A DNA stretch of 64,000 nucleotides, from assembly GCF_964204645.1 (NCBI RefSeq), contig NC_134029.1, positions 14,750,950-14,814,949 of the forward strand, in the 5' to 3' direction. Source of the DNA: Tubulanus polymorphus. Its lineage: Eukaryota > Animalia > Nemertea. A model generated the notes under the pieces. It saw nothing but the letters and a program-made list of their open reading frames with translations, searched no databases and had not been told where the DNA came from. Below, in pieces: positions 1-64,000 of the stretch (its first letter is position 1; each line of letters begins with the position of its first letter). Position numbers and translations under genes: made by a program.

Positions 1-155
1 CCTCGCGCAACTGATCATTACTATAAGCTGCGCGAACTACCTGGTCTAATTACCTCGTGCAACTGATCATGAAAATATCCTAGTTGCGCGAAAGTAACAA
101 CTCGCGCAACTGATCATTACACGATCGCGTAACTGGTTCGCGCAGATCATCAGTT
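1..155. repeat. Short imperfect repeats of CTCGCGCAACTGATCATTAC
   Basis: The motif recurs at about 2, 54 and 101; the array is cut by the window edge. Confidence 0.55.
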
Positions 156-169
156 TCTGACTTTTACAT

Positions 170-550
170 ACCTGTTTTATTGGAACCTAGGCATATTTTG
201 TTACTATGATCAATTGCAAAGTTGTAGTTCATGACATGTTCTATGATTGTGGTGAGTTACAAGGTTATTGGGTTTTGAATATGGTCACCTGGGGGCGTTG
301 AATAGTAGAATAACTTAGTAATATCCATATTAAATGTGGAACGAGGCATATTATGTTATCACAATCAATTACAAAATCGTAGCTGCTGACATGTTCTTTG
401 ATTATGGTTAGTTTCAATGATTATGGTTAGTTTTAAGGTCATTGGTTTTTGTGTATGGTCACCAGGGGTCCTTGAATATTGAAATCGTTAGATTGTTGAG
501 CATTTGAAACCACTTCCCAAGTGGGCATGGTGTCCCTGGACCCCTAGTTT
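170..550 (+). mobile_element. HINE family A, 3' part
   Basis: ~150-bp internal subrepeats, ending TCCCAAGTGGGCATGGTGTCCCTGGACCCCTAGTT as in the copies ending at 32775 and 43521. Confidence 0.75.
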
Positions 551-1588
551 CAATAAGTCACATCTCAGGTCGTTATATATGTACTAAAGTTTCTCCTGGT
601 TAAGAAATCGCGGAAAGTACAATTACAATTTTGATTGCATTTGGCCTTTAAGATTAAGACCAAATTGAGGTATGTGAACTTTTGAAACACAATCATGTTT
701 CATTCAACTTCTCTGTAAACGTTTTTAAAAATCTTAAACCAGTCTTATACTTGATAGAAATTATATCAATTATATCAAAATTATTTGCAATTATATCATT
801 TAACATTTAAATAAACAAATCGTAACATTCATTTTATCAGTATATCATTGTCAATGAAAAGGATGGCTCCGACAATATCCAAATCATAGATAGATATAGT
901 GAGATCAGTTAGGTTCGAAACCCTAGAAAACAACAACCTTCACCTTGCTCACGCGCATTCGATTGCAAGATGCGATAAATGATGAAATGCTGCGATCAGA
1001 CAATGCGAAAATAATATCTGGCCCCGATGATGTTCCCGGGACTGTGAATTCGAGAAATATCGAATCCTAACCTAACCCCCCTCCAAATTTTTTAATGCAA
1101 ATTTGAACGAATCAGAAGAACCACCTTGGTGATTATTGGTCCGTCATATGTCGGACCAACCGCACCGGTAGCTAAGCTGCTGCTCATTAATGGGGAGTCT
1201 GCAGAGTCCCGTTGATAGACTGTTTAGTAACGCATTTTCCTTGCCAAACATAATAAAGGCCAACTGAAAACCCCAAAAAATTGTGGAGTTTAAATGATAT
1301 GTTTTTCTAATGTGGCCGGAATCGATTATTAGCAGTATAATAAATCATTTCATCAGCCATAAGAATTAAATAGGAGAATTATGATTTTGAGATAACTCGA
1401 TCCTGAGAGAATATTGTCATTGTATCTATGTTATGAGTTATCTGGTTGCCAGGATTAAAAGTAAATTACAAAAATTTTTTCTAGCTATTATTTGCTACAT
1501 CTTATTGTTATTATTTGATCCATGATTTTATAATGTTTACAATTTTTTAAATATATTTTAATTAATGACTCAACTGTTCTATATTCAG

Positions 1589-1844
1589 GTTTGTACCCAG
1601 CCACTCAGTCTCCCAGATGGTGTTGAAGTTATCAAAGCAACTGAAGCAGCTGGTCATCTAAGCTCAGCTTCTATATATCCAGCATGCTTTGCACCATATC
1701 TGTTTGCAACAGCATGTTCCGATGGCTGCATTCGCTTTTGGAAATGCCACGTAATGGAATCTGATGGTTTTGATCCTAAATATGAATGGTTTGAATGGGA
1801 AATGATGATTCCCAGCTCAGATACTAGTGTTGTACATATTCCTG
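1589..1844 (+). CDS. DMXL2: DMXL exon (VCTQPL...VVHIP)
   Basis: Acceptor ttcag at 1588, donor G|gtaagt at 1844; WD40-region peptide. Confidence 0.9.
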
Positions 1845-4800
1845 GTAAGTCAATTGTTAAGTCAAACGAAGTATCTGTAAAAGTCATATTGGTCATCTCA
1901 TATAATGTGTATAATGTTTGAATATTCTTTCAAGAATGTCAAAGATTAGTAAGTGTCTACATGAGGAATTTTGGATTAGTTCTCATTGTTTACATCGGGG
2001 AATACACTTTTGTTGCTATTTTCTCAATATTAAGGCTGGGAGTCCAATTTCAGTGCAATAGCAAGAATCTACAAATCAAATGAAATCTACAAGATGGCAT
2101 TTTGACAAACAAGAAGCCACTTTATTGCACACACGTCGCCTCCATTGTATGTCATGGGATGAACAAGTTTTTGGGGAAGTTTTAAACACACTTTGATGGA
2201 TTGACTCAGGTTCATAAATGCTCCTGTCCTCAACCCATCACTGCCCAGAATTTCGAATTCAATTATTTGCTGCAGTTTTCATACGCTTAGTATTATGTTC
2301 CTTTCCTAAATAAGGGGCACATTTTAATTAATTTACAATTTCATGATAAAGAAACTATAATTTCGGAAGAGTATCCAGATAGTTAAATAATAATAAGAAC
2401 GCAACTATCACAATCTTCATGATGATAATGAGTTTATTTACATGTTCAAACGTTTCGATCGATTTCGACTCATCTCTTCGAGTCCTTTTTAAGAAATGAC
2501 ATGAAAAGATACAAGCTATGTATAGTATAATGTTACTAATTACAGAGAATATCATGCAGGCGTGAAGTGGCCTAGTTTACAAAGTACAAATGGATTATAA
2601 ACATATCAAAATACGTTCAGTAAAAATGAGACACCATGAGTAGAAAGTTGTTTGTTAATACTTGGTTTTTTGGATTTTATATATAATGCCTCTTTGATGG
2701 TGATTTCAAAGTCATTTTTTCCAGAATCAACGATTGAAAAGTTGTTTTTTAAAGAAAAATTTGATGCACAATTTTTACATGATGTTAAATGTTCCTTAAT
2801 TGCTGAAGGCGAAGTTCCATGCTCCTTTACCCTTGTGGCCAAATGTCGCATTGTTTTACCAATGTATGTGTTATTTGCATCACGCAAACATTTGAATTTA
2901 TAAATAACATTGGCCAACAAGGGTGAAGGAGTATGGGACTTGAGTGAAAAGTAGTTCCTAATTTTGAAAGAAATATCCATGTTGCATATTAGTTGCATAA
3001 GCAGTAGTTGGTTTGTTTTCTCACAAGAAATTGATTTCCTAAAAAACGTTTTCCACAAAAATGGCTACCCGCAGGATTTGTTTAATTCGTGTCTTAGAAG
3101 ATCTTTTGAATAGCAAATGTAGTGATGATACTCCCGCTAGTATGGTCAGGGAAGATAAGGTCGAAACATTTTTTTTCGTTCCTTACATAGGCCTCCCTTC
3201 GATTATATTTGGCAGAAAACTCAAGAGTCAATTCAAACAATATTACAACATGGATATTCGTATTGTCTTTACTTCTTTCAAAATTAGGAACTACTTTTCA
3301 CTCAAGTCCCATACTCCTTCACCCTTGTTGGCCAATGTTATTTATAAATTCAAATGTTTGCGTGATGCAAATAACACATACATTGGTAAAACAATGCGAC
3401 ATTTGGCCACAAGGGTAAAGGAGCATGGAACTTCGCCTTCAGCAATTAAGGAACATTTAACATCATGTAAAAATTGTGCATCAAATTTTTCTTTAAAAAA
3501 CAACTTTTCAATCGTTGATTCTGGAAAAAATGACTTTGAAATCACCATCAAAGAGGCATTATATATAAAATCCAAAAAACCAAGTATTAACAAACAACTT
3601 TCTACACATGGTGTCTCATTTTTACTGAACGTATTTTGATATGTTTATAATCCATTTGTACTTTGTAAACTAGGCCACTTCACGCCTGCATGATATTCTC
3701 TGTTATTAGTAACAGTATACTATACATAGTTTGTATCTTGTCATGTCATTTCTTGAAAAGGACTCGAAGAGATGAGTCGAAATCGATCGAAACGTTTGAA
3801 CATGTAAATAAACTCATTATCATCATGAAGATTGTGATAGTTGCGTTCTTATTATTATAAAGAAACTACTCTGAAACAGATTCTGGGTAATGAGTTTTAA
3901 AGATTTCTGTTAATAGGAAAACCCATGACAGTTAGCTGTGCATACAGTGGTAGGGTTGCTGTAGCTTACAGGATGGGTGATGTCCGTAGTAGTTCTGATG
4001 ATCCTGACAATAAATTTGTGAATTTGTATGTTGCAATTCATGAATGCGAATCAACAGGTATGTAAAATTGAAGAAACCCCACAATTTGAAGAAACAAAAC
4101 CTCAATAGGGCATGTCCCAGCAGATTCACAAATATGAAGTTGCTTGGAGGACAGGTCATTGGATCATATTTTACCTTCAATAAAAATGGTTACATGATGT
4201 TCATAAAAACAAACAGGCTAAACATCTTAAAATCATTTCAAAAATCATCATTTAACTACCAAATAGTAGGGAGATAAGCCATTTCTAATTTACTTGCCAT
4301 GAATCTTAGAGAACTGTGCTGGTGTACGGGTTTCTGATTGAGCGTTGATATTCTTATCACAGTAGCATGTCATGCCTCGGGTGACAAAGCAACTGGTTTC
4401 CGGAGCTAAGGCCCTTTGACTGTGCAACTGACCATATATTAGTATGTATCATCTATAGCAGTATCGTCTACTGTTTAAATTACGGGCTTTATTTTAAGAT
4501 TTAAGATTGTATTTCAAGATGGATTTCTATGAAATCTTTAGTTCATTTAGTTTTTGGAAGGAATATTTTTATTTGCACTACAGAAAATATTATTGACAAT
4601 TATGCAAAGTCCAGGAAGAATAGCTTTTTCTCAAATTTGATGGATGACCTTTATATGCTAATTAGTCATTCGCTCGTACTGCAAATTCAATCAAATTTTA
4701 TTCTACCAAAAATACCAAATCCAATTCAATAATACTTTTTTGAACAAATAAAACATTGAATCCAATTCAATTTTGCTTTATTGGACAACTTTCAGAAAAT

Positions 4801-7800
4801 CCAATTCAATGGTGTACTCGCAGTGCTACTGTGGCAATCGAGGATTCCACTTATGGCAGGCGTGTTCAATTTTCTTCTACATTTCAATTTAATCTGAATG
4901 AACTTTTCTCTTAAATGAATCAAATATTTCTGAAAACTATTCCGATATCTGGGTAGAAGAACGAAAGTATTTCATATTTGGTAGGTTCTGCAATTATATA
5001 TGGATTCGGGAGTCTAAAAATCCAGTTCAAAGTTAATTGAAAATGAACTAATTTTGACGACGAATAACCATCTGCTTGTCATGCCATCTGGCAGGATAGC
5101 TGGTTTTGGGGGTACCCCATTCTATTCCACATTCAAATCAATGAGACAAAGGGAAAAGATTGATCTGAGTAATGTGCTATTCGTTTTAAACTTGTTATGT
5201 GCAATAGGTTAGGTCGAGTCGAATTCACGCTTTTTCTTACTCAAGCGGCTAAGTGAACCGTGTCCGATGCTGTCGAAGGATCCTTTTTGGATTACACCTT
5301 GAAATTAGCTTTCTTGCTAAGTTTCAAGGTCATTGATTTCAGTATATGATCATCAGGGTGTGTTAAATATTGAAATGGTTGAATTGTTGACCATTTGAAA
5401 CCATTTCCCCAATGGTCATGGTGTCTGGACCCCTATTTTATTGGTTTACGAATTTTTTTTACCCGCTTTTTGGTGGCACTTTTTTATACCAATTGTGGTG
5501 CAGATTTGTATGAGCGCAAACGGTTCATGACATGAGCGTCTAGCCGCATTCAAAGCACCGGGATCGCAACTTGATTCCTCGGAGATTTCTGCCGAAAACG
5601 ATATTTTCGACGGCCTTTTGATAGGATATTATTTGTTTGCAATTAAGCAACAGCTGACAGCATTATCCATGCATAGCTGATAACCTTGGTGCCAGGTACT
5701 TTGTAACATTGATTTGTTGAACTGTTGGGCACTATCCAAAAATGACATGCCCATCTCATCACAGAACTTGCATAGTCATGACGTAATTTGGGAACAACTA
5801 TTTTTCAAAACGATGTAAAATACTTCGGAGCAGCGTAAGATTTGATAGTAAAACGATTAGTTCAACTGTTTGTCCATTTTGGTCCTTTTAGGACCTACAT
5901 TAGTATGTAATCCCAAAACTCAGCTGGGTCGTTCTCTCAAACTAACCAAATTAACATTTGTTATAGAGTAGAGGATTTGTTTTCAGTTTGGCTTATTTTG
6001 GAACCACAATCAAATACAGAAAATTGTAGTTCATCACATGCCTGACAAGATAACCCATAACCCATAATCCCAACAGTAGATACGCATCTAGCAGATGGTG
6101 TAGTTTTAGAATATAATAACAACATTACTGAATTTAATTATAATAACAACATTACTGAATTTAAGCAAGATTTCTTTTATTTCAGGGGGTTCTCAGTGGA
6201 ATTTAGAGGATACCATTGAACTAAAAAATATCTCCATTCCTGATCCAAAATCAGAGATTGACCTCAGAGTGATTTATGGTGCAACGGGAACTTCACCTGA
6301 TGAACCTACATCATCGCGAATTCCATCTCTCTCACAAGGCAAAGTTCATAGATCTTCGTCAATTCCAAGTCTAAGCACCATTTACAGTGTAAAGAAATAC
6401 ATAGCAGAAAAAGGTTTGTAATCAGGCTATACAATTACATTGTCTTGTCAATGTCTTAGCCCAAAGAAACATACCTTTGTTTACAGTGTTCACCGACTTG
6501 TCAGAAGGTGCAGACCAAAAATATTTTTTGGAATTACTTGAAGAAAAAGTAGTGAAGAACAAATTTTGACCGTTTCAGCTTGCGAGAATTTGATGAAAGA
6601 TTTATCACATGTATATGTGCCATCGGTGCTTCATTGAATATTTTTTTGATTGCCTTTTCTATACTCGATCATGTGAGCGTGAGTGCTGAACACACACTTA
6701 CACAGTACATACACTATTATGGTGCATTCCTAGGTTTTTAATCCTGCTAAACTTAAATTTCCTGTTCATGAAGCAAACTGACTCTTTCAATATAATGCGT
6801 GTGGTGACATCACTGCTGTGAAACTAAGCATGGGGTTCAGTGTCAGCTAAGCAGGAAATCTATAGTTGTATCGAAATGCAACAATCTACTAGTATCCCAA
6901 ATGCTGCCTAATCAGCCCCAGATCACTTAGGCAGCCGCACCTGTATGGACAAGACGTGCCTGCGTGGGAGAGCTGAGCCAAGTGTGCAGGGTGGTAGGAT
7001 AAACCCTCGACCCTGAACATCATACTGACCATTGATGCAAGTTCTACTGGGAAATCTTGGAAAACAGACTGGACCTTCAAGTCCCCCCAGGCAAATACTG
7101 CCAGAATAGGGGATGATGGATCTATGAACTTAGCAACGAATATTCCTGTTTCACTCACTGAATGCACTATATATGAAATCTATAAAACAACAACATCATT
7201 CCTTCACTATATTCATAGCTCTACTGCTGGCTATCCATCGTATGTTTTATTGTGTTATGTATAGCGGTAGCAACGCTTTACACGGGATAGAATTTAGGAA
7301 CCTTGAACAACTTCTAAAAGGATTAAATACGCTTTGAACGCTTGTTATGCGGTGCGGGATTACGGACTGTAATTCATTGGATCATTTCAGACGTACAGTG
7401 CTTATTTCACCTCATGCTTATTTCATGCTCTTAATCAAATCTATGAGTTTGCCATAGCTTTGTTGTTCATAAAGCGTACCAAAAGCTTGTATTATTAAGT
7501 GGTGCAACATGTATGGAACTGTTAGTTTGACTACAATGACGTCTACTATCATGAGTTTTTCACAGCAAATATGCACCTGCTGTGTACGGGGAGCTGGTAA
7601 AAATAGACGACTATAAAGTATTATTTCTCAGTAATGGCTGTACTAAAATCAAAATTAGTAACATACCTATCATTTAAACACGTATCTCATTCAAAAAGTA
7701 TGTTTTACACAAAATTCTATTTAGTGGGCATTTGACCTTTGTGATAAAATCTTACAGTTAACAGAATTTGATCATGTCATGGCGCTTTGTTTCGTGAATA

Positions 7801-10800
7801 AATATGTAACCCGTATTTAGATAGAATGAAGTAAGTTTTCTTTATAACTAAGAACCTTAATTTTCAGTAGAAATTGTCGATTTACATATGCTGATAATTT
7901 GGATATCGAAATTAGTAGTGATGGAAAATTTCAAATTGCTAGACAAATTTCGGCAAATTTATGATGTGTTTCTAACTTATCAGTTACTCATCCCACAACT
8001 CTACCATAAATCTCCCAGAAAGTTTGAATAATTGAAATTGACAAAACAATATCATGCAGGAAGATGCGTTAGGTAGTTAATTTTTTGGGATAATTCTCAA
8101 TCATTTCAAATACTCATATTTTTGATTTTTTAGGAAACAAATATGGTGTTTTAAAGCAAAAGCATTTGATTCAGCTTGACTGGGTGCCAATGGAAGATGG
8201 TTCTCATATTCTGACAGTTGGAGTAGGATCTAAAGTCATGATGTATGGACAAGTTTCGAAAGAAATTGCCCATGCTATGCAAAAAGGCCAACAAACCCAG
8301 TCACGACCCATGCTCCAGAAAAGTAAATCAATGACGGTTAAACATGCATCAGAAGAGATTTGTTGGATGAAACTTCGTTGTATTGACTTACAGACAGCTG
8401 ATGGTTTACCCCCATTACCAATGCATGTCTCATGGGTCAGAGATGGTATATTGGTAGTTGGAATGGATAATGAAATGCATGTTTATTCTCAATGGAGAAG
8501 TCATTCTGAAGGCTATGAAACGATTAGTGACAATGAGGAAAATGATAAGCGCAGTTTGACAGATTTCAATTTGTTGTCATCGTCAAACGCCACATTAACT
8601 ATGGCTAAAAAGAATTCCAGTTTCATTGGTTTAAAAACTTCTGCTTCATCATCTAGCTTATTGATGCTTGGCATTACTGAAACATCAATGAAAAGGAAGG
8701 ATAAAGATAGAGAGGGTATAAAAAAGTCTTCTTCGAATAGCGATAGTACAACCAGTCTTGGTTGGATTCAGGACTGTGGACTCTTTGAGGCCGCTAGAAT
8801 TGCAAACCCCGTTTTGCCCCAATATCATCCTAAACAACTATTAGAACTATTGAATTTCGGTAAAATTCGTCGCGTGAAGGGGATTCTTGCACATTTGGTC
8901 CGATGTATTTCTGGAAGTGGTGCAATAACGAAATCATCAAATCAGAACAAAACAAGGCGTATGTCATTTAGTGCTAAGTTCAGCCCAACTGACGCACAAC
9001 TGACGGAAGAAGTGCTAGATTATATTGAAATAAATTCCATTCCACCACTTCCTATTTATGCAATTCTCAGTGCCGATAATGATAGTTTCTGTCAGCAAGA
9101 TATCAAGGCAGCATCACCCTATTACCATTCAACAATGGCTATTGGAACAGACTATTCATCTTTGTTCAATACTCCTCATGACTATTCAGATGCATACCAG
9201 GACAGAGGAGATACTGAGGATGATAGTGTATTTGAAAAAACACATAAACTACTTTCATCTAGTTCTATGAATCCAAACTATTTTGGACCAGCGCAGGCAC
9301 ATCTATTATCTCGTCACTTGACGCACATGCAGCTTCCTGGTTTATCAAGTTTGGATCAGATGTATTTGCTTGCTCTTGCTGATACAGTTTCCAACACAAA
9401 ATCAGACTTTAGTGATCATTTTGCTCCAGACAGAGCTGTAAAAAATGGTAAGACTTCCAGATTTCCTGATGATATTTAATGATTTAGCAGGTTTGACTAC
9501 TTGTTTTGTAAGTAGTAGTCAGACCTTGATAAATCACTTTTATGAGGCCCATTTATATCTAGCATTCACTTTTCGTCAATTTGTTCTGATGGCTGTCCAT
9601 CCATAATAGGAATCAATTTATTTTCCAGAGAAGAAATTGACTCATTAGCTATCATGATGTTCTACTGTTGTTCATTATTGTCAAAATATGCACATTTTCT
9701 GATGGGTCTAAAGTGTCCTCTATATGGCCATATGTGATAGAGAAATCATTATATCCCTGCAACGAAGTGTATGGGGGTATGCTGGAGTCGGATTGTCCGT
9801 AGTCCGTCCATGGACACAATCTGGTCCGGACATCTCCTAAACTACTGGCTCTCATAACTTAACAGATATATTTGTCTGGATATGTAGTTTTGCATCTGCG
9901 CTTTATTTTGTAATTGGATCAAAAATGGCTGACTGGCGGCATATATGTTTTCTTGGATGCTAAATACATGAAAAAGAAGATACAAGCATAAACTTCTAAA
10001 TAAAGCAGATTTGATAATGAAAATGTCTGCAGATATGTTGTTAATGGAATGATAAGCCTCTGCACAGTTTTAAGGTCACGTGATGGCCACCGGGGTTGTT
10101 GAATACATGAAAAATTGATCACTTATGATCACTTTGTAAATAAAACATATTTCATTATGTCTCCCTGGTGGGAATTGGGGCACATGAGAATGGAGGATTG
10201 AAAATGGAGGTTGCGTCATGAAATATGGCAACCAGGGCAGCCATCTTGACTTTCTATTTTGCGCATTACAGCCTATAATTCTTGATGGATATTCATGAAA
10301 TTGAGTGAGTTGGTTTAGGTCTGTTGAAAATGGAAGTCATTGGCCATCGAATATGTCCATAGAATTTCAGCTCTCTCAGCACTCTTGATCGTTATTTTTT
10401 TTCATCATGCTTGTCATGTTTTTGCATCATTGATGCATTTATTGGTGTCTATTCAGCTGAGAGTCATAAAGAGCAAGGACATTGTATTTCAACATTTAGC
10501 AAGGGAACTGGTGGATATGCAGCATCTGGAGGAGTACCATCTGGAACTACTGGTGAGTCATGACTTCTTCTAGGGGCTCTTGGCCACTTTATAGTAGCTT
10601 TTTATCTCGGGCGAATGTTGTAACGGATCCAAAAAACGAATTTTACTTACAAATGATGTTGTAAATTTGACACAAAGTCATGCAATCCACTATATTTATG
10701 TGCAAAATGTAGCTTAATGCGCCTGAGATATAAAGATCCGTGGATCGCTTGCTAGCTTCTTAACTCTACCTTCACTTGTGACTCACAATGCAGACCTGTT

Positions 10801-13800
10801 AAACCCCTACGGGATTCCTGTATTTGCTACGGATTTTAATAGCTAAATACGGAAGTACGGATGCTCTGTAAAAACTACGGTTTTATATCCATTCTTTTCA
10901 AAATATGGATTTGTTTTATCTTCCTGTATGAAAATACGGCTATTGTATATCATCACATCTGTGAATATGGTTATGAACTTCCAAAAACGGGAGTACGGGT
11001 TCATTTACTTCTACTACTCGTAAATCGGGTCAGCGTATTGATTAGCACTGAGTTATGGCAGTGGCGTACACGTGCATCTATCTTCTTTCACTGCATTACT
11101 GCTGTGTGTGATCAATATAATCTCTTTACACACACTATACACACAGTCACCCGTGACAGCATACCAATGTGAATGTGAGCATTGGTGCGCGCGTTATGAT
11201 TACATTTTTCATGCAGTGTTTGAATGAAAGGTTTTTGAAGTGAATAAACTTTCAATGAATATTTTATCTTGACCAGAAAAATACCAAGTAGTAGACAAGT
11301 ATGAATAAATGTCGAGATAAATATATCTTTAGCTGGTAAAACCTGGGGTTAAAGACTCATTGACTTAAAAGTGGTCTTTACTGTATTTCGTGTGGCCAGG
11401 CTTTTTATTTTGAAGGTAGGTATAATGTCAGAAGGTTGAATAAAAATAGAAATGAAATGTTTTTTTATTTTCTTTTTAAACGATTATTTTCCTGACTTTA
11501 TAGTATATATAATGTAATATAATATATATTTTCACCCTTGGGGAAAACCCACCACTCAACCTTTCATCACCTGATAGTGGCAGCATTTGCCTCATTTCCA
11601 TAATACCAAGTGGTTTCACTCCCAGGAAAAGATCGATATTGCTAAATTAAATGGCACATGTTGAACATACTGTCTGTTAAGAACACTTGAGGTTTTTTGA
11701 CGCCTTATAAAACGTAACCATTATGAAACCTAAACAATTTTAACCATTCAGCATCATTGTACAAATCACAATGTAGATTATAGGAAGTCACATACAGCCT
11801 AAGTAGGGAACTCACGTACGGTTAACCTGTCAAGATCACCGTACAGTCACGTACGAGTAACAACTTCGTACTTAAAATGGTATTGGTTACTATAATAGGC
11901 CTATATTGACAAATAAATACCGGTAGGCTTTCTTAGCTTCCACACTTCATAACCGAACCAACTGACCGACCAGTATATTTTAGTCCCAATACGCACCAAC
12001 CGGCACAGGCTTGACTCTGTTTGTCAAATGTGTGTTCTGTAGTAGGCAATCGTAGTCACCTGATACTTTTCTCTCATTTGTTTACTCTCTGAGTCGAACG
12101 TAAGTTTAGTAGTCACCCGCGACTCAATGACCTTGATTTAAACATGATCAATTCAAAATGTATTTATTGACAATTTTTGCTACATGAACAGATCAGCAAT
12201 ATGCTTTAGATGCATAGTGTGTTCGGGGCTCTAGTGATATTCAATTCATGTAATCGTAAATTGTAGAATCGCAAATACTTTAGCATGCTCTTTTGCGATT
12301 TTATGCGATTGTAGCGAACATATGAATCGCACTTAACATTTATGATATTCAATTCATAGAATCGCGAATGTAGAATCACAAATTCTTTAGAATTGCATGC
12401 CATCGAGATGGAGATTGTCACACTAACAGAACAAAATAAGACTGAATAATTCACAGAAAATTCAATATTCTATACACTAATGAAGAAAAAACAAGAAAGT
12501 ACAAGAACTGGACTTAACATCACTCAAAAAATGAAAACATCACAACGTTACTAGATGGCTGACCAGACTGTTACAATCACTACAGAAGCCAAAGAAGAAA
12601 TATAGGGCTTTCGCACGACAGGCAGAAGGTTTGTTAGCCAGAAAAGTACTACATTTTATGGCCACAATCTATAGGCCACAAATCCAGCTTCTGACAGAGA
12701 TCACAAAACATACGAGTGTGACAAGCTCAAAGCACAAAAAATTTCTCTCCGCTGGCAAACGGCCAAAGAAAGAAGCCTATGCTACAGATGTCTGAATACA
12801 GGACACCTGGGTAGCAAGTGCAGATTCAATAATCGATGCATTAATCAGGGATGCATAAAATCCCACCATAGGCTACTACATGAAAATCTCCCAGTACCAC
12901 CAAGCTCAGATCTGCCAGGGAAGAGTCATTTGAGATCAGATGCTCCATGTTGGGAGCCACAAAATCATCGAACTCATCAAATGACAACAGATATTTTCAA
13001 ACACCTGCTGATAACTATAACATCACAGAGGGGGATGTGAGAATCTACACTTCCTCCAGAGATCGGAACACAGAAAAACAAAGAATTTCCCTCAGAAATA
13101 TACCAGTTGTGGTCTCTAATGGCGCTAAACAATATCAGATCAACGCATTTCTTGATGATGGTTCTACGACAACCTACATCAATCAAGAACTAGCAAGTGC
13201 CCTATCACTCAGAGGTCCAAAATCAATAAATCAATACCATAAATGGACAACAACACGTTATAAAAACAGAAAAGTTTATTTCAAAGAATCGAAAGTATTG
13301 ATAGAAAGGTCGGCAAAGAAATTAATGCTTATACATGTACTTCGAAACAAGATTGTAGGGACATGAAAATCGTTGATTGACAGAAAAGATGAAAAAAATG
13401 TTCACTGTTAAAAGGCGTTCGAATACCTAGCTGCAAAAACAATTTAGCAGGATATGTGTTGATAGGTATAGATATCATCGAATTGATATACTCAATTAAA
13501 GAAATAGTAGGGCAACCAGGAGCACCTATAGCCCACTTACTGCATTAGGGTAGACTGTTGTTAGTCCAGTGGAAACGTGCAGTTATATGGAGAAGTATTG
13601 AACAACGGGGAAGATCCTAAGATTCTGGGAAATGGAATACTCAGGAACCATCAAAAGCCTTACAGTGTTGAAGAAAGTATAGCAATGAGAAATATAGCTG
13701 CAAAGCAGCGATGACGGGTTTTCTGCATAGCCATTCAGGGTGATGGGAATTGTAGAACATTTAAATACCAATACATAGAATAAAATGCATTGACAGATTC

Positions 13801-16800
13801 AAACCTAATATTCAACCACTGTGTAAACGTCAAATGTGATTCAGCTTTGTAACCGAACTTACGCGGACGTACAATCAACAAATATGAATTTATTCGACCA
13901 GGCATTTATTTTGGCATTCAAACATCATGATACCATATTATCACCACAATTAAAAATTGATCTGTCCTATTAAGAACTCATCTTAAGCTCCTGCTGAGTC
14001 GATAGATTGAGTAAATTTACAGATAAGAACGTATTATGATTTGGAATAGATTCAAAGAGTTAATCTCTTTATTGAAATATTTGAATAAATACATATATTG
14101 TAGTGTAGATTCAATCAATAAATTATGAATTGATTTGGTTTGAGTTTCGGGCCAATGTTGATTTCGGCTTTAATGGATTACAAATTCTATACTGAAAAAC
14201 AATTTATACCTGCAACATGTGTGTAAATATCAAACCTATTCCACTAGTTGTGTTTGTTTCCTAATTAACGGGAGATTCACTCTTGACTTAGTTTTTAGAA
14301 AATAATGTTCATTTAGAAATTCATTACCTTTTTCTATAATAATATTTGTTCCGGCCTAATTTACATTACTGTATGAACCAATGTAAATATAAATTACAAT
14401 CAGATCCAAATTGGCTAAAAAGTACATAGGACTAAATGAAATGAACTGTTAGTCACTTTGCTTGAGTTGAAAGAATCAGATCTTCTATGGTGCAACATCT
14501 GTCAAAGAGAGATATCTTGGTGTTCACTGTCCTTGATCATTTAACTTTATTTTTTTATTATTATATTATTATTATGGTATTTTAAGTGCCAGAATCCACT
14601 TAAGTGATCAATGACACTATATTACTGAATAAATCTAATGTGGTGAAAACAAATGTGTTTTGAGGCTTCTCATGAAGACAGAGATACTCGAAGCCGCTCT
14701 TACATGGCGAGGTTGTTCCACAAACGTGGAGCAGCGACTGAGAAGACTCTGTCTCCAAGAGAAGCTAATCTTGAACGGGGTTTAGTAAGCAAAAGATCAT
14801 TTACTGAACGTAACATTCTAGTCGGGAGTAAGGTGTTAAAAGGTCTTGCAGATATTTTGGAGCCAGTCCATAGAAACATTTGTAAGCCAACAATAGGATC
14901 TTGGAGTTAATACGCTCTTTGACTGGGAGCAAGTGCAGCTGTTTGAGAATAGGAGAAATGTGTTCGTATTTTGAAGTGCCAGTTACTAGTCTGGCTAAAG
15001 AGTTCTGAACTTTTTGTAATTTAGCAATAATGAAATTTTAATGGAACTCAATTTTTTAATGGAACTCAATTTTGTGCTTTCTTATGATGTCACCCAGAGG
15101 ACCGACATATATACTAAACAGGAGGGGGCCCAAGACTGACCCCTGTGGCACGCCTGTTAAGAGAGGACATGGGCATATATAATAACATAGAGTCCTTTCT
15201 GATCAGTAGCGTCCTGTATCTGTGTATTGTAAAAGTCCTTCTTTGCCTCTTCAATTTTCCTAACAACTCTAACGTGTTCGGCCTTGTAAATTTGGCGATG
15301 AATTTCATGTCTCGTAGACCGCCATACTTTTTCAGCCTTCCTCCTTGACGCATTTCATGAACAGCAGCACAGTACAAGGGGACTTTTGTCCTTTAAGTAA
15401 CTAGTTTGTCTCTAACCGGTGCGTGGGATTCTAGTATTGCACTCAAACCAGAGTTATACGGGTCGACAGAATGCTGTGAAGGATCAGCGAACTTTAAATG
15501 AACATCATTCGCGAAATCCTGATGGTCGACGGCCTTTAATTTCCGTGTGCTAATTCGAACTCTGTTTTGACGCTGGACAGCCTGTACGCGAACTCTGAAT
15601 TCAAATGGATAATGATCACAAAAAAGGTCAGGATATCCAGAAGTGTCACTAATAAGTTCCATGTCAGAGCATCTTGTAATCAAGTGATCGAGGATATGTC
15701 CTTTCCGATGAGTAGGAAAAGTGATGTGCTGATAAAGACTGTGTCTATCGAGAATATCAAGATAGCGCTGAGTCTCCCTGTTATTGGTATTGTCAAAATG
15801 ATAGTTAAAGTCACCCATGAGTAATAGAGGACATGCAAACTGAAGATGAGCATCGATGAATTTATCAAAACTATCAGGACTTCGAATGCTTTTATGTCTA
15901 GACCTGGTATGCTCGTCTGAATTAAACAGATGCCCTCTGTAGACAACTGCGAAACCAGGTGAGCCACAGGATTTCACATCAGGAAGTGGCTTTTGAATTA
16001 AAGAGATGTGCTAGGAAACGTCCCAGTTAATGACGTATCACCAACCTGCTTGAATATAAACACTGATTCAGCAGTAGTCAAAACATTAGGGATGTTGTGG
16101 GATGCACAGTCTGATGTTTTTCAGTTCAAGGTCACCTGCATACCAAAACAAACCAATTTCACTGAGAGAAAAGTACTCGGCAAACTGGCATCAATCTTTG
16201 ATCCGAAAGGATTCCTCGCATCATATACGATCCGTGCAAAAATGATGCTACAAGATTGCTGGTTAAAGGGTGCAACGTGGGACAGTAGTCTACAGGATGA
16301 AGAACAGAAAAAATGGCATTGATGGTTCGATGAATTAGAAGAGTTAAAAGAATTAAGAGCACATTAAAATCCAAAGATGCTGACAGAAAAGGAAATTTGA
16401 ATTAAGCATGCATACTACATCTGATGCGTCCCTTGTGGCCTACGCAGCTGCTGTTTACACGAGATATAAATATGAAAATGGTCACATACACGTTGGCATT
16501 GTGGCTGCAAAAGCTAAATTAGCCCCATTGAGCAGTCTTTCAATCCCCAGACTCGAACTCATTGGTGCAATGACAGCACTAAGACTGACAACTACGATAT
16601 GCCAGACACTAGAGATTGAATTGAATACAGTAACATTTTGGTATGACTGTTCTTTTTTGAATGTTCTGAATTGGACACAAAACCAAAGTGGAAATTTCAA
16701 ACCATTTGTTGCCCATAGAATTTAGAATTGGAGAAATCCATGAGAAAACAAATCCTAGGCAATGGAGACCATCAATCCAAGCAATATAGCAACAAGAGGA

Positions 16801-19800
16801 CTAAGTGTCGAAGACCTGACAGTCGGTGACAAATGGTGGCATGGACCACCATTCTTGAAGTCGACAGAAGATTGGCCAGAAAGAAAGCCAAACGTTGAAA
16901 TGAAAGAGGATCCAGGGAGAAAGGGATCAGTGATCTCACTACGTCAAAACTATTGAGGAACCAATCATAGACGTAGACAGATATTCCAGATGGTGAGTCG
17001 TTGATGACAAGCATAGATTGCCCATTCTGGGCATACATGTCGTCAATGTAATGGCCTGTTACTTCATTTCATAGAGAACTGCAAAGTGAAGAAACAGAGA
17101 AATAAGGACAAAGTATTGTGAAAACAGGAATTGGATAGAGCTGAGATTTTGATCATCAAACAAACCCAGCAGAGAGCATTTGCCGAAGAACTAGAAAGCA
17201 TTAGAAACATTAAGTTTGTTAAGCATACTAGCAGACTAATGTGTATTATGCCTTTCATTGATGAAAATGATGGTTTGATGAAAACTGATACTCGTCTCGC
17301 AAATGCGACTCATATTACTGCTGATGTCAAATATCCAGTTATCTTACCAAAAAACTTCCATGTCTCAAAGTTGATAACCAAGTACTGCCAGGATCAACAT
17401 CACAACATGGGCGTATGATACACACACAGCATGATCAGAGAAAGATACTGTATTCTAAGATCACGTGAACTAGTAAATACAGTTAAAATCAACTGCAATG
17501 AATGCAATAGACAGTGATATCGAATTTTGTCAATGAAACAAGTCATGGCACCTCTCCCAAAAATCCAAGTCTTACCAGCCACAACTCCATTTACCAACAC
17601 AGGATTAGACTTCGCTAGACCATTTCTGACCAACCAAGGTAGAGGAAAGACAAAACTAAAAGATATCTGTGCCTCTTCACATGCCTGCTAACCAGAGCAG
17701 TGCATTTGGAGATGGCATGAGACCTAAGCACAGACGACTTTCTGAATGCATTGATAAGGATGACTCTGAGGATAGGCAATGGGACCAATTTCGTAGGAGG
17801 ATATAGAGAATTATAACCATTGATCGACAATTTGGACACAGAAAAGATATGAACATGGTGCTGGAACCGACCTGCTGCCCCAGACTTTGGGGGAGTATTT
17901 GAAACCATGATTCAGGCGGCTAAAAAAGCCATATACTGCATTCTCGGGAATGCAGAAGTGATCAACGACGAACTAGAAACTGCTATAGTAGGAACAGAAG
18001 GACTGATCAATGCGAGACCACTGACGATACCAAGTAATGACGCAAACGACGCCCCCGTCTTAACACCGAATCATTTCTTACACGGACAGACAGACCTATG
18101 AAGTATAGACAGGAGATATGTACAAGACTTATTAAAACTGATGTTGGACAGATTGCTACATGAAATCGTTCATAATCAGGGTGCCCGATCAAAATGGCAC
18201 TCCGAAAAATCCAAAAAGCTGAAGTAAGGAGATGTAGTGTTGATTATAGAAAGTGGTACTCCACGTGGAGAATGGAATTTCGGAATGGTGGTTGAAACGT
18301 TTCCTGGAAGTGATGGTCGGGTGCGAGTTGAAGATGTGCGCGTCAGTAACAAGATAGTTTGTCACTCGATAAATAAACTTTTCTATATGGATTATGATTA
18401 ACTAGAACTGTTAGGCGTATTAAGTAGAACTTTGTCGTATATTAAATATCAGAACACTAATGGATTATAATATGCGCGTGTGTTGAACTTGTGTTATTGC
18501 GACTTTAATGGATTAAACTTTTGAACTTAGAACATTTCAAGGATGAAGCGAATTGCATTATTTTTTCTTAGCCAAAATGGATCATTATATACATAACATT
18601 TTATTCGTGGATATAGCTTCCTGGAAACTGAATTGGAAATCACGAAGTTATCTATATAATCGTGCCATGAACTATATTCGTGGACTATATACTCGTTATG
18701 AATAACTGCAAACATTTATCTATTAGAAGCTGACATTTCCGGGATTATCAGACGGCCCAGTTTATCCGTAAATACTGATGGCAGCGCGATATGTTTATAC
18801 TGAGGAAATGTGGAAAATTAAATGTTTATTTTGAGAATATATTGAATAAGTTATGTAGTAATAGTCATCATAATAGAATTAGATTTAGGAAATTATTATC
18901 AGAATAGTAATCAAGAAATTGTATTTACACCCTGCGCACAAAACTTAAATTTCAATTCAAATTTTATGGATCTACGGACAGATCATTTTCCACACCTTAG
19001 TCCATAACAGAGACATTCTCGAATATCTTCTTTTCGCTTCACTGACTGCTAGTCTCCATTTCCGTGTCATTTTGCCAAAAGTTTTACCACAAAACTTGTC
19101 AAAAGTTCATAAAACTTTTAATTCTAGCACAGAATCTACTGGAGCTCCACCTGGTAGATGTTTACTTCCTCCAGAAAACATTCAAATGCAATAGGGTTCG
19201 AGTCCCGACTTAATTATGTAACGTAAAGTGACCCCCTTCTGGGAATGAGGTGCATTTATTCTGTATATGTTTTATTGGCTTCCTGGATGGGGGTGCATAC
19301 TGAAACGGTTAAAATGGACACCGTTTTAATCTCAGTGATGCCTCCAGGTGATTGATCAAAACATGGCTAATGTTTATCTTTAGGTAGTTAGATTTAGAAA
19401 CTTACATTAAGAAGGCTGATTCCTTAATTCCTGGAGAGGTGAGAATATTTCAACAATTTTGTTGGGAAACCCTGCTTATTCATAACAAATGCAGATATTT
19501 TATACGATAATATCCTGGACTGAAACGGTTAAAGTGGACACCGTTTTAATCTCAGTGACTCCTCCAGGTGATTGACCAAAACATGGCTAATGTTTATTTT
19601 TACGTAGTTAGATTTAGAAACTTACATTAAGAAGGCTGATTCCTTAATTCCTGGAGAGGTGAGAATATTTCAACAATTTTGTTGGGAAACCCTGCTTATT
19701 CATAACAAATGCAGATATTCTATACGATAATAGCACATTGGGCAGCGATTGTGGGCAGTAATGGAAGAAAATGAATTTTAGTATCTGGGGACATTAGAAA

Positions 19801-22800
19801 TCCTCTGTCCATGAATTTCCATACATCAGAATTCAAACTTGTATCTCTTTGTTTTTTGAATTTTTTAGACTCAATGGATGACTGTGGCTTACGTTATATG
19901 CTTGCTATGCATCATTATATTTATCTGATGAGTACCTTACCCCATTCCCAGAGGATTCAACTTCAGAGATATGGAATGAGTTCAGCAAACATTGTTTGGG
20001 CATTCCATTCTGAGGCCCAAGAGGTAAATACTAAGATATTATATTACCCTTGTAATTCCTATGATAAAACAAATCAACTTGTTATTTATTCCAAGCTAGC
20101 TACGGGTCATTTTGACCGATAGTATACAAGCTTGGTACAAATGTAGGGCATTACTTGCGGCAGAACCCTATGTAAAATTGGATTGATGCGATTCAAATTA
20201 AAGGATGCAATTGTTGACCAATTTTTTTCAATCTTGGTACAAAAACAGGACATCACAAAACCCTATTTAAATTTGGGTCGATTCAATTCAATTTATGCAG
20301 GGATCATTATCTTCCAATTTTTATCGGAATCCGATATTCAGGTTCTGAGATCTGTATAAATCCATTGAGATATTTGGGGGAGGGGGGTAGGTTGTGGGTC
20401 AATCTTGTCATGGACATCGACAATTCAATAAGACCGTAAAAGCGTCTTGGAGTATCGTTTTGTCGATCTCCGATATATTGCACAATAGCCTACTGCGGCT
20501 ATAAATAGTACAACATAACGTTCTAAAATAATGTGATCCACGGAAAATCAATACACAGTGTATATCTGAGTTCTACTGACTGCTGAGAACGACGTGGATT
20601 TATGGGACTCGAAACCAACAGAAAAACACCTGTCATAGATGGCGCAACTAACTGGCAGCTCTGTAAACAGTGGTAAACAATGAAAATGGCTGTCTGTTTA
20701 GAGTGATTTTATCGTTGATTTTGTGTAGTTCTACGGCCCAGAGTGCGTCCAGAGCACTAAAAAATTTACAATTGCTAGAAAAAAATTTTCCGGGGGACGT
20801 CCCCCATCCCAGCTTCGCACCTCCGTGCTTGCTTCTGGTGGTTGATGATACTACAGTCTACCTCGGTTGTAATGTAGAAGTCGGTGCCAGATAATTTGTA
20901 TGTTATAGCCGAAATACTGTATATGTATATACCCTAGAAACTTTGTTGTATCCAAATTGCTCCCCGTCTGTGCTACTTACTAAAAACTTGGTTGTACTGT
21001 TTAAATTATACTGACTCTGAACGGAGAGTGTATTTTGACAAATATAACCCGAAAATTGCATCATTCGCCATGATTTATGAAAAGCCGACAAGCTGGCCGT
21101 AGTGCGCATTGGGGCTCTTGTTTATATCTAGAATCGGAAAAATTCTGCGGTGGACCCCTAATCAAACTAATGATAAAAAAGTAGCCTTATGATAATGTTA
21201 TAATATTAATCAAAACTGAGAACTTTCGCTTTATTCTTTTAACCCTTTCAATACCACATAGTGTCTCCACTGCTGTACCGGAGGGAATTTAGGGGTTTAT
21301 AGGGTTATATTTGAAACTTCATAGGATAGTTACCAAGGTATCTGACACAGAAAATGTATATAGCATGTTGTTGATAACTTTTGGGCCAACAATTTAGACA
21401 TAAATAATTTGGATATAAGTGAACTTGAGGTCAAGGTCACATACTCCAAGATGGCCGCCATGAAAAAAATTCACAAAAAAGTTTCAGATAAACTGCTCTG
21501 TCTCCCAGAAAAATGCACTGATCTATTCAATTCAAACTGAAATTGTATGCTATATATCCTTACTTTATGTAGTAAAAATTTCAAAGCAATAGAACAACTA
21601 AAAAAATTTATTTTTCCACTCATTTACCAACTTCTCCACCAATATGTCGGAAGAATTGTCACTGATTTCATTTTCATCATCAAAATCATCGCTGGCACTA
21701 TAAACCTACTTTCTGACTAAGTCACATCATCTGAATTGCTGCTGTCATATTCGTTGTCACTCTCAATTTGTTCACTACCAAATTCCAAGTCACCAGCATC
21801 ACTGCCAGCATCATATACGAGCTGCTGAACTGTTTCATTCAGCCAAATTGTTTTTTTCATGGCTGTTGTTATCTTTGATTTTATGCAGATGGCAGCACCG
21901 GCTGATACTGATAGATATGCCCTTCTAAAAGAAGGGTTAAGTGATACCGTATCACATACGGTACGGGTATGCTAGCTTGTCAATTTTTACCGTATGCCAT
22001 ATGGTAGTGGGATTGAAAGGGTTAATATTTTACAGAGAAATGACAAGAACAACCTCAAAGACGCCATTTAAATTTCTGCCCTGAATACTATGAATTATCC
22101 AGCTATAGCAGAAGCATTAAAAAATGGTCTGATTTTGTCCAAATTGAAAACTTAATTTTGAGTGATCTCGCGTTGATTTTCAGGCTTGGGGCATTTGAGG
22201 CTCTGCCTCATACTAGTTAACTTCTGGGTTCTAAATTGGGTGGTTAAATGTAACTTGGTGAAATTTGGTGGATGGCTCATCCTAGATGGTACTTTTCATT
22301 CTTTGGCTATAACTCTGAAATGGATTGACTAATTGAAATTTTTATACCTTGGATTTTTCTAAGGACTGAGGGTAACTAATAAGACTGGGTTTTGGAGGAC
22401 AAGGTCATAGAAAGCTATTTTGTATTTTCCATTTCCACCTCCATAGATGTGTCAATAGACACTTAGGGTGTATATTACACTCAGGCATTTCAACTGATGC
22501 CGTAGCATCAGTCATCTTCAGCAACATTCTAGTTTCATTTTATTTACTTTGTTAATTTGAGATAGTCACGTGTATGGAAACAATCATTGCTCTTGTCCAT
22601 TATGAATGACTTGCTTTCTTCTTTCTAGGAACTGTTGTCAATTGTGCCTGGTTTTTCGAAAGGTGAACCAGTTTGGAATGAGTTGAAACAGTTTGGTATT
22701 GGATGGTGGGTCACAAACATAAATGTGCTACGAAGATGTATTGAAAAGGTATGACTGATGTGAAATTTTCTATCCTACATAACAAATAAACTGGTTCCAT

Positions 22801-25800
22801 CGATCATAACATTTGAAACCTTATAGGACCAAGCCACTCTAATCCCTCATCTCGTGTTCTTGTTTTGTCCAATTCCCAGTGTATGATATTAATCCATTCA
22901 AGCTGGCCAAACTGCAAGAAATATGTTTCCAACTGAAACATTTTCTAATTGTAGTGAAGATATCTTTTCAGTCTTTGAAAGTGGTCCTGCCCTACAATTC
23001 CACCCTGGATGACTGCATAATTCATATAAACTCCAATGCTATACTGCCATATATACTGCTATATATGCTACCCTGCCTGATTTTTAGGCCAGCCATAGGC
23101 TGAGCCTATTACTATACAAATGGAGCAAATTTTAATGACATGGTTTCCAGAGTAAAGGCTCTTTGACTGTGCAACTGAGCATATATTCATACAAATCATT
23201 CATTTAAGCATTATCCATTCTCCAACCCCCATGAAGCTGAATTTTGAAACTGGGCCTCGTTGAAATTTATATGAGCTTTTTCTGATTCTGAAAATCTGAT
23301 TGCAAAAATATCTGTTTTTAAAAAGCCAATCAGAAAGCAGACTCCTCTATGATTGGATCAGCAGGTGTTCACATGAACCTGCGGTATCGTCTACCGTTTT
23401 ACTTCCGGGTTTCATTTTAAAATCTAAAATTGTATTTCAATATCGATTTCTGTGAAATCTTTAGTTGATTTGGTTTTGGGAGGAATATTTTTATTTGCAC
23501 CACAGAAAATATCATTGACAATTGTGCAAAGTCCGGGAAAAATAGCTTTTTCTCAAATCGGATGGATGACCTTGATATGCTAATTAGCCATGAGCTAACT
23601 GTTTTTATTAATTTTATTCTGCAAAAAAATATCAAATCCAATTAAATTTTACTTTATTGAACAAGGTAAAACAGCGAATCCAATTAAATTTTGTTTTATG
23701 GAGCAAATTTCAGAAAATTCAATTTATTCCGCATTCAAATCAATAAGACCATGGGAAAAGTTTTATCTGAGGTATTTTACATGCCAGCTCCAGTCGCTGT
23801 CTGTGCTACTTATGAAAACACGATTGAATTGTGTAAATTATTAGCCTGGGATTGACTACTATGAGCTGGAAGTGTATTTGGACAAATTTAACCCACAGAA
23901 TGCATCATTCGCCATTTTGTGAAGAGCTGACAGGCTGGCGATAGTGCCCCTTGGGGCTCTTGTTGTTACAAAGATTATACACATATCTTTGAAAACGACA
24001 AAATTATACCGACATCCCAATATATCAACAATGACAATTGTACCGGAAACAATTGGGGCAAAAAATCTTGTTGCAACTCTGGTGTGAGAACTTTAAATGG
24101 CAGGTTATTGGGCAATAGTTGGTGACCGATTCATTTCAAACTTTGTACACAAGTAGGATATCACTTGGGCCAGAACCCTATTTAAAATTGGGTTGATTTG
24201 ATTCATATTCTGGCCACCAGGGGGCCGACATGAAAAACAACGTTAATAACCATTAAAGCTGCAATTGTTGACTGTTTTCAAACTTGGTACACAAGTAAGG
24301 TATCACTTGGCCCCGAATCCTATTTAAAATTGGATCAATTCGATTTGAGTAATGGCCACCAGGGGGCCTACATGAAAAATTAAGTTAATAGTTGACCGAT
24401 TAATTTAAAACTTGGTACACAAGTAGGGTATCACTTGGGCCAGAACCCTATTTAAAATTTGGTCGATTCGATTCAAATTATTACTAGAGGCTGCAATCGT
24501 TGACCGATTCAAATTAAGGCAATCAGGGGAAAACAGCCTAGAGGCTGTTACTGTTGATAAATTATTTACACTTTGTACATATATTCTCTAATATCATTCT
24601 TATAGAAATAATTGTGGCCATCCAGAAAAGGTGAAATAAACGTTTCCTAGTTCATTAGCCCACTTGGGACTTTAGTCCCAGCGGGCTATTGCGTTCACTG
24701 TTCGTCCGTCCGTCTGTAGACGGAATCCAGTTATTTTGTTAAGTTTTGAAGACGCTTCAATTTAATATCTTGATATTTGGGTTACACATGAACCTACACT
24801 AGACACACCTTCAGCCCAAAAACTGGCCCTGTCAGAATCAAGATGACCAACTGGCAGCCATTGTTGTCTGCCAGAATCGGCACTTTTTACACGTTTTTGA
24901 ACTTTTTGAGAGAGATTTTGATGCCTTGATCAATTACCTTAATCTTTTTTGTATATTTGAAACCCCATATACGTTTACATGTTTTATACCTGAGACAGGT
25001 ATTTTTGATCAGCCAATTATGACGCAATTGGCGGCCATCTTGGTGTCATTTGTACTCTTTCGTAGGTGGGAAAAAGTTTTTCGACATTATATTGATACCT
25101 AAGCATATTTTGTTACAACAATGAATTAGAAAGTTGTAGCTTATAACATGTTCTATGTTTGTGGTGAGTTTCAAGTTCATTGGTTTTTGTATATGGCCAC
25201 CAGGGGGCGTTGAATAATAAATATCTTAGTATTTCTATATTATATTTGTACCAATACATATTTTGTTACCACAATCAATTGCAGAGTTGTAGCTCATGAC
25301 ATTGTCTATGATTGTGGTGAGTTTTAAGGAAATAAGTTTTCTATATAGTCACCAGGGTTGAATAGTAGAATAACCTAGTATTTCCTTATTATATTGGTAC
25401 CTAGGCATATTTTGTTACCATGATCAATTGCAAAGTTGTAGTTCATGACATGTTCTATGATTGTAATTGTTCTATGATGACAAGGTTATTGGGTTTTGAA
25501 TATGGTCACCAGGGGGCGTTTAATAGTAGAATAACTTAGAATTTCATATTAAATTGGTAACGAGGCATATTTTGTTATCACAATCAATTACAAAATCGTA
25601 GCTGCTTTACATGCTCTATGATTGTGGTTAGTTTCAAGGTCATTGGTTTTTGGTTTACCTTTGTCAGTAGTATGAGCTTGGCATTGAGCCAATTCATGTA
25701 AAATCATGGTACGTTTTTTTATGTGAGCATTTTTTTCATTGGTTCTCGGGTTAAATGACGTATAATTGATGCGATTGAAGACATGATGAACCTCCATCCA

Positions 25801-28800
25801 TGACATGGTCAACTTTGTTAAGATTCGACAAAAACTGTCTTTGGCGGGAATAGTCTTAGCTCTCGCATATAAAATTGCAATGACCTCGATTAGGGGGGCG
25901 TCGTCTCTACGAGCGAATGTGATTGGCTATTTTTTGGATATACGGGGAATTCCTGCGCTACTAAAATAATTATAGGAAAGCCATTAATGGCGAACGTTTC
26001 ATTGGACTAGGTGCGTATATGTGCGAATCTTAAATGCTCATTGCTGGTGAGGATATAATTATTTCACATATCGCCATAGGTATTGTTTCGTTTTAATACC
26101 CGGTGATTGTATTGATAGAGATCGAAGTGAAGCGAATATTCACTACACAAGGCCTCCACGTGTGCGCGGGAGCGCTAACATTAGACTGTAGCACACACTA
26201 ACACATGCTCATACAGACTACCATGTCGTGTGACGCTGCTTGGCGCGTGCACGTTTGGTATGATAACAGGCTGAATAATCATCGTAGCATCGTAGCGCTG
26301 TGTTTTCTGTTTGATAGAATTGGTGATAAATTGTAATTTGTTGTGACCTGAAAATACTAAGCAGCAAACTATCTCATACTATGCCCCGGTGTTTTAGCTT
26401 CCGCGGCCATACATTGGAAGAGGTTTCGTTTCCAAGACTCAATAATTAGCCACCCTCTGATATGTGACATCATATGAATTTTATTTGAATATTTTTTCAT
26501 GTTGTGAAAAATATTTTTTTGAAAATATATAATAGTTTCCAATGCCGCGCCTACCTGAACCCTTCGAAATTTTGGACGTAGACCATAAACAAATATTTAT
26601 CTTTGGTTTTATTTGACTACAAAATAATTCTTGAAGAAAGATAAGTAATAGGGGTAATGGGCTTTCAAATCAAAGGTCGAACGGTCGAGCTCATAAAAAA
26701 TTTAAAATATGAAAATAATAACAATTTCTACTTGAATTAGTCGCGAAACTCATAAAAAATGAAAAATAATTCTCACACACTCAAATTTATTTTTCATTTT
26801 TGCTCGCTAGAAAAAAGTGCGAGTAAAGTGTGAGTGAAATAAATTCGAGTGTGTGAGAATTATTTTTCATTTTTTATGAGTTTCACTCCTAATTCACTCC
26901 TTATTCAAGTAGAAATTGTTATTATTTTCATATTTTTCATTTTTTATGAGCTCGACCATTCAACCTTTAACCTGAAAGCCCATTACCCCTATTACTCTTA
27001 AAATATTCATATACATGAATAAAATATATATGAATAACATATAAATTGATAGATTATTCAATATAAAAGTGTGAGTGAAATAATTCATATTTAAAACAGT
27101 GAATATTTATATTTGAATGAGTTTTAATAAAAGTTTTGTTATTAAAATGAAGACAGAAGAAGAACCCAACTTTAAAATCGAAATAAAAGAAACCAATAAA
27201 TCATTTTCATTATTTAACATTAAAAATTATATTTCAGCAACAAATTTAGTGTCCGCAAGGTATTATAAAATTGATGACATTGCTATGATTAATCAAATAT
27301 CATCAAATGAAACATATTTAATTACTGAACTAATTGATACTTTTGATAATGGAATAAAAAATCCTAAAATATTCAATACAGTTTTAAATTTTAAAGGAAC
27401 TTTAGATGAAAACATAATTAATATTCTTAAAACTCCTTTCAATGAAAGAAATGATGATATAATACTTACAAAAGATTACAATGATTTGATTAACTTAAGA
27501 ATTGAAAAAAGACAATTATATTATTTCAATTTTGATAATAAACAAATTATCTATAATGAAAATTCATCAAATATTGGAATTCAATGTGAATTAGATAATG
27601 AAAAATCATATAAAGATATTGCAGTTCAATGTAATTTAGATGATGAATTTAGAAAATTCAATCCTAATGAAAAAGTGCATTGTTATTGCGGAGGTAAATA
27701 CTTAAAATCACATAAATCAAAGCATTATGAAACAAACATAAAAACTGGCGTAAAGAGTAACAATTCTACGTTATAATTATTGAATTGAGTTAAATGATTT
27801 AAATATCTAATAGACTGTTGAAATGATAAATTGTTTGACAGTTGAAATGATAAATTGTTTGACAGTTGAAATGATAAATTGTTTGACAGTTGAAATGATA
27901 AATTGTTTGACAGTTGAAATGATAAATTGTTTGACAGCTGAAATGATAAATTGTTCCACAGTTGAAATGTTAAATTGTTCGACGGTTGAAATGATAAATT
28001 TTTTGACGGTTGAAATGATAAATTGTTTGACGGTTGAAATGGTAAATTGTTTGACGGTTGAAATGTTAAATTGTTTGACAGTTGAAATGTTAAATTGTTT
28101 GACAGTTGAAATGTTAAATTGTTTGACGGTTGAAATGATAAATTGTTTGACGGTTGAAATGATAAATTGTTTGACGGTTGAAATGATAAATTGTTTGACA
28201 GTTGAAATGATAAATTGTTTGGCAGTTGAAATGATAAATTGTTTGACAGTTGAAATGATAAATTGTTTGACAGTTGAAATGTTAAATTGTTTGGCTGTAA
28301 ATATAATTGTTATTTGATTTAATCATTTAAAAGTTTAATATTTTTAAAATGATTATGAAATATTTAATTAAAAACTAGCAAATAATTTATAAACTGTTTA
28401 ATTTTTCTCTTAAATAAATGGATGGTTTCATCCCAACTGGGAAAAGTGATTTGAAACATTATTTAGTAGCAGGCGGATTAATATTGGCTGCGCTTATCTT
28501 TTATTATGAAAATATCAGTAAGGATTTGATAAATGAAAATATAAAATTGAGCAAGAAATTAAAGAAGTTAAATGGAAACAATCACAGAAATAAAAAGAAT
28601 AAAAAAGTTAATGATTTAAATGATTTGGAGGATTAAAACAACATCTTTTAATTTAATTTATTCAATATATTTTGTCTATAAAAATGAGTGAAAATAAGGT
28701 ATTAGAAATATTACATCTAATATATAAAAATCAACAGAATATTAAATCAATTATTATGATTTCAGGTTTATTTTCATTCTCAGTTTATACTATAAAACAG

Positions 28801-31800
28801 TTGTTAGAATTCTATGATTGCTGTAAAATTAGATACACTGAATTAATAGAAAATATGAATTATATTTCAGATAGATTGAATAATATTAAATGCTGTGAAA
28901 TATGCAATAAAAGATATAAAAATAAAAAATCATTAAGGAATCACATGTATCTTCACGAACTTGATGAAAAATTATATGAATCAAAATAAGAAATCGACTG
29001 TTAAATTAGCTGAAAATATAAAATATATTAGTTGAAATGTATGAAAATGAGTAAATTATATTTATGTTAAAAAAGGAGGGTTGAGGTATCAATGTATTAA
29101 ATACGTATTAAATACGTACCAAATACGTATTAATGGTATTTAATACATTAATATGTATTTAATACATATTATGTTTTATTTCTGAAAATGAAGTAACAGA
29201 AGTAATTTATGTTTTAATTCATTCAAGTATGATATTTTAAATTCTTTACATTTGACTACGATAATACGAGAGTGATATTGGTTAGTTGGCTTATTCAATA
29301 AGAGAAACAATGAAATAATACAAGAGTGATACTAACAGTTAAAGTTATTGAATTTCTTGTTAAATCTATTTGAATTCTAGTCAATTCTTGTTAACCAATA
29401 GCGCCAATAGAAATCAAAAAGCTAGAATTCAAATAGATTTAACAAGAAATTCAATAACTTTAACTGTTAGTATCACTCTTGTATTATTTCATTGTTTCTC
29501 TTATTGAATAAGCCAACTAACTAATATCACTCTCGTATTATCCTAGTCAAATGTAAAGAATTTAAAATATCATACTTGAATGAATTAAAACATAAATTAC
29601 TTCTGAAGTATTACTTTTAAATACCATTAATACGTATTTGGTACGTATTTAATACGTATTTAATACATTGATACCTCAACCCTCCTTTTTTAACATAAAT
29701 ATAATTTACTCATTTTCATACATTTCAACTAATATATTTTTGTATTTTCAGCTAATTAAACAGTCGATTTCTTATTTTGATTCATATAATTTTTCATCAA
29801 GTTCGTGAAGATACATGTGATTCCTTAATGATTTTTTATTTTTATATCTTTTATTGCATATTTCACAGCATTTAATATTATTCAATCTATCTGAAATATA
29901 ATTCATATTTTCTATTAATTCAGTGTATCTAATTTTACAGCAATCATAGAATTCTAACAACTGTTTTATAGTATAAACTGAGAATGAAAATAAACCTGAA
30001 ATCATAATAATTGATTTAATATTCTGTTGATTTTTATATATTAGATGTAATATTTCTAATACCTTATTTTCACTCATTTTTATAGACAAAATATATTGAA
30101 TAAATTAAATTAAAAGATGTTGTTTTAATCCTCCAAATCATTTAAATCATTAACTTTTTTATTCTTTTTATTTCTGTGATTGTTTCCATTTAACTTCTTT
30201 AATTTCTTGCTCAATTTTATATTTTCATTTATCAAATCCTTACTGATATTTTCATAATAAAAGATAAGCGCAGCCAATATTAATCCGCCTGCTACTAAAT
30301 AATGTTTCAAATCACTTTTCCCAGTTGGGATGAAACCATCCATTTATTTAAGAGAAAAATTAAACAGTTTATTAAATATTTGCTAGTTTTTAATTAAATA
30401 TTTCATAATCATTTTAAAAATATTAAACTTTTAAATGATTAAATCAAATAACAATTAAATTTACAGCCAAACAATTTAACATTTCAACTGTCAAACAATT
30501 TATCATTTCAACCGTCAAACAATTTATCATTTCAACCGTCAAACAATTTATCATTTCAACCGTCAAACAATTTATCATTTCAACCGTCAAACAATTTAAC
30601 ATTTCATCCGTCAAACAATTTATCATTTCAACTGTCAAACAATTTATCATTTCAACTGTCAAACAATTTATCATTTCAACTGTCAAACAATTTAACATTT
30701 CAACTGTCAAACAATTTATCATTTCAACTGTCAAACAATTTATCATTTCAACAGTCGAACAATTTATCATTTCAACTGTCAAACAATTTATCATTTCAAC
30801 TGTCAAACAATTTATCATTTCAACTGTCAAACAATTTATTATTTCAACCGTCAAACAATTTAACATTTCAACCGTCAAACAATTTGTCATTTCAACCGTC
30901 AAACAATTTATCATTTCAACCGTCAAACAATTTATCATTTCAACTGTCAAACAATTTAACATTTCAACTGTCAAACAATTTATCATTTCAACTGTCAAAA
31001 AATTTATCATTTCAACAGTCGAACAATTTATCATTTCAACAGTCGAACAATTTATCATTTCAACTGCCATACAATTTATCATTTCAACTGTCGAACAATT
31101 TATCATTTCAACTGTCGAACAATTTATCATTTCAACTGTCAGACAATTTATCATTTCAACTGTCGAACAATTTATCTTTTCAACTGTCAAACAATTTATC
31201 ATTTCAACAGTCGAACAATTTATCATTTCAACAGTCGAACAATTTATCATTTCAACTGCCATACAATTTATCATTTCAACTGTCGAACAATTTATCATTT
31301 CAACTGTCGAACAATTTATCATTTCAACTGTCAGACAATTTATCATTTCAACTGTCGAACAATTTATCTTTTCAACTGTCAAACAATTTATCATTTCAAC
31401 TGTCAAACAATTTATCATTTCAACTGTCAAACAATTTATCATTTCAACTGTCAAACAATTTATCATTTCAACTGTCAAACAATTCATCATTTCAACTGTC
31501 AAACAATTTATCATTTCAACAGTCTATTAGATATTTAAATCATTTAACTCAATTCAATAATTATAACGTAGAATTGTTACTCTTTACGCCAGTTTTTATG
31601 TTTAATTGTTTCATAATGCTTTGATTTATGTGATTTTAAGTATTTACCTCCGCAATAACAATGCACTTTTTCATTAGGATTGAATTTTCTAAATTCATCA
31701 TCTAAATTACATTGAACTGCAATATCTTTATATGATTTTTCATTATCTAATTCACATTGAATTGCAATATTTGATGAATTTTCATTATAGATAATTTGTT

Positions 31801-34800
31801 TATTATCAAAATTGAAATAATATAATTGTCTTTTTTCAATTCTTAAGTTAATCAAATCATTGTAATCTTTTGAAAGTATTATATCATCATTTCTTTCATT
31901 GAAAGGAGTTTTAAGAATATTAATTATGTTTTCATCTAAAGTTCCTTTAAAATTTAAAACTGTATTGAATATTTTAGGATTTTTTATTCCATTATCAAAA
32001 GTATCAATTAGTTCAGTAATTAAATATGTTTCATTTGATGATATTTGATTAATCATAGTAATGTCATCAATTTTATAATACCTTGCGGACACTAAATTTG
32101 TTGCTGAAGTATAATTTTTAATGTTAAATAATGAAAATGATTTATTGGTTTCTTTTATTTCGATTTTAAAGTTGGGTTCTTCTTCTTCTGTCTTCATTTT
32201 AATAACAAAACTTTTATTAAAACTCATTCAAATATAAATATTCACTGTTTTAAATATGAATTATTTCACTCACACTTTTATATTGAATAATCTATCAATT
32301 TATATGTTATTCATATATATTTTATTCATGTATATGAATATTTTAAGAGTAATAGGGGTAATGGGCTTAATGTGCGAGTAAAGTGTGAGTGAAATAAATT
32401 CGAGTGTGTGAGAATTATTTTTCATTTTTTATGAGTTTCACTCCTAATTCACTCCTTATTCAAGTAGAAATTGTTATTATTTTCATATTTTTCATTTTTT
32501 ATGAGCTCGACCGTTCGACCTTTGATTTGAAAGCCCATTACCCCTATTACTAAGATACAATATGAACTTCTAGAACTTTGAATGCACGAATTAAAAAGAT
32601 TTTTCAAGCAATGCCCTTAGTCCAAACAACCTCTAGCTTTCAAGGTAAACCACACTTTGCCCATGGGCAATTTATTGTATATGGTCACCAGGGGGCGTCG
32701 AATATTGAAATTGTTAGATTGTTGAGCATTTGAAACCACTTCCCATGTGGGCATGGTGTCCCTGGACCCCTAGTTTTTGTTTAAAATCACTCCGTAGTCT
32801 TTGTTTCTGGTCGTAGAGTCTTATAACTGGTCTAGGAAAGGACGCTTAAAACTCAAACTGCTTGCGTTTACAGTCCTTAATTACGTGCTCCCAGTCCGAA
32901 ACAGTTGACCATTGGTTTTTATGGTCTAAAATGATATAGGCGTCGTCGCTAGTAAAAATCCTGTTGTTCACCGAAAAACACGTGGGGCCAGTTGCTCAAA
33001 GATTGGTTAAGGGAATACCCCGAGTTCACATGTAGTAGGCTAGAGACAGCAGTATACACACAGCGAACTGGCGGCTGCATCCCGCCTCGTATAAACACAG
33101 ACCAACTGAGATTGACTGATGAAGAATAAACTGCCAAGACGAACGCTTAAGTTGTGAAGCCCAAAGGGGGAAATTTCAAGGATTTTTGGAGCCATTTTAA
33201 GTGCATTCTAAAGTTATCATGTGGTCTTTGCAGTAATTAAAACTACCACTTAGTACCACTTGGGCCTATCACATGAACTTCATTTATTCATTGAAGCATC
33301 ACATATACAGTTAACACAGTTTCATTGGCTTAGGTATTATGGAAAATAGGGTGGGAAGGATCTGTGTGGGCGATTACACTATGCTTTGTAGGGAAGGTAG
33401 ATATGGCCTATGCGCTATTACTATTACACTACATCGTCAGCCACGCATTTTATTATTGAAAGAGATCGTTACATTGAAATAAACGAAAATAAAACAACTA
33501 TAATGTCTTCAGAGAACAAATTATCAATTTATTTTCACAATATCCTCGAAAATTTGACCACTTTTGGTTTGGGGAAAACGTCATTTTTAACGGTAAAAAC
33601 AGCCTTGCAGAAACCATGGAAACGTGAATTTGTTTTCAATGAAAAAACTGACATCTCATGCATCCATTCACCACTATTCAGTCAATTTTAAATACTGTCT
33701 TTGACCATATGGACCTTAAAGTACTTTTATTGTATATGGTTACCAAGGGCGTTGAATTCCTGATCGACTTATATATTTTTATTTCATTTCACGTCATTTA
33801 AAAGTCCATTTTGTTATCGCACATGAAACTTTCTTGCTTTGGTACAAAATAACTTCCAAACGAGGCTTAGTTTCTCTTCGGTACTTTTGAAACATTCAAT
33901 GCAGTAATAAAAACTCCAACCCTATTGAATATATATATTCACTTTATTTATTTATTTTTTGGAACTAAATTTCGTTTCGGAAGAACACATGCCCTTTTAT
34001 GTATATTCATGCTTCACACACGTGCCTGACACATATAGGCCTACTTGCTGCTATGTGTGTAGTATTGATCTGTGCATGTGTGTGAAAAGCGCACCTTGCA
34101 TGTGGCCTAGTTACAGTTTTCCTGAAAACTGCAAATGATTCAACTGCCAGGGTTCGTCGTAACTGGCCGTGAAAAGCAGTGAATTTTATAGAAGGGCAGT
34201 AAAACTGGGAACTTGGAAATTGTTCAATTTACGAAAATAAATTGTCTAAAAAACTTCGTACACAGTGTATAGTAATCGTCAAACCATGAACATGGGGAGT
34301 GTCTATTTGAGTCAGTGGGGAAAACCTGTTACCATATTCATGATGAATCGTCATGCAGTTGTGTGTGATTGAGATCGTATCAATAGACAGATTTTCATGA
34401 AAACTTCTGGATTCAATCAAGGGGGGCATCTTAGGCTTTTTAGCCCACTTGGGACTTTAGTCCCAGCGGGCTATTGCGTTCACTTTTCGTCCATTGTCCG
34501 TCCATAGGGAATGTTGTCCGTAGATGGAATCCAGTTATTTTGGGAAGTTGGGTCTTGATATTTGGTTTATACATGTATATACCCTAGACGCATCTTCAGC
34601 CCAAAAACTGGCCCGGTCAGATTCAAGATGGCTGACTGGAAGCCATTGTTGTTTGCCAAAATCACTCAGACTCAAGATGGCTGACCTTTTTTTTTTGCCA
34701 AAAATGTCAATTTTGGCCTGAATCCTGAGTCCTGTAGCTGCCTGCTGGTTTGTCATCAGTTATTCTATATGGTCACCAGGGGGCGTTCAATAGTAGAATA

Positions 34801-37800
34801 ACTTAGTATTTCCTTATTATTTTGGTACCTAGGCATATTTTGTTACCACAATCAATTAGAAAGTTGTAGCTCACTTCGAATTTAAAATTATACAATCAAA
34901 TTTATTAGTCAACGCTTTTGACTAACGGCCATCATCGGGTGGAATGACCAGAAAAACAAATAACAAAGCATATAAACTCACAGGATCTAATATAGAAGCA
35001 ATGTGTCAAACCTAAAGATAAACAGACTAAGCATTTGTAAGTGATTAATTCATATGTAGAAAGAATCAGCAAATACTGTTCAATACCGGCTGATCATTCA
35101 GTTCAATGTTAAGGAATCATAAGTATAGTATGCAAACGAGCGTCTTTTTCATGACTGGACAGATTTTGATTTAAGATTTCATGGTGTAATCTAGGCCTAC
35201 TTGAAAAAGCTAGGCATGGACATGTTGTACTTTGCCATGCATCAAATAAAGTTTGGATGAATTTGATTTAATTGATTCAGTACACGCCACAGATTTTACC
35301 GATTACAGTAAATTCAATCATCATCGTCGACTATAAATATTTGATGAAACACAATAATACTTGCCTTGGAGCTTGAATTCAAACACCAGATTGTTCGAAC
35401 TAAGAAATTAACCATGAAAATTGACTAAAACAGCAAAAGCATCCTCGAAATAATTGCAAATGGCGCCGTGCATGCCTGCATGCTCATTCCCAGTCCTTTT
35501 GCTAGCCGTCTTGAACGGTTCGAATCCCGTAAATATCTGATAATTTTTGGAGTCGTTTTTGAATATTTATATTTTTTTTAAACTCAACAGCGAATGCAAA
35601 AATGTATAATAACCTTATTTTATTAACTTAGCCGAATGAAAATACAAACTAGGATTGGGCATTCGTACTAAGTTTTTGCACAGTAGGCGCAGCCTACTGT
35701 GATAAAATCTAATAAAATCTAACCACGATAAAATCTAATCTACCCATAAAATCTAACCATGTATGTGTTGAAAATGTTATGGAAATATTCTTATTCCAAA
35801 ATGGACTCTACGACAAAAATTCAGATGTTCAGAATTTGGAACCAACATGGGAATGGTTCACATCCGTGATCACATGTACAATCACACGTGTTTCAGATTG
35901 GAATAACTGATGTTAATCAGTATGACAATCATCGTATGACATGATAATCATCGTATGACATGTGTGATCCCAGCGGTTACACATGTGATCTGTGTTGTTA
36001 ACCCAATCATATGTGTGAATCACACATGTATTTCTCAATCACACATGTATTTCACAATCACACGTGTTCACACATGTCATGGGCTCCACAACACACATCA
36101 CACGTGTGATGGCTGGAATCACATGTGTTTTTTGTGTTCTTCACACCTTTCACTCATGTAATGTGTGTTATTCACACACATAACATACATGAATTTTTTG
36201 TAAGGGATATCCAGATGTAAGTCAACTTTTTTCCCGCATCCAGCCAATTTCTTCCTCAATGACTCAGTGCAAAGGTTGACGCTGCTACCAGTGTCTAGAA
36301 ATGCCTAAGTGATGACCGCTTTCGTTTTACCGGACAACTTCACTTTGACAGGTATGATAGACATAGTGCAGAAACCATCATCGTCAAAAGTAGCACCAAC
36401 AAGCGTCCTTTCAGTTTCTTTGATTAACTTCACACCTTCTTTGGTGACCATTTCTCTGACACCCCCAACATAAACCATTCTTCATCAAAAAAGAGATTTT
36501 TTCACTACAACCTGACAATCAGCTAAGCTATGATCACTCTTGCAATATAAACAGGGCTTCATCAGTGCTAGATGTGTCTGTCTGCGATTTTCATCTGTAT
36601 TGGTATTTAATGATGCATATCTGTCATTTACAGTGATGACTTCTTTGCTTGTTCTGCAGCTTGATACCACTGGATACAGGAATTATCATCGTCTCTTTTC
36701 CATAGGTCGGATCACTAGCTTTTCTAGATTCTTTCTTTACAAAGCTGACGAATGTGTTGAGTGAAACAAGATTTCCAGTTGCCTTTGTGGACTGGACTGC
36801 TGATCTCCATCTTTCTTGCAAATTATATGGCAGTTTACTCACAAGCTCCCGTATATTGTCAGGATACTCAGATAATTGTAATGCATTCACTTCTCTGACC
36901 GCGTTTTCTACCTCCATAAGAAACACTGAGAAATCATCTAAATTTCTGCAGTTGTCAGACTTTATGGTCAGCCAATTGACTGCTTACTTGATGAATGCAT
37001 TCGCTATTATTTCTGGATCAAGTCTTTTAAAGCTGCCTCATAAACCCTTGTAGAGTGTAGGAAACTGTAACCAGCAACAATCCTGTTTGGTGTTCCAGTA
37101 GTATACTGCTCCAAAAAATTAAGCCGTTCATCATCAGTATCGCCACGATACGGGACTTGAATTGGCGCAAAAACGCCTATATACCAGCGGGTCACGATCG
37201 AACTTCCTGATATCAATGGTCAATAAAAATTACAAACATACCGTGATATTTGGCTCCATAAGAATCCATACATTCTATATTAGACTCCAAAATTCTTAAG
37301 GTCTATGAGCCATTTCAGTCATAACTTCTCAGTACAAGCACCAGCATTCAAGCGACCAAAGTGACAAATGAATGCAGAAATGCAGAAAATGGTCATATGC
37401 CCAGAATTTACATAATACCTTCAGGGAGGAAAGTTTTCCGGGTTTATCCGGAATTCCGGATTTTTCAAGTCCAAGGTCATTTTTCTGAAAAGCCTAAAAA
37501 CGATGAGAAAATGTGAGGGGGGGTAGGGTTTATTCTAAAGTTTGTTGGTACTGGTGGCCGTAAAAGCGCCGCAGACCGGACAACATTTATTTCGTTTTAC
37601 GATTCTCTTACTGACGTTTAACAAGTGTATAATTTCCTTCTGTTACAATTATCGATCTTTCGGCGATAGCCGTGCACCTGTGTGACGTGACCTCATTTAT
37701 ACGTGTAGGCCATGTCTAGACAGCAGAGATCCTTCATTGTTCTAAGTTTTTGAGTCACTTAATTCTCTGCAGTCATTGAGTGTGGATTGTTTAAAATGAA

Positions 37801-40800
37801 TTCAAAAATAGTAAGTCGTGCGAGTGACGATATACAGTCATTCGGGTAGCACGGTGCGCAGCGCACAACGTTCACTTATTTAGGGGTTCGACCTCTACTG
37901 CTTGAGATGCTGATTGTTAGTGAAATGTGGATGTGCCGCATTGGAAATAGACATTACTTTCAAAATATGGTGATCGTTCATGGGCTCAAGATCGCTCTAA
38001 GTTTTCTTGTGGAAGAACCCCTAAACCCCCCGGGGGTTGCTTCGCGCCTTCAGTGCTCGCTAGGTGGGGCAGATGTATAACTTTTTATTTTCAGGATTTT
38101 TCTTCTATGGTGACTTACCTTGAATGAAACAAATTTTTAAGGTGAAAAGTTCAAATACACGCAAAAACCAGATAGAATATATCTAAATACTAAGCTTATG
38201 ACAAACATATGAATATATAGAAATTCACAATGAAAAAGTCAGATCTCACATACAAATGATAACCAACCGGACATAAATTGTCCATACACTTATTTTCGAT
38301 CTCATTATCTGTAAAAAGTCATCCAAAAAAAGTCTCCCATCGTTTGAATTCAATTCAATAGTTTTCACTATTTTTCATTTGTTCTGCTTATAATCTCTAA
38401 TCTAGAGTACCAATGTTTAATTTTGATGCTGATTTAACATACATTCATGTAAATTAAGGAAAGTCCATATTAAGAATTTCGTTTGTTTTATTTTTTATTG
38501 GTACCTAGGCATATTTTGTAACCACTATCGGGTGCAAATTGTTGCTTGTGGCTTGTTCTATGATTGTGGTGAGTTTCAATGTTATTGCTCTCCTACTGTG
38601 TTCACCAGAGGCATTAAAGTTTCTGATTGTTGACCATTTCAAGCCACTTCCCAAGTAGGCATTGTGTCCTTGGACCCCTAGTTTTTTTTTTAGACTGAAT
38701 ATACTTATGATTGTGGTTATCAGTGTAGTTAGTCGCTTGGACAGTAAAAGCTGCAAACATTATAATAAATCCCTTGATTATTTTTAGGTAGCCAAGACAG
38801 CATTCAACCACAAGAAAGACCCTTTGGATGCAGCAATCTATTTTTTGGCAATGAAAAAGAAAAACTTATTATGGGGATTATTTAGATCAATTGGTGACAT
38901 CAAGATGATGGAATTCTTTAAGAACAACTTTGCCGAGGATCGATGGCGTAGGGCAGCATTGAAGAATGCATTTGCGTTGCTTGGAAAACAAAGATTTGAG
39001 CATGCTGCAGCTTTTTTTTTGTTGGCTGGTTCAGTTAGGGATGCTGTAGAGGTATGTATAGCTAGCTCTCTAGAAATGTATGTTGCCAATGGATTGTTTT
39101 TCCAAGATATTTCCATCATCACAAAAAGAAATATTTTAGATGTGTATTTACCCTAACATGAGAATTCCAAGGAGTTATCTTGTTTTGATGTTTTTACATT
39201 TTTCTTATTTGTAGGTTTGTCTGAACAAAATTGAAGATATCCAGTTAGCAATCGTTATTGCACGTTTGTATGAGAATGATTTGGAAGAAAGTATGCCAGC
39301 CAACTTAAGGCGTATTCTCAGAGAAGAGGTTCTTGGGTTCAATGTCAACGGTGAAACCAGTTCAAACAAAGCTAATACTGATCCATTCCTTCGCAGTATG
39401 TGCTTTTGGATGCTGAATGATTATCAAAATGCCTTAAGTACTCTTCTACATACTAACACGGGACAAAACTGCTTCCTCGAATCAGGCCACGAAGAGGAAA
39501 TTCAATCATATTCATCTCCAAATGTTTTCAATTTCTATGTTTATCTCAGATCGCACCCTTTACTTTTACGTCAGAATTTGGCTATGTCTGCTCAAGATAA
39601 GAAGAAACATGTGTTGTTATCTGGATTTACACAAGGAGGTCACTCATCATCTTTAGATCAACATGTTACTTATGTTGACAAAATCACTCCTCTTGAACGT
39701 AGATTGTACTTTACTACAGCCCATTCTCATTTCAAAGCTGGATGTCCAATGCTTGCATTGGAGGTGTTAACTAAATTACCTGATGTGATTTGTGTGGAAC
39801 CTACTGAGGTGATGAATAATACTTTGCTGAAATCGAACTCAAGTAATTTGATAACTTCTGGTATAATAACGGATACAATGCTTTCCAGTCAGCATGTGAA
39901 ATCAACCAGCAAAAGCAAGCCAGATCATGCACTTGATATTGACTGGGGCAAGACATCAACATCTATTCATTCAATGAATATTCAGCATGATACTATTAGC
40001 AGCAATATTGATATCGATGATGAATTAACAGATAGTGATAACAACTCTAAACCACACAGTTCGATTCCAGTGAAAAGTGTTGATATTATGGCACAGCAAT
40101 TAAAGTATATAGCATGTATGAAGATAGTCATGGAAGAAATGAGTACTTTAGCTACCGGTTTTGAAGTTGATGGAGGTCAATTGAGGTATCAACTGTATAT
40201 CTGGTTGGAGCGTGAAATGGAATGTCTCAATAACCTTTGCAATTTCATGCAGTTAGAAGAAATGTTTAAGACTGATTCAGGTAGGAAACTGAAAACATTT
40301 TATGACCATATAGAATATTCAGAACTTGCTCCATTAACACATTGTTCTAGTTTAGATCATAAAAGATTTCATGCATTAATAATGCACAACCCATTAGTTC
40401 ATGGGTCGTATCAATTGGTTATTTATACATTTTCATGCAGATTTCAAAACGGATTTCCTGGAAGAAAACTATGGTAATTCAAACACCAAATCCTCAAGTT
40501 GGGATAACACCCTCTCGAAACCATCTCTTCATGAAGTCATTCAAGCTGAGAAAATGGATTTGGAAGCTAAGTTGGATCGCATAGCACGTCGGAGATTGTG
40601 GTTAAAGGCAAACCAACAGGATTTACGAACTTTATTAAGCTATTGTAGCTTACAAGGTGCTGCCGGGGGAGGAATTGCATCAGTTCGAATGGAATTGATC
40701 CTCCTGTTACAGGAATTACAACAGGAAAAGACGCAACAGCAACTTCTATCACCACTTCCATTCCCTACAACTTTGCCGATGCTTTCAGCTAGTATTGCGC

Positions 40801-43800
40801 CCTCAAAAACAGTTATTGCTGATCCGATTCAACATTTGAAAAACTTAGCACATGATCTACTGAATTGTATCATTTTATTTGACAGCCCACCAGCTTGTGG
40901 AAAGTTAATGCAGCATGTATTTACTTTAAGAAATCTAAGTGCAGCATTATCAGCTTGTATTTACCAATCATTATGCGATAGTGACGACTTTGTTGTATCA
41001 TTAAGTGGAAAAGATGATGTTGGTATGGAAGGCTTTACTAGGTAGGTTAATTCAACTGAAGGTCTTTCAATTCGCTTCCCATTTTATAGGACTTAAGTAT
41101 TAGCAGGCTATTGCGTTCACTTTTGATTTGTCAGTCTGTAGATAAAATCCAATTATTATTACCCAGGTTGTTTCGTACTTTCGTGGACACAATCTTGTCT
41201 TGAGAACGCCTAAACTACTAGTTCCCTCTTCTTGCAAATTAACAAATAGGCTATGTTTGTCTGGATATGTAGTTGTGTATCTGCTTTTTTACTTAAGGTT
41301 GGATCCAAGATGGCTGACTTGCGGCCCTATTTGCTTTCTTGGATGCTCGATATGTTAAAAAGATGGTGTCTGATAAACTGTGCCTGTCAGGGGTGTGGAA
41401 TATTTGAAAAAGTGATATAATTTCAGATAACCTTGTATACATAACATCCTTGGGGGATTGGGGCTGGTAAAATGTCCATCACTATTGGAAATGGAAGTTA
41501 TTGGCCATATTTGATATGGGTAGCCATCATAGATTTCTGGTTAGCGCCATACAGCTGTTATTCTGTTTGGATGTTCATAACATTTAGTTAAAGAGTGTTG
41601 GCATGTATTCATTGTGTGTGCATCAGTAATAGATAAAGCGAGACACAGTGCAGGTCTCATCACCTGTACAGTCACCTAACATCAACGTGCCTACACTTAA
41701 TTTTTCAAGGTCAAGTGAGGACATAGTTAGTAACCTGTGTGCAGTTTAGATTCATGATTGGATATTTCCACAAACCGCACAAGTTTTTATGTGCCCATTC
41801 GATTATAAAAGCTTACGACCAATGATAAGTTAACTAACTAGTGAGATTGTAGGCAAATGTCAATTAAGATTAGGCTTATATTACGAACCTATTAAAAACC
41901 ACAGTCAGTCAATAAACACGATTTCATCAGGAACCGGCCTGGTTTAATTTCTTCTGCCCTGGAATTTGAATAACTTAGGAGTTTCTGTCGGGTTTTTTAT
42001 ACTGTCCGCATGATTTCTGTTAGTTTTAGTCGTTTTTGGTATTCTCTTAGGATCTATTAGTATTATGAAAATTTGTAGAATCTAAATTTCCCATCAGCAA
42101 ATTTTCAAATATATTATTCAAGAAGGTCATTCTAATAAAAGACAGTTTCATTTAAAGTTGGCACTGACCAAGATGGAGTTCCTTTTAAGGAATTTTTTGC
42201 TTGTTAAAGTTTTCAAGGAAAACTATGTTTCTATGGGGGGACACCAATCAAATATGCTCATTCACATTAATAAGATAAAGTTTGTTCCCATCATTGAACA
42301 ACAAATTTGATATAAATATGCGTGTGTGCAACCTTTGTCCAATGATATTCTTATAAAAATAATGGTGGCCACGATATTTTCAATTCGATTAATGGGTACC
42401 AGAATCTGCAATTTCAACAATTCCCGGACCTCTTTATTCATGGAAATCAATAGTAGAGTCGACTGCCTCGACCGGTGCAGTTGGGACCCCTATTTGTAGC
42501 CCACTTGGGACTTGAGTCCCAGCAGGCTATTGCAATCACTTTTCGTCTGTCGTCTGTCCGTAGACGGAATCCAGTTATTTTGGAAAGTTTTGAAGACGCT
42601 TCAAGGTAATGTCTTGATATTTGGTTTATACGTGTATCTACCCAAGACACATCTTCAGCCCAAAAGCTGGCCCTGTCAGAATCAAGATGGCCGACTGGGA
42701 GCCATTTTTGTTTGCCAAAATCACTTTTTACACGTTTTAGAACTTTTTGAGGGAAACTTTGAAGTTGCCTTAATCAATTACCTTGATCTTTGTATGTATT
42801 TGAACCCCCCGTCCCCCAGGGCCCATCAGCATAGCCATGTCTCATTGCAATTGCTGATGGGTATTCTTTGGAAATGGATGTTTTATACTTAAGACAGGTA
42901 TATCTGATCAGCCAATCATGACGCAATTGGCGGCCATCTTGGTGTCATCAGTACTCATTCGTAGGTGGGAAAAAGTTTTTCGACATTATATTGATACCTA
43001 AGCATATTTTGTTACAACAATTAGAACGTTGTAGCTTATAACGTGTTCTATGATTGTGGTGAGTTTCAAGTTCATTGGTTTTTGTATATAGCCACCAGGG
43101 GGCGTTGAATAATACAATATCTTAGTATTTCTATATTATATTTGTACCAATACATATTTTGTTACCAAAATCAATTGCAAAGTTGTAGCTTATGACATCA
43201 TCTATGATTGTGGTGAGTTTTAAGGAAATTAGTTAATCTATATGGTCACCAGGGGGCGTTAAATAGTAGAATAACCTATTATTTCCTTATCATATTGGTA
43301 TCTAGGTATATTTTGTGATGATGAATATTTTCATGGAAATGAATATTTTGTGATGATCAATTGCAAAGTTGTAGTCCAGACATGTTCTATGATTGTGGTG
43401 AGTTTCAAGGTCATTGGTTTTTGCATATGGTCACCAGTGGGTGTTGAATATTGAAATTTTTAGATTGTTGAGCATTTGAAACCACTTCCCTAGTGGGCAT
43501 GGTGTCCCTGGACCCCTAGTTACCAAATTAAGCGATTATCAGTTTGAATATTGTGAATTTCAGTGGATAGAAATAAAATCAATGATCCATTTAATTTTAT
43601 TGAACCATAGGCAATTTATGAGGGTTATCTTCCCAATACTAGATATCAAACAAATATCCTTCAATAGACTTGAAACTGCAACCACATTTCCCCATTCCTG
43701 TTATCTCAGGATGCACTTCGAATGATGAATATCTTCAATGTAGGTCAATGAGTATAAACATTTTCGGTGAATCACAAGCCTAATATGAATCGCCTACAGA

Positions 43801-46800
43801 GATAGAAAATTGATAGTGGAGAGCCATTAGGATTTGCCAGTAACGTCGCTGAATAAGCAGATGTGAAGTCACAATTTTTACTGGATAAGGCACCTTGCCA
43901 AATCGAGCAATACGTGCCAGACAATATTTATGTTTTGAAACAGTAAAAATGGAAATTATATATTGATTTTATCGAATTGTTCACTTTACAAGATAGATTG
44001 GCAGAGTCTTACCTTAACCTTGTGCCATTTCAGTCATATATGTATTAATATCAGGACATTGACAAATTAATTTTCATTTCCTTTTCCAGTACAAATGTTG
44101 TATATCAGGAAGGTTTCCTTATGGCTGGTGCTCGTAGAAGAGGATGTTGTTCAGCTGAAGTACAAATCACATCATTACCAGCTGAATGGCCTGGTATGTC
44201 CTAGTAATTGTTTTTCCCACTTTGGACTTATGTCATCATTCACTTTTCATCCTTCTTCCATCTGTTCATAGTCAGAATCTAGTTAACTTGTCCACAGGGA
44301 TGTGATTTTTCCGGCTTAAACCGGATTTCCGGCCTTTGGGACCAAAATATTGACCCCCTTTGATTTGCACAGATCCGTTGAGAGAAGTGGGGGGGGGGGG
44401 GGTGAGGTACTCTGCTGACTGACGATTGGTTCCGGTGAGCCATAAAAGCGTTCAAGACCGGACAATCAGAAGTCTTTTTTTGCGCTGGATGGTTGCGCTG
44501 CTGTCAGAATTCGACGACGATCGACGACCCTCGAGATATTAATAGACAGTGTTCGCTCGCGTAATGCTGAAAAACGGCTTTTATGGCCCTTCACGTGGCG
44601 CTACCTACTGTATTTTGATATGCTAATGAGCAGGTGATGACGTCACTGTAACGTTTACGAGCGTCCGCGGAGCGGATTTTTCAGCATTACGTGATCGTAT
44701 GCCGAGTAATCTATCGCTCATAAATGAAAACTAAAACAACTTAAGTAAAAATTGTTGTTTATTTCTGAATGCGAATTCATCACTGAACAAATTGATGCGT
44801 AATAAAGGAAGATAAACCGATTATTAACGAAATTACGGACCAAGACCTTCGCGAGGAGAGTATGTGTGACAGACAGTAGTTGTCTATTTCCTGGTTAGAA
44901 TTAGGAACATCATTTTTATCCGAAATGCTCTAAAATCGCTCTCAGGGCAATGAAAATTCAAAATTTTTCTGGGCGAGGACCTTGAGTCATTGCGGAAAAC
45001 CTACTACCATGTATGTTCATAGTAAATCATTATGCAGATGTGTGTGATTACTATATGTATATATAGTGCTTCTTGTATCATGTCAATTGATAGATTTTCA
45101 TTCTTGGTCCAAGGGGAAATACATTAGGCTTTTTGGTTTACCTTTGTTAACGATAATGGAGTTGTTATTGAGTCAATTATGTATAATCGCAGTACATTTT
45201 TTGTGAGCATTTGTTTCATTGGTTCTCTGCCTAAACGATGTATAATTGATTATTAGACTGAAGACATGCGAAACCTCTGTCGATGACATGGTCGGTTGAC
45301 TTGGTAGATTTCTGGAAATCAGATCTTCTCTAGTATGATGCAACATCGGTCGAAGGGAGATAGATATCATGGTGTTGACTGTCCTTGACATATTTAACTT
45401 CATGTCTTTGACATTGGAATCATCATCATACCCATTTGAACTGCAAAATATTCATACAACATGAAAACCTACAGTACCTGTATACAGTAATCAAACTTTC
45501 ACTGATGTTGGATATTTGAATGAACGTAAGGCTTATTTCAGTATTCTAAAGCAGGAAATAATAAGCCCAATCAATAGGCTATTGCCATTGGTATAATGCG
45601 TACAGCTGTGCGGTACACTTATCAGTCAAGAATGGAGAAATCGGTACACAAAACGTATACATACTACATACAGCAAAATGTACAGGCCTACAATGCTTTC
45701 TGGTATACAAGCCTTGACCACATGAACGTTATGGATCTAGGTTTGTCTATTTATGTCAGCAGGTCAGAGAAGGCCTGAGTAAAATTCACTTGCATGGCTC
45801 AAATTAATTAGCCTTCCTGCCTGTGAAAACTTATGCTGTATTGTTTTAATTATATCAAGTGAATAGTGCATAGACTGAATTAGACTTTAGGCTATTCCTG
45901 ACCAAATACTATCCATGTGATATGGCACCAGTTATATTAACATCAGTGTAGGGCCAACAAGAGGGAAAAAGTTATGTTTGTAGTATGTAGGCATGGTAGG
46001 CTTATGTGCGTACTCACTTAATACTTAAAACGCTGTTGTAACACGTATGACTGTACGGTAATTTCCACAGGTTAGCCGTATGTGAGTATGTTGACGCTCT
46101 GACTTGCAATATTGGGATTCGAAACCAAACAAAAAACAAAAATTCCAGCAGTAGTCCAGTGATTTACCCACTGAGCCACAAAACGTAACTGCAGGGTGGA
46201 TAAAAGTTAATTGACAAATAGCCTCATCTAACCCAAACCCTATTCTTTCACGCATGCGCGTACGTGGATTATAAGAACTCACGTACAGCGTTTGTAGGGA
46301 AATCACGTACGGTTAACCTGTCAAGATCACCGTACAGTCACGTACGGGTAACAACTTTGTACTTAAAATGGTATTGGCTACTATAATAGGCCCATAGACA
46401 AATAAAATCTGGTAGGCTTTCTTAGCTTCCACACCTCACAACTGAACCAACTGACCAGCCAGTATATTTAAGGCCCAGTACACACCAACTGGCACAGACC
46501 TAACACTTTTTGTCACTTGTGTGTTCCGTATTAGGCTTTCGATAGTCACCTGATTTTCTGTTGTTTCTTTTCTCTCTGAATGTAGTCAAACGTAATTCTA
46601 GTAGCCACCCGCGACTCAACGACCTCGATTTAAACTTGATAAATTCAAATTACTTTATTGACGCTTTTGGTTACTTGAACAGATCAGCAATATACTTAAA
46701 TGAAATAACCGGAATAACAAGAAATCAATAATATGAAAGAGGTAACAAACAAATGCCCGTAAACCTGTAGGACTTGCGAACGCCGGACTTGTAAACTCTT

Positions 46801-49800
46801 CCGCTGAGCAATAAATTCATAAAATTGACTGAATTTATTGTGAAAAAGAGAGGGAATAATTCAATAACTGTTCTTCAAGAAGAAGAGAGATATGTCGGAA
46901 AGAAAACACAACATGGCTACTAATTGAACGGGACCAAATTTCCGATGTTTATGGCTCGACAGTGCTTTTATAACATGGATTGATCAAAATTCCCATGCAG
47001 TATCTGGAGATTGTAGTGAGCTGATGGATATCATACGGATTGTATCGGCAACAGCGGTGAGCTAAGAAAGCCTTTGCACTTTTAACAAAAACTTTGTGGA
47101 AAAGGGAAAAACCCTAAATATAGCTGCAGAGCAGCGATAACGGATTTTCTGCACAGCCTTATTCGTACTCTTGGTCTTGTCTGGGTACTGTGTCGACCAC
47201 GATCGCGTATATGCTGATGCAGCCGCACCATGCTATTGGAATTGATGGGAATTTAGAATCCTGTTCAACGGTCAATACTGTTTATTTTATATAAGGAAGG
47301 TCTACAAACAGTCAATAAGGCGCTACTTGGAAGCATGGATGACTGGACCAGATGGTTATTTGACTCTCGAAAATCGACTATTAGGCCTTATAGTCTTTAT
47401 GGATTCCGAAAAAGCATTTGATTAGGTACTACATCAGCGATTACTAAACAAGGTATTATTAGGAAACGGTATCAATGATGGGCCGCTTAAATGGGCTCAG
47501 CAGTTTTCTTTAATCGAAAACTGCTGGCCGAAATCAACGAAACTCACATCTTGGAAATCGAAAACTGCTGGCCGAAATCAACGAAACTCACATCTTGGAA
47601 ATAAGTACAGATGTAATTAGTGGAGTCACGCAAGCTAGTATCCTACTGTGTCTTCTCTTCACTGTCCTGATAAATGATTTACAGGTTAATCCGAAATGTT
47701 CAGGACCGAGTAAATTTCCAAAACGACCTTAACAAGTTGTGTCCCCTACATGGTCAGAAGCATGGAAGATGAGCTTCAACCTAAAAAGACATAATATGGA
47801 TATTGGATACAATGAAAACCCAGGTTCATGTGATAACTCACTCGTGAGAAGATTGTGTTTTTCGAATGAAAAATACTCATCATAACTAAATGACTATTCA
47901 GTTCCACGAAAATTGTTCTTTGGAATGAAAAACGCTTCGATCGAACTATATACTTGTTGAAAACAACGAAAACAATACTGTTTGATCAAACAATATACTT
48001 TTTGTTTGAACGGAAAACTTTTCGTTCTTCCAAAAAAATTTCTTTGAACAAAAAACTATGTGATGGATCGAATGAAAAACTTTTTGTGCAGACAAAAGAA
48101 ATTGTTGAGCAAAAAACAATTTAGTTTGAATTATTTTTTCAAAAAGCTTTGTTCGAATGAAATCAATCTGAAAAGGCATAAAATGAATATTGGATACAAA
48201 GAAAACCCTGGTTCTATACCTATGAATTCAATTGAAAAGATTATTTTGTTCGAATGAAGGTTACTGTTACCGCTTTACTACTGTTACCGTTTTACTAAAA
48301 TTGTATTTTAAGATCGATTTCTGTGAAAGCTTTAGTTGATTTGGTATTTCCTTCAGGATACATTACGTGGGGCACATATTAGAAGTTACCTTAGCTTGGG
48401 AACTATACCGCTAAACATTTTTTTGGAATACCCGGCACCGTACGGTGGCGCCGCCACGAGCCATGTGACTCTTCCTTAATTTCTTCCTTAGCGCCGCCAT
48501 TTTTGGTGCGTTTTTTCCCAGGGAGCTGGCGCTTAGATGTAATTCTGAGCAGGACCAAGCTAGCACCTCCGGTTCTTCGGTGAGTTCGTTCCCATAAGTC
48601 TCACCATTCAGATACATCGATAAATTTGATCAGATTTTATTCACGGCCGGAGCGTCAGCTCCGTCCACGTGTTTCCTTCCTCTTGTTCTACGAGTAGTCC
48701 GAGTTCATCTGACTAACCGCATATAATAGATTTGATCTAAGAAGATATTGATTAGGAGAAATACATTAATTTTTTTCTAATAATCAATTTAATATGAAAT
48801 CACATATGAAATATAACATGGCCGCCTGGGTCAGTCTGGTGTTGAGTTAGCTCCTGGTATTTCATGAGTTTAGCCATTTTCTTGTGGTGGTAGTGAGAAA
48901 AAAACATGACTGGATATACTGTGTATTCATGATGGTTATGTACATTGAGTCATTAAAGTGCGCGAAATGGATTTTTAGCTATTTATGTGGTTTTTTCTTT
49001 GAAATTACACCTGAATTTGTGGATATTCAGTGTCACTGGCTTTATAACTGACACCTGACAACTGCTCACTCAACTCAACTGCTCACTCACCTCAACTGCT
49101 CACTCACTTGACACATCAGAGATCGTTCTATCAAGGAATTATCTTGAAGCAAACTGTTATTACTGATCTTTTGTGTAGCAAGGGAGCTGTTGGGAGCAAT
49201 CGTTCTGGCAATGCCTACTCTGTCGACAGTACTAATAGTGGTATTCATCAAGAAATTAGTGAAATTCAACAAGAAAAACTAAATGAACAAGAACAACGAG
49301 AACAACCAGATATTCAACCAGATATTCATCCTACTAATGCGAACACTACTGATAATGATTTAGATAGAGAAGTCTTCACCGATCCTGAGAGTTCTAGTGG
49401 TTCTCGCCACTCAAAGAGGGCTCCTCCAACTAAAAAACGCAAAGAAAGAAGTTCAACGATCGATGATTTAGAACCGGAGAGCACCTCAAAACTGTTCAAT
49501 ATGATGCGCGAAATGGCAGAAAAAATTGACTCCCTTGCAAACATGAAACAAGACATACTGGATACTTTAAATGTACGGCTCGATAGTCACACTAAAATGA
49601 TCCATAATTTGATGCATCGTACTGAAGAGAGACTATATGACCTGGAACAATCGACTAAAGCCAAAATTACTGAAATTACAGATCTGAAGTCCCAACACAC
49701 ACGTGATGTTGCTGAATTAAAACGTGAAAAAAAAGCAACAAAAAAGCCAATTGAACGACTTCAAACGATATGCTATTGAAAATAACCAATACTCGAGAAG

Positions 49801-52800
49801 GAATCACTTAGTAGTCTATGGAATACCCGAGAAACCGGACGAAAATTGTACTAATTTAATTGTCGAAACACTGAATAATAAACTATCGTTGGAAACACCA
49901 AATAAAATCTCTAATGATGATATTGAAGTGTCCCATAGACTCCGTAGTAGGGCCCCTCAAGTTGATGACGGTGAGAAAAAAAACCCGGATGGCATAATAA
50001 TTTGTTTTGTGAACCGAGGTGTGAGGGACTTTATTATTAGAAAGCGCACATTATTGAAAAACACAAAGATAGTGATCAAGGAGGACTTATGCAGAGAAAT
50101 TGTAATGCTCGTAAATCGCGCGGTTAAATCGGACCTATACACAAATGTCTGGACTGTGAATGGTAAGGTGATCGCGTTGACAAAGGATGGTAACAAAAAG
50201 CGCCTTCAACTTTACGAACCATTACCAATATAAACTTTGTATTCACAAATTCTTATTATATATATGTAATTGTGAGTAACTATTAATAAGTTACTTTTCA
50301 TGTATTATCTTGTGTGTGTGTGTGCGTGTGCGAGATTCCTTGTGAACTAATTACCGCACATTTAATTTAACTATTACAATTTAGAATAATTTCGTAAGGA
50401 TGTAACTTATACTATTATATCAATTATCTATCAAACACCATGTTGCGGTGTTTTATTTTTGTGCATATTTTTTTCATTACAAACTCTCCCTTTATTGTGC
50501 ATGTTTGGACAACTTCTCGTAAGGATGAGCATATAAGTCTGAATGTAAGAATTAATCAACTTTTCCTTGTATGTAAGGGTATACGTAAATGTTATAAATG
50601 TATTATTCTTCTCATATTTTGTGTTTACATTAGATTTATACTTCAACACCTAGAAAGTGTTAATATTATTTCAAATAAGTATATGATTAATTTGATCTCT
50701 AGTAATGAATTTAGAGGAAAATAATGTGTTCGATGGTAATTGTAGTTATTACCAAGTAGATTCATTGAACAATATACCAATTGGTTATAATTTTTCTCTG
50801 CTCCATGTAAATATGAGGAGTTGTAACAAAAATTTTGAGCATTTTTACACCGCTTACAAATCTTTCAATTGTAAGTTTGATATTATTGGCTTTTCCGAAA
50901 CGTGGACCTCCGATTTAGAAGATAATTCATCCATGTATAATATTGATGGTTTTACAAGTAAATTCCTAAGTAGAAAGTGCAAAGGAGGTGGAGGCGTTGC
51001 TCTATATATCAAGAATGATATTTCTTTTCATACTGATAACCAGTTAGATATACAATTTGACAGTTTTGAACACCTTTTTATTGAACTATCTAATAATGTA
51101 TGTATTGGAGTGGTATATAGGACAGGTAGTGGTTTGAACGATTTTAATAGAGATTTAGATTTACTGTTATCAAAACTCACTGAAAATAAGAGATATTTTA
51201 TCATGGGTGATTTTAATATTGATCTATCGCATTCATCTTCCCATTTACCTACTACTAAATTTGTTGACTCCATGATGTCAAATTCTCTTTTTCCCCTAAT
51301 TGATGTTCCTACTCGTGTTACTGATACTTCAGCAACTATTATTGACAATATATTTACAAATGCCTACCTTAATCACAATCTAAGTTCTGGTGCTATTATT
51401 TGGAACATAACAGATCATTTTCCGATCTTCACTTGTTTGAACTTATCTCAATTTGAACGAAATGCTAATTATAAAGCAAAACCCAAATATTTTTCTTATC
51501 GCGAAATAAATGCTAGAAATGTTAATATTTTTAGAAGGAAACTATTGATATCTGACTGGCATTGTATAACGTCCTTGACTGATGCATCAGTTGCATATTC
51601 AGAATTCTTTCGTATTTTTAAGAATTTATATGATGATTGTATACCTATTGTTAAAAAGAAATATTCTAAATTTAAAGCTGGTTCGCATTTATGGATGACT
51701 AGAGGATTGTTGAAATCACTGAAACATAAAGAACAATTATATAAACGTTATGTTACTCAACGAACTCAATCATCAAAAGCACGCTTCACCTCCTTCAGAA
51801 ACTTGTATAATAGGCTTATCATCCAAGCAAAAAGAAATCATTTTATTCATAAATTTGATCGAGCCGGTAATAACAGTAAATACACTTGGAAAGTTATAAA
51901 GGAATTACTAAATAGAAATTCTGATAAGAACATATATCCAGATGATTTTAAAATCAATAATAAACTAATCTCAGATCCTGATGTAATTGCCAAATCTTTC
52001 AATGTCTATTTCGTAAATGTTGGACCAAATCTAGCTAATTGTATTCCTAAGCAATCAGAAAGTTTTGAAAAATTCATGAATCCTCAGCTTGATCATAATT
52101 TATTTCTAAATCCAATTCTACCTCACGAAATAGAATTAATTGTCAGAAACTTTAAATTGAAAAATGATTGTGGTTTTGATGACATTAACCACAAAGTATT
52201 GAAAAGCGTAATTGATACTATTTCTAGTTCACTAGCGCATATTTTCAATCTTTGTTTTTCTGAAGGTACCTTCCCAGATGAGCTTAAAATAGCTCAAATT
52301 TTTCCATTGTATAAATCAGGGGATAAACAAATTGTTAGTAATTATCGTCCAATCTCTATACTTCCATGTATTTCTAAGATTCTAGAAAAACTACTACATA
52401 GCCGCTTAGTTAAATACCTCAAATTGCATGACGTTCTAACTAATTCTCAATTTGGATTTAGAGAGGGGTACTCAACTGCTATGGCAATTAATGTAATTAC
52501 ATCTGCTTTAATCAATAACTTGGATAACAACAAACACTCAATTGGTATTTACTTAGACCTTTCGCGAGCATTTGATACTTTAGATCATAAAATTCTCCTA
52601 GCTAGATTGAATAATTATGGCTTTCGCGGAGTTGTACTAAAATTATTTTCCAGCTATCTTGAAAACCGATTTCAAGTTGTGAAATTCAAAAATCATATTT
52701 CATCTCCGCAAAAGTTAACATGTGGAGTTCCGCAAGGTTCAATTTTAGGTCCTATACTTTTTCTTTTATATATTAATGACTGTATCAACAGTTCAAAATT

Positions 52801-55800
52801 ATTTCAGTTCATAATGTTTGCAGATGATACTAATGCCTTCATGTCTCACAAAGATTTAAAATCTCTAGAATTTCTGGTCAATAGGGAATTATCAAATTTA
52901 GATCATTATGATAGTATGATGAATTTGGAGTAGTAAATATCCTGTGGATCGGTAAAGTAAAATGATGAAGAAAATGGGTAATTGTTAAAATCACTGTTTG
53001 AGGACCGCAGCTGAATGTGAAGTCTTGCAGCAATAAATTTGTTTATTTATACTTGAATTGATAATCGAAGTGACAAGCAGCCTGCGGAGGATTTCAGGAT
53101 GAAGACTCTGAAAAATATGTCACCTCATTGAATGGGGCTCAATTTTCGATGTGGAGGCCCGACAGTGCTTTTGTAACATAGATTCATCAAAATACGCACA
53201 GAATATTTGTTGATTGAAATGAGCTGAATGATATCATACGGATTATATCGGCAACAGCGGCAAGGTAAAAAAGCCTATATTCTTTTAGTAAAAATTGTGT
53301 GGAATGAAATAACAATAATAAGAAACATGCTATTATTAATAGGGTTTTCTGTGAAGTACGGGTAACAGGAATAATCACCCGAATCTCAATAGGGTTTTCT
53401 GTGAAGAAACAGAAAACCCTAATAAAGCTAGCATTATCGTCTCCATTACTTTGCCATTTTTCATGTGTTTGAATTTTCATAACGGGTCATTGTGAAGTCA
53501 GAAAAATGTAGCTTGTATCTCATATCCTGTCAATTACAAACCACAACAGAAATTTTCAGTAATTTTCTGCCTGGTCTGTATAGACCTATATTAGAATAAA
53601 AAATTGATGTACAGGAACACTGCCAGCCATTAATTTAGGGGATATAAAGTGAGGAACTACTGTGAACTTCTGATTTTTTTTCTGCTGCCAGCCAAGGCCT
53701 TTCAAAAAGAGATGACTGAATCAAATTGTGGGCATCATTTGACATTGAATTGAGATGGAATTATTTCAATATTTTTTTACTGAGGATTAGGATAATCTTG
53801 GCCTTAGTACAATGACCCAGTGATATACTGTGCCCATATCAGTGGTTAATGGATGTTAGTGGATTTTGGCGGTATGTAGAGAGAATCCCACAATTATAAC
53901 GAAAAAGTCAGAAAATGAGACTTCGAGATAGTAGTAAAAAGACAAACTAGTGGGCACTTAAATTAAAACAATGGTGAATACAAGTTGAGAGACTAAAATA
54001 GGACAATGGTTTTTCACAATGGTTTTTTTTTTTTACAATGGTTTTTCACCCCATAATAAACTTATATCTAAATTCCTCTGTAAACTGGTTAAACTCAACA
54101 CTTGATTCCCCTTTGATTATTTGTTTTTTTGCTCTCTCATCTATTTTAGTCTCTCAACTTGTATTCACCATTGTTTTAATTTAAGTGCCCACTAGTTTGT
54201 CTTTCATACATAACGATGAAACTTTTAATATTAAAAATAAAAGTTCAACTTTAATAAAAGTTCAATAGACAATAAAAATTATTTTTTTATCATAATAATA
54301 TTATTCACATCATTATTAATATTATTACTATACATTCTCATCAATAACGAAAATTGTTTTCTTATCATTATAACATTCACGTCATGATTATTTTTACATT
54401 TCTATCATATTCTATAATTTTATATTTACTTCAAAGATATTTCATACATTCTCATCAATAACAATTATTTTCTTATCATCATAATATTCATATTATTATC
54501 TATACATTTCTATCATGTTCTATCATATTTATTTTATTACGGTGCTTGTGTGGTCACCTTATTGGTGATTACAATTGGACGAATCAGAAAATTCACATCT
54601 GGTCATACTTGACTCTGGACATTGACAACTAGGGGACCGAACATCGGAAAATCTTTTAACAAATCATCGTATCCTTTATTGAAACGTTCAGCGAACTGAA
54701 AATATCATATACATTCATTCTATTTATTTATTTTTTTTATGCGAGTCACGTCGCTAAATAGCGTATTAGATCTAGAGCTCAATCCAGTGAGTTTCCAGTC
54801 GGCTCCGGTCGGTTTCCAGTCGGCTCCAGTCGGTATTTAGTAGGGGCATTTTGTATAATGTACTCCTTGCACCCCAGAGAGGAAACGGTGCACCCCATAA
54901 GTAGGTCACCCCACAATGAAAATAACCTAGTGGTACCAGCTTGGCAGTATTGATCGATCAAATATTTTGTACATTGGATTTCCCTCAGATTGCACGTTTC
55001 CAGAAAGTTGAGGTAAATACAATTCAAGTCTCAATGGACTCTTCTGTTTGACAACAACTTGTTGACAATTGAACTGTTGTGATTTTTCGAAAATATCAAG
55101 AAGAAGGTCGATTTTGAGCTAATGAAATATGTTTCATTCAGCCACCTATCTTCAGAAGTTCAGAATCCTCGGGCTGTTGGCAAATTTCAAATCTTTACGG
55201 GTTGTTTTTGGTTTGTATCCAAGTTAAGCTCGGGTTTATCGTCCTCGTGCAGTTTTCTGGGTACATGTTTTACGTTTATTGAATATGCTTTAAGGCTTTT
55301 GCCTGCATACAATTTTTGGTAGCCTTAAACACTGCCTGGTGCTTGGCTAATCCTTCTAAAATGTGCCCCACGTAACGTATCCTGAAAGAAATATCATAAT
55401 TTTCCGGAGTAAAATTTGTATTTCTGAGGGATACTTAGAGTGTATTTTGACCCTTATCGCGTGATAAAACTAGTATTTTTCATTTTATACTGCAATTAGA
55501 TGGAAATATTCCGGTTTATAGTCATATTTTCTCGTTTTAAAGAGCAAATGCTTTCAAAATAGAATATTGTGTAAAAGTCAATTTCAAATGTGGTGTATTC
55601 ACAAATATCAAATATGCTACTGGTATGAATTTTAGTTCAGCCATTACTGAAAAATACGACTTTTAAATCGGCAATTCCAGCACATGCTCACTGTTATCGT
55701 TTATGTAAGCAGGTGCGTGTTTCTGACGTCATCTCTGACAAACCCTCGCGGCTTCCAGTCATTTCACTAGACATTTCATGCAATATTTTAGCTAAGGCCA

Positions 55801-58800
55801 TCCCAAAATAATTCTCTGTTTGCCATAACACCGACTGAAGTTTTCAGGATGATTCGGTAGGTAGGTAGACATTTTTTTGTAAAATTAAGGGCAAAAAATA
55901 TTCACCGTTTTATATGGAAACAATTTCAAAAATCTGCGATATGCGCGGGAAATTTGTCTATACACTAATCCACGTGCAATGTAGATAAATGGAAGTCCCA
56001 GAATTCAAATCTTTAGAATTTTCATTTGATTGAGTTCATAGAAATGAAGCTGCAACATCATCAGGTGGAATGATTTCAGGTTGTGAACTTCTTCCTGATG
56101 ATGGCTGTTAGTCAACCGGCGAAACGTTGTGGTTTTGTTTAAATTCATGTAGAAATTTGAATTGTGAGACTTCTTTTATTTATGCCACAAATGGCATCAG
56201 GTAAAGGCTGGCCATAAAACCCCCTGTCGCTTGTGTTCATTTAAATTTGTTATAGGCATACTTTGGGAAGGGATCTTCAATATATCAGGCATGCTTTTTG
56301 AGCAGGCATGTTTTCCTCTAACCGTTTCTTTTTTGTGGGACATATCAACGGATTTTAGCATATAGTATTTATATTTGATAATTTTTACCACTGACATAGG
56401 ATTCATCTTACATGAAATTTGGGTTACCTAAAAATCGGACATAAATCATCAATTAAACAAATTATACAAGTATAGTTTTATTATATTTTAGGTGTGTCAT
56501 CTCTTAGAGTATTACTTGCACGTGAAATGGATGAAGAAGCCCCCAAACTTCCAGTTCTTATGACTGAATCACTGATCGGTGTCTATATGAGTTTACTCAT
56601 ACATGCCCTCGCTTCATACGATGCGAACATCCTTTATCGATTAGTTGCTCATCCCTTTAATGAAAACATGTGGTCATTACTGTTTGGTGGAGGAGTGAAA
56701 AAATGTATGCCAATTACAAAGGAATCAGGTAAGTGTATTGCTACGCATAGTAGGCATTTTTATACTCAGAAATCAGCAATTTTTTAGGACAACAGTACAC
56801 ATCCACGTCCTCCTATTGTCGTCATGAAATCATCATATCAAACAATTACATGTGTTTACTCAGTGATAGTGTGGCATGGGTCAATCTTAAGCGAGTTGCA
56901 GATGAACAGCGCACCTCACGGCTTGAAATATAATCTTATGACTGATGCGGATAAAAAAAAGACTGTTGAGGAAAGTCTCTGTCTTATCATCTGTGTCATG
57001 GTACCTCAGTTCCCAGAGGTCATTATTTTCGCAGTTAATGAGGGTATCGGCTTACATAGTCAGTGCTAATACACGAAAATGTTTTTTTGCTGTTTGACTG
57101 AGTAGAATCGAAACTCATCAGCACAATCCTATTGACTAAATCAAGATATCTTTCATTTTCATTGTCAATGTTTTTAGCAATCTTATCAACTGGGGCCATG
57201 AGGATTAGCATCTTTTTAGAGATAACTGAATTAGAAACTTGAGGTGGTGTTCGAATCACTCAATCATGCACCGAAATAAATGCAAAATATAAATTAGCTT
57301 TTAATGCTACATACGACTTTATGATTGATGGTTTAGATAACACGTGTTTATGTTGTTTTGCTGCCATTTATAAAAGAATAAATTACCCTAAATGAAGGGA
57401 AAATTTTCTTGGTTGGACTTTCCAAATCAAGGGCTGTCACATGGCCACACTAATACTTATACACGGATAGAAAATATAAGTCCTAATAGGTAATAGAATG
57501 ACATATTCTAAACTGTGAATTCACCAGTAGCCACGACTAAAATGGGAATGACAAGCATGATCCGTGGAATTCGATCCTGCCATCTCCCCGTCTGTTCTAC
57601 TTATGAAAACACAATTGTACTGTATAAATTATATAGAGCGGGGAGTGTATTTTTACAAATGTAACCCTCAGATTGCCTCATTTCATTATGAAAAGTTAAT
57701 TAGCTAGCCGTAGTGGCCCCTGGGGCCCTTGTTTTAAAATGAAGCATTCAAATTGTGAGATGTCCATCCCTATCGAAAATGTTGGCAATTGGTGATCAAA
57801 TATGCCTTTACACATTTCTTGTATGCATGATACAGCCTGCAATTATTGATGGATTTCCACAAAACTAACTGAGGATTGGGGCAGGTAAGCTGTCCACCCC
57901 TATTGAATATGGAGGACACATGGATGAAAACGCGGAAATATTGAATACACTGTATTTTTCCTTGAGTTCCACACGTGAACCAGCTGTGAAGCTTTTTCGG
58001 GGTATTTGGGGCCCTCCGCCAAGAAAATTTTAGAAACTAAAAGCGTTTTCGGAGCACTTAAGAGTGATCTTGAACCCACCCACAATCGACGATATCTGGC
58101 ACATCCTCATTCGATAACAATCAGCATCTCACAAATTACAGGTCAAGCCATAAATTATTGCAATTAAAATGCGCTGAAAAATGCTCACTAAAAATTACCA
58201 CAGTGTATAACATCTGAAGGCATTCACCATGTACGCGCGTGGCAACAGTGGTAGGCCTATATTCATTATTACTGTTGCCGGCCGGGCCCCCTATACCTTT
58301 AAATCATTTTTGGACTATTTGGAAAAAAATATTTTTTCAATCAGAAATTTTAGAAAATTAAAAGCGTTTTCCAAGCACTTACGAGTGATCTTGAACCCAC
58401 CCACAATCGACGATATTGTTTTGGAAGGTAATAGCTATTTCCTATGTGGCATATCATCAGTCGATGTCAATTAGCATCTTGCATTACGGGTCGAGCCCTG
58501 AATTAATGCAGTTAAAATGCGCCGATGAATGCTCACTAAAAATCATCACAGTGTATAACATCCGAAGGCATTCGCGTACATGCACGGCAACAGTAGTAGG
58601 ACTATATACTTTAGGCCATCCCGAAATAATTGTATTCTTTTTTGCATTTCACAGTCATAACACAGCACACATTTTACGAAGATCTATAGTGTGAGCAACA
58701 CTGAAAATTTCTAACTGTTCCTAAGAAATTGAAAATGGTTGAGTATCATCGATGGAACTCATTTTCATGCCCATATGTTAGCGATCGTTTTTTGAGCCCA

Positions 58801-61800
58801 ATTATCTGTATTAGGTTTGCAACACAGTGATGATATTACAGTGCGCGTCGTTTATCGATAGCATTGTCCACAATATCACTTTATACATGCCGCGTTTACT
58901 GTTTATGTATCAACAGGGATGATCCGCCTTTTCAATCAATTTTAGGCCAGCCGTAGGCTGGGCCTATTACTATACAAATGGAGCGAATTTAAATGACATG
59001 GTTTCCACACAAAAGGCTCTTTTGCTTGCCAAGTGAGGGCATATTCGAACAAATGACGTATTTAAGCGTTATCCATTCTCGGAATCGTAGCGAGCAGAAT
59101 TTTGAAATAGGGTTTCATAAAAATGTTTTCTGCATTTTTCACGAAAATTCTATCGGGAAAATTTAAATTTTTATCAGCCAATCAGGAAGTTGTGTCTTCC
59201 CTGTGATTGGTTTATCTGAAAATATCAGCAGCTGTTCACGTGAATTATCGTGATTTCATTACTGGCGCTTTTGCGCATGACGTCATGTATCAACACGCGA
59301 CAATACTTCCGCGTTCGCTACGTGTTCGCTGATTGGCCCATTTACTGGGAAATTCCACAGAAGCCTAATGTGGTTTGTTACAAGCGCTGTGATTGGCCCG
59401 ACCCGATTCTGGCACGGCTTTAGCTTAGTGGGTTCGAATCCCTTGACGGGTTAAGATGATGGATCCTATCAATATCTATTGAAACAAATATGTATCCCTG
59501 TTGGGCAGCCGCGGATATCTACCGGAAGTGTTCAGGTTCGACATTTCGAGGTTTCTTTGAATTTTGGATTGATATTGAAATCCGGTAAATACCGGCGGTA
59601 GATTGTGAAAACCCATTGCATGATATTTGTATTACTTAATCAAAGAAAAGCGTCGGGGCCGCGCCAGGAGTTTTCGCGATTCAAGTAGCGCAATAGCCTA
59701 CTTCTTCGTGTTCGTCCACCTCAATTTTCACTCCGCCGATCTCTGACACGGCTCTGTCGCCATCGGCGCTGTGATTGCACTTTCGTACCACTCAAATTAT
59801 TTATTTCCATATCAGGGAGGTCTGGAGAATAAAAAAGTCAAAATTTGGATATCACATAGGCCTGATTTCATCGAATAAGTCGACCATGGTCGTTTCGTGT
59901 CCGTACTAATTACCACCTAAAACCGTCTGAACAATTTTGTCACAACCAACATTTCGTTTACAGAAATCAGGTGTTCACGTACGACACGTGAACCCGCGGT
60001 ATCGGGTTGACGGTATATCCAGGACAGAAAAGTCACCTCACATTGCGCATGTATCTGCGCAGGTTACAACACGTATTTCTCGCTTCCGAGATATTATTGT
60101 AAACAACCACGTGCTAGGGGGATATTCTTCTTCTTCTTCCGATATCTGTCAACATCAACTGGTTGATGAAACACAGTGTATAATAGGTGTGCGCAATAAA
60201 TATATACAGACAATATATTTTGACAACAAACGTATGGACTGGAGCAGACGACTTTTTGACGGGTTGCATGGCTCCTATTTTAAACAAATGAGAAAGCGAT
60301 GTCCTTCTTGTTTATCAGTGGAGTTATGGGAGAGATTACTGGCTTTCCTGCACTGAAGTTTGGTCCGTTATACGAGGATAGAGAAAAAAATCCGGAAGAA
60401 AAACACAATACTAGTTTCTTTAATTTAAATCCTTTATTTCAGACAATCACTTGAATTGAAAAACAGCAATGCTTTTCTTGTCCCCATTCTTTACAAATGT
60501 TACATCGTATATATTGAATACAAATTAAAGCATAGGCTACAGCTGATTATTTCATTGCAAGCTTACAAATTATGCATTCTGACCATACTTGTAGGGGCAC
60601 CTGCACCCACCTCCAATTTCAATCGAACCAAATTGCTGTAATTATCAAGTCATTCAAATAAAGTGAGTACAGTGGAACCTTTTTACAACAAACTTCAGAG
60701 GACCAGAAAATATGTTCTTAATAATTGGTCTAGTTCATTATAATGCAGTATTAATTATACTTCGTCATATATATTCAGTATGGAGGTACATTAAGTAGAT
60801 AATGTCTTAGGCTAATCATAAAATGTCCCACCAAAACTGGTGCAGTCAAACGGCCTTGGAAATAAGAATTCATTGCTACCGAATATTAAGGTGAAGGTCA
60901 CTATGTGACTTTTCAGTCCTGGATATACCGTCAACCGCGGTATCGTCTACTGTTTTACTTCCGGGATACCGTCAACCGCGGTATCGTCTACTGTTTTACT
61001 TCCGGGTTTTATTTTAAGATTTAAAATTGTATTTCAAGATCGATTTCTATGAAATCTTTAGTTGATTTGGTGTTTGGGAGGAATTTTTATTTGTTCTACA
61101 GAAAATTCATCCTTGACGATTGCGCAAGGTTTGCGAAAAAATAGCTTTTCTCAAATCGGGTGTATGACCTTGATATGCTAATTAGCCATGTGCTCGAATT
61201 GCAAATTCAATCGAATTTTATTCTGCCAAAAAATGTTAAATCCTATTCGCTTTCCGAGAGTTAATGGTATGCTGCATGGAACAAAGTTGTTTTGAGATGG
61301 GTCTTGAAGCTATTGAGGTCGAGAGATAACCATCTAGATAGTTCGTGAGAGTTCCAAAGTTTTGAAGACGCTTCGAGGTAATGTCTTGATATTTGGTTTA
61401 TACGTGTATCTACCCTAGACACATCTTCAGGCCAAAAACTGGCCCTGTCAGATTCAAGATGGCCAACTGGCAGCCATTGTTGTTCGCCAAAATCAGCACT
61501 TTTTACACATTTTTGAAGTTTTCGAGGGAAATTTTGAAGACACTTTTATCAATAATCTTGATCATTCGTATATATTTGTATACCCCAAGGGCCCATCGGC
61601 ATGCGAAAAATTGGGTCGATCGGACTCAAGAAGGCTGTCCTGTGACCTTTTTTGTTCCCAAAAATGTCAATTTTGGCCTGAATTCTGAGTCCTGTAGCTT
61701 TCTAATGGTGTGCCTTTTTTCATTGCAATTTGTAATGGGTATTCTTTGGAAAGGGATCTTTTATATCCGAGAGGGTATTTTTGACCAGGCAATTATGACA

Positions 61801-63955
61801 CAATTGGCGGCCATCTTGGGGTCATCAGTACTCATTCGTAGGTGGAAAAAAAGTTTTTCCCACATCATATTGATACTTAAGCATATTTTGCTACCATAAT
61901 CAATTGGAAAGTTGTAGCTCATGACATGTTCTATGATTGAGGTGAGTTTCAAGCTCATTGGTTTTTGTTTGTGGCCACCAGGGGGCGTTGAACAATACAA
62001 TAACTTAGTATTTCTATATTAAATCTGTTCCTGCTGTCTGTGTCAACACACGATTGTACTATGTAAATGATATTGAGCAAGGAGTGTATATTGATAAATA
62101 TAACCCACAGATTACATCATTTATAAAAACCAAATCTGACAGGCTGGCCATTGTGCCCCTTGGGGCTCTTGTTATCATTTCTTAGATCGATGCAAATCCG
62201 TTAAAAAATGGGGTTGGTGGTGAGGATAATAGCATCTTAAGGATAGATTGGTATGACCATAAAAGCGTTTCCAGATCTATTTTTAAATGGGATTATTGTT
62301 GTTAGTGGCATGTGTATACTAACAAGGTTTTATCTATCTGTTGCCCTGCCCTGTGTCTGTGGATATATGTATCTATATTATTGATTTTGTACTGAGTGTT
62401 GCTCGTGTAGTGCTGAAAAACGGCTTTTGCGGCCCGTTACATGGCGCCGCCTACATTGTTCTCATGCAAATGAATAGATGATGAGCATCTTGACTCATCT
62501 TGGAACTAGCAGTATGTTGACGGTAAAACATGATGGACGATGTTGTTTGATTTTCTGAGCGAAATTTCAATGTGAAAACTGCCGTAAAATGATCTAAGAC
62601 AATATGAAAAATCTAATTTTTCTGGGAGAAGGGCCCCCAGAAACCCCCCTCATTACTTTGTGCCTTTGGCACTCGCGGCACTGGTGCAGCCAGTAACTTC
62701 ATGCGTACGGTGTTCGTTATTTCTAGAATATTACGAGATTTTAAATTTTCTGCCTTTTAAATGAAGGCCTGTTACATCCCTGATCAATAATGAATCAAAA
62801 TAGACCTACATTTGAATTGTTGAAACGTCATGCAAAGATGTGTAGTCACATTTAAAATTTTTTTCGTGTAAGCTTAAAAGCCTAAATTCCTTTGCTATCA
62901 GGTTTCTGATTGCCGATTGTCGACTCGAGAAATGGTCGACAATCAGGTTTCTGATTGCCGATTGTCGACCCGAGAAATGGTCGACCATCAGGTTTCTGAT
63001 TGCCAATTGCTGATTGTCGACTCGAGAAATGGTCGACTATCAGTTTTCTGACGGCAATTTGAAACCGAACCACTCACCTCATTTAGGAAAACCCTCCATG
63101 ATGGAACTATTTTGACCTATTCTGGAGTTGAACCAACTTGGTTTCATCAGTAACCGGCCGGCCTGGTTTGATATGTACTACCCTGAAATTTGAAAAACAT
63201 CAGCTTCTGACTTTATTACTGTGCCGAATCATAAGTTGTTTCTGCTGATGTTTTATGTTGTTTTATGTCATCGTTTCACAGGAACGAAATTATGAGCATT
63301 TGTCAAGTCCTAAATTCCCATAATCAATCTTAGGTAGAGATCACTCCAGAACTTTCTCTCTTCCACTGGTGAATGTTGATTTTCTGTGCCACTTGGTCAA
63401 TCCTTGGACCAGCTATTAGCCCTCAGGGTACAGCTAGCAGTTGGCTTTAAGGTACAGTCTGTGAACAGCTTCAATATACCCATGCTAAATCATGGATATG
63501 AAGTATGTACCTCATACTGCGTGGCCACTTTCTGACAAATGTGCCTAGAGCAGACTGTATCCAGTGGCCATGGTAAGTATATCTATTGACATTATACCTT
63601 GATAGTATGGATAAAACATGCATCATATCAACACCATTCTTTCCATTCACTTTTCAAAGTCAATATGCCGAAACCCATCATGGAAGGTTTCTTTCTGGTT
63701 TTCCAGGGTATTCATCCAAGTAGGTTCATGTTCATGTTAAGTATGACAACTGTTAATTGGTTATTTCCCCTAAAATTTCTAGGATCGAGTGTAGTCCCTC
63801 CAAAGGATTACATGACAAAACAGAGGATGAAGCTTCACGTGAAGGTTTTTGGTCCAGAGTTAGTACATGGATCTAAGAAAGAGGATGAGAAACCAACATA
63901 TAAAGAGTTATTTGTTCCACCTGAAATAAGCATTATTAACTACTTCATGACAAAG
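1589..63955 (+). CDS. DMXL2: DmX-like protein / Rabconnectin-3 alpha (DMXL1/2 homolog), multi-exon, partial; both ends outside the window
   Basis: Thirteen AG/GT-bounded exons join in frame. They give DMXL-typical peptides: [141 protein letters not shown]. Invertebrates usually have one co-ortholog of DMXL1/2. Confidence 0.95.
3061..3639 (+). pseudogene. Penelope GIY-YIG endonuclease domain (truncated ORF); mirror copy at 2606-2970 on the minus strand
   Basis: GIY-YIG motifs in the ORF track; upstream part frameshifted. Confidence 0.88.
3742..3804 (+). ncRNA. Candidate minimal type I hammerhead ribozyme (U3-A8 core variant) in the Penelope 3' repeat
   Basis: TTTC | TTGAAAA | G | GACTC-gaagagat-GAGTC | GAAA | TCGAT | C^ | GAAA: stem I tttc/gaaa, stem II gactc/gagtc, palindromic stem III ATCGAT. 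Confidence 0.6.
3917..4057 (+). CDS. DMXL2: DMXL exon ([18 protein letters not shown]...HECEST)
   Basis: Acceptor aatag, donor G|gtatgt, phase 1-1; not in the ORF track. Confidence 0.9.
4385..4810 (+). repeat. Dispersed repeat family D fragment
   Basis: Similar to 23080-23770 and 60940-61250 (GTATCGTCTAC...GATTTCTATGAAATCTTTAG...GGATGACCTT...GCTAATTAG). Confidence 0.7.
6186..6413 (+). CDS. DMXL2: DMXL exon ([13 protein letters not shown]...IAEK)
   Basis: Acceptor ttcag, donor AAG|gtttgt, phase 1-1; continues the ECEST-GGS-W motif. Confidence 0.85.
8134..9447 (+). CDS. DMXL2: DMXL large exon (start of Rav1p_C region)
   Basis: Acceptor tttttag at 8133, donor G|gtaaga at 9447; overlaps the 437-aa ORF. 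Confidence 0.93.
9745..10350 (+). mobile_element. HINE-like repeat (family F)
   Basis: GTCC microsatellite near the 5' end; shares AAACTACT...TTTGTCTGGATATGTAGTT...ATGGCTGACT with 41180-41590. Confidence 0.55.
10457..10552 (+). CDS. DMXL2: Probable 96-nt DMXL exon ([10 protein letters not shown]...[14 protein letters not shown])
   Basis: Acceptor attcag, donor G|gtgagt, open and phase 1-1. The peptide is low complexity, so homology support is weak. Confidence 0.6.
11800..12205 (+). repeat. Dispersed repeat family E (second copy at about 46290-46700)
   Basis: TCACGTACGGTTAACCTGTCAAGATCACCGTACAGTCACGTACG... through GAACAGATCAGCAAT present at both sites in the same orientation. Confidence 0.8.
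12550..18400 (+). mobile_element. Decayed BEL/Pao LTR retrotransposon (gag-pro about 12550-13690; RNaseH-integrase about 16008-18400; RT region missing)
   Basis: Gag knuckles [15 protein letters not shown]...C...GC...HHRLLH; protease [12 protein letters not shown]; [10 protein letters not shown]; [10 protein letters not shown]; SIPRLEL; NPSNIATRG; [10 protein letters not shown]; LINARPLT...LTPNHFL; [10 protein letters not shown]. Many stops and frameshifts. Confidence 0.9.
14547..15990 (-). mobile_element. L2-clade LINE with internal deletions, nested in the BEL element
   Basis: APE ([26 protein letters not shown]), [20 protein letters not shown], and L2 C-terminus [12 protein letters not shown]...[14 protein letters not shown]...APRLWNNL, followed by an (AAT)n/A-rich tail. 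Confidence 0.88.
19299..19732. repeat. Tandem duplication, 220-bp period x2
   Basis: TGAAACGGTT at 19301 and 19521; units nearly identical through TATACGATAATA. Confidence 0.92.
19869..20023 (+). CDS. DMXL2: DMXL exon ([14 protein letters not shown]...WAFHSEAQE)
   Basis: Acceptor ttttag, donor GAG|gtaaat, phase 1-0. Confidence 0.92.
21243..22021 (-). mobile_element. Non-autonomous piggyBac-like element
   Basis: TTAA on both sides (21239-21242, 22022-22025); TIR CCCTTTCAAT.CCAC / GTGG.ATTGAAAGGG; minus-strand acidic peptide remnant starting at 21860. Confidence 0.8.
22629..22748 (+). CDS. DMXL2: DMXL exon (ELLSIVPG...[19 protein letters not shown])
   Basis: Acceptor ttctag, donor AAG|gtatga, phase 0-0; conserved GxGWW motif. 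Confidence 0.92.
23080..23770 (+). mobile_element. Repeat family D (HINE-like), uninterrupted copy
   Basis: Begins TTTTAGGCCAGCC.TAGGCTG.GCCTATTACTATACAAATGGAGC, as at 58940. Confidence 0.65.
23795..23965 (+). repeat. Short repeat family C (also at about 20965-21123, 57588-57735, 62033-62173)
   Basis: GTCTGTGCTACTTA...GAGTGTATT...TAACCC..., ending in the hairpin GCCCC-TT-GGGGC then TCTTGTT (Helentron-type 3' end). Confidence 0.7.
24120..24520. repeat. ~120-bp tandem subrepeats (3 copies; related sequence at 20110-20290)
   Basis: AAACTTGGTACACAAGTAGGGTATCACTTGGGCCAGAACCCTATTTAAAATT recurs. Confidence 0.75.
27117..27776 (+). CDS. Palindrome ORF1, left copy; unknown protein whose C-terminal zinc finger is broken by a 4-bp deletion
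   Basis: 219-aa intronless ORF; [19 protein letters not shown] is followed by a frameshift relative to the right copy. Confidence 0.6.
   Translation: MSFNKSFVIKMKTEEEPNFKIEIKETNKSFSLFNIKNYISATNLVSARYYKIDDIAMINQISSNETYLITELIDTFDNGIKNPKIFNTVLNFKGTLDENIINILKTPFNERNDDIILTKDYNDLINLRIEKRQLYYFNFDNKQIIYNENSSNIGIQCELDNEKSYKDIAVQCNLDDEFRKFNPNEKVHCYCGGKYLKSHKSKHYETNIKTGVKSNNSTL
27816..28298 (+). repeat. 24-bp tandem array, 20 units (GTTGAAATGATAAATTGTTTGACA)
   Basis: Seen directly; translates as (MINCLTVE)x20 plus 4 aa. Confidence 0.97.
28418..28636 (+). CDS. Palindrome ORF2, left copy; 72-aa single-pass membrane-like protein with a basic tail
   Basis: Hydrophobic [16 protein letters not shown] followed by a Lys-rich region; protein identical in both arms. 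Confidence 0.5.
   Translation: MDGFIPTGKSDLKHYLVAGGLILAALIFYYENISKDLINENIKLSKKLKKLNGNNHRNKKNKKVNDLNDLED
28684..28989 (+). CDS. Palindrome ORF3, left copy; hydrophobic segment plus classical C2H2 zinc finger
   Basis: ATG at 28684 (AAAATG); [15 protein letters not shown]; [21 protein letters not shown] fits C-x2-C-x12-H-x3-H. Confidence 0.65.
   Translation: MSENKVLEILHLIYKNQQNIKSIIMISGLFSFSVYTIKQLLEFYDCCKIRYTELIENMNYISDRLNNIKCCEICNKRYKNKKSLRNHMYLHELDEKLYESK
29772..30077 (-). CDS. Palindrome ORF3, right copy (C2H2 zinc finger)
   Basis: Translation identical to the left copy. Confidence 0.65.
   Translation of the reverse strand: MSENKVLEILHLIYKNQQNIKSIIMISGLFSFSVYTIKQLLEFYDCCKIRYTELIENMNYISDRLNNIKCCEICNKRYKNKKSLRNHMYLHELDEKLYESK
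30125..30343 (-). CDS. Palindrome ORF2, right copy
   Basis: Translation identical to the left copy. Confidence 0.5.
   Translation of the reverse strand: MDGFIPTGKSDLKHYLVAGGLILAALIFYYENISKDLINENIKLSKKLKKLNGNNHRNKKNKKVNDLNDLED
30463..31521 (-). repeat. 24-bp tandem array, 44 units, with a 192-bp higher-order duplication
   Basis: Translates as 44 octapeptides plus 4 aa; the variant CAACTGCCATAC occurs at 31061 and 31253. Confidence 0.97.
31577..32227 (-). CDS. Palindrome ORF1, right copy (intact); 216 aa with a C-terminal CxCG...H...H zinc-finger motif
   Basis: [24 protein letters not shown]; internal repeat IAIQCELD / IAVQCNLD. Confidence 0.65.
   Translation of the reverse strand: MSFNKSFVIKMKTEEEEPNFKIEIKETNKSFSLFNIKNYTSATNLVSARYYKIDDITMINQISSNETYLITELIDTFDNGIKNPKIFNTVLNFKGTLDENIINILKTPFNERNDDIILSKDYNDLINLRIEKRQLYYFNFDNKQIIYNENSSNIAIQCELDNEKSYKDIAVQCNLDDEFRKFNPNEKVHCYCGGKYLKSHKSKHYETIKHKNWRKE
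34438..34873 (+). mobile_element. HINE family A, 5' part with internal deletions
   Basis: TTTTAGCCCACTTGGGACTTTAGTCCCAGCGGGCTATTGCGTTCAC matches the start at 24595. Confidence 0.78.
35855..36195. repeat. CACATGTG/CACACGTG-rich low-complexity repeat
   Basis: Dense short palindromic CAC(A/G)TGTG motifs. Confidence 0.6.
36205..37235 (-). mobile_element. Second BEL/Pao gag-protease fragment (decayed)
   Basis: [37 protein letters not shown], protease [15 protein letters not shown]. Confidence 0.82.
37422..38125 (+). mobile_element. hAT-like MITE family (related pieces at about 20320-20830, 44295-44990, 62190-62781)
   Basis: Starts CAGGGA...TTTTCCGG; the 44295 copy starts CAGGGATGTGA and the 62781 copy ends TTACATCCCTG; shared CC.TAAAAGCG motif after a G-rich run. 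Confidence 0.5.
38788..39051 (+). CDS. DMXL2: DMXL exon (VAKTAF...[15 protein letters not shown]...DAVE)
   Basis: Acceptor ttttag, donor GAG|gtatgt; Rav1p_C core motif. Confidence 0.95.
39215..40280 (+). CDS. DMXL2: DMXL exon ([20 protein letters not shown]...KTDS)
   Basis: Acceptor tgtag, donor CAG|gtagga, phase 0-1. Confidence 0.92.
40441..41041 (+). CDS. DMXL2: DMXL exon (DFKTDF...[10 protein letters not shown]...EGFT)
   Basis: Acceptor atgcag, donor AG|gtaggt, phase 1-2. Confidence 0.9.
42497..43521 (+). mobile_element. HINE family A, full-length uninterrupted copy
   Basis: GCCCACTTGGGA / TCCCTAGTGGGC subterminal IRs, CGTCTGT microsatellite, ~150-bp subrepeats, 3' stem-loop and CTAGTT. 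Confidence 0.82.
44090..44193 (+). CDS. DMXL2: DMXL exon (STNVVYQEG...LPAEWP)
   Basis: Acceptor ttttccag, donor G|gtatgt, phase 2-1; joins to WPGV. Confidence 0.85.
46290..47260 (+). repeat. Repeat family E copy; downstream parts also match 13690-13760 and 53130-53310
   Basis: AATATAGCTGCA.AGCAGCGAT and GATATCATACGGATT.TATCGGCAACAGCGG are shared. Confidence 0.7.
47390..47830 (+). pseudogene. Degenerate CR1-type reverse transcriptase fragment containing a 44-bp tandem duplication (47512-47599)
   Basis: Remnants [36 protein letters not shown]. Confidence 0.7.
49108..50233 (+). pseudogene. LINE ORF1 (coiled coil plus L1-type RRM/CTD), one frameshift near 49730
   Basis: [18 protein letters not shown]...DIEVSHRL...IIICF...IKEDL...VWTVNGKV, split over two ORFs. 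Confidence 0.82.
50705..52933 (+). CDS. LINE ORF2 (APE endonuclease plus reverse transcriptase), CR1/L2 group (Crack/Daphne-like), 3'-truncated
   Basis: [35 protein letters not shown]; [36 protein letters not shown]; homology stops about 25 aa after FADD. Confidence 0.93.
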   Translation: MNLEENNVFDGNCSYYQVDSLNNIPIGYNFSLLHVNMRSCNKNFEHFYTAYKSFNCKFDIIGFSETWTSDLEDNSSMYNIDGFTSKFLSRKCKGGGGVALYIKNDISFHTDNQLDIQFDSFEHLFIELSNNVCIGVVYRTGSGLNDFNRDLDLLLSKLTENKRYFIMGDFNIDLSHSSSHLPTTKFVDSMMSNSLFPLIDVPTRVTDTSATIIDNIFTNAYLNHNLSSGAIIWNITDHFPIFTCLNLSQFERNANYKAKPKYFSYREINARNVNIFRRKLLISDWHCITSLTDASVAYSEFFRIFKNLYDDCIPIVKKKYSKFKAGSHLWMTRGLLKSLKHKEQLYKRYVTQRTQSSKARFTSFRNLYNRLIIQAKRNHFIHKFDRAGNNSKYTWKVIKELLNRNSDKNIYPDDFKINNKLISDPDVIAKSFNVYFVNVGPNLANCIPKQSESFEKFMNPQLDHNLFLNPILPHEIELIVRNFKLKNDCGFDDINHKVLKSVIDTISSSLAHIFNLCFSEGTFPDELKIAQIFPLYKSGDKQIVSNYRPISILPCISKILEKLLHSRLVKYLKLHDVLTNSQFGFREGYSTAMAINVITSALINNLDNNKHSIGIYLDLSRAFDTLDHKILLARLNNYGFRGVVLKLFSSYLENRFQVVKFKNHISSPQKLTCGVPQGSILGPILFLLYINDCINSSKLFQFIMFADDTNAFMSHKDLKSLEFLVNRELSNLDHYDSMMNLE
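53938..54204. repeat. MITE-like element with 64-bp perfect inverted repeats
   Basis: 53938-54001 is the reverse complement of 54141-54204. Confidence 0.8.
56492..56728 (+). CDS. DMXL2: DMXL exon (GVSSLRVLL...LFGGGVKK...KES)
   Basis: Acceptor ttttag, donor CAG|gtaagt, phase 1-1. Confidence 0.9.
58020..58610. repeat. Imperfect tandem duplication, ~320-bp period
   Basis: GAGTGATCTTGAACCCACCCACAATCGACGATA and AATGCTCACTAAAA...CAGTGTATAACATC each occur twice. Confidence 0.8.
58938..61250 (+). mobile_element. Repeat family D copy expanded by nested insertions
   Basis: The 5' part matches 23080-23380 and the 3' part (60937 onward) matches 23381-23650. Confidence 0.65.
60005..60936. mobile_element. 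MITE with a 9-bp TSD (MULE- or Merlin-like)
   Basis: TIR GGTTGACGGTATATCCAGGAC.GAAAAGTCAC; GCGGTATCG at 59996-60004 and 60937-60945; empty site seen at about 23381. Confidence 0.82.
61355..62030 (+). mobile_element. HINE family A internal fragment
   Basis: Matches 42585-43140. Confidence 0.75.
62897..63050. repeat. 45-bp tandem repeat, about 3.3 units
   Basis: TCAGGTTTCTGATTGCCGATTGTCGACTCGAGAAATGGTCGACAA. Confidence 0.88.
63783..63955 (+). CDS. DMXL2: DMXL exon (GSSVVP...[20 protein letters not shown])
   Basis: Acceptor ttctag, donor AAG|gtaata; F.PPE motif. Confidence 0.88.
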
Positions 63956-64000
63956 GTAATAAACGTATACTGTCCTATCAGCAGTAGTTATTTGTACCAG

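Follow-up and report, generated by a model that had tools for sequence, protein, structure and literature searches.

The palindromic 5908-bp insertion described here is non-autonomous and belongs to a mobile, many-copy family, as is supported by raw reads from the same species. We tentatively favor the explanation, which we consider to have not quite an even chance of being right, that it derives from a longer, long-armed parent as a rare, shortened copy, that its middle was lost, and that it was probably moved in trans by a Polinton/Maverick integrase.

The window analyzed was a stretch of 64,000 nucleotides from Tubulanus polymorphus NC_134029.1 (GCF_964204645.1), and the element's site in it lies within an intron of an animal gene. 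The whole element (26644 to 32551, ends AGT...ACT) consists of a left arm of 2737 bp (26644 to 29380, forward strand) and a right arm of 3130 bp (29422 to 32551, reverse strand) around a 41-bp spacer (29381 to 29421), and its GC content is 23.6%, compared to 37.1% and 37.4% in the 10 kb of flank on either side. The palindrome, the termini, the excess of AT, and the presence of three open reading frames (ORFs) and a 24-bp array in each arm had all been described in an initial annotation of this DNA and were borne out. When the arrays and the terminal units were excluded, 1832 bases could be matched between the arms, with 13 substitutions and 5 gap events, and the mirror was perfect for only 100 bp outward from the spacer. 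The exons of the host gene are collinear, their order being kept across the element, and no second copy of the flank's insertion site was found within the window.

ORF1 encodes 219 amino acids in the left arm (27117 to 27776, forward strand), with a C-terminal CxC...H zinc-finger-like stretch, and 216 amino acids in the right arm (31577 to 32227, reverse strand); relative to the right copy, the left copy is frameshifted near 27733. ORF2 (72 amino acids; 28418 to 28636, forward strand, and 30125 to 30343, reverse strand) and ORF3 (101 amino acids; 28684 to 28989, forward strand, and 29772 to 30077, reverse strand) each encode identical proteins in the two arms, the former with one hydrophobic stretch that by eye is a possible membrane helix and the latter with a single C2H2 zinc finger at residues 70 to 91. 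The 24-bp tandem array has 20 units in the left arm (27813 to 28293, forward strand) and 44 in the right arm (30468 to 31524, reverse strand), where a block is duplicated internally and 10 unit types occur that the left array lacks; 5 of 20 unit types are common to both arms. Among the copy-to-copy variants in reads from the same species, 2 of 31 fell at second codon positions, and this avoidance suggests that the ORFs are real genes. ORF2 matched no Pfam family at the cut-off, and ORF3 matched zf-C2H2_4 with an E value of 1.9e-4, short of the curated cut-off. The Atlas neighbors of ORF3 scored 0.92 and three of the best four Atlas rows were giant-virus clusters, which is a lead only, as is the best Atlas score of ORF1 (0.85, with recognition below threshold). 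When ORF1 was compared to 1.84 billion proteins, there were two matches, both limited to the C-terminal zinc-finger stretch, and one of the two matched proteins has a GIY-YIG domain. No homologs at threshold were found for ORF1 among 162 candidates of near length and 829 longer ones or for ORF3 among 2 candidates, and in viral contigs none of 18 candidate stretches for ORF1 and none of 13 for ORF3 was confirmed. The structure predicted for ORF1 from its single sequence had a pLDDT of 36.8, too low for use. As leads, the AT-rich, intronless zinc-finger ORFs resemble viral genes more than transposon genes.

The outer 58 bp of the element (26644 to 26701, forward strand) form a perfect inverted pair with 32494 to 32551 and are common to a second end type or family; 880 reads leave this end at 26700 into a different interior, which is about the number that enter the interior of the element. 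At both element ends the terminus also occurs a second time, further in, within hairpin units, a feature on which the initial annotation was silent. The left unit (353 bp, 26644 to 26996) is 81% self-complementary, has the inner terminus copy at its end, and has a predicted fold of -133.1 kcal/mol, a value without a shuffle control. In the right unit (204 bp, 32348 to 32551), a short inner terminus is followed by a direct copy (97%) of 26814 to 26996 and an outer-type end, and the unit is largely a direct, not an inverted, copy of the inner half of the left unit. The element end, AGTAAT...ATTACT, agrees at 5 of 6 bases with the (AGT)2 of Mavericks, a motif taken from vertebrate elements, and the ends also conform to RR...YY. 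Viral contigs scanned with the end motif gave 0 matches, and an 18-base end motif gave 15 loci in metagenome contigs. The alignments at these loci were at most 37 bases long except for one, of 46 bases (76%, E value of 0.48), and all 15 loci were therefore treated as chance.

The mobility of the family was seen in one raw-read run, sampled at 12 in 100 and made from a sample of the same species other than that used for the assembly; reads below 90% identity were left uncounted. At 26644, 1382 reads left the terminus into mixed flanks (loose-end agreement of 0.34), that is, at many insertion sites, as the initial annotation had supposed in proposing a mobile family. Its statement that Polinton core genes are lacking also held, since only ORFs of 72 to 219 amino acids and the array frames were present. 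Depth fell inward from approximately 2000 at the end to 200 to 320 over ORF1, 47 to 143 over ORF2 and ORF3, and 40 to 65 near the center, a decrease that may be partly an effect of divergence, given the 90% identity limit. The terminal-unit depth was approximately 7 times that of ORF1, and the reads included internal deletions within the terminal unit.

The left flank (25700 to 26643, depth of approximately 250 to 2200) is a separate high-copy repeat that was the target of the insertion, and its empty site was seen in paralogs, with 800 reads from paralogous repeat copies joining the left flank to sequence like the right flank. The initial annotation had reported a 6-bp flanking duplication and taken it to mean that an integrase was at work. 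The letters AAGATA are exact on both sides (26638 to 26643 and 32552 to 32557, both on the forward strand), and the chance of such a 6-mer match at the flank composition is 3.6e-4, but their origin as a target-site duplication is doubtful, since a 6-bp duplication predicts empty paralogous sites 5 bases shorter than those seen, which are 1 base shorter than both flanks summed. Compared to the paralogous reads, a 6-bp duplication demands a 5-bp deletion in the flank and a 1-bp duplication needs one substitution; the 800 empty-site reads fit the latter about equally, and the argument from the duplication to an integrase is thus weaker than was put. With AGT...ACT ends, the flanks permit a 6-bp or a 1-bp repeat and not TTAA, and if the ends are read as GT...AC, a TAA duplication fits the locus. 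A firm TTA/TAA target was dropped, its read support being weak; the class of approximately 900 reads loose at 26642 that a fixed target of this kind predicts was absent among the six best-supported rows.

At the center, the depth of the spacer was 65, compared to 40 to 58 in the adjacent arm, and beyond the spacer it was 14.6 in 29412 to 29450 and 0 in 29451 to 29460. Past 29421, 40 reads continued into other sequence and none had the palindromic join, which sets an upper bound of approximately 7% of copies at that position and goes against the expectation of a family with this same palindromic layout and spacer. The spacer is an unpaired leftover of the normal family interior and has no predicted structure (fold of 0.0 kcal/mol), and no hairpin or microhomology was found at the join, where 2 of 8 facing positions pair. 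No read or contig spanned the center of this copy, with 0.4 to 3.9 spanning reads expected for one locus, too few for this blank to be informative; contig data were dropped as a test of the join, as a unitig over it would be shorter than 40 bases. The arms carry the same read-minor letters, for instance at 28357 (80 of 83 reads differ) and 29268 (39 of 39 reads differ), and thus stem from one lineage. The read tables covered 5 of the 13 sites at which the arms differ, and the right-arm letter was in most reads at all five (225 of 230, 246 of 260, 76 of 81, 37 of 38, and 41 of 41), which indicates that the right arm is genuine and was not copied from the left. With copies continuing beyond the spacer, the fallback offered in the initial annotation, an element with a lost interior, is the best fit.

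Under this center deletion, the parent would have had inverted arms of more than 2.8 kb, as either a larger palindrome or an element whose terminal repeats were very long. The parent would have broken in or close to the center and been mended by end joining with asymmetric deletion, which was found in most of the tail-to-tail transgene junctions described in an excerpt of one report (PMC8701086), and the unpaired spacer would be the 41 bp of one arm that this deletion spared. The 41-bp center is thus probably a repair scar. Both ends would have stayed intact, so the unit presumably was, or still is, a substrate for the integrase of its helper, and later the arms would have diverged by approximately 0.7% and the arrays changed length. 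Sequence features make a Polinton the probable helper: ends that read AGT...ACT, a flanking repeat that may be a 6-bp duplication, a low GC content, and virus-like zinc-finger ORFs. Against the center deletion, the direct copy in the right unit needs a flip under a simple mirror parent, and against the Polinton link, the end is AGTAAT, not AGTAGT. Vertebrate Polintons/Mavericks, in excerpts of a survey (PMC8097293), are 12.7 to 24.6 kb long, with terminal repeats of 46 to 1447 bp, eight core genes, and the end motif (AGT)2//(ACT)2 or (AG)3//(CT)3. The element resembles them in its long terminal inverted repeats, AGT...ACT ends, a 6-bp flanking repeat that is exact at this locus but doubtful as a duplication, and small intronless ORFs near the ends. 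Unlike the autonomous elements in those excerpts, it measures 5908 bp, its arms are 2.7 to 3.1 kb long, and, by its ORF set and Pfam, it has no protein-primed polymerase, integrase, ATPase, protease, or capsids; its genes and arrays also lie inside the arms, and its hairpin ends have an inner second terminus.

Read depth is the same for a longer palindromic parent and for an asymmetric parent with its left end copied once. The snap-back route put forward in the initial annotation, by which a polymerase turned at 29421 in a self-replicating asymmetric Polinton or satellite and recopied the left end, and the molecule with two left ends integrated once, is unlikely in our judgment. It agrees with the minority letters common to both arms and with the approximately 880 reads that have the same 58-bp end and another interior, as expected if the ends of normal copies differ, but it is weakened by a turn that would have had neither priming hairpin nor microhomology and by the absence of strand-changing joints among the 7 listed in 28320 to 29460. 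In addition, the arms are too different for a fresh copy, with 20 versus 44 array units, 5 of 20 unit types common, and unlike terminal units. Among the defective particles of adeno-associated virus (AAV), snap-back genomes form a major class according to part of one report (PMC8235507), and, like the element, they have one genome end twice in mirror image; unlike the genomes described there, the element is an integrated copy with diverged arms and no self-priming hairpin at its join. It is quite unlikely that the element is instead a composite or foldback cut-and-paste DDE transposon (Kolobok- or Harbinger-like) with MITE-like hairpin ends and a short duplication, two copies or arms of which were joined tail to tail, with a coincidental 6-bp repeat. 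Such an origin would account for the empty paralogous sites being just 1 base below the summed flanks. In excerpts of its description (PMC9587614), KolobokP has terminal direct repeats of approximately 450 or 660 bp with 11- to 18-bp inverted ends and duplications of 3 to 5 bp (TTAA in classical Kolobok), and autonomous copies carry genes for a DDD/E transposase along with a His-Me nuclease. The element resembles the KolobokP of those excerpts in its terminal units with their own terminus pair, its RR...YY ends, the partial direct repeat of the right unit, and the excess of terminal units, some internally deleted, over interiors. It differs from that description in that its units, of 353 and 204 bp, are nearly whole palindromes and its interior is a mirror, and it has no transposase or His-Me nuclease, no TTAA at its outer ends, and, with AGT...ACT ends, no 3- to 5-bp duplication. 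PIF/Harbinger elements have a TTA/TAA duplication at all sites in part of another survey (PMC3014272); here, TAA fits the locus with GT...AC ends, and the read class predicted at 26642 was absent among the six best-supported rows. The viral look of the AT-rich ORFs, as a lead, also weighs against a cut-and-paste transposon. The foldback elements FB of Drosophila and TU of sea urchin have long inverted arms, tandem arrays of arm-specific length, and a center that is sometimes short, together with 8- to 9-bp duplications and non-coding arms. The element shares their long inverted arms, unequal arrays, and short center, but its arms carry ORFs and it has no 8- to 9-bp flanking repeat.

An assembly error at the center, whether through a chimeric read that folded back or because a longer element was wrongly joined across, would agree with the lack of any read or contig with the join, but we regard it as highly improbable: the perfect mirror extends just 100 bp from the spacer, the reads favor the right-arm letter at all five tabulated sites, the right flank continues the left one as expected, and the host exons are in order across the element. 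More remote still is a family, small and young, whose palindrome and spacer are exactly these and which is scarce or absent in the sampled reads. Its scarcity could reflect the sampling of a single run from a different sample, in which letters carried by both arms are minor, but none of the 40 informative reads belonged to it, which limits it to at most approximately 7% of copies.

Few descriptions exist of non-autonomous elements that depend on Polintons. In part of a survey of the anole (PMC3014272), such dependants were apparently absent, and no palindromic ones were found in the literature at the level of titles and abstract openings. The locus also illustrates that a perfect-looking 6-bp duplication within a repeat can be checked against the empty paralogs of that repeat. 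If the parent family is a gene-carrying palindromic satellite, this would indicate that the ends alone suffice for mobilization, and the copying of Polinton ends could be studied through such satellites. It is possible, if somewhat doubtful, that the parent family represents a large class of Polinton satellites that are giant palindromes, keep, in contrast to gene-less ones, several selected genes of their own in both arms, and have flippable hairpin ends with an inner terminus. If this is true, these satellites would be integrated sub-viral replicons that live on an endogenous DNA virus and remain mobile while center deletion shortens them.

The element comprises a left arm (26644-29380) and a right arm (29422-32551), delimited by sequence comparison within the window and separated by a spacer of 41 bp. 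Its termini are AGT...ACT, the outermost 58 bp form a perfect inverted pair, AAGATA is repeated exactly on either side, and the GC content is 23.6%, compared to approximately 37% in the flanks. Each arm carries three ORFs (219 or 216, 72, and 101 aa) and a 24-bp array of 20 units on the left and 44 on the right, with 5 unit types common to both, 5 left-only, and 10 right-only. The initial annotation had described both this layout, with its ends, flanking repeat and high AT content, and the gene and array content of the arms, and all of it was present. Both ends are built as hairpin units in which the terminus recurs on the inner side. The one on the left (26644-26996; 353 bp) is self-complementary at 81%, and the right unit (32348-32551; 204 bp) has a short inner terminus followed by a direct copy (97%) of the inner half of the left unit, ending in an outer-type repeat. 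The right end thus departs from a plain mirror of the left, with part flipped and approximately 150 bp missing. With the arrays and terminal units set aside, 13 substitutions and 5 gap events distinguish the two arms, and the mirror is perfect for the first 100 bp outward of the spacer. At 29087-29170, 11-bp repeats form a small self-complementary patch whose right-arm version is 13 and 29 bp shorter. No second copy of the element was found within the 64-kb window.

Four of the 10 public runs listed under the Tubulanus polymorphus label contain part of the stretch. Read counts come from a single run of raw reads, X5, compared with two stretches of the window; the data amount to 1934 million letters, approximately 12 in 100 of the run, and their sample differs from the assembled individual. 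The right-arm letter was in the majority of X5 reads at each of the 5 arm-difference sites, of 13, that appeared in the read tables (the best 40 of 528 and the best 40 of 257 rows). The right flank is the sequence into which empty paralogous sites continue in X5 reads, which disfavors a fold-back chimera, in which the left arm and left flank would have been duplicated. These two results and the differences between the arms make an artefactual centre highly improbable; the copy is real.

Beyond the terminus, 1382 X5 reads passed into mixed sequence (agreement 0.34), indicating many insertion sites. The outer 58-bp repeat was followed at 26700 by a different interior in 880 reads, which may be the opposite terminus of the parent (a presumed longer family copy), a sister family, or the helper, a Polinton presumed to supply integrase. 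X5 depth was approximately 2000 at the element end, 200 to 320 over ORF1, 47 to 143 over ORF2 and ORF3, and 40 to 65 near the centre; for an assumed genome of 300 to 3000 Mb, approximately 310 to 3100 ends, 44 to 440 ORF1 copies, and 9 to 93 copies near the centre were estimated. The element belongs to a gene-carrying, multi-copy, previously undescribed family.

Protein searches gave no whole-length homologs of ORF1 (left copy 27117-27776, + strand) or ORF3 (28684-28989). The last 40 residues of ORF1 match a zinc-finger stretch in two proteins, one a GIY-YIG nuclease; compared to the right copy of ORF1, the left one carries a frameshift near 27733. In ORF3, a single C2H2 finger scores under the Pfam cut-off, and the Atlas neighbours of this ORF (score 0.92) lie among giant-virus and archaeal clusters, with few features in common. 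The 31 variant letters listed for the three ORFs, which are the best-supported rows and in some cases linked to one another, fell at codon positions 1, 2, and 3 in 12, 2, and 17 cases, a second-position deficit with p = 0.0005. Thirteen of the 31 were silent, where uniform change would give approximately 18% (silent excess, p = 0.01 against 0.22 and 0.11 against 0.30), and none made a stop. This codon pattern suggests that the ORFs are under selection. Within ORF1, a 45-bp repeat (27553-27647) encodes two similar IQC/VQC stretches, candidates for the kind of motif with which viral proteins bind dynein light chain. The 24-bp arrays (27823-28317 and 30444-31514) may be coding: in the sense frame of the genes they are open and would specify an 8-residue repeat over 164 and 356 aa; antisense frames are open too.

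The element lies between exons (8094-9476, 38788-39153, and 39215-40474) of a Rav1p_C-domain host gene, presumably DMXL/Rabconnectin-3, whose profile positions 71-250, 400-498, and 494-604 follow one another on the + strand from one side of the element to the other. It was inserted inside another high-copy repeat; the left flank (25700-26643), approximately 250- to 2200-fold in X5 reads, differs at many positions from most copies of that repeat. The 6-bp duplication initially proposed is favored by the exact flanking 6-mer (chance match, 3.6e-4), but 800 X5 reads from empty paralogs had 5 bases more between the flanks than it predicts, and three contig runs agreed. Loss of 5 bases at the site in this flank copy, favored by the short tandem sequence there, and a 1-bp duplication with one substitution mimicking 6 bp are of similar likelihood. 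The latter is equivalent to a TAA duplication with GT...AC ends; a fixed TTA/TAA target is disfavored, its predicted read class being absent among the X5 rows listed. Elsewhere, a 589-bp inverted pair (2387-3858; 99%, 294-bp spacer) codes for the end of a GIY-YIG domain and looks like the inverted-repeat end of a retroelement, presumably of Penelope type, and ORFs of 243, 170, and 745 aa (49048-52933) have, judged by eye, a LINE-type look with endonuclease and reverse transcriptase.

The spacer (29381-29421) is ordinary family interior, because its X5 depth (65) equals that of the neighbouring arm and because reads continue past 29421: 40 X5 reads exited there into a single different sequence (agreement 0.89), and one contig of run X1 did likewise. 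Depth was 14.6 over 29412-29450, accounted for by the last ten spacer bases, and 0 over 29451-29460. No strand change occurred among the 7 joints listed around the centre, and no palindromic join was seen in X5 reads; one locus would yield 0.4 to 3.9 spanning reads at 3000 to 300 Mb, in a different sample, so this blank is no test of the locus. The reads at 29421 place the join in at most approximately 7% of family copies. The mobile family of many sites foreseen in the initial annotation is thus upheld by the 1382 terminal reads, but not its identical spacer, since the centre is rare and the 40 reads go elsewhere; a small family carrying exactly this join deserves hardly any credence.

The centre, striking as it is, most probably represents a scar. 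When a tail-to-tail junction undergoes asymmetric deletion, an unpaired leftover and a blunt join result (PMC8701086). The origin that we prefer, at slightly less than even confidence, starts from the observed anatomy, many sites, empty sites, sequence past the spacer, and blunt join. A longer, long-armed parent would have broken centrally and been repaired by end joining with asymmetric deletion, and a Polinton-type integrase would mobilise the element in trans. X5 reads fit a longer-palindrome parent and an asymmetric parent equally; in their arrays and end units, the arms have diverged further than expected of a fresh copy, which favors the former and argues against a single snap-back event in an asymmetric parent. 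The snap-back, an option in the initial annotation, also lacks hairpin priming, since no fold is predicted for the spacer and pairing is limited to 2 of the 8 facing positions, leaving nothing to prime a turn; we consider it unlikely, and less probable than loss of the middle. A composite or foldback cut-and-paste family is a shade less likely still. Foldback elements are a parallel, and the end units bearing their own termini resemble those of KolobokP, but the element differs from that family in size and genes. That the parent family is a gene-carrying palindromic satellite is possible but doubtful.

The element is not an autonomous Polinton: such elements are 12.7 to 24.6 kb and carry core genes, whereas this one is 5.9 kb and, as initially claimed, lacks them, its ORFs encoding only 219/216, 72, and 101 aa. 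Its ends match 5 of 6 bases of the Polinton end motif, which was derived from vertebrate elements, and as far as can be seen would work like Polinton ends. A literature search that took in few subscription papers and no Repbase found no description of palindromic non-autonomous Polintons.
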